Virus record (IMG/VR): IMGVR_UViG_3300014309_000036
Coordinates: 1 to 42,161 of that record
Length of the DNA stretch: 42,161 nucleotides
Reading direction: 5' to 3' (one strand)
Source: a virus
Lineage: Duplodnaviria; Caudoviricetes
The notes beneath the pieces were generated by a model. That model ran no database searches. It had not been told where the DNA came from and was given only the letters and a program-made list of their open reading frames with translations. The stretch's first letter is position 1. Each line of letters begins with the position of its first letter. Made by a program: the position numbers and the translations under genes. Below are positions 1 to 42,161 of this stretch, in pieces.

Positions 1-123
1 CCGCTCCACTTCATCGGCGAACCCCGGTGGGGGCTTACGGTGGAAGCGATAGCACTTTCCATCAGGCCCGAAGTGGTCGCAAGTATGACAACACTTAGGC
101 GGGTTATACGCCACCTTGATTAG
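1..123. repeat. Terminal direct overlap, identical to 42039-42161 (circular contig junction)
   Basis: The first 123 nt match the last 123 nt exactly, and an ORF reads in frame across the join. Confidence 0.95.
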
Positions 124-177
124 CTCCTGTTTGACGGCTCTCCATTGCCTTACTGATTCCGGTTCCGCTGGTCTCAT
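1..177 (-). CDS. Small Cys-rich protein (71 aa) spanning the circular junction, continuing 42038-42000
   Basis: Hand translation gives MRPAEPESVRQWRAVKQELIKVAYNPPKCCHTCDHFGPDGKCYRFHRKPPPGFADEVERCDEWVIELPVPF. Its TAA overlaps the next ATG (TAATG at 41998-42002). Not in the ORF track. Confidence 0.75.
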   Translation of the reverse strand, partial: MRPAEPESVRQWRAVKQELIKVAYNPPKCCHTCDHFGPDGKCYRFHRKPPPGFADEVER

Positions 178-1804
178 GTGCCTTGTCTCCAATCGGCAGG
201 TCTTGTTGGTGCCACCAATTGCGCCGCAACACGCGCGCAAAGTTGCCGTCTTTCATATAGTCGATAGTTTTTGGTGGAGGCGCGTCGCTTAGATCTTGTG
301 CTATATCTAATAGCTCCCACTCATGGGTTATCTCAACGCCGTTCTGCCGACCAATAGCGCGCTTGCATATGTCGCTAAGCGTCGCGATTGCCTTGCGGCC
401 AGCATATCCGGTGTGAAGTACCGTGAGATATTCAGTGACCGGCTTCCCTATATTACCGGACCTATATTCAACCTTAAGCATGCTCATTCCGCTGGTGTAG
501 CTCGTATGCACGGTCCAGTTCCATTCAGATACCGTCATCGTCATTGGCTCAATCCCCATAATGTCATCGTTGCGCAAGTACGGATCGGCCTGAACCGGCG
601 GAGGAAACTCGAACCCGCAACTAGGGCAGACACGCACCGCGGCAAAACAGATCTCGCCGCACTCCGGGCACGTACGTGTCGGCGCCTCCCCTTTTTCCCC
701 TGATTTCTTCGGGGGCGAGACATTGGTGATTGGTCCATGCTGCTCTACAACGCCAGCGAAGTCCAGCACGAGGCAGTCATCTGCCTCGCTCTTCGGTCGC
801 ATACCGCGCCCGCTCATCTGAACATAAAGTGACGGGCTCATAGTCGGACGGAGCATCGCTATTAGATCGATGTCGGGGTAATCGAACCCGGTCGTGAGAA
901 CATTCGCGTTCGTTAGTGCCCGTATCTCTCCGCGCATGAAGCGCCGCAGTATGTCGGCTCGTTCGTTGCTCGGCGTGCTGCCGAGGACCATCTCGGCAGT
1001 GATGTCACGCTCGCGCAAGGCATCGCGGACGTGCTCGGCATGAGCAACGCCAGCGCAGAAACATAGCCATGCTTTGCGATCAGCTCCACGCTCGACAATT
1101 TCACCGACCACGGCTTGCGTTTGCGGGTCGGTGTCCACAGCCTTTTGAAGCTCGGACTCAATGTATTCCCCTCCTCGCTTGTGCACGCCAGCAACGGAAA
1201 GCTGAGCTTCGGTGTGCTTACTCCGGAGCGGCGCAAGGAAGCCACGGGCGATCAATTCTTCAATCGTGACTGGCTCGATTAGCGCATTGAATATTGCCGG
1301 CTCATCAGTGATGAGCCCATGCCCGAGCCGCCATGGTGTAGCGGTTAGTCCTATGACCCTCAGGCTCGGGTTAATCTCAGTTAGTTTACCTATGACCGTT
1401 CTGTATCCACCTTGATCCTTATGGGATATAAGGTGGCATTCGTCGACTATAACTAGATCAACGTGCCCAATGTAATCGGCCTTATTACGTAACGACTGAA
1501 TGCTGCCGAATGTTATGGGCTCCCCCAGTTCGCGCTTGCCGAGTCCGGCGGAGTAGACACCCATGGGAGCACCGGGCCACGCCTTGACCATCTTGTCGGC
1601 GTTCTGTGCTATTAGTTCCTTGACGTGAGTCAGCATCAATACGCGCGTTTCCGGCCAGTTCTGCACCGCGTCCTTGCATATGCCGGCGATGATATGAGAC
1701 TTACCGGAGCCCGTTGGCATGACTAAGCAGACGTTGCCGTCATTGCTTTCGAGCCAATCATAAGTCTGGTCAATGGCTCGTTGCTGGTAGTCTCTAAGCG
1801 TCAC
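104..1804 (-). CDS. Superfamily 2 DExH helicase (RadD/YejH-like) with C-terminal zinc ribbon
   Basis: LRDYQ Q-motif, PTGSGKS Walker A, DECH, TAT, LTTGFD, QMSGRGMR, and CPEC...CPSC. Confidence 0.93.
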   Translation of the reverse strand: MTLRDYQQRAIDQTYDWLESNDGNVCLVMPTGSGKSHIIAGICKDAVQNWPETRVLMLTHVKELIAQNADKMVKAWPGAPMGVYSAGLGKRELGEPITFGSIQSLRNKADYIGHVDLVIVDECHLISHKDQGGYRTVIGKLTEINPSLRVIGLTATPWRLGHGLITDEPAIFNALIEPVTIEELIARGFLAPLRSKHTEAQLSVAGVHKRGGEYIESELQKAVDTDPQTQAVVGEIVERGADRKAWLCFCAGVAHAEHVRDALRERDITAEMVLGSTPSNERADILRRFMRGEIRALTNANVLTTGFDYPDIDLIAMLRPTMSPSLYVQMSGRGMRPKSEADDCLVLDFAGVVEQHGPITNVSPPKKSGEKGEAPTRTCPECGEICFAAVRVCPSCGFEFPPPVQADPYLRNDDIMGIEPMTMTVSEWNWTVHTSYTSGMSMLKVEYRSGNIGKPVTEYLTVLHTGYAGRKAIATLSDICKRAIGRQNGVEITHEWELLDIAQDLSDAPPPKTIDYMKDGNFARVLRRNWWHQQDLPIGDKAHETSGTGISKAMESRQTGANQGGV

Positions 1805-2799
1805 TCGTCGAGTCCTTTTGCTTTCACAATGTACGCAATGAACTCATGAGATCCCATAACGCCAGAGTCGGGGTGCCCGTTGTATATGGTTTCGCCATGG
1901 CCGATGAAGTAAGCAACAACGTGCCGACCTGAAAGGAGCGCGTCCGCTTGCAATGGCACAAGGTCAGGGTGAATGGCGTGATCCGGGCAAGCCGCAAGTT
2001 GCTCTTCAACTGATAGCGTCGAGTCATGAAGGGTACAGTACCAAGTGCCATCGGGCTCAGCCGTGGACATTGCGCAAGTCCTACAGTTGACGTTCCGAGC
2101 TATGTCTCCCTTATGACATAGTGAATGTGCCGAGCACATCTTGCACTTATACCACGTCGGGCTGGCCCCCGGCGTAGGCTGAAGTATTACGTCGCTTTCG
2201 GATATGTACTTACCTCGCTCAATGTCGCGGTCCGCTCGCGTCTTATCGAGGCGAACGCGCTCGCAAAGCATCTCGTCCGTGTCCTTGCAGACGGCGACAT
2301 ACAACGCCCGGTTAATCTTATGCACGCGCATACACGCCTGCATTTGGGACCAATGCGTCGGGTTCGAGACCTCGATTCCGTCCTTAAGGAGCTCCTTAAA
2401 GCGGCTCTCCTTGTATGTTTTGATCTCGAGAATATGCCGGGTCTTTTCGGCGCCCGGCACTCCGCTTTCAATAATCCCATCACACCCGCCAGAACCGACG
2501 TGCCCGCCTGCCCATAGCGGCTCTTGCTCGTCACCCGTCGAGTGAATCACACACCCGATGGCGCGCAAATCCGCGACCACCGACGCTTCCTCCGCATGCC
2601 CCCGACGGAACAAGCGGAGCTGGCGGCCGCTGAATTTCTCAGCAACCGCCCACCGAAACCGAAGCCATAGCCACCGATCGCAATGGTGGCCTAGCTCCGA
2701 AAACCCGAGGTAAGGCCTTGGGCCCTCGCGTCCAACGCGCTCATGATGCGCGTTGATAGCTTCGGTTATAGCATCGTCTGGCCGCGGAATTTTCGCCAT
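1801..2799 (-). CDS. Cas4-like PD-(D/E)xK exonuclease with probable Fe-S cluster
   Basis: N-terminal Cys (HHCDR), RRGHAEE, CDGII...LEIKT, QMQAC, CKMCSAHSLC, plus further Cys motifs. Confidence 0.8.
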   Translation of the reverse strand: MAKIPRPDDAITEAINAHHERVGREGPRPYLGFSELGHHCDRWLWLRFRWAVAEKFSGRQLRLFRRGHAEEASVVADLRAIGCVIHSTGDEQEPLWAGGHVGSGGCDGIIESGVPGAEKTRHILEIKTYKESRFKELLKDGIEVSNPTHWSQMQACMRVHKINRALYVAVCKDTDEMLCERVRLDKTRADRDIERGKYISESDVILQPTPGASPTWYKCKMCSAHSLCHKGDIARNVNCRTCAMSTAEPDGTWYCTLHDSTLSVEEQLAACPDHAIHPDLVPLQADALLSGRHVVAYFIGHGETIYNGHPDSGVMGSHEFIAYIVKAKGLDE

Positions 2800-2804
2800 G
2801 GTGT

Positions 2805-3446
2805 CTATGCCTTCTTGAACCAGGGCGGCGTTGCGCGTTGATTGGGCGCTACCGTTGCGGGTTTCGCCGCTTCCTTCTGAGGGGAGAGGTATGACTCATC
2901 CTCGTCAACCTCTCCTTGTGCGGTGACCGCAACGGGCGCCGCTTTCTTCGTGGGCTTCGCAGTCGCAAACTTGGGCACGGCGGACGCTGTTTTCTTCGGT
3001 GCTGCGAAGTTGCTCGGCATTGCACCGCCGATCGCTCTGTACCCCTTGACGTCGTTTTGGGGCCCGTATTCCGGGCTATTTTTCACGACCAGCCTGATCC
3101 CTAGCCTTGCTCCGATGAGTTGCGAACTGTCGTCCGCTGCACGCATGCCAATTGCCGTGAGCATTGAGCGCAGCTCACCAAGGCCGATTTTTACGCATTG
3201 CTCGCTAGGGTTCTTTATGTTGATCCTAGTATACGTGTTACGCCCCTCGTGCGACGGACCCTCAATGCAGAATTGGATCTTGATGTGAGCCTTGGTGACG
3301 GTCTGTCTGCCGTCGTCATCAAGCTCATAGGTCGGGATTACTTCGGCTTCTGCTATTGCCGCGTCATACCATCCCGCTGGCAATGCCTCGAGGCTGTCGG
3401 CTTCCGGCAATTCGTCAACGCTGAATGTGGTTCCAAAATCACCCAT
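2805..3446 (-). CDS. DUF669-family putative ssDNA-binding protein
   Basis: LPAGWYDAAIAEAE, EGPSHEGR, NDVKGY and a PPW tail. Start moved to the ATG at 3446, which overlaps the upstream stop (TGATG). Confidence 0.78.
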   Translation of the reverse strand: MGDFGTTFSVDELPEADSLEALPAGWYDAAIAEAEVIPTYELDDDGRQTVTKAHIKIQFCIEGPSHEGRNTYTRINIKNPSEQCVKIGLGELRSMLTAIGMRAADDSSQLIGARLGIRLVVKNSPEYGPQNDVKGYRAIGGAMPSNFAAPKKTASAVPKFATAKPTKKAAPVAVTAQGEVDEDESYLSPQKEAAKPATVAPNQRATPPWFKKA

Positions 3447-3844
3447 CACTTGCCTGCTTTCATGGGCGCGAGCTCGAACGATGGCCGCGCCGGTTTGGTT
3501 GTAATAGCATCCAGGAACACTTCCCGATCTGCGTCGGGCGCCGCGTCCCATTCTTTCTTTTTGATCTCCGGCTTCCACCGGAATAACTCTCCCAACAAAG
3601 CCTCGGCTTCGTGTTCCTCGGCAAGCGCCATGGCCTTGGCACCGTCGACTTTGGGCTCGATTCGGATCGTCACTTTGAACGGCCCGATCTTGTGCGTGCC
3701 CTTCACTTCCGTGTCGATGCGAGCGCGCTTCACCAACTCATCCTCGACAGCCCGGCGAATTGCCACGGCCTCGGCCTCGTCTTCTTTGGCTTGTGTCCAC
3801 GTCTGCCAAAGGTCCTTGTCGCTCACTTCTTCAATTTCACTCAT
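3446..3844 (-). CDS. Hypothetical phage protein of the recombination module
   Basis: Translationally coupled at both ends; FRWKPE and KPARPSF motifs. Start at MSEIEEV. Confidence 0.7.
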   Translation of the reverse strand: MSEIEEVSDKDLWQTWTQAKEDEAEAVAIRRAVEDELVKRARIDTEVKGTHKIGPFKVTIRIEPKVDGAKAMALAEEHEAEALLGELFRWKPEIKKKEWDAAPDADREVFLDAITTKPARPSFELAPMKAGK

Positions 3845-4527
3845 ACCAGTTTCCCTATTATATGTCCGACATCCATAGGTTCCCATGGATCCAACCTACC
3901 GCTACGATCCTTGGCCATCCACAGACCATCCGAGCGACACATGACCGCGTGCACCGGGTCGCCCGCTTCGTCCTTTTCGACACGGAACGCCAGCACTTCG
4001 TCGAAGAAGTATGGCAACCCTTGGCCTAGTTTATTCCCGGGCATCGATGGGGCATAAGATACTTTACCCATTTCGTCCGTGCTCTTCTCCATCTTTGCAG
4101 TGAAGTAGACGTGTTTGCCTACTATGTCCCGGAAGCCGCGAATGATGGACGTCATTTGTTCTTGAGTCTCGCCGTACGCCTGGCGCGGGTCCTTGGCGGT
4201 ACGTTTCTCAGCCGCCAGCACCACCTCCGCAATTTCAGAGAGCGAGTCGATTGCGATGCATTCGAATTGCTCTGACTCTGCGCTACTCGTCGCCCATGCG
4301 AACGCCGCTTGAAGATCACGCATTGACTTAATATCTACATACGGGATATCAATCTCAGTTTCCTCGCATGCGTTTGCTAACGACAATAGCCCGGCTTCGG
4401 CGCTTATAACGAACACATTAGGGATCGTCACGATTGCCCGCGTCTTGCCAGCGCCAGACTGGCCATAGGCCAGAACCTTAGCGCCGTTCGCCTTCACTGA
4501 CCGCATTGTTTTGATATCAATAGCCAT
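3841..4527 (-). CDS. AAA_24 / Sak4-like ATPase (putative recombinase)
   Basis: YGQSGAGKT Walker A, IAIDSLSE Walker B, AKDRSG, and a location near DUF669. Confidence 0.88.
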   Translation of the reverse strand: MAIDIKTMRSVKANGAKVLAYGQSGAGKTRAIVTIPNVFVISAEAGLLSLANACEETEIDIPYVDIKSMRDLQAAFAWATSSAESEQFECIAIDSLSEIAEVVLAAEKRTAKDPRQAYGETQEQMTSIIRGFRDIVGKHVYFTAKMEKSTDEMGKVSYAPSMPGNKLGQGLPYFFDEVLAFRVEKDEAGDPVHAVMCRSDGLWMAKDRSGRLDPWEPMDVGHIIGKLV

Positions 4528-5041
4528 CGGTTCCAGTCCAGACTTCTATTACACAGAAGCCTTTTCCCGGCTTAGCCGGGTGCCATACCTCTATAATCTC
4601 AGCGTCCTTGGGCTTATCACTAGCTATAATGCCCAGTCCCTCATATGGTTTCCCGCGCCGCACGCCTGATGGCTGCAAGCAATCGACCGCAATCTTCGCC
4701 CAGCCAGCTAGGGCATCGGGCTCGACCGAAGAATACCGGAAGCACAGCACTTGCGGGCGCCCAGCCAATGGGTATTCGAGGCCGTAGTGTACTGGGTTGA
4801 CCGGCTTCCTCATGCGCATGAGCACCCTAGCCCTGGCGTTCGCGGCCATCCACGCTTTTTCGTGGCGGGTACGGTTACGTGGTGGGCACTCGTCAATGTG
4901 CAGCATGTACATTGCAGCGATCGTGCCGTGCGGCTCTGGCCAGCTTATGCGACCGATGGGATGCAGGTCCCTTATGGCAGTTATATGAAAGTCAACGCAT
5001 GGCTGCTCATAAAGTCGCTTTAGCACGACCTTACAAGTCAT
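4517..5041 (-). CDS. RusA-like Holliday junction resolvase (divergent)
   Basis: PDALAGWAKIAVDCL...GIIASD...CVIEV resembles the RusA DxDNxxKxxxDxL...DD pattern. Confidence 0.55.
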   Translation of the reverse strand: MTCKVVLKRLYEQPCVDFHITAIRDLHPIGRISWPEPHGTIAAMYMLHIDECPPRNRTRHEKAWMAANARARVLMRMRKPVNPVHYGLEYPLAGRPQVLCFRYSSVEPDALAGWAKIAVDCLQPSGVRRGKPYEGLGIIASDKPKDAEIIEVWHPAKPGKGFCVIEVWTGTDGY

Positions 5042-5687
5042 AAGGATCGTCGTTCCTGTAAGGGTATAAGTATTCGTCGGCTAGTCCCCATGCCTGCTCA
5101 CGCTTGCCGCTAACGCGACGCTCGACCACTCCCGATGACTCAAGCTGCTTCAGGTCGTCGATAACGCGCTCAACCGGCAGACCGATTGTGGAGGCTATCA
5201 AGGACGCTGGTTCAGCTCCGCCTTCCCTAAACCCATGTGTCATCATGATGGACCTGACGGCGTGCTGGCGCCATAGCTCAAGCAAGCACTCTGGCATGTA
5301 TACCGATACATCATGCTCATACGTATATGCGTTTGACCGAGTGAGCACGCTTGATAATTCAGTGATAAACACTGGCTTCCCTATGCGATTAGCGTGGGTA
5401 TATTCCACGAGGCACCCGGGAGACTCTCGGAAGTTTTCCGGGAACACGACGGCCAGGCAATGGTCGATCATGGCGCAACAGTGATACATAGCGTCACGGT
5501 ATGATATCTCAGGAACGCCAGAGCCCTCAACATGCCGCAGTTCCTGCAACGGCGACACGGTCAAGAACCCGGCAAAATTGAGCATTCTTGACATAAACGC
5601 GGCCAGCTTCCTGTTCTCCGCCGGGCTCTCAGTGTACGGATGCGCCACGTATATAGGGCCAACCAGTGGAACCTTTACATTTGGCAC
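5031..5687 (-). CDS. DUF1937/DUF4406-like (nucleoside deoxyribosyltransferase fold) protein with C-terminal winged HTH
   Basis: IYVAHPYT, SP, and ESPGCLVEYTHANRIGKPVF; C-terminus IASTIGLPVERVIDDLKQLESSGVVER. Confidence 0.65.
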   Translation of the reverse strand: MPNVKVPLVGPIYVAHPYTESPAENRKLAAFMSRMLNFAGFLTVSPLQELRHVEGSGVPEISYRDAMYHCCAMIDHCLAVVFPENFRESPGCLVEYTHANRIGKPVFITELSSVLTRSNAYTYEHDVSVYMPECLLELWRQHAVRSIMMTHGFREGGAEPASLIASTIGLPVERVIDDLKQLESSGVVERRVSGKREQAWGLADEYLYPYRNDDPYDL

Positions 5688-5920
5688 TATGTGGCCTCGT
5701 CTTCTATGTATAGTTGCTTGCCTAGTGCGCTCAGTATGCGGACGATCGTGTCCATGGACGCGCTCTTGCCAAACTCAACATTGCTGATTGTAGTTTCGGT
5801 TACGCCCGACGCTATAGCTACAGCTCGACGACTCAGTTTTAGCCGCTCACGCTCAAGCCTTATGGTCGTCCCTATGCCAGATAGTGAGACCTTGGTCGGC
5901 TCGTCTTGCTCATTGTTCAT
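5687..5920 (-). CDS. XRE-family HTH transcriptional regulator
   Basis: IRLERERLKLSRRAVAIASGVTETTISNVEFG...TIVRILSALG. Confidence 0.9.
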   Translation of the reverse strand: MNNEQDEPTKVSLSGIGTTIRLERERLKLSRRAVAIASGVTETTISNVEFGKSASMDTIVRILSALGKQLYIEDEAT

Positions 5921-6425
5921 AGCGAGACCTGGCTTTCTTCCTTATACCCGACACTTCTACGATTGCCGAGACACTGTCCTCTGCCATAGACCCGATGGTC
6001 TCAGCCATGGCCACTGCCCCTTCCTCGCAGTTTGCTAGCATCCGGTGGCATGCTCTATTCTTTACGAAACCAAGCATAGTAGCAACTGCCGTGCAGAATA
6101 TTACGCTTTTCATCTGTTGCTCTGCGAGCAGTTCATCCCACGGCCTCATACATGGGTGAGTTTTCTTGGTTATGTCTTTGGTCTCCCCATAGACCCAACC
6201 GTCCGCCTCCTTGCAGCGAAGCCAACATTCGTGTGATTTCTCTGGCGTGTTACCACCTATGGCCTCGCGAACGCCAGTGAACATAGATGCCTTATACCAT
6301 GGTGGGCACCTGGCCCAATCGGGCATCGTGGCGTCGCCAATGCGTTCGCAGTATTTATTGTTTGCCTCGTGCGCGGCTATGGCGCACAACTCAAGCGCTT
6401 TTATATCATAGAACATAACTATCAA
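5910..6425 (-). CDS. Phage RyR-domain protein
   Basis: HECWLRCKEADGWVYGETKDITKKTHPCMRPWDEL matches the RyR repeat pattern (H..W......GW.YG..kD...k.HP.l.PwdeL). Confidence 0.82.
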   Translation of the reverse strand: MIVMFYDIKALELCAIAAHEANNKYCERIGDATMPDWARCPPWYKASMFTGVREAIGGNTPEKSHECWLRCKEADGWVYGETKDITKKTHPCMRPWDELLAEQQMKSVIFCTAVATMLGFVKNRACHRMLANCEEGAVAMAETIGSMAEDSVSAIVEVSGIRKKARSRYEQ

Positions 6426-6685
6426 TCGTCCTCTCCGGCTACCAAAAACCCCGCGAGCTCGCGTTCAGCCATGGTGGGCACCTGGCCCAAGTACTTCTCC
6501 CGCTTCCACTTATGGCCATTGCGAATGTTCTTCGCTCTATTCATGAGCGTTAGCGCGATGGTGCGCCTATGGTTATAGTCGTCCCGAGAAAGACCATAGT
6601 CACGGTCTAGCGCATCAGTGGCGTTGGATATTAGATCGGCGGCCCAGTCGTAGTTGCTTGCTTTCTGTTCAGAATTCATAGCCAT
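6422..6685 (-). CDS. Hypothetical protein
   Basis: GGGAG RBS before the ATG at 6685; stop overlaps the next ATG. Confidence 0.6.
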   Translation of the reverse strand: MAMNSEQKASNYDWAADLISNATDALDRDYGLSRDDYNHRRTIALTLMNRAKNIRNGHKWKREKYLGQVPTMAERELAGFLVAGEDD

Positions 6686-6703
6686 CGCTCCCAAGCATAT
6701 CTT

Positions 6704-7048
6704 CTAGCCAAGACAACTCGTCAGGCTCCCACCAGGGGAGCATGTGGCGTATGATGTGGAGGCCTTTGCGTGTCGGATGCCCCACGGCTTCACCAAAGCC
6801 GATGCATAGACGTACCGCGCGTCCTCGGCAGAGAGCTGGCCCGACGACACTCGGTACCGCAGGTGTTTCGCCAATGAGCGCAAACGGTTTCGGCGATCCG
6901 CCCTGCACGCTCGGCACCGTGACTCGCGGCCGTCGGCTCTTTTTCTGTCTAAGCTGAACGAGTCTATCGCTAGCCATTGGTCGCATTGCGGGCACATCTT
7001 CGACCGAGTCGGGCGCGGCTTCACGCGCGGGATTGCTATCCCTGCCAT
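6704..7048 (-). CDS. Zinc-ribbon protein (CxxC...CxxC)
   Basis: KMCPQCDQWLAIDSF...DGRESRCRAC, like the N-terminal Zn ribbons of phage endonuclease-associated proteins; GAGGTG RBS. Confidence 0.65.
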   Translation of the reverse strand: MAGIAIPRVKPRPTRSKMCPQCDQWLAIDSFSLDRKRADGRESRCRACRADRRNRLRSLAKHLRYRVSSGQLSAEDARYVYASALVKPWGIRHAKASTSYATCSPGGSLTSCLG

Positions 7049-7051
7049 AGC

Positions 7052-7153
7052 TCACCTCTTGCAGTCCATTGACTCTTCATAGGTCCGAACGGCCTCATAT
7101 GAGGCTATCGCACATAGCTCGATTACAAGCCTCCCCGGCCTCTCGTTATCCAT
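7052..7153 (-). CDS. 33-aa small ORF similar to the N-terminus of the RyR protein
   Basis: MDNERPGRLVIELCAIASYEAVRTYEESMDCKR with a strong AGAGGAG RBS; first ORF after a candidate promoter. Confidence 0.55.
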   Translation of the reverse strand: MDNERPGRLVIELCAIASYEAVRTYEESMDCKR

Positions 7154-7181
7154 CGTTTCTCCTCTGTCGTGGTTGCCAGAA

Positions 7182-7232
7182 GAGCTAAACGAAACGACCC
7201 AAGCAGTCAAGCGGATTGCGCAAGTTTTTTTT
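7182..7232 (-). promoter_or_regulatory. Candidate sigma70-type promoter for the replication operon
   Basis: TTGACT (7205-7210), 17 nt, TAGCTC (7182-7187), with an upstream A-tract (7225-7232). The -10 is weak. Confidence 0.45.
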
Positions 7233-7242
7233 GAGAAGCGGA

Positions 7243-7665
7243 TTACCTGCTAACTTCAAGTGGTTTAACCAGTGCAATTCCGCTACGCGCGAGCAATTCC
7301 AGCGCCCGACGCTCCCCGGCTTCGCTCCCCTCGCGACGAGCCACGCTCCTGGCCTCATCCAGCGAAGCCATCGACTGAACCCTGGCGACCTCCGCAGCCT
7401 GCTCCCGGCACTGGCCCGAAGTGTAATCACGCCAGCCAAGCGCCAGAAACCCCATGAGCGCCACTATAATGCTAGTGGCCGAGGTAGCCCATAGTTTATA
7501 GTTTGAGCGCGTCTTACTCTGCTCGGCCTTGACGTATGCCTTAAACTCCGAATGAACCTTTTCTATTAGCTCGCGAGTGGCTTCGTTTTCCGAAGTCATC
7601 CTATTCGCAAGGTGAACGTTAGACGCCATTAGCCCCCCGATAACCTCGTAAAGGTCATGGGGCAC
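7243..7665 (-). CDS. Single-pass membrane protein (possible lysis protein)
   Basis: Coiled-coil-like N-terminus, then hydrophobic LWATSATSIIVALMGFLALGW; last gene of the late block. Confidence 0.55.
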   Translation of the reverse strand: MPHDLYEVIGGLMASNVHLANRMTSENEATRELIEKVHSEFKAYVKAEQSKTRSNYKLWATSATSIIVALMGFLALGWRDYTSGQCREQAAEVARVQSMASLDEARSVARREGSEAGERRALELLARSGIALVKPLEVSR

Positions 7666-7667
7666 AG

Positions 7668-7967
7668 TTACACCTGTCGAGTCGAACAGCGGAAGTATAT
7701 GGTTTCCGTCTTAACTTCCCCGCTGCTCATGGTCGCGGTACACGCAACGGCGTAGCGCGTGCCGTCGACTCCGCCGTTCGAAACGCGCACGATTGCGTCA
7801 GAACCGATGACACCCTGTGGGGTGACCGTCGGGTGCCCGCTTCCGCTCGGGGTTATCGCCCACGCGGCGCTTGAAACCGAAACACCGGACGGGAGCCACC
7901 TTGCGAAATCAACCGCATAATCGGCTATGTCGTTCGGGTAATAGTCGTCAAGAACTCGGCTGCTCAT
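7668..7967 (-). CDS. Putative fibre/tail adaptor protein
   Basis: DYAVDFARWL...VRVSNGGVDGTRYAVACTATMSSG pattern seen in small phage fibre adaptors; directly follows the repeat-fibre gene. Confidence 0.6.
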   Translation of the reverse strand: MSSRVLDDYYPNDIADYAVDFARWLPSGVSVSSAAWAITPSGSGHPTVTPQGVIGSDAIVRVSNGGVDGTRYAVACTATMSSGEVKTETIYFRCSTRQV

Positions 7968-10159
7968 GGGTCAACCTTATGCTTTCTGTTTCTTGGGCTT
8001 ACATGATACTTCTTGTCCTGTAATAGTGCCCAGTATGACCTATTGCGCCAATCCGCGTATAACAGCTTATCTGGCGCCGGTACTGAGAAACGGTTCTCAG
8101 ATGGTAGCACGGGAGAAACCGCCCCGCCGTTGATCACGACCGGGGCGAACACACTGGACGCGCTCGCGATGAATGGCGTGGCGATCGTGGCCGCCCCAGG
8201 CGAGACGGTGGGCGCAAACACGCTCGCCGTTGAGACGATGAAAACGCCGTAGATTGTCGCGGAAATCGCCGGAGCGTAGGTGCTCGATGCGCTCGCAATG
8301 AGCGCCGGGGAGACGGTGACCGCACCGCGGGTGACGGTGGGCTCCGGTACCGTTGCCCCCGATGCGAGGAGGGGCGGGTAGAGCGTCGCTTCCCCATTCG
8401 CCGCCGTCGGCTCGAACACACTGGACGCGCTGGCGAGGAACGATGGGGAGATGGTGACGGCTCCCGGGGAAACCGTTGGCGTTGCAACCGTGGAAGCGGA
8501 CGCGAGCAACGGCGGGGCGACTGTCGCGCCCCCGGAGGCCAGCGCCGGCTCGAACACGCTAGCTGTCGAGGCTACGATCGGGGGAGCTATCGCTACCGCC
8601 CCCGGCGCTATCGTGAGTGCCAGCACGACGGAAGCCGCGGCGATGAGCGCTGGCGCGATTGTGACCGCACCGCGGCCAACGGCTGGCGTTGCTACGCTCG
8701 AAGTGCTCGCTAGCAGTGGCGGAGAAATCTGGACGGCTCCGTTTACCGTCGGCTCGAACACGCTGGACGTTGCCGCGAGCAACGCCGGGGCGACGGCAAC
8801 CGCACCGCGGGAAACCGTTGGCGCCGCTATCGACGAGCCCGACGACATAAGCGGGACCGTTATGGTCTGCGATCCGGTGCTCGGTGTATATGTGATCGAC
8901 AGCGTCGGGAGAGTGCCGCGAGCATAACATACAGACCGCCAACTGACCTCACCATTATTATGCCAGCCCTTAGCACCTGCCGCGAACGCGAAATGAACGC
9001 CTTGCGTAGACAGTCCTGTGAACGTATATCCGGCGGCTATTAGATCGTTGAGATTTGTTGTCGGATTGAATGTGACAGTGTTGCCGTTGCTTGGGAATGC
9101 AACCTGGGTTTCAGTTGATCGATATGTGCGCCCCCACGGGTTATTGCTTAGCGGAGCGACAGGATTGTTAGTTGCTTCGCAACGCAAACCGGCTTCATCG
9201 CCTTCGCTTCCAGAGTTGTTGTTGTCGTATCTCGGTATTACGAGCGACGCTGACGTCACAGTCCCAGAGAACGACACAGAACGGAACATTAGTCCGGCCT
9301 GCATTTGCGTGTCGTATGGCTCGTCTAGAAATGCGCCGTATACCGACCACTCTGTTTCGACACCACCAGTCCCGCACTGGTAGGTGTCGAGCAGAACCGC
9401 TGATCCTGGTCCGTATGTGTCCGGGCTGATGCCTGCCGCGGCAACGTCTGCCGTCCATTCGATCTCGAGCTCGCCGCCGGGATCGTCGGTTACGAAGTCC
9501 CGAACCGATTTCGCGATCTTCTCTGGTTCAGCGCTGGCAGACTTTGCTTTAGGCTTGATCTGCGTCGGCACCTTCGCGAACGGTACCGCTTCGGTGCGCG
9601 CTATCCCGCGCCCACGAAGACCAGGAGCCAGAGAGCGATTCGTTACCTCGTCCTGATTCCACAGCACAGCCCAATCGTCGACGAGCGCCTTGTGCTGGAT
9701 CGCAACCCATTTGATCTTCTGGTCTTGAGGGAGCCCCGCTTGCGTAAGCCGCACGGAAGCGGTGAGGACTCCGCAGCCGTTGGTGCGGACTTCGTGGACG
9801 CACGACTCTCCCTCGTGGTCGCAAGTGACACGAAGAACCGCCCCGTGCTCGGTACCGTCGCCAGCGTCGCACTCGACGTGGACAACTACTGGCAACGGGT
9901 CGCGATTCGCCTTGCGGAGTTCGAGCACTCCGCGGGCTTCCTCGACTCCCTCCCGCTCGAATATGAGCGCGGGACCGTCCACGCGAACCGAGCGATCGCC
10001 GCCGTAGTACAGACGCTCGCCGTCCCACCGATGTGGCAGGAAAGCGCCCGGTGAATCCGGGTCCGGGACGTTGCGCTCGCCGAGCACCCCGGTCCAAGTA
10101 TGCTGGCCAGTTTGCTCGTCGATCGTTATGCGCCCGGTTGGCGTCCAGCGAGAAGCCAT
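7964..10159 (-). CDS. Virion fibre/appendage protein with ~22-aa Ser/Thr/Ala/Pro tandem repeats
   Basis: About 11-12 repeats like GAVTIAPPLLASASSVFEPTV, plus a central beta-rich domain (QAGLMFRSVSFSGTVTSASLVI). Start placed at MASRWT. Confidence 0.65.
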   Translation of the reverse strand: MASRWTPTGRITIDEQTGQHTWTGVLGERNVPDPDSPGAFLPHRWDGERLYYGGDRSVRVDGPALIFEREGVEEARGVLELRKANRDPLPVVVHVECDAGDGTEHGAVLRVTCDHEGESCVHEVRTNGCGVLTASVRLTQAGLPQDQKIKWVAIQHKALVDDWAVLWNQDEVTNRSLAPGLRGRGIARTEAVPFAKVPTQIKPKAKSASAEPEKIAKSVRDFVTDDPGGELEIEWTADVAAAGISPDTYGPGSAVLLDTYQCGTGGVETEWSVYGAFLDEPYDTQMQAGLMFRSVSFSGTVTSASLVIPRYDNNNSGSEGDEAGLRCEATNNPVAPLSNNPWGRTYRSTETQVAFPSNGNTVTFNPTTNLNDLIAAGYTFTGLSTQGVHFAFAAGAKGWHNNGEVSWRSVCYARGTLPTLSITYTPSTGSQTITVPLMSSGSSIAAPTVSRGAVAVAPALLAATSSVFEPTVNGAVQISPPLLASTSSVATPAVGRGAVTIAPALIAAASVVLALTIAPGAVAIAPPIVASTASVFEPALASGGATVAPPLLASASTVATPTVSPGAVTISPSFLASASSVFEPTAANGEATLYPPLLASGATVPEPTVTRGAVTVSPALIASASSTYAPAISATIYGVFIVSTASVFAPTVSPGAATIATPFIASASSVFAPVVINGGAVSPVLPSENRFSVPAPDKLLYADWRNRSYWALLQDKKYHVSPRNRKHKVDP

Positions 10160-10164
10160 TGGGA

Positions 10165-10554
10165 TTACAGCGCTAGTATGCCGCTGGCGTCCCACGTAAT
10201 ATTAGCGTCACCACCATTGAGTGTAATAGGTAGACCAGTGGCGGAATCTATATAGGCGACGAGCCTTGACGTTGATGCTGTGCCAGTGTCGATATAAAGA
10301 ACCAACGCCTCGCACGGGTCGCCCGTCGCTCCGGTGAACGAGATGTCGGCTGCGTCAAAAACGCCGTTAGTGCCAGTCTTGCTGGCGAAATTGGCAGACG
10401 TCTCTTCTCTCGCGCCGGCTGGAATATCGGAAAGGAACTCATGCGCCGCTGAATACGTATAGTCGGCGGTGTCAACGAGAACCGCTTTGATATCGCCAGA
10501 CAGTAGCCCGGCCAATAGAAACTGTTTCCACTTCGGATATATAGTGTTCGCCAT
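10165..10554 (-). CDS. Small virion structural protein (fibre-associated)
   Basis: IKAVLVD...FDAADISF...LVAYID...NGGDANITW pattern typical of small phage tail/fibre proteins. Confidence 0.65.
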   Translation of the reverse strand: MANTIYPKWKQFLLAGLLSGDIKAVLVDTADYTYSAAHEFLSDIPAGAREETSANFASKTGTNGVFDAADISFTGATGDPCEALVLYIDTGTASTSRLVAYIDSATGLPITLNGGDANITWDASGILAL

Positions 10555-10769
10555 TACCTATGTTTCCTCGTGGCGTCGCTTGACGCCTTTGCGGCGAGTC
10601 CAGCTGCGGTTCCACGGGCTCGAAGTAGCGCGGCTTCGCGCGCACGCTCGGCAGCTGCCTCGGCTCTACCTTCATCGATTGCGTTGATGATCGCTTGAAT
10701 CGCTCGCGCTCCAATTCTCAGGATTGCGGGGCATTCCATCAAGAATCGGAGCGCTTGCAAAAAACTCAT
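10554..10769 (-). CDS. Hypothetical protein
   Basis: Overlapping stop/start junctions with both neighbours. Confidence 0.55.
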   Translation of the reverse strand: MSFLQALRFLMECPAILRIGARAIQAIINAIDEGRAEAAAERAREAALLRARGTAAGLAAKASSDATRKHR

Positions 10770-10930
10770 GGTGCGGTGTCTCCCGGGCGCTTCAGAGCAG
10801 CCCAGCCGAATACAGCGGAGCTCATGGAGAAAAGAAGAAGCCGCGCTTCATCATCGAGGAAGAACCCGCCGACCGCAAGCGCGGTCGAGATCACGACTAG
10901 GGCCACTTTTTGGGCGAATGGATTGGTCAT
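10766..10930 (-). CDS. Small two-TM membrane protein, holin candidate (54 aa)
   Basis: Hand translation gives MTNPFAQKVALVVISTALAVGGFFLDDEARLLLFSMSSAVFGWAALKRPGDTAP. It fills the gap and overlaps the next start (ATGA). Confidence 0.55.
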   Translation of the reverse strand: MTNPFAQKVALVVISTALAVGGFFLDDEARLLLFSMSSAVFGWAALKRPGDTAP

Positions 10931-10933
10931 GGA

Positions 10934-11272
10934 TCAACAAGTGTCAGACGAAAGCCAGACGCGCAAGAGGCCCGTCGCGGCCGCCAAGTGGACGATGTGT
11001 GTTCCGGTGGCGATCATCCGCTCCGGCACGTTCGCTTGCAGGTAGCCTGCTCGCGTTGCGCCTGTCGTTGCGGACGCACTCACTGCGTCGCTCGCCCCGC
11101 CGAAAGCGTAGTGAGTCGCCTGGCTCGAAACCACGGTGATGAACTGGCGCTTTGGATCGACTCCAAGCAAGGTCTCGAGACTCGTTGCCGCGCTCGTTGT
11201 TCCGGTTGCCACGACTCCGATTTCGCCAATCTTGGGACCTAATACCTGATCGGATGCTTTATTCCAGCTCAT
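10934..11272 (-). CDS. Hypothetical protein (possible virion component)
   Basis: Coupled to the upstream 981-aa gene; beta-rich. Confidence 0.6.
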   Translation of the reverse strand: MSWNKASDQVLGPKIGEIGVVATGTTSAATSLETLLGVDPKRQFITVVSSQATHYAFGGASDAVSASATTGATRAGYLQANVPERMIATGTHIVHLAAATGLLRVWLSSDTC

Positions 11273-14214
11273 GACATAATCCTTTGGGATAAGGTTTGGG
11301 TGGACTTCGCAGCTTGGCTTTCACGGCTGCTTGTTGGGGCTGGGCGTGCCTGCGCTTGCGCCTGCTCTTGTGCGACCGCCGCCCTTGCGGTGAGGGATTC
11401 CCTGCCGACCGTGGGCTCGATTGCGCCATTTAGCTCGAACGCCAGGTCCAATTCCACGCGCGTCGCCAACGGTGGGGGGATTGGTAGCGCGAGCACTTGC
11501 GTGATTGCTTCCTGCTGCATTCGCTCGAACAGCCTCGGATACACGGCTTTTACCGCTTGTATTGCGTCAGGATTGACGCGCCCTTCCTCCAAGGAATCGA
11601 GAACAGAGAGCGGATTTGCGACGGCTTCCCACTGCGCTTTCCATCGAGAAACCTCGGACGCCGGCGGGGAAACCCCGAGTCTGGATAGCTCCGGATCGGC
11701 TGCTACTGCCGGGAGCGCGGCTCGGAGGAATTGAGCGGCGCCGATTGCCTTGCCGGCGAGGGCCCCGTATGTCTTCGGAGCGCCGTAGGCAAGCTCTTCC
11801 ATGCCGCTTCCAACGCGCTGGGTTATTATGGTTCCTCCTAATGAGGTTATATTGCGAATCTCATCGGAGCGATGGCGGAACGATTCGAGCTCGTCCTTGC
11901 CATCAACGGCGAAGTTGACGATCGCCGGCACGGCCGCGTGCCTCGCTCGTTCTTTCGTTTCTTCGGTGAGCCACGGCGCTCTGACGCGCTTCCTGGAGTC
12001 CTTTTCGAGGCCTGCTCCGGAGCGCGTGCCGCTTGCGCCTTCGGTCAGCGGACGGGCGTTGCGGCGTTTCAGGAAGCGTCCGATTGCGCCGGAAGTCTTC
12101 TGGTCGACGGCCTTAACCATGCCTTGAATTGCCGCGGCCTGTTTGATGGCCATGCCGGGCCTGGTGAGCATCGAGGCAGCTGCCCCAATCATTGCGCCCG
12201 GGATTCCCCCGAGGATGCCGCCCCATGCGGCTCCGCCAATCATCCCGCCCATTCCGCGGCTTTCGCCCTCAATCAGACGATGAATCTGGTTCGAGGCGCG
12301 AACGGTTTCGTCGGCTTTCGCGGCCAATTTGTCGACGGCCTCAATCTGTTTTCTGGCCGTTGCGAGCTGCGGCGCGAATTCATCCGTGCCGGTTGCGATT
12401 GCCTCGATAAGATCTTGCGCCGCGACTATGTGTCTCTTTACGAATTCCTCGTCGAGTTCATTAGTCGCGGTTCCGAGTTTATCAAGGCGTGATAATATCT
12501 TCCCGGGGTCAGCCCTGAACACGGGACGCGAGTAATAGTCTCTATCCTGAACCTTGCGAAGCCACGCTTCCGAGAACACTTTATTGGTGTCCATGTACCG
12601 CTTAAAGGCTTCGTTCTTTTCGCGTTGCCACTTCCCGAGCCTCCCCCATATGCGCTCATTTTCTAGCATGAGCCTTGATGGCTCTTGGACGCTTTCGTAA
12701 TAGTCGGCAAGCTTTTGCGTTCCCAGCTGCCCTCCTCTGTTGCCAGATCGACTCGCTCCCTTTGCTGCCTCAGAAAGCGCGACGTGTTCTTTTTGAAGCG
12801 TCCTTTTCGCCTCGTCAAGCAAATCGAAAGCACCAGCCCCGTCAACTTCATCGAGCTGCGCTATTAGAGTATATATATAATCGGCGGTTTGCTTGCGAGC
12901 GCGGGAGTTCCCTAATAGCTCGTTAGCGGCTTGGTACGCCGCGAGCTCTTCAATCGACGCGTCCTTGGCTGGCGCATATGGGGCAGTGTCGTCTATGACT
13001 CTTTGGATCTTCGCAAACTGGCCGCGAACCTCGGCAAGCTGCAACGCCTCTTGCTCTTTGAGCTTGGCCACCATTGACGGTGTCATCGGGCCATCCGGAA
13101 CTATCATGCGTCTTATGTGCTCGCGGCGTAGCCGGCTATCAACGACCGTCTGAATAACATCGTCGGCTTCGGTCGCCATAGAATCAACGGCCTTGGCTAT
13201 GTCTCTAGCGGCATCGTTGATTATATTGTCGCGGTTCGAATATAAGTCACGGGCCTTCATCGCCGGCTCATCCCACCGTAGCGGGCCAGCTTTTTTGATG
13301 ATGGCCTTGCCCTCAGCATCGGCTCCGGACGCGACCGCTTGCGCCTCCTCAATCATCTCCCGGATGTGTTTTCCGAGGCCTGGCGCTGGCGCGACTCCCT
13401 CGCGCTTGAATACTTCCCCGACGGCTTCATCGATGGACTCAGCAGAGGGCATGGTCTTGGCTGCCGTGCTCGGCGCTACATCATCTGCACGTCCGAAAAC
13501 GCGCTTGAGCTTGCCCATGCCTTTCGTCGCAAAAACAGGCGCAATACCGATGCCTCCCCCGAGCACGGCGCCGAGCCCGACGGAGCCCCACAGCTGCTCG
13601 GCGGTGAGTTCTGAATCTTGGATCCATGCTTCCTCGGCAGCTGCTCCGGTGCCTTGTGCCGCCCCTTCCAGGGCGAATCCAGCGGCCCTGCCAAGCGTAC
13701 GAGAAGCGCCAGCGGCTACCGCACCGCGCGCCGCGCCGATGCCTGCCCCAACGGGCATACCGGAGCCTGCAATCGACCCGGCAACGTACCCAGCGCCGGA
13801 CGCCAGCGGGTTCTCTTCCGCTCGGATGCGCGCCTGCTCGTCATACTCGCGCTCCGCAACCGGACCCTCACCGCCGGCAATCTCGCTCGCGAGGAATCGC
13901 GCTCCAGATAGGGTCGAACGTCCAGTGATGTCGGCGAGTGGATCTGCGTCGATGGCGCCAACGGCCTCGGCTCCCGCCGTCGCCAGCTTCGGAATCGCCA
14001 GCGCCGCGTCGACGGCTCCCGCCCCAACCCCTTCGGCAAGCGCGGCCGCGCCCCCGACGACTCCAGCTTGCTGACGGCGGTTGAAATTGTCGCGGTACTC
14101 CGCTTCACTCGAAGGAAGCATTTCCCCCGAGTCGACGAGCTTTTGCGCATCCTCTGCAGACGTGCGAATCCAGCGTTCGCCGTTGCGGGATTTGAGGTAG
14201 ACCTTGCCAGACAT
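11269..14214 (-). CDS. Large internal virion / DNA ejection protein
   Basis: 981 aa, Ala/Gly-rich and helical with glycine-zipper hydrophobic segments; third of three large genes after the tail genes, as in podoviruses. Confidence 0.6.
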   Translation of the reverse strand: MSGKVYLKSRNGERWIRTSAEDAQKLVDSGEMLPSSEAEYRDNFNRRQQAGVVGGAAALAEGVGAGAVDAALAIPKLATAGAEAVGAIDADPLADITGRSTLSGARFLASEIAGGEGPVAEREYDEQARIRAEENPLASGAGYVAGSIAGSGMPVGAGIGAARGAVAAGASRTLGRAAGFALEGAAQGTGAAAEEAWIQDSELTAEQLWGSVGLGAVLGGGIGIAPVFATKGMGKLKRVFGRADDVAPSTAAKTMPSAESIDEAVGEVFKREGVAPAPGLGKHIREMIEEAQAVASGADAEGKAIIKKAGPLRWDEPAMKARDLYSNRDNIINDAARDIAKAVDSMATEADDVIQTVVDSRLRREHIRRMIVPDGPMTPSMVAKLKEQEALQLAEVRGQFAKIQRVIDDTAPYAPAKDASIEELAAYQAANELLGNSRARKQTADYIYTLIAQLDEVDGAGAFDLLDEAKRTLQKEHVALSEAAKGASRSGNRGGQLGTQKLADYYESVQEPSRLMLENERIWGRLGKWQREKNEAFKRYMDTNKVFSEAWLRKVQDRDYYSRPVFRADPGKILSRLDKLGTATNELDEEFVKRHIVAAQDLIEAIATGTDEFAPQLATARKQIEAVDKLAAKADETVRASNQIHRLIEGESRGMGGMIGGAAWGGILGGIPGAMIGAAASMLTRPGMAIKQAAAIQGMVKAVDQKTSGAIGRFLKRRNARPLTEGASGTRSGAGLEKDSRKRVRAPWLTEETKERARHAAVPAIVNFAVDGKDELESFRHRSDEIRNITSLGGTIITQRVGSGMEELAYGAPKTYGALAGKAIGAAQFLRAALPAVAADPELSRLGVSPPASEVSRWKAQWEAVANPLSVLDSLEEGRVNPDAIQAVKAVYPRLFERMQQEAITQVLALPIPPPLATRVELDLAFELNGAIEPTVGRESLTARAAVAQEQAQAQARPAPTSSRESQAAKSTQTLSQRIMS

Positions 14215-16007
14215 TACGGCAAATCTTCCCGCTCCGAAGGTGTCGGTGCGTTGCGCTCACGATTCACGCGCGCTTGATTGCGCATATACTCTTCCCGTAC
14301 AGCCGGGTCATATGCGGAATCCCATGCTTTCTCTTTCTCTGTAACTCCTGATATCAACCGGCGGAGTCCAGTTAACACGTCACTGTCCCACGACCCAACG
14401 ATCTGCTTAGTGAGCCTAGCTTGTTCTTGCTCAGTGGCTTGTGCTCCAGATATAATCTTGATATAGCTAGAGACCACGGCCCCTATATCGGATCTGGCGT
14501 CCCTTCCCTCTTTCGTTAGCGCCGCATTTGGGGCGTTAGACGTCCAGCCAAGGCCAGCAACACCGTCCCAATCTTTAGGGACAATCAACTCGCCGTTTGG
14601 CGTTATGGTGGCCCCTATTCTTTCGGCAGCAACCTTAAGATTATTCTTGAACGTCGCAACGTCGGCTTTCTTTTCGCCATACGCTTCAAGCTTATCGGGG
14701 TCCGCTCGACTGCCGCCTTCAAGCTCCCGGCGCTTGTTGCGAATTTCCTCGCCACGCAAGCCGAGCTCTTGGGCCTCCAGTTCCTGCTTTCGGATCTTCA
14801 GCTGCTGTTCAACTGGCAGTTCATCGAACGTGACGCTACGCCCTGGCGTGCCCCTCTGTGGTTGCGCGAATTCGTTTTGAAGCTGAATTACCTTCTTGCC
14901 AGTGGCGGCATCCTTGAACTGCCGTTCCCTCTCGATGGCTTCCGCTTGCGACTGGGCGCGCCAAATATCAAACGCGGTGCGCGATTGCTCTGACTTTACG
15001 AATCCTTCCCACGATTCGCGTTCAGCGTCAGCAATCGCCAGCATTGAGTTTCGCAGCAATGACCTTGCACTATCGCGATCGCCAGTTATCTTCTGATACT
15101 CAGCAAGAGCACTGTTCTTATTGTCTTTTGCGATATCAATATCCGCTTCCTGGGCGGCTATGTCATCGTCAACGGCTTTATTGATTATCGCTTGCGCGCT
15201 GTTTTTGCCGCCTGTTAGAGCCGCTGAATATGCCCCTAGACCAGATGCTATAGCTGAAACTATAGTGCCAAATGTCCCTATGCGCTTGAAGTAGCGTCGC
15301 GGGTCAACTTCCTTGGAGTTATAGGCGTCCCGCGCCTTGCCCACTTCTCCCCATTGCTTGTCAGCTGCCGCAATCGCTCGTTGCAATTGCTCGCGCTGTA
15401 GCGCTTCATCCTCCTGCAATTGCGTTGCGCGCTTGCGCGCTTCCTGACTCTGTACTGAGTACATGGCGGCATCGCGCTCGGCTCGCGTTTGCATCGCCTG
15501 GTCAATGGCGAGGTCGGCCTTGGCTCGTTCTGCCGCTGCTTCCGGCGAATATTCTCCCTCGATTGTTTGCGTGGTGACCGAGCCGCGGGGAACCATTACG
15601 CCGCTTTCGCGCTCTGCCATCGGGTCGCGCCCAGGCGTTCCGGGAACCCAATACCGGGGCTCCGGAGGTGGCTCCGGAGGCGTTACCATCGCTTGCGGTG
15701 CGGCAGGCGGTGCGGCGGGCGGCGCTGGCCGTTGGGGGCGCGGCGAGCCGTTGCGAGTCGTCCCGAATTCAGGGGGCGGCGGGGCCTGGACGGGCTGCAC
15801 TGGGCCCGCTGGTGTAGAGATTCCTCCGCCTGGCATGGGAGCCATGGGGACCATTTGAGCGGTCGCCCCCTGATATCTGGTCTCGTCCAAGCGGCGTGCC
15901 AGGTCGTCTGCTTCTGGCCCGAATAGATGGAGGGGAGACCCATCGTCGCGGATGAATTCATATCCACCAATGCCATCGGCTTGATAATCTTTGAATCCGT
16001 AAGCCAT
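14214..16007 (-). CDS. Internal virion / ejection protein
   Basis: 597 aa with a Pro-rich linker, coiled coils and a central hydrophobic helix; gene position. Confidence 0.55.
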   Translation of the reverse strand: MAYGFKDYQADGIGGYEFIRDDGSPLHLFGPEADDLARRLDETRYQGATAQMVPMAPMPGGGISTPAGPVQPVQAPPPPEFGTTRNGSPRPQRPAPPAAPPAAPQAMVTPPEPPPEPRYWVPGTPGRDPMAERESGVMVPRGSVTTQTIEGEYSPEAAAERAKADLAIDQAMQTRAERDAAMYSVQSQEARKRATQLQEDEALQREQLQRAIAAADKQWGEVGKARDAYNSKEVDPRRYFKRIGTFGTIVSAIASGLGAYSAALTGGKNSAQAIINKAVDDDIAAQEADIDIAKDNKNSALAEYQKITGDRDSARSLLRNSMLAIADAERESWEGFVKSEQSRTAFDIWRAQSQAEAIERERQFKDAATGKKVIQLQNEFAQPQRGTPGRSVTFDELPVEQQLKIRKQELEAQELGLRGEEIRNKRRELEGGSRADPDKLEAYGEKKADVATFKNNLKVAAERIGATITPNGELIVPKDWDGVAGLGWTSNAPNAALTKEGRDARSDIGAVVSSYIKIISGAQATEQEQARLTKQIVGSWDSDVLTGLRRLISGVTEKEKAWDSAYDPAVREEYMRNQARVNRERNAPTPSEREDLP

Positions 16008-17830
16008 TATCGTGCCCCATTAGACATAGCAAAAAGCCGCTTCATTCTGTCCTGGGCAGCAACGCCAACGCCAGGAGATGGCACCGTCTGCCCGGCTCCC
16101 CTCGATGCTGCCGCAGCAGCTGTGCCTGATACGGTTCCAGCCGCTGCCCCCTGCTGGGGCATGGTATTGCCGGCTGCACCAGCGGCCGATGCGGCAGCGT
16201 CAGACAGAAGAGCGATGTTAGCGGCATCGCGTTGCGTATCAGCTTGGGTATTGACAGAGCCAGCGCCAATCGCCCAGTTCCCTATATTGGTTTCGTACGC
16301 ACCGCGAGAATTTAAGTCCCCGGCGTTCATACTCCTAACTATATCGCCATAGCCCATGCCCGCCGTATTTGCGGCGTTCATGTGGCTAAGGTTTGATGTT
16401 ATGCCGAATTGGGTAGCGCTGTTGGCGGCATTAAGCGAACCAAGGGCACCCTCTTGCTGCATACCGCGCAAGGCGTTGGCTCTGTCATATTCCGATCCGG
16501 CAATGCCCCTCATGCCCAGCCCATAAGAGTCATTCATGCCCATCTGAGCCTGGGTAGCGCCAATGGCCTGCCCAGCCACGTTTGCGCCTTGCGCGGCGTA
16601 GCCAGCGCCAGCGCCAGCAAGCGAGCCGGCGGCATCTAGTTGGAGTCCTCCGCCGTACTGAGCTCCGGAAAGTGCATTTTGAAGCGCTCCGATGCTCTGT
16701 CCACGAAACGCCAGATTGTTTTCTGCGCCCATGCCGAGCGCTTGAAGCCTCAAATTCTCCTCTGCTTGGCGCCCCGCAAGCGCGCGATCGGCGTTCGCGC
16801 CGAGCACGCCAAGGGCGGCCGCTTCGGTGTTTGCAGCCCCTTGAAGTGCTCCCAACTGCTGCCCGCCGAGCGTCCCTCGCGCCCCCTGGGCAACGCCGAG
16901 CGCGCTCAATTGCTGCTGACGCCAGGCGGCTTCCTCTTGAGCTCGGAGCCCTGCCATTTCGGCGGAAGTCTGTTGTTGAATACCCGCCGCATTCGCCATG
17001 GCTTGGCGAGCCGCGGCACTCGATGCACCGCCCCGCCCGGAGCGGGAGAGCGCCATTTGCCCGGCGATCGCTCGGTCTTGCCCCTGAAGCAATTGCGCCT
17101 CGGCCGCGCTCGGTCCCATCCCGCGCCCAGCGTAGTCTTCGAGGCGAGAGATTCCGCCGTATTGACCGGCAATATCACCTTGCCCCATCGACGACATAAC
17201 ACCAGCGGTGCGCTGCAGTCCAGCGCCACTTACAGCTCCCTGATTGAACGAACCCGGGTCATAGTTTGCGAATGGGTTAGTGTATGACTCGGACCCCATG
17301 CCCGTTAGGCGAGATGTTATATCGCCCATTTGCCGTTGCGGCTGAGTGTCACCGGCAGCAATCGAGCCCATAGTGCCCATTGCGGAGGTCTGAGCGTCGG
17401 TGCCCTGCGGGCCGTACCTCCCGGCGATGTTTTCCAGGGGGCTAGCGATCCCAGCGCCACGGTACTGCACGCCCCCCGCTAGCTCGTTGACGTAACCTGC
17501 CCTAGCGTCTGCCCTGGTTATATCCTCGGCCGCACCACGGTATAGAGCGTCACCAGTGCCAGCGGCAGTTGCGGCCATGGTATTTCCAGCCGCAAGCGCG
17601 CTTTGCCCGGCGGACCGTGCCCCGCTAATGGCGTCAAGCGACCGTTGTCTTGCTAGATCAAGGTCTCCCTGTTGAGCTGGGTTATACGTGAAGTTTTCAA
17701 AGTTTGGGTTATATGGGTTAACATTATCAGCCGAGAATGAATCATCGACGGCGTTAACGCCCCAATTCCAAGCGTCTTCCGCAAGGCCGTATCCGCCCTT
17801 TGCCCAACTAACAGGGTTATACCATGCCAT
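16007..17830 (-). CDS. Internal virion / ejection (pilot-like) protein
   Basis: 607 aa of Gly/Ala/Gln-rich low-complexity sequence; gene position. Confidence 0.55.
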   Translation of the reverse strand: MAWYNPVSWAKGGYGLAEDAWNWGVNAVDDSFSADNVNPYNPNFENFTYNPAQQGDLDLARQRSLDAISGARSAGQSALAAGNTMAATAAGTGDALYRGAAEDITRADARAGYVNELAGGVQYRGAGIASPLENIAGRYGPQGTDAQTSAMGTMGSIAAGDTQPQRQMGDITSRLTGMGSESYTNPFANYDPGSFNQGAVSGAGLQRTAGVMSSMGQGDIAGQYGGISRLEDYAGRGMGPSAAEAQLLQGQDRAIAGQMALSRSGRGGASSAAARQAMANAAGIQQQTSAEMAGLRAQEEAAWRQQQLSALGVAQGARGTLGGQQLGALQGAANTEAAALGVLGANADRALAGRQAEENLRLQALGMGAENNLAFRGQSIGALQNALSGAQYGGGLQLDAAGSLAGAGAGYAAQGANVAGQAIGATQAQMGMNDSYGLGMRGIAGSEYDRANALRGMQQEGALGSLNAANSATQFGITSNLSHMNAANTAGMGYGDIVRSMNAGDLNSRGAYETNIGNWAIGAGSVNTQADTQRDAANIALLSDAAASAAGAAGNTMPQQGAAAGTVSGTAAAAASRGAGQTVPSPGVGVAAQDRMKRLFAMSNGAR

Positions 17831-17831
17831 G

Positions 17832-18443
17832 TTATTCCGTCATCTTTCTAGCGCCGAGGTTGCGGAGCATCATGGATTCGCTGGTGCGGCTCGCGGAATT
17901 CCTGGTCAGGTTGTAGACGAATTCAACGGGTTCCGCCGGTAGCTCGTGCTCAACATAGCCCAATTCCTTGAGCTCTTCCAGGAACAAGACTTCCTCCCCT
18001 CGGCAGGGGGCGAATTCGATGGCTGCTTTCGGAACGCGAAACCCAATGGTTGGGCCGTGGAAGTGCCACGTTCTGCCAATGAAGTAATCGCTGCTTGCGT
18101 CTTCTATGGCGAATTCCCTCTGTCCTATGACGTCAGCACCAAGCGCGAATGCGTCAGCCATACGCCCTATGTACCCGGGACCGTAGTAGTCGTCGTCGTC
18201 CCATATAGCAACAAGATCACCCGGCGATAACGACGCCAAGCCCTCGTTCTTTGCAAACGACTGGTGCGGGGCGCCTCTATACCGAATCACGGTTTCGCTG
18301 TTGCCTGGGGAGCCCCATGAGCATAACGCGGCGCCATTCTCAACTATGATTAGGCGCGCGTCCTTATCGTGCTGGCGAGCCCAATTCTGACGGACGTTAT
18401 CCGCCATGTGTGGGCGCGAGAAAGGTACTATGAGGTTAATCAC
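17832..18443 (-). CDS. GT-A fold (family 2-like) glycosyltransferase
   Basis: INLIVPFSR, RLIIVENG, AKNEGL, VAIWDDDDYYGPGYI (DxD motif) and GEE. Confidence 0.82.
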   Translation of the reverse strand: MINLIVPFSRPHMADNVRQNWARQHDKDARLIIVENGAALCSWGSPGNSETVIRYRGAPHQSFAKNEGLASLSPGDLVAIWDDDDYYGPGYIGRMADAFALGADVIGQREFAIEDASSDYFIGRTWHFHGPTIGFRVPKAAIEFAPCRGEEVLFLEELKELGYVEHELPAEPVEFVYNLTRNSASRTSESMMLRNLGARKMTE

Positions 18444-19750
18444 TCTGGGGTGTCCGCTGCAAAGAACTTGCCCGATATCGTGGCCTTAAGAACTGCCCCC
18501 GGTGGAACATTGTCTATATATATGTCGTTAACACCAGATGAGAATCTTATTTCCGTGGTCTCGAATTCCTCGCCAGCGCCGACTGCTCCCGTGCGCTCTT
18601 GCGTGAAGGTTCCTGTTATTCGCACCGCGCCGTCAGACGCGCTTATACCAAGGACGACGCTAAGAACGGTTTTGAAAGTGACAGGGTAAGCTGTGCCGTT
18701 ATATGGTACATAACCGAATACGGTTATGGTGGCATCAAACGCAGCATTGTGAGAGTTCGCCAGCGCCACTAGCCCGACCAGAACGCTGGCGTTCCATATA
18801 AGGAAGTCCTCGTTCCCTACATCAGATATCGACTTTTCGATGAACGCCGTTCTATGAACATGCCTTGTGGCAAGCGTGTTTTCTGAGGCATTCTCATGCG
18901 TGAGTTCCGTGACATTGCCGAGGGGATCGACGAACCGCAGGCCTTCGGATGAGCGGAACAACACGCCAATCCCAGCGCTGGCTGGCGCTGGCTCCGACAC
19001 GGCACCAAGGAAAAGGCCAGTCCAGCCCTTGCTTGCGCTTCCGCTCGAGACCGAGCCAGCTTGCGGATGATGCGCCGTTGCCGTCACCTGGACGTTGGTG
19101 GAGCCGACCTTGACCGACATTGACGTCCCGGCAAGGATCTCAGTCGGAAGGGCTGCCGCGCCGAAAGTCTGGATGCCGGTATCAGTGATACGAACCATAT
19201 TATGAGTCGTCGTCCCATATTGGGATGCCAAACTCATGCCGTTCATCATCTGATAACCCTGGTTATCGAGCACGCTATTACCAACACGAACGAACCCGTT
19301 TCCGTATTCTATCCTATGCTGGGTCCCACCGGAAGCCGGCGTATGATAATGCCTTGTTACCGACAGGTAATGAGCGCTTTGGAGCGTGGCCCCAACATGA
19401 AACGCGATGGGGCCGCCTCCGACCGGTGACCTTATGATCGTTCCGTTGCCGCCAGCTGCCGCGCTTCCCGGGCTCGCGGCAGGCCCGAACACGGTGTTTC
19501 CGTTTTCGTCGACAAGCTCAATCATTGGCGTGTCGCCAGTGGCGGTTGGCCTTGATATGTCCCCCGTCATGGTCCCGCCGGCAGTCGGAAGGAATGAGTC
19601 ATTATCAAAGTCATTGACGCTTAGCATGGTGTCAATGATATCGTATAATATATCAGACACCTCTGCAGTCGTTATGGATCTGTCCTGCGTTTCATTGCGA
19701 ATATGCAGGTCAATGAGCGCCTTAATTTCGGCTTTGCTTCTAATGGTCAT
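18440..19750 (-). CDS. Tail fibre / receptor-binding protein
   Basis: N-terminal anchor (ITTAEVSDILYDIIDT), the fibre motif FLPTAGGTMTGDI, and a beta-rich body. Confidence 0.65.
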   Translation of the reverse strand: MTIRSKAEIKALIDLHIRNETQDRSITTAEVSDILYDIIDTMLSVNDFDNDSFLPTAGGTMTGDISRPTATGDTPMIELVDENGNTVFGPAASPGSAAAGGNGTIIRSPVGGGPIAFHVGATLQSAHYLSVTRHYHTPASGGTQHRIEYGNGFVRVGNSVLDNQGYQMMNGMSLASQYGTTTHNMVRITDTGIQTFGAAALPTEILAGTSMSVKVGSTNVQVTATAHHPQAGSVSSGSASKGWTGLFLGAVSEPAPASAGIGVLFRSSEGLRFVDPLGNVTELTHENASENTLATRHVHRTAFIEKSISDVGNEDFLIWNASVLVGLVALANSHNAAFDATITVFGYVPYNGTAYPVTFKTVLSVVLGISASDGAVRITGTFTQERTGAVGAGEEFETTEIRFSSGVNDIYIDNVPPGAVLKATISGKFFAADTPE

Positions 19751-22700
19751 GGCCCAAACAGGTCCTCAAACGGGTAATCCCATGGCGTAAAGTCGAGGGA
19801 CCCGTCCGCCCCTGTTCGCCGTCTACCACCGCCAATTGCTTCAACGTCCAGCGCAACGGCGTGGAAGCGCCATTTCCCGCGGCCGTCCGCCGTCATGCGG
19901 AGCAAAAGGGACTCGCGCTTTTGCCGCGGGACTCCCCACTCCCACCGGGCCCACGCTTCCCCGTCGCCAGAGTCGAAACTTGACCCCACAACTCCGCCTA
20001 GAACCTGCTCGGTTGAGTCGTCCTGATCTAGGAGCGTGAGCCTTCCGCGGGTCGATGAAGAGAGCAGGGCGACGATCTTTCGAAGGCGCCCGAAACCGTC
20101 TTGCCCGAATGGGTACATTCGCCCCAGATCTAGCGTTATATCCAGCGGCGCAGCCCAAGCGGGCACGGAAGCCGGCTCAGCCTCGAGGCACAGATACCGA
20201 GCGCCGGAGTGCTCACCAATCCAGGCGAGTGAGTTGGAAACCACGGCAGACCTGCCGGGTGCCTCGATTGTTTCCCGGTGCCAGTTGCCACCGGCAACGT
20301 CATAGACAAGGCGAATGGTTCGCGTTGATATAACGATGCTAATAACGCCGCGCCTGTCGGCCTCTGATATACCGACGACATTGTCAGAGTTCACTAACGA
20401 GAACCATACGGGAGGCCCAAGTGGGCTAACCGTATTCGCCCCTGGTGCTATAACATATAGTTTCTTGTCCGAGCCCTGGAACACAACACCGATCGAAGTG
20501 CTGCCGATTGCCAGCGGCGAAACGGCGCCCGTCGGACCCTGAATATCGAGCGGCCCGAACCACTCGCCGTTCCCGTTGACGTCCGGGCCATTACCGGACA
20601 CTGCCCAAACCCGGGCACTTCCGAACACCAGCCACTGGCTACCGCCCCACGCAACGCCCACCACTTCGCCGGGGAAGCGCATGCGGAGCGCGTCCAAATC
20701 GCTCCAAACCGGTGGTTCGCCGGGAAAGAACTCATGGCTCCAATGAACTTCATTCGGATCTTCGAGGCCTCCGCAAAGCACTCGAGTGGAGCTTGCCGCG
20801 ATGCTTCGGCAGGCCGGGGGCGGGTCGTAGGGAAGCTGTCCGCCAAGGGCTCCGGAGGCGCCTTGCGTGTAGAGTATTGGGCGGCTAATTAACACGCTAT
20901 CTGGCGTCACGTCACGGAATGATACTATGCCGGCGGTACCTATGTCGCGATCGACAGAAGAGCCGCCGTAGTCCTCGCCATAGTCCGACTCTGTGGCGCC
21001 TTCGGTCTCGTATGAGCTTGGCTGTACCTCATAGAACGTGGATCCGCTCCCCTCTGTTCTGTATAGCACGGCCTGAACGCCGCGCATGCCGGTCGGCACT
21101 TGCCTGGCTCTTATATTGATTATAATGCCAACGGTTGATGATATGCCGGTTACAGAGTATGGTTTGCTCGGCGCCGATGAATGCTTAGTCCCAGTCGCGT
21201 CCGTCCACGTCCACACAACGACATATTGAAACTCTCCCTGTATTACGGGGTCTCCGCTTGGCGTTGTTGAGAGTGAATGGCTTATGATTGACGGGGCTCC
21301 GAATGAAAAGCCGAGGTCAAAAACCCGCTCCCCATCGAACGCCGCAAGGTAGCCACCGGCGAACAGCGTGAGCCCTCCCGCTCTTGCTGTCGCGAATGCT
21401 CCGTCGGAGTCGAGCAGCTGGTCCGCTCTGTTCCAGCGGAATAGGTCAACCTGCAACGGGGAGCGCTGGCCCGGGTAGTCTGGTCTGAATATCGGAACAA
21501 GCGCCAGGGCCCTGCCGTTATCGTCTATCGATAGGCTTTGGCCGAACCATGAGGCGCTTATATATTGCGGCTGGTTCGCATCGCCGTCGTTCGGTTGGAA
21601 TACCTCCCCGCTCGCAAATGACGACTCGGCCGACAGTATAAGACCGCCGGTCGGGCTAGTCCTGATTCTAAGGACGTGCCCGCGATCGTATAGCGGAGAG
21701 TTGTAGTTTGATATCACTACAAGCGACTCTGCTCCGGACTGTGATAGGCCAGTGACGGGAACATATTCCCTTAGATCAACGGGAGCCCACTCAACCTGAT
21801 CAGTTGCGGAATATCTGATATAAGACCACTCTATAGCATCAAAACGCACGGCTTGAATCGAGCGCTCCGTAACCAGGTATATTCCATCGTCCTGGTCTAG
21901 CCTTGGCCCTATTACCCCGGGATAAACACCGGCAACGTCGCTCGACTCGGCAACGGTGCTGGCTATAACCGACGGCTCATCAGGTGGCTCGATTGCTATC
22001 GCCACATATGAGTAACGCTTGTCTAGGTCGTCAAGGTACCTTATTACGAGGGCTTCGTTTCCGTCCCTTGTGTTGGCGATGCATGCGTCCCAGCGAGCCC
22101 TATACGAGCCGCCGTTTGCTATGTCAATCGGGTCCGTGTCCAAACCATTCACAACCAATATGCCAACGTTGGGATTAGTGGAACGGCATATCCTTAGGTT
22201 TCCCTGTGGGCGCTCATATACCGCAACCCATCCAAACGAAGTTGCCAGCATGCGCAGTGCGAATGCGTCTGCAAACGGAACTCCATACGCGCTTAGCGTA
22301 TTGGTGAGCATATCAATACGAGCTAGGTTGCTTCCCGCCGTCGCTGGTGTTCCAACGAATAGGTACTGGGTGCCGTCTAGCACGGAAACAGCTTCATATT
22401 CCGTGGTGTAGAAGGGATACACTTGTCTATCCGCAACGAAAACCAGGCCCTCGCCTTTCCGTTCAAACACGCTATATCTTATGGTGTTTCTTATCGCAAC
22501 CGTGTCGAATATAGCTTGGCGATACGCAACGAAAATATGGGTTGCCGTCGATGACACGCCAACCGGGCGCACATTGTTGAAAGCAACATGCGTGCGCCGT
22601 GGCGCCGCAAGCCTCGGGAGGTGACCCATGCGCCGCAACTGGGCTGAGCCCGCCACTTCCTGCCGGTAGAGCGCACCTGGCGCGGCAATTAGCGTGCGCC

Positions 22701-22890
22701 CGTTGTGCTCGGCAACGTTGACCGCGTCCACTTCAAGCGGCCCAAGCGCCTGCCATCCCGGGCACGACTCGACGCCTCCCCCACGCCGCACGTGGACGTT
22801 GACCATCTGGCGCAAGGCGCCGTGTGGCATCATGCGCTCGTCCGTGTCCTCGTGCTTCTTGCCGATGGTTACGGCAACCCTGCGTCTCAT
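19747..22890 (-). CDS. Tail nozzle / tail tubular protein B-like
   Basis: 1047 aa, beta-propeller-like (VHWSHEF, LVFGSARVWAVSG, GVVFQGSD); lies after the adaptor. Confidence 0.65.
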   Translation of the reverse strand: MRRRVAVTIGKKHEDTDERMMPHGALRQMVNVHVRRGGGVESCPGWQALGPLEVDAVNVAEHNGRTLIAAPGALYRQEVAGSAQLRRMGHLPRLAAPRRTHVAFNNVRPVGVSSTATHIFVAYRQAIFDTVAIRNTIRYSVFERKGEGLVFVADRQVYPFYTTEYEAVSVLDGTQYLFVGTPATAGSNLARIDMLTNTLSAYGVPFADAFALRMLATSFGWVAVYERPQGNLRICRSTNPNVGILVVNGLDTDPIDIANGGSYRARWDACIANTRDGNEALVIRYLDDLDKRYSYVAIAIEPPDEPSVIASTVAESSDVAGVYPGVIGPRLDQDDGIYLVTERSIQAVRFDAIEWSYIRYSATDQVEWAPVDLREYVPVTGLSQSGAESLVVISNYNSPLYDRGHVLRIRTSPTGGLILSAESSFASGEVFQPNDGDANQPQYISASWFGQSLSIDDNGRALALVPIFRPDYPGQRSPLQVDLFRWNRADQLLDSDGAFATARAGGLTLFAGGYLAAFDGERVFDLGFSFGAPSIISHSLSTTPSGDPVIQGEFQYVVVWTWTDATGTKHSSAPSKPYSVTGISSTVGIIINIRARQVPTGMRGVQAVLYRTEGSGSTFYEVQPSSYETEGATESDYGEDYGGSSVDRDIGTAGIVSFRDVTPDSVLISRPILYTQGASGALGGQLPYDPPPACRSIAASSTRVLCGGLEDPNEVHWSHEFFPGEPPVWSDLDALRMRFPGEVVGVAWGGSQWLVFGSARVWAVSGNGPDVNGNGEWFGPLDIQGPTGAVSPLAIGSTSIGVVFQGSDKKLYVIAPGANTVSPLGPPVWFSLVNSDNVVGISEADRRGVISIVISTRTIRLVYDVAGGNWHRETIEAPGRSAVVSNSLAWIGEHSGARYLCLEAEPASVPAWAAPLDITLDLGRMYPFGQDGFGRLRKIVALLSSSTRGRLTLLDQDDSTEQVLGGVVGSSFDSGDGEAWARWEWGVPRQKRESLLLRMTADGRGKWRFHAVALDVEAIGGGRRRTGADGSLDFTPWDYPFEDLFGP

Positions 22891-23288
22891 ATCTTATGCC
22901 AATACCATTCGGCTGAGCCGTCAACAGACGGGACAACCTGTATGAATATCATACATGCGTTGCTGGCTATTAGTGTACCGTTCGTCGCTCCGTTAAGGCG
23001 ACACCCGACGGCCTTTACTGTCAGATCAAAGTCATTGTCACGCTTGCGAATTATAACGTTGCGCCAAATGCTATTAGTGCCGGGCGCGACAAGCGTTATG
23101 GTGCGTTCTGATTGAAGATCGACATCGGCGTACTGGCCAGCGCGTAGCTCAACCGTTCCCCTACCCGCCCCAAGGATTGGAACAACCTTGAGCTCAAGGG
23201 TGGAAAGGCGCGCGTCAACGGTGCGCTCGTAGGTCTCAAGCTGGCGTTGTAGCTGCCGCTTGTCGCCAGTGTCCCATTTGCTGCTCAT
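22887..23288 (-). CDS. Hypothetical tail-associated protein
   Basis: ATGA overlaps at both ends; short coiled coil followed by a beta domain. Confidence 0.6.
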   Translation of the reverse strand: MSSKWDTGDKRQLQRQLETYERTVDARLSTLELKVVPILGAGRGTVELRAGQYADVDLQSERTITLVAPGTNSIWRNVIIRKRDNDFDLTVKAVGCRLNGATNGTLIASNACMIFIQVVPSVDGSAEWYWHKI

Positions 23289-24001
23289 CGCATCCGCCAT
23301 CGCATGATTGGGTCAGATGACAGGCGATTGCGCGCCCCCCGAGTGTCTTTTCGGTGCCCGCTCTTGGAGCGTCGGCTGATGGCACTATCACATGCCGAGC
23401 GGTACGCCTCGGCCATCCCCATGCGCGCGTCCCGTTTCAGCGACTCGAGATCATCGCGGATGGCTATCTTTTCAACCGCTCGCCAAACGATCCAATCGGT
23501 GAACCCCGGTAGCACGTCAAAAGTATCATCGTTTTCCAACATATCATTATACTGGCGATGGTACCATATGGTGTATTCATACGGAGCGTCAGGGACCGGT
23601 TGGATCGCTATGGTTTCAGCGTCTATGAGAGACCATGAAAGGGGTATGCCTTGCCTAGTTGCTGACGGGTCGAACGCTATGCGGTCGCGCAGCGACACGC
23701 TTTCAAGCGTCATAAGAATGTCATTATATATGAAGTCAATGCCGAGTACCCTGTCAGCGTCGCTCGGCACCGGCAACTCGGCATAGTTCGCCCCGTCCAC
23801 TGCCCGAACCGGATCCATTGTCCAGCTATTACGTCCGATATAAAGCTCCGAACCATCGCTGGCCAGCGCGTTGCGTAGCTCAACAATGGCAAGGTTTATC
23901 TCGGAATTAATAGAGGCATCCCTATGCCTAGCCGTGTCGTACTCTATATCCGCACGGCTACGCACAAGGTTCCGCAATTCGAGCAATGAGACGGAACGCA
24001 T
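23285..24001 (-). CDS. Head-tail adaptor (tail tubular protein A-like)
   Basis: LRNLVRSRAD...INSEINLA...LPVPSD...IQPVPD...WIVWRA pattern; position after the capsid genes. Confidence 0.7.
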   Translation of the reverse strand: MRSVSLLELRNLVRSRADIEYDTARHRDASINSEINLAIVELRNALASDGSELYIGRNSWTMDPVRAVDGANYAELPVPSDADRVLGIDFIYNDILMTLESVSLRDRIAFDPSATRQGIPLSWSLIDAETIAIQPVPDAPYEYTIWYHRQYNDMLENDDTFDVLPGFTDWIVWRAVEKIAIRDDLESLKRDARMGMAEAYRSACDSAISRRSKSGHRKDTRGARNRLSSDPIMRWRMR

Positions 24002-24005
24002 TGGT

Positions 24006-24170
24006 TCACTCCTCTAGCGCGAGCCTTATAAGCTCCCGGAGACTAACAGCGTCAACCTCCGGAAACATATCAGCCGCCAGCTCCTCGAACGTCAATTCGG
24101 GCTCGTCCACGGCCTCTGCCGTGGCTCCCGAGCCCTCACCAAACACGTCGGCAAGGCCGGGCTGGGCCAT
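24006..24170 (-). CDS. Small acidic hypothetical protein (54 aa)
   Basis: The ATG at 24170 overlaps the upstream TAA. Confidence 0.55.
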   Translation of the reverse strand: MAQPGLADVFGEGSGATAEAVDEPELTFEELAADMFPEVDAVSLRELIRLALEE

Positions 24171-24538
24171 TACTTGGCGACCTTGGCGCCAAGCCATTCG
24201 AACGATAGGACAGAGCCATCAGCAGGATCAGCCGCCGTCGCCCCGCCGTCTGAGTAGCACTGAATTGACATAGTTCCGTCGGACGCGCTGAACGCTCGGA
24301 TCGCAACGCAATCGATATTACTCGATACACATTGAATCTTGGGGGGCCTCATGACTCCGCCAAGCGGGAACGTAAGGTCATAGTCGCCGGCCCCGGCGCG
24401 CGTGATTGTCACGCCAGAATCGGAATCACCGTCCAGCGTAACGGCTCCGGTGCTGCCGATATCGGCGGCAGCCTGAACGATGACACCCTGCAACAGCGCC
24501 GCGCGAACATTGCCCTTGGCAATCTGAGAAACATACAT
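24170..24538 (-). CDS. Putative capsid decoration / minor virion protein
   Basis: Beta-rich 122 aa immediately after the major capsid gene; GAGG RBS. Confidence 0.5.
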   Translation of the reverse strand: MYVSQIAKGNVRAALLQGVIVQAAADIGSTGAVTLDGDSDSGVTITRAGAGDYDLTFPLGGVMRPPKIQCVSSNIDCVAIRAFSASDGTMSIQCYSDGGATAADPADGSVLSFEWLGAKVAK

Positions 24539-24544
24539 AGCTTG

Positions 24545-24588
24545 AACCTCATAAGGGGACGCATTGCGCGCCCCCTATCGCAAGGGGT
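24545..24588 (-). promoter_or_regulatory. Intergenic hairpin after the major capsid stop
   Basis: Minus strand AGGGGGCGC-GCAAT-GCGTCCCCT with outer AACC/GGTT pairing; no long U tract. Confidence 0.45.
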
Positions 24589-24590
24589 TA

Positions 24591-25826
24591 TTAGAGGCCA
24601 ACCCGTCCTTGTCGAACGGGGGCCCTGGTGTATTGCGCCGGGTAACCAATGAGCCTAAACTCATAATCATCGGTCGTCGACTTGCGAAGCAGCGTCAGGC
24701 CGTCGCCATTCAACGGATGAATCAGAGCGTCCATGCTCGTGAGCTTCCACATATCGAGCTCAAGCGCGAAGTAGTTGTCTCGAGGGCAAAACGGATCCGA
24801 GTAGATGCGCTGGCGCTTACCAGCCAATACCATCTCGAGATACTCATAGCCGAACTTCGTAGAAGTGTCGGTCAATGAGCGAGTGCCCTGGCTCTGCAAC
24901 GTGGATTGCAGGTCCTGCCAGTTCTCGGGATGCAAGAACCCCTTGCTAGGAACCTTGGTGCGGAAGCGCCCGCTCATCCACGTTCCAAGCATGGTGATGC
25001 GCTGCTCGATATCCTTCCCGGCAAGCTCCGCCGTAGGGACATAGCAGCCGGCGAGGCGAACCGGATCAGACGTGCGAGTCACGCCGTACAGAGCGCCAGG
25101 CGTTGCGGTGCCAGGGATCTGGTATTGCATGCCCTTGAGGATCGGCACCCCGGTATCACCCGAGAAGTCACCGACTCGGAAGATATAGTCTCCGGCGTCT
25201 TCGCCCGTCATGGCCGCGATTTCACCAGCAGCGCACGTGAACGTGCCAGCGGCAGCGTTCACGGCCGTAACGGTTGCGGTGCCAGCTTGCAGCGTATGAG
25301 CGGCAGCAGAGCCGTCGTTCTCGCTCGTCGCAATCTCCATGCCCACATGGAAGTTGATGATGTCGCTTGGCTCGGCAAGCGTGATTGTATCGGTGCTAAT
25401 GCTCCCAATCACACCAAGCGCACCGCCGCCATTGCCCCACGCATGCGTCGCAAGAGTGTCCAGCATCTGTTCCATGATGCCGTCCATCTCCGCGCCCTTG
25501 TTCTCAAGGTATGCGCCTGGGTTATTGCGAGAGGCCTTGATAACCTCATCGCCAATCTCAACGGTGCCGTGATAGCGCCCGTTCGTGACGAGAAACTTTA
25601 CGCCCTTGACGTTGGTGGCGTTCGCTTGGCTTTGCGCTCGTGTTGAAGCTGCCACGCCTTGCGGATTGCCAAGGATAACGGGAACGCCAAGCGCTTCGCC
25701 GCTATAGTCCGTGTCCCTGGGAATCATGCCCAATAGCGGGCGATCGTTCCCGATCATGTTTTCAACGCGGTCCGAGGAAGCACGCTCCTTAAGAGCGAAG
25801 TCCCACGTGTTAACTGTGCTTGCCAT
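24591..25826 (-). CDS. Major capsid protein
   Basis: 411 aa directly after the scaffold; AWGNGGGALG and IYSDPFCP motifs typical of HK97-fold capsids. Confidence 0.8.
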   Translation of the reverse strand: MASTVNTWDFALKERASSDRVENMIGNDRPLLGMIPRDTDYSGEALGVPVILGNPQGVAASTRAQSQANATNVKGVKFLVTNGRYHGTVEIGDEVIKASRNNPGAYLENKGAEMDGIMEQMLDTLATHAWGNGGGALGVIGSISTDTITLAEPSDIINFHVGMEIATSENDGSAAAHTLQAGTATVTAVNAAAGTFTCAAGEIAAMTGEDAGDYIFRVGDFSGDTGVPILKGMQYQIPGTATPGALYGVTRTSDPVRLAGCYVPTAELAGKDIEQRITMLGTWMSGRFRTKVPSKGFLHPENWQDLQSTLQSQGTRSLTDTSTKFGYEYLEMVLAGKRQRIYSDPFCPRDNYFALELDMWKLTSMDALIHPLNGDGLTLLRKSTTDDYEFRLIGYPAQYTRAPVRQGRVGL

Positions 25827-25846
25827 TACATCCTCATAATGCGCTA

Positions 25847-26800
25847 TCAGTCTCCAGCTTGCAGCATAGCGGCGAATTTATTACGCCACTCCTGGTCCGT
25901 TTTCGGCGAACCCTTTGCTGATGCCTCGACTGACGCTCCCGAAATCGTCCTTTTCTTCGCCGGCTTTCCCGGGGGATGTTTCTCGCCAGGTTTGACGGGC
26001 TGGGTCCCGTTGAATGCCCTATGTTGCAGCTCGTATCGCTGGCGCGCAACCTTTAAGACTTCCTCGGCTGCTTCTTTCGCCGAAACCGTTGAATCAGTGC
26101 TCTGGTCATACTCTCGCATTTGCACCGCGAACACAGCCCGCACGAATTCCGCATCTTCGGCGAGGATGGCTGAAGGCCCCTCGATTCCCTTGAGCTCCCC
26201 TTGTAAGCGCTTCTGATACTCGGTGCGCGCGGCAGCTTGTTGCTGCTTGGCGCTCTCTACCTCAGCACGCTGGGCCTGCTCGCGCTCCTTACGCTCTCTT
26301 TCGATCTTGTCGCGGCGTAGCTCTTGAACCTCCTGATATTCCGGAGAGGTATGCTGGCGAAGTATGTGCTTATTTAGGCCAGACCAGTCGGAAACGTCGA
26401 GCCCGAGCTGCTCGCCGACAAGCTTTGCAAAGCCGTCTAGGTCGCGAGCCTTGAGCGCGTCCGCTGCGCTTCTGATTGGCTTGAGCGCCTCCAGCTCTTT
26501 CGCGGCAAGCTCTGCCACTTCGCGTTTCGAGGCCTCGATTCGGGCCAGTTGCTTGCGCTTCCACGCCCTGAATTCGGCGCGTTCCTTGGGCGTTGGCGCG
26601 TTCTCACCCTTGTCTGCTGGCTCTGAATCGTCCGCATCGTCGCTTGGAACCTCCACACTGTCATCCTCGGCAGGAGCAACGACAACAGGCCTAGCAGCAA
26701 CCGGAGCAGCAGGAGTTTCAGCGCTCCCACCCTCGGCCGCGCTTGCAGCCGCTTCGGCCTTTTCCCATAACGCTCCATAGTCAATATCCTCGGCAGCCAT
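25847..26800 (-). CDS. Capsid scaffolding protein
   Basis: Acidic N-terminus and coiled coils, between portal and capsid; GAGGAG RBS. Confidence 0.7.
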   Translation of the reverse strand: MAAEDIDYGALWEKAEAAASAAEGGSAETPAAPVAARPVVVAPAEDDSVEVPSDDADDSEPADKGENAPTPKERAEFRAWKRKQLARIEASKREVAELAAKELEALKPIRSAADALKARDLDGFAKLVGEQLGLDVSDWSGLNKHILRQHTSPEYQEVQELRRDKIERERKEREQAQRAEVESAKQQQAAARTEYQKRLQGELKGIEGPSAILAEDAEFVRAVFAVQMREYDQSTDSTVSAKEAAEEVLKVARQRYELQHRAFNGTQPVKPGEKHPPGKPAKKRTISGASVEASAKGSPKTDQEWRNKFAAMLQAGD

Positions 26801-26830
26801 AATTATACTCTCCTCTTATTTGATGGTTAT

Positions 26831-28738
26831 TCACTGAATAGGCGCCCCCACAGCACCAGGGAAACCACTCCCGCCCAATGGGGGAGGAGACACGGGGCCG
26901 GACCCCATTGGGTCGGGCTGCGGGGGCATAGCTCTTTTAATAAGCTCCTCAAGGGATCGTATATATCCCCTCAAGAGCTCAAGGTTCTGGTCTGGCGCGC
27001 TGTCTCTCAACGCTCTGTTATACTCACGCACAACCACCTGCATTGCCGCAAGTGGATCCAGGATATATCCGTCTGGTGTGTGAAACTCAAAGCCCTTGGC
27101 TGAGTCAGCGTCGAGCATGCGGGCGACCTCCCATTCTATGCGCTCGCGCTCGGAGTTCTGCGCCTCATACTCCTCTTTTAGATCCGGCATATCAATCAAA
27201 CGCATGAACGTTTGGGGCGATATGGCTCCCTTGTCTAGCAGATCTTGCGAGACCTGGAGTCTCCCGGAGAATGAACTCGGAAGCGCGGAAGACGGCTGGA
27301 TTGATATGATATACATATCATCCGCAAGGTCCACGTCCTTCCACGTGATCTCGCCGTGGAATGAACTGCCTGGGAACGGTAGCTTAAAATCCGGCTGCTT
27401 ATTTGCTATAGCCCTAGCACAGTCCACTATTAGTCTTGCTAGCGTTACATATGAGTTTTCGTAATTGCGCGCTTTAATGGCGAACCGCTTACTCTGCAGA
27501 TCTTGGGCGGCGAGGATGGCGACAGCGGCAGTTATGCCGGGTTCCTTGCGTGCCGTGGCGTTCATCTGGGAGACGGCGGTAAGCTCATATGCTCGGCGGA
27601 AGTTGCTTTCCAGCCACTCTACCTCGCTAGCGCTCACCGGGTTCGGCGCTACCTCGATTGGGTGCGCTGAATTGGGAGCAAATGCTATGAATTGCTCGTG
27701 CTCGTTGGACTCGAGAAGCGTTTCGTCGATGCTGCCGCGCTGGTAGTATGTGCGCTTTGAGCCACATAGCTTGTGCCGCGCTTGGATCTTCTCGGCCTGG
27801 TCGTTGACCTCAGTAACGATTCCGCGCGCCTCGTGGACGAGCCCCACGCCCCAGAAACCAAGCCGCTCTTTCGCCCACCGTAGCACTAGGAATGGTGCGG
27901 CTCGGTCCCATTCTTCATCGAGCATGATTGCGCCATTGATGGTTATTACGTGCCTTCCCTTGTCATCATCATCATAAGGAACGTGCCAAGCCTCAACATA
28001 CCTTATTGGCGGCGCGACCCTACCATCGAACGAGCCGTGTCTCTCCTTATAGCTCTTAGCCGTGTTTATGGCGTTGCGCCTCTTGGCTCGCTCATATATT
28101 GCGTCCGTGTCGTCGCTGGACTCGTCTTCCGGCTCATCATCAGAGCCGCAAAACATACGCAATGCAAGGTCGCGATCGATTGGGCCACTCTGGAACCAAT
28201 TCCTCGGCATACCGTGAGCGGCCTCTTCCAAGTCGACTCGCACCTGCCCCCACGGGACTAGCTCCATGCGTATTGAGTCGGAATCATCAAACACTTTCAC
28301 GACAGAAGCGCCGGAAATGGTCGCGTCAAGCTCCGCTTCTTCAAGAAGCTCCCAACCGTTGGCGTGCAGCCCTTGTGGCTGTTCGAGTTGGGACTCGACG
28401 AACTTCTCCAGCATGCGTGCCCGGCGCTTAGTCTTATAGTCACCTCCGGACGTCATAAACGACGGCTTCGGTTTCTGGCGACCAGCTATCTCCGCTTGCG
28501 CGGTGTCACATAGCGAGCGATATAGGTTATAGCTGAGAGGCGCCGCCATGCCGCTGCCTGTAGAGGCGTAGGCAGTTGGCGACAGATCGTCTAGTCTCTC
28601 GCCTTCATACAAGGACACGAACTGCCGGACTTTCTCGTCCCTCCCGCTGTAGTCCTTGTCCAGCGACTCGGAAATCGCCTGAACCTCCCGCGCTAGGTCG
28701 CTATCGTCTAGCTTGTGCCAGCGTTTCCCGAGTTGCAT
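26831..28738 (-). CDS. Portal protein
   Basis: 635 aa directly after TerL, helical, with a Pro-rich C-terminal tail as in podoviral portals. Confidence 0.8.
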   Translation of the reverse strand: MQLGKRWHKLDDSDLAREVQAISESLDKDYSGRDEKVRQFVSLYEGERLDDLSPTAYASTGSGMAAPLSYNLYRSLCDTAQAEIAGRQKPKPSFMTSGGDYKTKRRARMLEKFVESQLEQPQGLHANGWELLEEAELDATISGASVVKVFDDSDSIRMELVPWGQVRVDLEEAAHGMPRNWFQSGPIDRDLALRMFCGSDDEPEDESSDDTDAIYERAKRRNAINTAKSYKERHGSFDGRVAPPIRYVEAWHVPYDDDDKGRHVITINGAIMLDEEWDRAAPFLVLRWAKERLGFWGVGLVHEARGIVTEVNDQAEKIQARHKLCGSKRTYYQRGSIDETLLESNEHEQFIAFAPNSAHPIEVAPNPVSASEVEWLESNFRRAYELTAVSQMNATARKEPGITAAVAILAAQDLQSKRFAIKARNYENSYVTLARLIVDCARAIANKQPDFKLPFPGSSFHGEITWKDVDLADDMYIISIQPSSALPSSFSGRLQVSQDLLDKGAISPQTFMRLIDMPDLKEEYEAQNSERERIEWEVARMLDADSAKGFEFHTPDGYILDPLAAMQVVVREYNRALRDSAPDQNLELLRGYIRSLEELIKRAMPPQPDPMGSGPVSPPPLGGSGFPGAVGAPIQ

Positions 28739-28764
28739 GGACTAGTGATACCCTAACAGGTGGC

Positions 28765-30237
28765 CTAGCGCAAGCGTCGCTTGGCCACGATGCGAGCGCG
28801 AGCCAGCTTCATCTCCATCGCAAACTCAGGGTCTAGCGGTGGTGTGTCTATCATTGGCGCATAGTATGTGTTCATCGCTCGCGATAAGTATAACGCAGCG
28901 TCCGAATAGTGATTGGCGAACCTGTCGTCTTCCTCTGTTCTGTCGTCGCTCCACTGTAATAGCGCCCATTCGTCTAATAGTGGGCGGCATTGGCTAGGTA
29001 TTACCTTGAGCTTGCCGCTCTTCATATCGCCGGCAAAGTACTTCTGAAACGCCAGCTTCTGTTTCTTTTCAGCCGCCATAACAGGCAGCCCATGAAGCTT
29101 CATCTGATTGACGTAGCCAATGCCGAGGCCGCCAGCATCGACAACGACTAGTTCTATATTGTATTCCTTAACAAGCCTTTCAACGTGAGCCTCGACACCA
29201 TTAGGCGTGAGGCCTGTTCTGCCCTCAGCATGCTCTATGTACTGCTCGGGGTGACCGTCACGCATTGCGCCAATAACGAATGTGCTTGGACTCGTGACTC
29301 CCAAATCAACCCCCATCATGCGGCGCCATGCTCCCTCGGGGAGCCTATCAACTGAGTTTATGGCTTGATTATAGGGATATACAAGCGCATCCCCGTCTAA
29401 TATATATAGCCCCTTCCACTCCCTGACATATGTCGGGTGATTATCGTCCCACTTGTTCTCTAGTCTCTTTCTTGCGAGCCACTCTGCAGCCTGAGGGATG
29501 TATGGGTTATCAAGCACCGTCCAGTGATGCTTTGACCACTCGGGGCCTTCATCTTTCGTCCACGACCAGTCACCCGTTGCCGCGCCGTAGAAGTAGCCCG
29601 TGGGCACAGCACCCGGCGTGCCAGTGAGGGCTAGACCGCCGTCCTGGTCCATGAGCGCTGGCTCAAGCGCGTTGTCTATGAGCTCCCGCATATGCGGACC
29701 ATACGCCTGGCCTTCATCGATGGCCGCGTTCGTATATCCGCTTAATAGCTCCCCTCTGACACCACGAAACTTCTCGGTTTGGCTCGCATCCTCGCAACCC
29801 GCGAGCCATATCTGATGTTTATTAGGCAACTGGACCGTGAGTTGCCCGTCGACCTCACGGAACCATAACTTAAGGTCGAACCGCCTATTAATGCCTAATA
29901 GCGTATTCCACAGAATCTTGCGGCAGCTATTGCGCGTTAGGGCTATGTATACGCTCAGCCCTCCGGGCGCTTTCTCGCCTCCCTCAAGTAGCCAGGCCGC
30001 GACCCCTTCCGTCTTCCCGGCGCGCCTCGAAGTGCAAGCAGACTTCTTCTTCGCCGGGTCGTCGACGAACTGCCGCTGCCGAGGGTGCAAGGCCTCGATA
30101 TACGGGCGGCGCAAGCCAAAGGAGCCGGATAGCTCAATGTGTCGGAGTATCTCAGCCGCAAGCTCAGGGTCTTCGCGCTCTATTCGTAACAGGTCCTCAG
30201 GAGTTACCGCCTGAATCATCTCTATTAGTGCGCTCAT
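28765..30237 (-). CDS. terL: Terminase large subunit
   Basis: LHPRQ, SRRAGKT Walker A, AAIDE Walker B, TGTP, DNPYI, GVDLG nuclease motif, HYSDAALY. Confidence 0.93.
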   Translation of the reverse strand: MSALIEMIQAVTPEDLLRIEREDPELAAEILRHIELSGSFGLRRPYIEALHPRQRQFVDDPAKKKSACTSRRAGKTEGVAAWLLEGGEKAPGGLSVYIALTRNSCRKILWNTLLGINRRFDLKLWFREVDGQLTVQLPNKHQIWLAGCEDASQTEKFRGVRGELLSGYTNAAIDEGQAYGPHMRELIDNALEPALMDQDGGLALTGTPGAVPTGYFYGAATGDWSWTKDEGPEWSKHHWTVLDNPYIPQAAEWLARKRLENKWDDNHPTYVREWKGLYILDGDALVYPYNQAINSVDRLPEGAWRRMMGVDLGVTSPSTFVIGAMRDGHPEQYIEHAEGRTGLTPNGVEAHVERLVKEYNIELVVVDAGGLGIGYVNQMKLHGLPVMAAEKKQKLAFQKYFAGDMKSGKLKVIPSQCRPLLDEWALLQWSDDRTEEDDRFANHYSDAALYLSRAMNTYYAPMIDTPPLDPEFAMEMKLARARIVAKRRLR

Positions 30238-30373
30238 CTGACACCAGCCCGACGATGATATATATAAAGAATAGCACCGGCAGAATCATATAGCTCGCCA
30301 TAGCGGCTACTACCCATGCGATTATTAGCAGCGCTAGCCCGAATATATATAGAATGACTTTGATCGTTTGCAT
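30197..30373 (-). CDS. Small very hydrophobic membrane protein (58 aa)
   Basis: Hand translation gives MQTIKVILYIFGLALLIIAWVVAAMASYMILPVLFFIYIIVGLVSDERTNRDDSGGNS; AAGGAG RBS at 30381-30386. Confidence 0.65.
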   Translation of the reverse strand: MQTIKVILYIFGLALLIIAWVVAAMASYMILPVLFFIYIIVGLVSDERTNRDDSGGNS

Positions 30374-30388
30374 TGTGTGTCTCCTTAT

Positions 30389-30415
30389 AAAAAAAGGCGG
30401 CCGAAGCCGCCCTTT
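30389..30415 (-). terminator. Rho-independent terminator
   Basis: GGCGGC-TTCG-GCCGCC followed by T7 on the minus strand. Confidence 0.88.
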
Positions 30416-30447
30416 CGTCGCCAGTGGTTTGGGCGTGGGCTAATAAC

Positions 30448-31077
30448 TCAGCAGGCGAACCAGCGAGTGGCTTTGCGCTCGCCGACCTTGCGGGCCTTCC
30501 CGGCCTCTTTGAGCGCGTTCAGGCAGTTGGTCAGCCTGAACTCTCCGCCGAATGCCGCGCGAACCTCGGGCTCGCTCAGCCCGTGGGGCTGGGCAGCGCT
30601 CACGAGGGCCGTGTGCACCTTCGCTAGAGTCTCATCGGTGACCGCTTCTGTGGGGCTCGGCTTGTAGCCGATCGCCCCATTCTCCCGGGGTTGCGTAGGC
30701 TTCCGAATCTTCGGCTTCGGGAGGCCATGGGGGCCCATGACGGTAGCGGGCGCAGCCCCTGCCCCATTGAGCGCCGCAATGGCTGAGCGAATCCGCGTAG
30801 CTCGTGCCAAGAGCCCGTCATATTCAGAGAGCTTGACTGATATGCCACGTAACTCATCATTCATGAGCCGCAAATATGAGGGCTCTTCCATGGCTTCGGG
30901 TGAGGGCTCATTTGCTCCGGAGCCTTCCTCGATGACTGCGGCGATATCGCCAGCGGCAGTCGGGGGCGGCTGCACGGGGTTGGTGCCAACTAGCTGTCCT
31001 CGGGCTCCCCTGTCGGGGCGTCCAGTAAGTGGGTGCGTGCGAATGACTCTGGTTTCGTTCATCTCAAATCTCCTCAA
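30448..31077 (-). CDS. Putative DNA-binding protein with coiled coil and C-terminal winged helix
   Basis: GLSEPEVRAAFG...LNALKEAGKARKVGERKATRWFA. The start may be the ATG at 31062. Confidence 0.6.
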   Translation of the reverse strand: MRRFEMNETRVIRTHPLTGRPDRGARGQLVGTNPVQPPPTAAGDIAAVIEEGSGANEPSPEAMEEPSYLRLMNDELRGISVKLSEYDGLLARATRIRSAIAALNGAGAAPATVMGPHGLPKPKIRKPTQPRENGAIGYKPSPTEAVTDETLAKVHTALVSAAQPHGLSEPEVRAAFGGEFRLTNCLNALKEAGKARKVGERKATRWFAC

Positions 31078-31417
31078 TTACGGCCATGATCTCATCATGC
31101 CGCACGATTCGGATCAATCCGTCTTCTACGCCGTGGTTCTGGCGTGGCTTGACGCGGTCCAAAGCATAATCCTGCCCAGCGAGGTGGTCAACCAATACTT
31201 TATCACCGGGAGCGACTTCGTTCGGGACGAGCGGGCCATGCCCGTTTCTGAGCCGATATCCGGGCCCGCTGCGAATCACCGTGGCCATGACCACGTCCTT
31301 TTGGCGTCGCTTGCGTGTGCCTGGGAGGATGACTCCGCGCTGAACTCGCTCCCGCACGGGTTCGAGCATCAGCACAACGTTATCATCCACTGGTCTAATG
31401 CTGTTATAATCTCTCAT
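31064..31417 (-). CDS. groES: GroES-like co-chaperonin (Cpn10)
   Basis: IRPVDDNVVL, GVILP mobile loop, VIRSGPG, EVAPGDKVL, IVRHDEIMAVIE. Confidence 0.85.
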   Translation of the reverse strand: MRDYNSIRPVDDNVVLMLEPVRERVQRGVILPGTRKRRQKDVVMATVIRSGPGYRLRNGHGPLVPNEVAPGDKVLVDHLAGQDYALDRVKPRQNHGVEDGLIRIVRHDEIMAVIEEI

Positions 31418-31680
31418 GTGTCCTCTTTTTTATGAGCCCTCTTTCGTTTGAGGGCTAACGGTCGTGGTGTGTCTGGGCTCGTGTCATTGAGCTCGGCGAA
31501 TTCCTCGGGCTCGATATCGAGCTCCCCGACTCCCTCGAATCGTGAGAGGTAGCGGGAGCCATCGGCGCGAGTGATTAGCACGCCATATGGCGTGGCTTCA
31601 ATCGAGCGGACGTCTGCGCCCACCGTGACCTCGGGGTCAAGCGGGTGCGGGACTCGGGGTTTCCAACGATATAGTCTCAT
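31414..31680 (-). CDS. Hypothetical protein
   Basis: Translationally coupled to both neighbours. Confidence 0.6.
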   Translation of the reverse strand: MRLYRWKPRVPHPLDPEVTVGADVRSIEATPYGVLITRADGSRYLSRFEGVGELDIEPEEFAELNDTSPDTPRPLALKRKRAHKKEDT

Positions 31681-31913
31681 ATTAACCCAGCGCCTTCTTC
31701 ATCGCATATCAACGAGTGACTTGCCATGGCCATGGCTCCTATGGCACGAACACGTTCGCCTGCGTTGATCATTACTCGCATAGCAGGGAGTATTAGTATG
31801 GCGTCCCTTAGCTCTTCATCCGGCCTTTCTAGCTCGGCCAGTATGGCCTGCTTTGCCCAAGCGCCATCAGTTTTCGGCGATGTTATTAGTCTCATATAAT
31901 CAGCCATCGCCAT
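31677..31913 (-). CDS. Hypothetical protein
   Basis: Overlaps both neighbours within the operon. Confidence 0.55.
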   Translation of the reverse strand: MAMADYMRLITSPKTDGAWAKQAILAELERPDEELRDAILILPAMRVMINAGERVRAIGAMAMASHSLICDEEGAGLI

Positions 31914-32373
31914 GCTTCTCGATTCCTAGTGCCTGCCGCAATCGAGCGGCAACGGTCGATTCATCACTCTGATCTATAGCGTGCTTAGCTTCAATCTTTT
32001 TTGGCGCCGCAGCACCAGACACGCCGGCCAATATGCTTAGGGCCTTAGTTTTTGAGTCTATAGCTCGCACCTTGACCGCGGCATCGAGAAACTCATTAGA
32101 TGCTATAGCCTCAAGGTCCGCGGCGTTTTGCTGAAGCTGCACCATGATGAGCTCTTGCAGCTCTTCATCCCTCGCGATGTTCCGCCGGAGGGCCCTCGAT
32201 GCCTCCGACACGTCCCGCTTGACGGTCTCCATCGAGATGCCGAAGAGCGCTGCGACTGAGCGTTCAGTGACCCCATTCACGAACTGGCCCTTGGCGTAGA
32301 GCCTCATTATGTAGTCCACGCGCTCCTGGCACTGGCCAGCTGCTGCTCGCGGTTTCCGTCTCTTCTCGGCCAT
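31900..32373 (-). CDS. Terminase small subunit-like HTH protein
   Basis: HTH (ERSVAALFGISMETVKRDV), helical core, and APKKIE tail; upstream of terL. Confidence 0.6.
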   Translation of the reverse strand: MAEKRRKPRAAAGQCQERVDYIMRLYAKGQFVNGVTERSVAALFGISMETVKRDVSEASRALRRNIARDEELQELIMVQLQQNAADLEAIASNEFLDAAVKVRAIDSKTKALSILAGVSGAAAPKKIEAKHAIDQSDESTVAARLRQALGIEKHGDG

Positions 32374-32436
32374 GGATCTATGGCTAGCACGCCACGGCCG
32401 AGGAAACCAGCCCCCTGATTGAATTGTTATATGTGG

Positions 32437-32946
32437 CTATATAACGACAATATGAATACTGTCGACTTTAGCGTTACTCGCCAATAGCCTCAGGCAATCG
32501 CGCACAACAACTATTGGTATTCTCTTGTGCCCGCTTCTCTTGGCCTTAAGCCAAGTGAGCCCCCATTGGCCCATATTCGCATAAAGCACATTGTTATTAT
32601 CATATATCCTAAGATATGTTCCCTCTCTGTTATTGTCGAGTTTAACTTCTATGCGCCATATATCCCCGGGCTCCGGGTAGCGCCTGGGCGCTGGGGTGCG
32701 CCCTCTTTCTCCCTTGCTCGTCTGCTCAGCTACTGTTGCCGCGGCAACACGGGCGAGGAGAGGCCCAATCCGCGTTGGGACGGGAACCACGTCTCCCTCA
32801 CGCTCCCGCTCATGAAACGAAGCCGGTCGAACCAAAAACGTAGGCTGTGCTGGGGCCTGCCTCGACTCGGCCTCTAATTCCGAGATCATTTTCTCTGTGG
32901 CCGCCCTGGCAATAATTTGCCCGACTCGAGTTGGTTTCTCGTTCAT
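32437..32946 (-). CDS. Hypothetical protein
   Basis: 169-aa ORF with AGAGGAG RBS. Confidence 0.6.
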   Translation of the reverse strand: MNEKPTRVGQIIARAATEKMISELEAESRQAPAQPTFLVRPASFHEREREGDVVPVPTRIGPLLARVAAATVAEQTSKGERGRTPAPRRYPEPGDIWRIEVKLDNNREGTYLRIYDNNNVLYANMGQWGLTWLKAKRSGHKRIPIVVVRDCLRLLASNAKVDSIHIVVI

Positions 32947-33185
32947 CTCCTCTTTCTTCCTTCCGGCCGATGTGTGGTTACGAATCGGCCTCTTATTATC
33001 TCTTTGGCCCGGCGTTCAGAATTCTTAAAAATCCCGAATCCGCAGCCAACAACACCGTCCCGCTGCAATCAGCCGACGACAGGGGGTGAGGGCCCTTTAG
33101 GGTCCCACACACTGGAGGAGTCGGCTGAGTTTGCAACGTTACGGTTTTGGTTGGAAAACTGCGGAAAAACCGACGATTTCGCGAT

Positions 33186-33357
33186 TCACAGGTCCGTGAG
33201 CCAGGATTCAGGTTAACGGCCGGCCAAGCATAAAACAAGTGGTTTCATCTCACAGGTCAGCCAGCGCACCTGTGAGTTTGGTCGTCCGACCTCACAGGTG
33301 GGTCAGCCGCTTCCGTGTTTTACTCGACGTTTATGCGAATTCAGGCCTCACAGGTCA
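33186..33357. repeat. Cluster of five (C)TCACAGGT motifs, four direct and one inverted
   Basis: Copies start at 33186, 33249, 33268 (inverted), 33291 and 33347, in a ~600-bp region without a convincing gene. Confidence 0.8.
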
Positions 33358-33559
33358 TGTGGCCGAAAGTGGCTATAATGACGTCATATTATAACCATTG
33401 GCACGGGCCAGCCGGTACATCGCTAAGTATGCGGAACCTGGTTGGGCCGGTATGTCGTTTTGCTCCAAAAGAGTGGCAGGGTGTCCTACCTTTTTTGAGT
33501 ACCAGCGTACTTTTGCAGTTTCGACAGGTAGTCTGCCGTCACTGGAACGTGGTGGAATC

Positions 33560-33919
33560 TCAGGCGCGGAGAGCCTCGAGGGCTGCCGCGCGGGGGAGAG
33601 TGCGGCGAACGTGGCGACGAACCCGGGCGAGCACATCAGCGGCCGACTCGGCGCCGGTGTAGGTGCTGACGACCTCTGCCCAGCTTCGTAGGCTCCGATC
33701 CTTGCGGCTCGAATTGCAGCGGTGACAGCATGTCACCAGGTTCTCTGTGCCATTCTGCCCGCCCTTTGCGCATGGGCGGACATGGTCGAGGGTCAGCCGC
33801 TCCCCATCCTCGACAGCTGATTGGCAGTAAATGCAGGCCATTCCGTCGCGCATGTAGATTGCGAGTCGAGTTGACTTGCGAATCCACTTCGAACCCTGAC
33901 CTGCTTTCCGCGTTGCCAT
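33560..33919 (-). CDS. HNH endonuclease
   Basis: IYMRDGMACIYC...LTLDHVRP..KGG....NLVTCCHRCNSSRKD. Confidence 0.92.
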   Translation of the reverse strand: MATRKAGQGSKWIRKSTRLAIYMRDGMACIYCQSAVEDGERLTLDHVRPCAKGGQNGTENLVTCCHRCNSSRKDRSLRSWAEVVSTYTGAESAADVLARVRRHVRRTLPRAAALEALRA

Positions 33920-33925
33920 GCTCTG

Positions 33926-33954
33926 TTTATACTCTGACCCGTCAGAGTATGCAA
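33926..33954 (-). promoter_or_regulatory. Sigma70-like promoter with palindromic operator (P1)
   Basis: TTGCAT-17-TATAAA; perfect inverted repeat ATACTCTGAC-N2-GTCAGAGTAT at 33929-33950. Confidence 0.75.
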
Positions 33955-33955
33955 T

Positions 33956-33995
33956 AAAAAAGAGCCGGGCCCGGTTAATAGTTCCGAGCCCGGCC
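33956..33995 (-). terminator. Rho-independent terminator
   Basis: GGCCGGGCTCGG-9 nt-CCGGGCCCGGCT followed by CTTTTTT. Confidence 0.75.
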
Positions 33996-34028
33996 GTAAA
34001 CGATTGATATCGTTTGCGTGTTATGGAC

Positions 34029-34063
34029 GCTTCAATGGGGCCCCTCCAGTGGGAGGGGAAGTG
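34029..34063 (-). CRISPR. Solitary CRISPR-like repeat (type I-G/I-U-like); not an array
   Basis: CACTTCCCCTCC-CACT-GGAGGGG-CCCCATTGAAGC has a 7-bp stem and a 12-nt 3' tail ending ATTGAAGC. Only one copy was seen. Confidence 0.65.
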
Positions 34064-34258
34064 TCAGCGGTTCTCTGGGGTCCAGTCGACGACTCCGGAC
34101 CCGCCGCATGCGCTACATTCAATTTCGAAATAAAGATCCGCCTCATCACCGGAGCCGTCTAAACGCATGATACGAAACCCGAGCCCGTCACACTCGTGGC
34201 AGCCGAAGGGCTCGCGCGGCTCGCTCTGCGAAAGAATCGGCAGGTGCATATCCATCAC
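34064..34258 (-). CDS. Small zinc-finger protein (two CxxCxGxG motifs)
   Basis: CHECDGLG ... CSACGGSG. Confidence 0.7.
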   Translation of the reverse strand: MMDMHLPILSQSEPREPFGCHECDGLGFRIMRLDGSGDEADLYFEIECSACGGSGVVDWTPENR

Positions 34259-34668
34259 CCCTGCGGCTCCGGGATGATGACGCTACCGGGTCGCGAGTGG
34301 GCGCGCGCGATCGTGGCTTCACGCTCGGCCAGGCGCGCCGCACGGTCGAGGATGATGTCGCTGACCACCGCGTTCCCTGCCGCGTGCCAATTTCTGGCAT
34401 CGGCCTCGGCCGCCTCCAGCGTCGGGGCGCGAAAGATCTCAGACCGCATCCGGCGGCCGTCAAATCTCGACCCCCATTCCGGATGCAGCTGCTCCCCGCA
34501 ACACATCCTGGACGCTGATCTGTACTGATCCAGTAGCAGTCCATGCCCGTTGATCGGGAGGCTGACGGTGGCAGATACTCCGGGCCAGTCCCTTTCCTCT
34601 GGCCAAACGCTACCATCGGTCGGTGGATCTTGTGGCGGTATGTACGTTATTGAGTCGAGCTTCAGCAT
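34255..34668 (-). CDS. Hypothetical protein
   Basis: GAGGAG RBS before MLKLDS. Confidence 0.65.
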   Translation of the reverse strand: MLKLDSITYIPPQDPPTDGSVWPEERDWPGVSATVSLPINGHGLLLDQYRSASRMCCGEQLHPEWGSRFDGRRMRSEIFRAPTLEAAEADARNWHAAGNAVVSDIILDRAARLAEREATIARAHSRPGSVIIPEPQG

Positions 34669-34700
34669 TTTCTGTCTCCTCATGGGCTCCGGAGCGGAGC

Positions 34701-34750
34701 CCTCTAACGCCGCGAGCCCCGCGGCTCGAAAGCGGCGGGGCGGGAGGGCT
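34701..34750 (-). repeat. Intergenic hairpin repeat, copy A
   Basis: AGCCCTCCC GCCCCGC C GCT TTCG AGC C GCGGGGC TCGCGGC GTTAGAGG. Confidence 0.9.
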
Positions 34751-34758
34751 ACCGGCGG

Positions 34759-34941
34759 CTACATCGCGTAGACCCGTCGTCCCAGGTACATGACGATGCC
34801 CTCTGCCTGTCGGCAGCCTAGGCTCTCGACGATGGCAGCGTCGTAGTCGTACTCCGAGCCATCGTCGCATGGCACATGCCCTCGGCTCTCCGCATCGTAG
34901 AGTGCATAGCCGGTGGGATCGATCGTGTTGGTGTTTTCCAT
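34759..34941 (-). CDS. Small acidic hypothetical protein (60 aa)
   Basis: GAGG RBS; start MENTNTID; first gene after promoter P3. Confidence 0.65.
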   Translation of the reverse strand: MENTNTIDPTGYALYDAESRGHVPCDDGSEYDYDAAIVESLGCRQAEGIVMYLGRRVYAM

Positions 34942-34980
34942 GTTTCCTCTTTCCTGGGGCCGCGCCCCGTTGACTCCATG

Positions 34981-35032
34981 ACCATGGCTCCGGGCTGTCA
35001 GAGAGTCAATACCGAATATGCTTTTTATAAAC
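34981..35032 (-). promoter_or_regulatory. Sigma70-like promoter P3 with operator half-site and AT-rich upstream element
   Basis: TTGACT-17-CATGGT, with CTCTGAC next to the -35; upstream GTTTATAAAAAGC is nearly identical to the element at P2. Confidence 0.6.
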
Positions 35033-35039
35033 TTAGGCC

Positions 35040-35474
35040 TCATGGCCTGCGGCCGCGCCTCATTCTGCGCATTTCATCATCCCACCGGGCCCGTTTCTCC
35101 CTGGCCTCTCTCTCCTCTGGCGTCTCCGGCGGGTCGGGCTCCCTCACCCAATATCTCCATGATCGTGTCAACTCCGTCCATGCCGGGTCATTGAAGAAAT
35201 GCCACAGGGCATCGTCTCCAATTGGGAGCGCGTACGAATATCCACATATTACTATCTTACGCCCTAGGCTTACCCCCTTGACGCTGAATTCATCTCCCAG
35301 ATCTGGGCCGGAGTTGGCAATAGTGGCGAGAGAAACAAGCCAGATCTTGTGGTCTGCATATATAGCAACCGGGCACATGATCGATATGGTGCGATCCGTT
35401 AAGTCGTCTTTCTCTATAATGCCAATAATAACCTCGTCAGTGTTGCGGGCCACCATAAAGGTGCTCTCACTCAT
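35040..35474 (-). CDS. Hypothetical protein
   Basis: ATGA overlap with the upstream stop; start MSESTF. Confidence 0.6.
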   Translation of the reverse strand: MSESTFMVARNTDEVIIGIIEKDDLTDRTISIMCPVAIYADHKIWLVSLATIANSGPDLGDEFSVKGVSLGRKIVICGYSYALPIGDDALWHFFNDPAWTELTRSWRYWVREPDPPETPEEREAREKRARWDDEMRRMRRGRRP

Positions 35475-35689
35475 GTCCGTTTCCCTTTCATACGCCACCC
35501 GCTGGCGCATGCGTCAAGCGCCATATGACGCAGCCAAGTAGCGAGTCCGGGTGAGCCTCCCTCCCCAGTGTATCCAGCGCGGTCAGCGGCACGCCTCAAA
35601 ATGCCGTGGTCGTCCGCTGAAAGGCGGACGGTGAATTTAACCGAGCCGGGCCCGGATAGCTCACCTGAATGATCGGTGCGTCTTGCCAT
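35471..35689 (-). CDS. Ribbon-helix-helix-like DNA-binding protein
   Basis: KFTVRLSADDHGILRRAADRAG...LATWLRHMAL. Confidence 0.65.
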   Translation of the reverse strand: MARRTDHSGELSGPGSVKFTVRLSADDHGILRRAADRAGYTGEGGSPGLATWLRHMALDACASGWRMKGKRT

Positions 35690-36056
35690 AATTAATATTC
35701 CTATAGTTTCTGGCCCAAGCAGGCGCGCCGTCGGCTTCAATAACTAGCCATATACTAGGTGAGTCATATCCGAACGCGGATATTTCTGCAAACTGGAGTC
35801 CTCGCGCGCGGTGCTCAGGAATGCGACGAAAGACCAGAGCGTCGCAATCATATAGCCCGAGTCTCCAACCTTTTCTATGTATTTCTAAGATAGGCACATA
35901 ACTCGTGTCACACGCGACCTGTGCATTAGATGCTATTACTAATTGTATCTCCACGGGGGCCACGTCCAACATAGAATATACCCTCCCATGTATTAGCGGG
36001 CCAACGCGCAGATCTGGCATGCGGTCAAGGCGAAACCTATGAGTCGGCGTTCCCAT
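35661..36056 (-). CDS. Hypothetical protein
   Basis: 131-aa ORF with GGAG/AGGA upstream. Confidence 0.5.
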   Translation of the reverse strand: MGTPTHRFRLDRMPDLRVGPLIHGRVYSMLDVAPVEIQLVIASNAQVACDTSYVPILEIHRKGWRLGLYDCDALVFRRIPEHRARGLQFAEISAFGYDSPSIWLVIEADGAPAWARNYRNINYGKTHRSFR

Positions 36057-36166
36057 CGATCCTATTCTCCATGATTGGTTTCATTGGTTATCCCTAACTG
36101 CCATGCATAAGCAGCACGGCTCTCCGTCTGCCCACACCCGGTCTCCGGGTGCGAATTCTGTAGGCG

Positions 36167-36364
36167 TCATGGCCGCCCCTTGATGTGCCTGCGGAGTAGA
36201 TCCGCAACGGCCTCGCGCTCGTCGAGCGTCAGGCCAGCGCACAGCGCCGAAAAGCGCATGTGCTCCCGTACAGCATCAGCAACCGATCCAGGATCCGCCC
36301 ACATCATGAATGAGCCTGGCGATTGCTCACCGACGTACTTTACCCAAGCCTCGTATGGTGTCAT
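36167..36364 (-). CDS. Small protein, paralog of 36361-36540
   Basis: MTPYEAWVKYVG...LCAGLTLDEREAVADLLRRHI. Confidence 0.75.
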   Translation of the reverse strand: MTPYEAWVKYVGEQSPGSFMMWADPGSVADAVREHMRFSALCAGLTLDEREAVADLLRRHIKGRP

Positions 36365-36540
36365 GGATTGTTGCTTTCCTCGATGTGACGGCGAAGCAAC
36401 TCCGCCAATGCTTCGCGCTCGTCATCGTCCAGCCCGTCGCATAGTGGGCTATTCCAGACGTATTCAGAGATCGAGTCAGCGTCGTACTCACTCGTTGAGT
36501 CGCTTCCGACATAGGTTTCCCACGCCTCGGATGGCGTCAT
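36361..36540 (-). CDS. Small acidic protein, paralog of 36167-36364
   Basis: MTPSEAWETYVG...LCDGLDDDEREALAELLRRHI; ATGA overlaps at both ends. Confidence 0.75.
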   Translation of the reverse strand: MTPSEAWETYVGSDSTSEYDADSISEYVWNSPLCDGLDDDEREALAELLRRHIEESNNP

Positions 36541-36950
36541 CGCATCACGTATCCTAATCGATCGATGGATTTCACCTGCAACTCGGCCGCGTTGCACAGA
36601 CGATCGGCCCTCCACTCGGCGAACTGAGATCGATCGCGAGCCAACTGTATTGCGTCACGTTCCTCCTGGTGCGCTCGCTCTCGCGCGCGCCAGAACTCAC
36701 GCAGGTCCTCTCTGTTCCGTAGGGGCCGGCCCAGCCGTGTGGGGCACGGCTCGCCCTGTATGACGCGATCCAGCCCGTCGTGAGTGAGCGTGTCGCTGCC
36801 AGCGCGTCGCAGCTCGGCGCGCCACTCGCGAGCCAGCGCCGCTGCCTCGTGATCAGTAGGCAAAAACTCGCTACGCTCTGGCTGCGGGTGGTCGCCGTCC
36901 ACAGGATACATGTACACGGGGTATGACAGTGCAACAAATTCGTCTAACAT
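36537..36950 (-). CDS. Hypothetical protein
   Basis: RBS (AAGGTGG) comes from the 3' end of repeat copy B. Confidence 0.65.
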   Translation of the reverse strand: MLDEFVALSYPVYMYPVDGDHPQPERSEFLPTDHEAAALAREWRAELRRAGSDTLTHDGLDRVIQGEPCPTRLGRPLRNREDLREFWRARERAHQEERDAIQLARDRSQFAEWRADRLCNAAELQVKSIDRLGYVMR

Positions 36951-36960
36951 CTTTATGCCA

Positions 36961-37012
36961 CCTTTCACGGCCCCAAGCCCCGCGGCTTGGTAGCGGCGGG
37001 GCGGAAGGGGTC
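36961..37012 (-). repeat. Intergenic hairpin repeat, copy B
   Basis: GACCCCTTCC GCCCCGC C GCT ACCA AGC C GCGGGGC TTGGGGC CGTGAAAGG. Confidence 0.9.
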
Positions 37013-37481
37013 AGCAGTCAATCCCGTAACGATCCATAATAGCGCGAGCCGCAGTCACGTGACTGCGCTTGCGTAGATATGCTGTGACGTAATCGGGGAG
37101 ACCCCGTTGCAGGCGCGACAAATCAGCCTGCGCGGCCGCAAGCTCATCCTCCGCGACCTGCACCGCAGCAGCATGTGCCGCGGCAATCGCGCATAGGTGA
37201 CAGCCGCAAATGAACGGAGCCATAGTCAGGTGTGCTAGTTCTCCCGCAGCCCGCACGTCGGGGTCATGCGAGAAACGGTCCGCCTCGGCTGCGATAGCAG
37301 AATCGATATAGTACGCTTCGCCGCTCGATAACACAGTGCCCGACTGACACTGCCTTACCCCAGGGATAGTGGATACCATAGGCCTAGCGTCCCGCGCAGC
37401 ACGTGCTGCCTGAGCCGCTGCCTGAGCCACGTCTACACGAGATTCAGCGTCGCTAATGGCATTGTTTATAATGTGTGTCAT
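37011..37481 (-). CDS. Hypothetical Ala-rich protein
   Basis: Exactly fills the interval between repeat copies C and B. Confidence 0.65.
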   Translation of the reverse strand: MTHIINNAISDAESRVDVAQAAAQAARAARDARPMVSTIPGVRQCQSGTVLSSGEAYYIDSAIAAEADRFSHDPDVRAAGELAHLTMAPFICGCHLCAIAAAHAAAVQVAEDELAAAQADLSRLQRGLPDYVTAYLRKRSHVTAARAIMDRYGIDC

Positions 37482-37530
37482 TTCAACGACCCAAGCCCCG
37501 CGGTCCGAAGACGGCGGGGCGTGAGGGGTC
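37479..37530 (-). repeat. Intergenic hairpin repeat, copy C
   Basis: GACCCCTCAC GCCCCGC C GTC TTCG GAC C GCGGGGC TTGGGTC GTTGAAATG. Confidence 0.9.
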
Positions 37531-37538
37531 GGTGCGTA

Positions 37539-38087
37539 TCACTCGGACGACAACCGGGCCGCTAGATCGAGACACTGGGCCTCGCTGGCCTCGCCGGCGG
37601 CGGCGCCGGCGGCGTAGTCGGCGGCGTAGGCGGCGCTGGCCCTGGCGGTCAGGGCAGCGGCTCGGGCGGCGTCCCAGGCGACGGCCCGCGAAATGGCGTA
37701 GTCGGCGGCTCGGGCGGCGGCGCAGTCGGCGGCATCTTCTGCCGCGCGCAATTCCTCCTCCGAGGCCTCCCCCCTAGCGTACATTTCGGCCGTCTCCACG
37801 GCGGCCAAGCTACGTGGATCCGGCGCGCTAACCAGAGCTAGTGCTGTGCGAGCGCACCAGCATGCATGCTCTCGGAGGATTCGATCGGACGCCCCGGCCG
37901 CATAGACCATCGACCAGTGCACATCGGCTGCCGGCACGCCGGCGGCTAAAGCCGCCCGGACGGCCTCAACCGTAACGGTCACCCCTTCGGGAGGGACTAG
38001 AGCTAGCAGCCGGTCGGTCCCGTCTGCGGTCCTAAACCAGCAGGCGTCGGCATTGCAGAGGGACTCTCTAGTGATGCGGTATGTCAT
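37539..38087 (-). CDS. Imm5-like Ala-rich phage protein
   Basis: ILREHACWCARTAL...DPRSLAAVETAEMYARGEASEEELRAA followed by Ala-rich repeats. Confidence 0.6.
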   Translation of the reverse strand: MTYRITRESLCNADACWFRTADGTDRLLALVPPEGVTVTVEAVRAALAAGVPAADVHWSMVYAAGASDRILREHACWCARTALALVSAPDPRSLAAVETAEMYARGEASEEELRAAEDAADCAAARAADYAISRAVAWDAARAAALTARASAAYAADYAAGAAAGEASEAQCLDLAARLSSE

Positions 38088-38096
38088 TCTGTGTTA

Positions 38097-38150
38097 CCTC
38101 TCAACGCCCCGAGCCCCTCGGCTCGAAAGCGGAGGGGCGGAAGGGGGGCT
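38097..38150 (-). repeat. Intergenic hairpin repeat, copy D
   Basis: GCCCCCCTTCC GCCCCTC C GCT TTCG AGC C GAGGGGC TCGGGGC GTTGAGAGG. Confidence 0.9.
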
Positions 38151-38160
38151 GGGTGTGGTG

Positions 38161-38334
38161 TCACTCTGTTGGCGACGGGTCGCCAAGAACACGCTGCAGC
38201 CTGCGCAGATTCATTAGAGTTTCGTGCTGAGGATCGCTCCTCGGCAGCGCCTCATATTCACGGACCGCTGCTGCCCTGTCGGCAGCGGTCGGGTACCATC
38301 CCAAGAGTCTCTTCAGTTCCTGATCCTGTTCCAT
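38161..38334 (-). CDS. Small hypothetical protein (57 aa)
   Basis: Start MEQDQELK lies just after repeat copy E, which supplies the RBS. Confidence 0.6.
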   Translation of the reverse strand: MEQDQELKRLLGWYPTAADRAAAVREYEALPRSDPQHETLMNLRRLQRVLGDPSPTE

Positions 38335-38344
38335 GCGATGCCTA

Positions 38345-38396
38345 CCTTTCAACGCCGCGAGCCCCGCGGCTCGAAAGCGGCGGGGCGGAAGGGGTC
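38345..38396 (-). repeat. Intergenic hairpin repeat, copy E
   Basis: GACCCCTTCC GCCCCGC C GCT TTCG AGC C GCGGGGC TCGCGGC GTTGAAAGG. Confidence 0.9.
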
Positions 38397-38404
38397 TAGC
38401 TGAA

Positions 38405-38623
38405 TCAGCCGACGTAGCCTGGCGGCACGGGCCCGGAGCGGGTCTCTCCGAGGTGACGCCAGCCTGCGGTGCGGAAGGCGGCAAGCAGGCTGGTGGAGTA
38501 CTCTTCGTGGGACACGACCACTGAACCTGCGGGTCGGTGAATCATCCGTAGGCCGGGACCGTGCGTCTCGAGGACGAAGGCCACCGTGCCTGACGGCGTG
38601 CTGAATTTGTTGACGATGGTCAT
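38405..38623 (-). CDS. Small hypothetical protein
   Basis: ATGA overlap with the upstream gene; GAGG RBS. Confidence 0.65.
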   Translation of the reverse strand: MTIVNKFSTPSGTVAFVLETHGPGLRMIHRPAGSVVVSHEEYSTSLLAAFRTAGWRHLGETRSGPVPPGYVG

Positions 38624-38976
38624 GGCTCGTCCTCAAGCGCCTCATGAGACGAGCCTGACGTCTTGAGTGCCGAACCGTCATCAAAAAACCATGTAGTTGC
38701 GCCTGATTCCCAATCCTGATCGCGCCGGCTCTCCGGGCACAGTTCGTTTGCCCGCTCCATAGCCTCCGCACATGGGAGCCTCTCTAGCAGCTTTGCGATG
38801 GTCTCTCGCCCGCTCTCGTCCGAGCGGGCCTGCGCCTCTTCAATCACTCGCTCGCACACCATGCGTGCGGGGCGGTTTCCGCGCAGTGCGCGCTCGCACA
38901 GCTTGACCTGAATGTCGTCTCCAGCTGCGCCGGCCTCGTTCATGAGGGATTCGATCTGCTCGTCGGTGATTGCCAT
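38620..38976 (-). CDS. Acidic hypothetical protein, first gene of the early operon
   Basis: AGAGGAG RBS; start MAITDEQI; downstream of P2. Confidence 0.7.
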   Translation of the reverse strand: MAITDEQIESLMNEAGAAGDDIQVKLCERALRGNRPARMVCERVIEEAQARSDESGRETIAKLLERLPCAEAMERANELCPESRRDQDWESGATTWFFDDGSALKTSGSSHEALEDEP

Positions 38977-39017
38977 GAAGTCTCCTCTGTCGTGCCGTGG
39001 TTGGCGTCGACACATTG

Positions 39018-39082
39018 TTTATGGCACTGACCCGTCAGAGCGTCAATCGATATTCGTATCCGCTATGCGCTTTTTTATAAAC
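39018..39082 (-). promoter_or_regulatory. Sigma70-like promoter P2 with palindromic operator
   Basis: TTGACG-17-CATAAA. 39027-39040 (ctgacccgtcagag) is identical to 33934-33947; AT-rich element at 39069-39082. Confidence 0.75.
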
Positions 39083-39088
39083 CCACGT

Positions 39089-41089
39089 TTATACTGCGCT
39101 TTTCGCGAGCATCAATCGCGAGCACTGGGCCCCGTCTACTACTACCCATCCCGCCCCGCTCGGCTCAATGACTCCGGCGTTCAGTAGCAGTGTAAAAGTT
39201 TTCCCACCGTCGGCTGTCGTGGCTTTCCGCGCGGCGTGCTGGGAGTAGCCGTCAGCGAGGAGCAGGCGACGCACTGCAGAGGCCGTCACGTACGGACGCC
39301 CGCATTTTTCCTCACATTCCGAGGCCCACCATGCACGCTCGAACACCCGCACCGCGACGCTCAGATCTGGCTGCTTGCGGTCGTCGGGGGCCGGCTCTGC
39401 TCGCTCCCCGAGCGAGAGGACTAGCGATGTGACGGGCTCGCCGTCTTCATCGACCCTGCCATCCAACTGTATGACGTTATGAACTAAAGTTATGGGCTCA
39501 TGCTCGGGGGAATCCTTGGACTTCTTTTGCTCGACGCTCATCGATCCGTCAGCAGATGCAACGCTAATTTCAATATCGAGCGCACCCTTCCAAGCGCTCG
39601 AACCGCGAGCCCTCCCAGTGTTTCCATGGCCCGTGTGATGGACTAGCAGCACGGCGCACCCGAAATGCTCGGTCAAAGAATTGCACGCTTGGATCATCTG
39701 GCGCGCATCCTCGGCCGAGTTCTCATCGCCGGCAAGGAAGCGATGAAGCGTGTCAACGACTATTAGAGACGGCGGCTTTCCTATCTCTCTTAGGTGGGTG
39801 GCTACATGGGACCACCCGGCAGGCTTATTAAGGTCGACGCCATGGCTAGATATAAAGGCATCGATGTTAGTTATATTGTTATGCTGGGCCCATGCCGCCA
39901 TGCGGACGCGCAGTCCGTAATGCCCTTCGCCGGCGAGGTAGACGACTCGCCCTGTCGCGGTGCGGGAGCCGAGCCAATCGCCCTTACCGCTCGCAATTGA
40001 AAGCGCCCAGTCGAGGGCAAGGAATGTTTTACCCGAGCCCGACGGGCCATGAATCATCATGAGCGATCCTTCTTGAAGCCATCCGCGCACCAGCCATTTG
40101 ACGGGAGGGGGCTCCGTCATCATCGCGCTAGCAGGAATCAGCCAAGTGCTTGTCGGTGGTTCGAGCAACCCGAGCAGGTCGCCCCCCGCTATATAGTAGT
40201 CATTAACATCTCCTATATCAGGGGGCATTATGACGGAAGCGTTTATGAGCGATGACGCTTGGTCGGCGTAGAAGCGGCCAATGCCTTTCTTGTCATTGTC
40301 GGCGACAAGAACGATCTTGCGCTCTTCCCACCGTGCGCGCGCTTGCTGAGCGACAGCCACGAGGTTCGAGGCGGAGAACGAAACAAGGCATTGTTTGCCG
40401 GTCACCTCATGCACCGTGGCCGCCGTAGCGAAACCCTCTGCTATGTACAGCGTACCATCGGCATTGGAGCCAAGCAGATAGCTTTTGCCCTTGGCCTCCC
40501 CGAACGAGTGATATAGTTTCCCGCCGTTGGCGTCTATGTACTGGACGGAGCGAAGCTCTCCGAACTCATCGTGCATCGGCACGATAAGCCTACCGTCACC
40601 GGTGACCCTAGTGCCGTGCGGTTGCACGCGCTTGCGTAATAGGTATGGGTGTTCCTTTGAAGCGGGCGCCGTGTCTCCCCATATGAGAGCGATCGAATTC
40701 TCTGCTACCTCCCGATGGAGCTTGGCCGCTTCCTCCCGCTCTTTCCGCGCTCGCTCAAGCGCGGTTGCTCGTATCATCTCTTCGGCGTGGCTCAGCTGGC
40801 GGCCAATGTCGGCGCGCCAGGTCTCATCGACTCCGGACTTCCAGCAACCGAAGCGCCCCGCTGGCACGCCGTCGCCAAAGGCAACGTACCACCCTGTTTT
40901 CTTTGATCGTTTTCCCCTTCCGAGCGGCGATTTGTCCGCATCGAACCGATGGATCTTGCCGTCAAGAATCACCTCCGCCGGCGGGGCGAGGCCCTCTTGC
41001 TCGATGGCTGCGCGTAGCTGCTTTTCGGGCGGCTCCGGAGGAAGAGGCGCCGCCCATGGCCCGCCAATAACGTTGCTTATATCGCCCAT
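39089..41089 (-). CDS. TOPRIM primase fused to AAA_25 (RepA-like) helicase
   Basis: IAEGFATA and VADND TOPRIM motifs; GPSGSGKT, YLAGEG, IVVDTL, VHHTG, RGSSAW. Start placed at MGDISN. Confidence 0.92.
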   Translation of the reverse strand: MGDISNVIGGPWAAPLPPEPPEKQLRAAIEQEGLAPPAEVILDGKIHRFDADKSPLGRGKRSKKTGWYVAFGDGVPAGRFGCWKSGVDETWRADIGRQLSHAEEMIRATALERARKEREEAAKLHREVAENSIALIWGDTAPASKEHPYLLRKRVQPHGTRVTGDGRLIVPMHDEFGELRSVQYIDANGGKLYHSFGEAKGKSYLLGSNADGTLYIAEGFATAATVHEVTGKQCLVSFSASNLVAVAQQARARWEERKIVLVADNDKKGIGRFYADQASSLINASVIMPPDIGDVNDYYIAGGDLLGLLEPPTSTWLIPASAMMTEPPPVKWLVRGWLQEGSLMMIHGPSGSGKTFLALDWALSIASGKGDWLGSRTATGRVVYLAGEGHYGLRVRMAAWAQHNNITNIDAFISSHGVDLNKPAGWSHVATHLREIGKPPSLIVVDTLHRFLAGDENSAEDARQMIQACNSLTEHFGCAVLLVHHTGHGNTGRARGSSAWKGALDIEISVASADGSMSVEQKKSKDSPEHEPITLVHNVIQLDGRVDEDGEPVTSLVLSLGERAEPAPDDRKQPDLSVAVRVFERAWWASECEEKCGRPYVTASAVRRLLLADGYSQHAARKATTADGGKTFTLLLNAGVIEPSGAGWVVVDGAQCSRLMLAKSAV

Positions 41090-41090
41090 G

Positions 41091-41462
41091 TTACGGCGTA
41101 AGATGCTCAATTAAAACTGAGGCTATGCGCGAGCACTCGTATATTTCTTCTTTTGAGAGATTATCAAACGCCTTCCCTTTATATAGCATGTATCTTCTTA
41201 TGTCTGATGCTTTTTGATACAGCTCTTTCCATGCGTTCCACTTGGCGACCGACTCCTTTATATCGTCCGTCCACGGGATGAGACGTTGCCGGCCTCCTCT
41301 CTTAAGCAACGTTCTCCGGCTCCACTTGGATCCATCATCAAGAACAATGGTATGTTTAAGAATCCTATCTATTCTATGTAATCCGTCATATTCGCAATCT
41401 TCAGAATCTTGCGAATATGATGTTATAAACGTAACAAGGTCTCCAACTTTAAACTGAGTCAT
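41091..41462 (-). CDS. Hypothetical protein (visibly AT-rich)
   Basis: FKVGDLV N-terminus; 123 aa. Confidence 0.65.
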   Translation of the reverse strand: MTQFKVGDLVTFITSYSQDSEDCEYDGLHRIDRILKHTIVLDDGSKWSRRTLLKRGGRQRLIPWTDDIKESVAKWNAWKELYQKASDIRRYMLYKGKAFDNLSKEEIYECSRIASVLIEHLTP

Positions 41463-42000
41463 AATCCTCTATATCTATTCCGCATGCCGCCAGCACGCTC
41501 CCGAGGGGCAGCCACACTTGCCAGGGTCGTTCGCCTGGCAACGGCTTGCGCTGGCGAGTGAAGATGCGCCCAACGCCTGGGCGCGCTTGCCCGTATTCAG
41601 CGGTTGATACCAAGTCGGGTTCTTCCGTAGTAACGCATACGACATGCGCGTCTGACGTGTCTGTCTTGGTCCACCGAATAAGGACGTCGCCACCGTCTAT
41701 TGAGAGTCCGGTTATGTCGCCTGGCACTATAACCCTAGCGTCAAGCCAATATGCGATCCTGCCCACGTTGACGCCAGGCTTCCACCTGCGGGCAGCGCCG
41801 TCGTCCCTGTTAAGGCGCGAATGCCTGAGCCCTAGCTCCCAATACATATAATGGGCAAGGTCTGCGCACCCTGAGTAATTTTTGATTGACTGATACCGCC
41901 CCTGGCACACCTCTTTGCATTGCCATGACTTTATATCCGCAGGAGTAACCCTATCCAATATCGCAACCGCGCGCTTGCGGTACTCATGAAGCGTCGCCAT
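41449..42000 (-). CDS. NlpC/P60- or CHAP-like cysteine hydrolase candidate
   Basis: SGCADLAHYMY (Cys), GDVLI, HVVCV (His), STAEYG. Start at ATG 42000, coupled to the junction ORF. Confidence 0.5.
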   Translation of the reverse strand: MATLHEYRKRAVAILDRVTPADIKSWQCKEVCQGRYQSIKNYSGCADLAHYMYWELGLRHSRLNRDDGAARRWKPGVNVGRIAYWLDARVIVPGDITGLSIDGGDVLIRWTKTDTSDAHVVCVTTEEPDLVSTAEYGQARPGVGRIFTRQRKPLPGERPWQVWLPLGSVLAACGIDIEDYDSV

Positions 42001-42038
42001 TAGAACGGAACCGGTAGCTCGATTACCCATTCGTCGCA

Positions 42039-42161
42039 CCGCTCCACTTCATCGGCGAACCCCGGTGGGGGCTTACGGTGGAAGCGATAGCACTTTCCAT
42101 CAGGCCCGAAGTGGTCGCAAGTATGACAACACTTAGGCGGGTTATACGCCACCTTGATTAG
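42039..42161. repeat. Terminal direct overlap, copy of 1-123
   Basis: Exact match to the window start. Confidence 0.95.

Follow-up and report, generated by a model that had tools for sequence, protein, structure and literature searches.

What does a single CRISPR repeat do behind the last of a row of small phage genes? The question was raised by a stretch of DNA of 42,161 nt (the whole stretch analysed, hereafter the window). There the original prediction, made from the sequence alone, had described a solitary type I-G-like repeat, a 33-nt pseudo-spacer and a terminator on the minus strand directly after a gene stop, and had proposed that they form a crRNA mimic. The source record is a complete 42,161-bp tailed phage with direct terminal repeats. 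Comparison of 49 ORFs with PHROGs identified terminase, portal, capsid, GroES, primase, helicase, Sak4, SSB and a Cas4-domain exonuclease. Neither integrase nor cas effector genes were found among these ORFs by the PHROGs scan, in agreement with the lack of a cas operon noted originally. The sole Cas-like PHROGs match is the Cas4-domain exonuclease, which adjoins Sak4 and SSB.

Layout and type I-G identity of the solitary repeat

All parts of the element were found where they had been described: on the minus strand, a stop codon, the repeat, 33 nt, a 12-bp hairpin, six T and the promoter-like site of an HNH gene follow one another (Table 1). The stop codon is that of a 64-aa ORF (34064-34066) and abuts the repeat, and the HNH promoter-like site forms the other boundary of the element. 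The terminator hairpin (33963-33995, with two G-U pairs among its 12 bp, and six T at 33956-33961) is one of two strong hairpin-plus-T sites that a script scan of the window found on the minus strand. The RNA predicted to lie downstream of the Csb2 cut has 81 nt. Two features had not been mentioned in the original prediction: the stem-loop of the repeat is 2 nt shorter than in typical type I-G arrays, and the pseudo-spacer contains a 7-bp hairpin.

Table 1. Coordinates, in the window, of the element and of features of the adjoining small-gene cluster
Feature	Coordinates	Strand	Remarks
Solitary type I-G repeat mimic	34029..34063	minus	7-bp stem, 4-nt loop, 12-nt tail
Repeat stem arms	34052-34058 / 34041-34047	minus	7 bp
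Repeat tail	34029-34040	minus	12 nt
Predicted 8-nt 5' handle	34029..34036	minus	shared with most of the fetched I-G arrays
Predicted Csb2 cut	between 34037 and 34036	minus	placed according to the available part of 10.1101/2022.08.08.503147
Pseudo-spacer	33996..34028	minus	33 nt
Inner pseudo-spacer hairpin	33998-34015 (positions 14-31)	minus	perfect 7-bp stem
Predicted intrinsic terminator	33956..33995	minus	12-bp stem, 9-nt loop, T6
64-aa ORF	34064..34258	minus	two CxxC motifs; weak DnaJ zinc-finger-like match, below cut-off
137-142-aa ORF	34255..34683	minus	overlaps next gene
Promoter-like site with palindromic operator-like spacer	33926..33954	minus	starts directly after the T run; leads to the HNH gene (33560-33919)
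Promoter-like site nearest upstream of the repeat	34981..35009	minus	weak -10; not reported by the consensus scanner
Promoter-like site at the head of the ~14 small genes	39018..39046	minus	contains a 14-bp motif also at 33934-33947
52-nt hairpin copies	34698-34749, 36959-37010, 37477-37528, 38095-38146, 38343-38394	minus	between stop codons and ribosome-binding sites

The repeat is indeed solitary. It is single-copy in the phage genome when up to 3 mismatches are allowed, and a covariance model found no second repeat near the site at E up to 10, so that the element is not a two-repeat mini-array. The terminator was likewise considered as a decayed second repeat and rejected, having no match to this model at E up to 10. 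The element is thus intergenic, carried by a mobile element and free of a second repeat within 100 bp, as are Racrs and other SRUs, and it joins a viral repeat-like sequence to a spacer-like sequence and a terminator, a layout (terminator or second repeat) that characterizes Cracrs. Chance and assembly artefact are ruled out by the model score, by simulated genomes (the 14-nt tail occurred once in 400 of them) and by a Logan contig from a public run, possibly the source sample, that covers the site with 0 differences.

The covariance model was built from 49 real array repeats, the phage repeat being left out; 39 came from loci found through cas7g and 10 from loci found with patterns of the phage repeat, which introduces a mild circularity. 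It scored the phage repeat at 32.7 bits (E 3.8e-7, roughly calibrated), the sole match in the window, the next candidate reaching 12.5 bits. Held-out true array repeats (locus L282) scored 34.3 bits. The presumed similarity to known CRISPR repeats is therefore real. Furthermore, the repeat has the 7-8-bp stem and the 12-nt tail ending in an 8-nt handle that are typical of type I-G. Its tail and stem base are the same as in real arrays; the stem interior differs yet pairs fully.

Scanning 185,579 species genomes for the stem base and tail yielded 29 loci, many of them arrays with 71-77-nt periods. Typing of 13 loci (49 ORFs, NCBIfam) revealed I-G effector genes at five, cas4g-cas1g only at one, III-B genes at two and, among the ORFs typed, no cas gene at five. 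Hence, arrays with this tail adjoin csb1, csb2 and cas3g (cas8g), and the repeat family is also used at some III-B loci. Of 401 genomes from the phylum to which the Polyangiaceae genome G001 belongs, 79 carry cas7g, and arrays at these loci share the tail. The stem and tail match, the I-G genes at array loci and the model score all bear out the original type I-G assignment. The accompanying hope that a repeat match would reveal the host was disappointed: no array with the exact stem of the phage repeat was found in IMG/VR or in the 185,579 species genomes. The closest repeat flanks are those of a Polyangiaceae array (L037), which does not amount to a host assignment.

In the available part of 10.1101/2022.08.08.503147, Csb2 is described as cutting 4 nt below a 7-bp stem and leaving an 8-nt handle, a description from which the handle predicted here follows. 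The same source states that Csb2 remains on the cleaved hairpin (KD 43 nM), that it binds the repeat hairpin and not the handle, and that the type I-G PAM is TTN. In a Bifidobacterium preprint, available in part, the repeat is said to be cleaved by Csb2 in its 5' region. Judged by its stem and tail, the phage repeat is predicted to be a good Csb2 substrate.

Pseudo-spacer, targets and host

The pseudo-spacer is unusual among 1616 natural spacers (some arrays counted twice), only eight of which have 33 nt or less. Its G+C content (39% vs a natural mean of 62%) is matched or undercut by 3.6% of 1540 natural spacers; intergenic DNA, too, is often low in G+C. A perfect 7-bp inner stem is also present in 36 of the 1540, and the fold energy is unremarkable, since 15 of 68 G+C-matched natural spacers fold as well or better. 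In the predicted mature RNA, the end of the handle also pairs with the seed. Shortness, A+T-richness and fold fit a guide that binds without cutting, or plain intergenic DNA, more than a captured spacer; this is weak evidence.

As noted originally, the phage genome itself holds no target: there is no match to the 5' seed of at least 8 nt, and the best overall match does not exceed 19/33. The original prediction had also suggested host cas promoters and other phages as places where a PAM-flanked match might be found, and none was recovered. In IMG/VR, 11 matches to a 19-nt wobble pattern were obtained, the best at 23/33 and none with a TTN PAM, exact-pattern scans of this kind being prone to miss diverged targets. 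In metagenomes, the first 22 nt were found only in the phage's own contig. Across 98 CRISPR loci (1.5 Mb), PAM-plus-8 matches numbered 4 vs 3.8 expected, and there was none with the PAM plus at least 9 nt. PAM-plus-13 seeds occurred in 19 of 301, 15 of 301 and 27 of 351 genomes, near the control level (about 21, 28 and 17 control matches), and tblastn, which detected its positive control, placed a cas gene within about 1.5 kb of none of the 67 seed loci. One PAM-plus-12 match, in intergenic DNA of L018, was attributed to chance; it is flanked by an integrase and a tRNA-like sequence and does not adjoin cas genes. The genomes covered by these approximately 950-960 genome searches were chosen without knowledge of the host, which is probably absent from the sample; the blank is therefore weak.

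The same applies to the pairing that defines Cracrs. At least nine PAM-proximal bases shared with a host CreR or CreA spacer, or with a cas or creT promoter, were found in no case among the 98 loci and the 67 seed loci, a sample that probably lacks the real host. Moreover, the pseudo-spacer resembles none of the host CreR-like spacers that we found.

Searches for the host itself were equally blank. No terminase relative above approximately 26% identity was found among isolated phages, and the nearest terminase in a large protein collection is 57% identical. Single-sequence searches gave no close relative of the terminase, and primase relatives of 33-35% identity only; no host was indicated by cluster names or by the Atlas. 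Conversely, none of the 1616 natural spacers matches the phage over its full length (best 24/34 and 26/37). Positions 1-20000 of the window gave six weak matches, in repetitive stretches, against 201 genomes of the class of G006. At 3818-3837, the window is identical over 20 consecutive bases to part of a spacer from a Dehalococcoidia array, but the remaining 16 bases differ; 15 of the 20 bases also occur in another spacer of this array. This is not a host call.

Type I-G elements in hosts and in other viruses

Host type I-G loci appear to contain CreR/CreA-like circuits. Among 14 isolated repeat-like candidates picked from 116 host loci, two match a promoter-like site in their own locus; for the remaining 12, there is no such promoter match. 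At L279 (15383-15590; G173:C22), a degenerate solitary repeat is followed by 16 nt that match a TTC-flanked site running up to the -35 box; a small ORF and cas3g-cas8g-cas7g lie downstream of it. This element is a candidate type I-G CreR. At L028 (9622-10070), in the Mycobacteriaceae MAG G1010, a solitary I-G repeat is followed by 14 nt that match a TTG-flanked site. This site overlaps a -10 box and is followed by a strong ribosome-binding site and a mini-ORF of nine codons, rich in arginine. We view this as a candidate type I-G CreTA-like module; G1010 carries cas7g on another contig. In both cases, mismatches occur at positions 6 and 12 only, and shuffled spacers gave such a match in 0 of 3000 trials each. 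CreT has arginine codons. The likening of the mini-ORF to CreT draws on these and on a published account in which CreT is an RNA that sequesters tRNA and bears a Shine-Dalgarno element (10.1101/2023.03.10.532045, available part). The same text mentions creA-like elements for I-U (= I-G). Two other host I-G loci carry degenerate two-repeat mini-arrays (L282:4749-4846 and L036:10850-10950), located upstream of cas3g in one case and downstream of the array in the other; neither has a PAM-flanked target in the stretch fetched.

Type I-G repeats are also found in other viruses: a scan returned at least 119 loci of an estimated 250, with a stem of at least 6 bp in 30 of the matches listed. From the matches listed, 36 loci (picked by stem, four of them by eye) were submitted to the covariance model. 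They comprise 7 arrays of three or more repeats, 14 two-repeat mini-arrays, ten of which form one related group, and 15 single repeats. Besides the phage studied here, a terminator at spacer distance follows one of these 15 single repeats. It belongs to an unrelated provirus (L105:1128-1238, minus strand), in which an I-G repeat, 37 nt and a strong terminator lie antisense between small genes of the provirus fragment. Neither a host nor a target was found for L105, and it has no match in plasmids. Hence, among the matches listed, the repeat-spacer-terminator layout recurs in a minority of viral I-G repeats. When 29 repeat-flanking segments from the viral matches listed were compared with 117 host loci, no promoter target was found beside cas genes; the seven 11-nt seed matches are scattered, five of them within long ORFs. 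In addition, 90 loci (1.01 Mb) of phages sharing the terminase, primase or intergenic hairpin contain no repeat above 16.6 bits; these are distant relatives (terminase 35-49% identical), and many of the loci end before the matching region. Among the matches listed, the related small viral contigs L077, L079, L102, L110, L113, L114, L115, L129, L130 and L135 carry a two-repeat I-G mini-array inside a short inverted repeat. This ten-contig group has four different spacers, some with 7-bp hairpins by eye.

How does the phage element compare with known RNA anti-CRISPRs? In the available part of the Cracr paper, Cracrs are guide RNAs of phages that shut down host promoters of cas or creT and also compete for Cas proteins. 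Their spacers are shorter than host spacers, and they are defined by at least nine PAM-proximal matches. CracrVA1 and its cognate host CreR each consist of one repeat, one spacer and a rho-independent terminator. The host effector matures CracrVA1, which competes with crRNAs and represses the cas promoter by partial pairing; after mutation of its spacer, it competed weakly and lost its anti-CRISPR effect. The phage element shares with CracrVA1 its viral origin, the absence of cas genes, the single repeat, the short spacer-like segment, the rho-independent terminator and the predicted processing by a host enzyme. It differs in being of type I-G (the subtypes given for Cracrs are V-A, I-F, I-E, I-C and I-B, and the term I-G does not occur in the available text), in having no evident promoter of its own, in its place at the end of a gene cluster, and in that no matching host CreR/CreA or promoter target was found. 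Since the defining seed match was not found, membership in the Cracr family is not established.

Like Racrs and other SRUs, it is a solitary intergenic repeat mimic of a phage, and it directly follows a small gene. RacrIC1 occupies a similar place, 11 nt after acrIC5 on a bicistronic RNA (PMC10651486, available part). According to the same source, the inhibitory product of RacrIF1 is an RNA of approximately 70-76 nt upstream of the cut, a region that is coding in the phage element. The crRNA-like shape originally proposed is real; the Cracr class, with its single repeat, spacer and terminator, is a nearer precedent for it than RacrIF1. The available part of PMC10651486 catalogues 25 I-G SRU rows as untested Racr candidates, the tested Racrs being of types I-C, I-E, I-F and V-A; the sequence of the phage element is not among these rows. 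A 90%-identity search (the SRUFinder rule) could miss the phage repeat, whose closest counterpart in the fetched arrays has a different stem interior.

The element also resembles host CreR/CreA in combining a degenerate repeat with a partial-match guide (10.1101/2023.03.10.532045, available part), except that it is phage-borne, lies outside a cas locus and has no sequence link to a host element that we could find. With viral mini-CRISPR arrays (PMC6858448; 10.1101/2023.03.03.530964; available parts), it shares a virus-borne repeat, one spacer-length segment and the lack of cas genes; unlike them, it has no second repeat, its segment is short and folded, and no protospacer was found. By analogy, the phage element would work like a Cracr or a Racr.

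Possible roles of the element

The likeliest explanation, which we put forward tentatively, is that the phage carries a Cracr-type RNA anti-CRISPR directed against type I-G. An anti-CRISPR role as such, through the competition step that a Cracr and a decoy have in common, is probable. The repeat, lying at the 3' end of the mRNA, would be a substrate of host Csb2, whose cut at the site known from the literature would release an 81-nt RNA made of the 8-nt handle, the 33-nt guide and the terminator hairpin. This RNA would compete with host crRNAs for Cas7g and Cas8g, and the first 13 or so guide bases would steer the complex to a putative host promoter, of cas or creT, where it would bind and not cut. 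The TTN PAM and the twofold action of Cracrs are likewise taken from the literature. The observed I-G identity of the repeat, its single copy and the repeat-spacer-terminator layout are consistent with this role, as are a tail and stem base identical to those of real arrays and the I-G effector genes at 5 of the 13 typed loci. CracrVA1 and CreR have the same layout, and 33 nt is short, as Cracr spacers are, which by analogy points in the same direction. So do the host regulatory circuits that appear to exist at L279 and L028, the promoter-like A+T-richness of the segment, a folded distal half that would cap pairing near the seed length of these two elements, and the unrelated provirus L105 with its similar arrangement. 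Against a Cracr count the missing target and a guide unlike the host CreR-like spacers found; the inner hairpin is weak evidence in its favour. In addition, the cluster has to be terminated ahead of the HNH promoter in any case, so that the 33-nt gap may be incidental, and among the matches listed only 1 of 15 other single-repeat viral loci has a terminator at spacer distance. Because Csb2 binds the repeat hairpin and not the handle, the terminator-ended product may not recruit it. The position of the Bifidobacterium Csb2 cut, as given in the available part of that preprint, also speaks against the proposed processing.

A pure decoy of the Racr kind is a possibility that we rate as less probable than a Cracr and somewhat doubtful. 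Csb2, which holds the cleaved hairpin, would be caught on the repeat at the 3' end of the mRNA, and the products would soak up Cas7g; the 33 nt would have no target and the terminator would merely end the operon. Trapping needs no target, in line with the failure to find one, the inner hairpin would be irrelevant, and both the similar placement of RacrIC1 and the catalogued I-G SRU rows offer precedents (available parts of the sources cited above). However, the RNA through which RacrIF1 acts lies upstream of the cut, a stretch that would be translated in this phage. Furthermore, the search for anti-CRISPR genes next to the repeat was negative, and the spacer-mutated CracrVA1 lost its effect. 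An anti-rival guide is unlikely: a mini-array whose second repeat has been replaced by a terminator would borrow host Cascade-Cas3 against another phage or a plasmid. [quoted passage not shown] Yet no protospacer emerged from IMG/VR (11 matches at no more than 23/33, without a TTN PAM) or from metagenomes (the phage's own contig only), and in both length and G+C content the segment lies below nearly all natural spacers; half of it is folded.

The repeat could also be a functionless scar, gained by recombination with a host array or left by a decayed mini-array. Sak4, SSB and the Cas4-like exonuclease would provide a recombination route, the repeat matches no known array exactly, and the 90 related-phage loci lack the element, although they are distant and many stop short of the region. 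We nevertheless consider a scar quite improbable: tail and stem base are intact, the divergent stem interior is fully paired, the repeat fits exactly between stop codon and terminator with no gene broken, and read-through of the stop yields no recognisable extension. Least probable is an mRNA-processing switch, in which the Csb2 cut would remove the terminator, cap the mRNA with Csb2 and alter the stability of upstream genes in I-G cells only. The lack of an evident promoter of its own and the position of the repeat, abutting the last stop and upstream of the only strong terminator of the cluster, would suit such a switch; against it, the upstream genes have no known anti-defence function. We know of no precedent for it.

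As a solitary I-G repeat, the element joins the SRU rows already catalogued in the available part of PMC10651486, and if only the decoy explanation holds, it is one further member of them. A Cracr-shaped I-G unit cut from an mRNA end was not found in print; Tables S1-S3 of the Cracr paper and Figure S7 on CreR may list I-U/I-G elements. Our search found no literature linking type I-G with anti-CRISPR and Racr. The element would extend the published Cracr/Racr principle to a new subtype, the principle itself not being new. In its fullest form, the proposal is a long shot: the first RNA anti-CRISPR against type I-G set in an mRNA 3' end, in which one Csb2 cut would trap Csb2, alter the fate of the mRNA in I-G-positive cells only and free a half-folded guide silencing an I-G cas or CreT-toxin promoter. 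If a Cracr-type element with a creT promoter as target were confirmed, the candidate type I-G CreTA layer seen at L028 would already be countered by phages. To our knowledge, type I-G is the least studied type I system, and it is under development for genome engineering; the element would give a compact off-switch for it. At about 110 nt, the element is testable in the reconstituted Thioalkalivibrio system, where one can ask whether I-G Cascade loads a guide that lacks a 3' repeat hairpin.

Other features of the small-gene cluster

The element ends a cluster of approximately 14 small same-strand genes between the primase and HNH genes, nearly all without a family. The label 'early' for this cluster is suggested by its gene content and promoter-like motifs. 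No homologue of the 64-aa ORF was found outside its own cluster, no family or fold could be assigned to the 137-142-aa ORF, and none of the genes neighbouring the repeat was recognised as an anti-CRISPR. The sites at 33926-33954 and 39018-39046 have an identical 14-bp near-palindrome between their -35 and -10 boxes. The site at 34981-35009, a possible source of the repeat-bearing transcript, has only the start of this motif of the two stronger sites. The 72-aa product of one cluster gene (35471-35689) has a ribbon-helix-helix look by eye, with no Pfam match, and could be a repressor of the promoters that share the near-palindrome. Aca proteins repress acr operons.

Upstream of the terminase, a GroES co-chaperonin gene (31064-31417) is present, as in 22 of the 90 related-phage loci. 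The small-gene cluster also contains five copies, all on the minus strand, of a G+C-rich 52-nt hairpin with a constant C-C mismatch. These hairpins were considered as CRISPR repeats and rejected, since they score 8-12 bits through the stem only and have no I-G tail. They have no Rfam match either, the whole window yielding none. The motif lies before genes in six other phages (L043-L048), found with a pattern made from the motif itself, and shows compensatory change in 3 of 10 pairs. Moreover, in a low-depth contig of the public run mentioned above, such a hairpin is found next to a variant gene start. The hairpins may be RNA processing sites or cassette-exchange sites.
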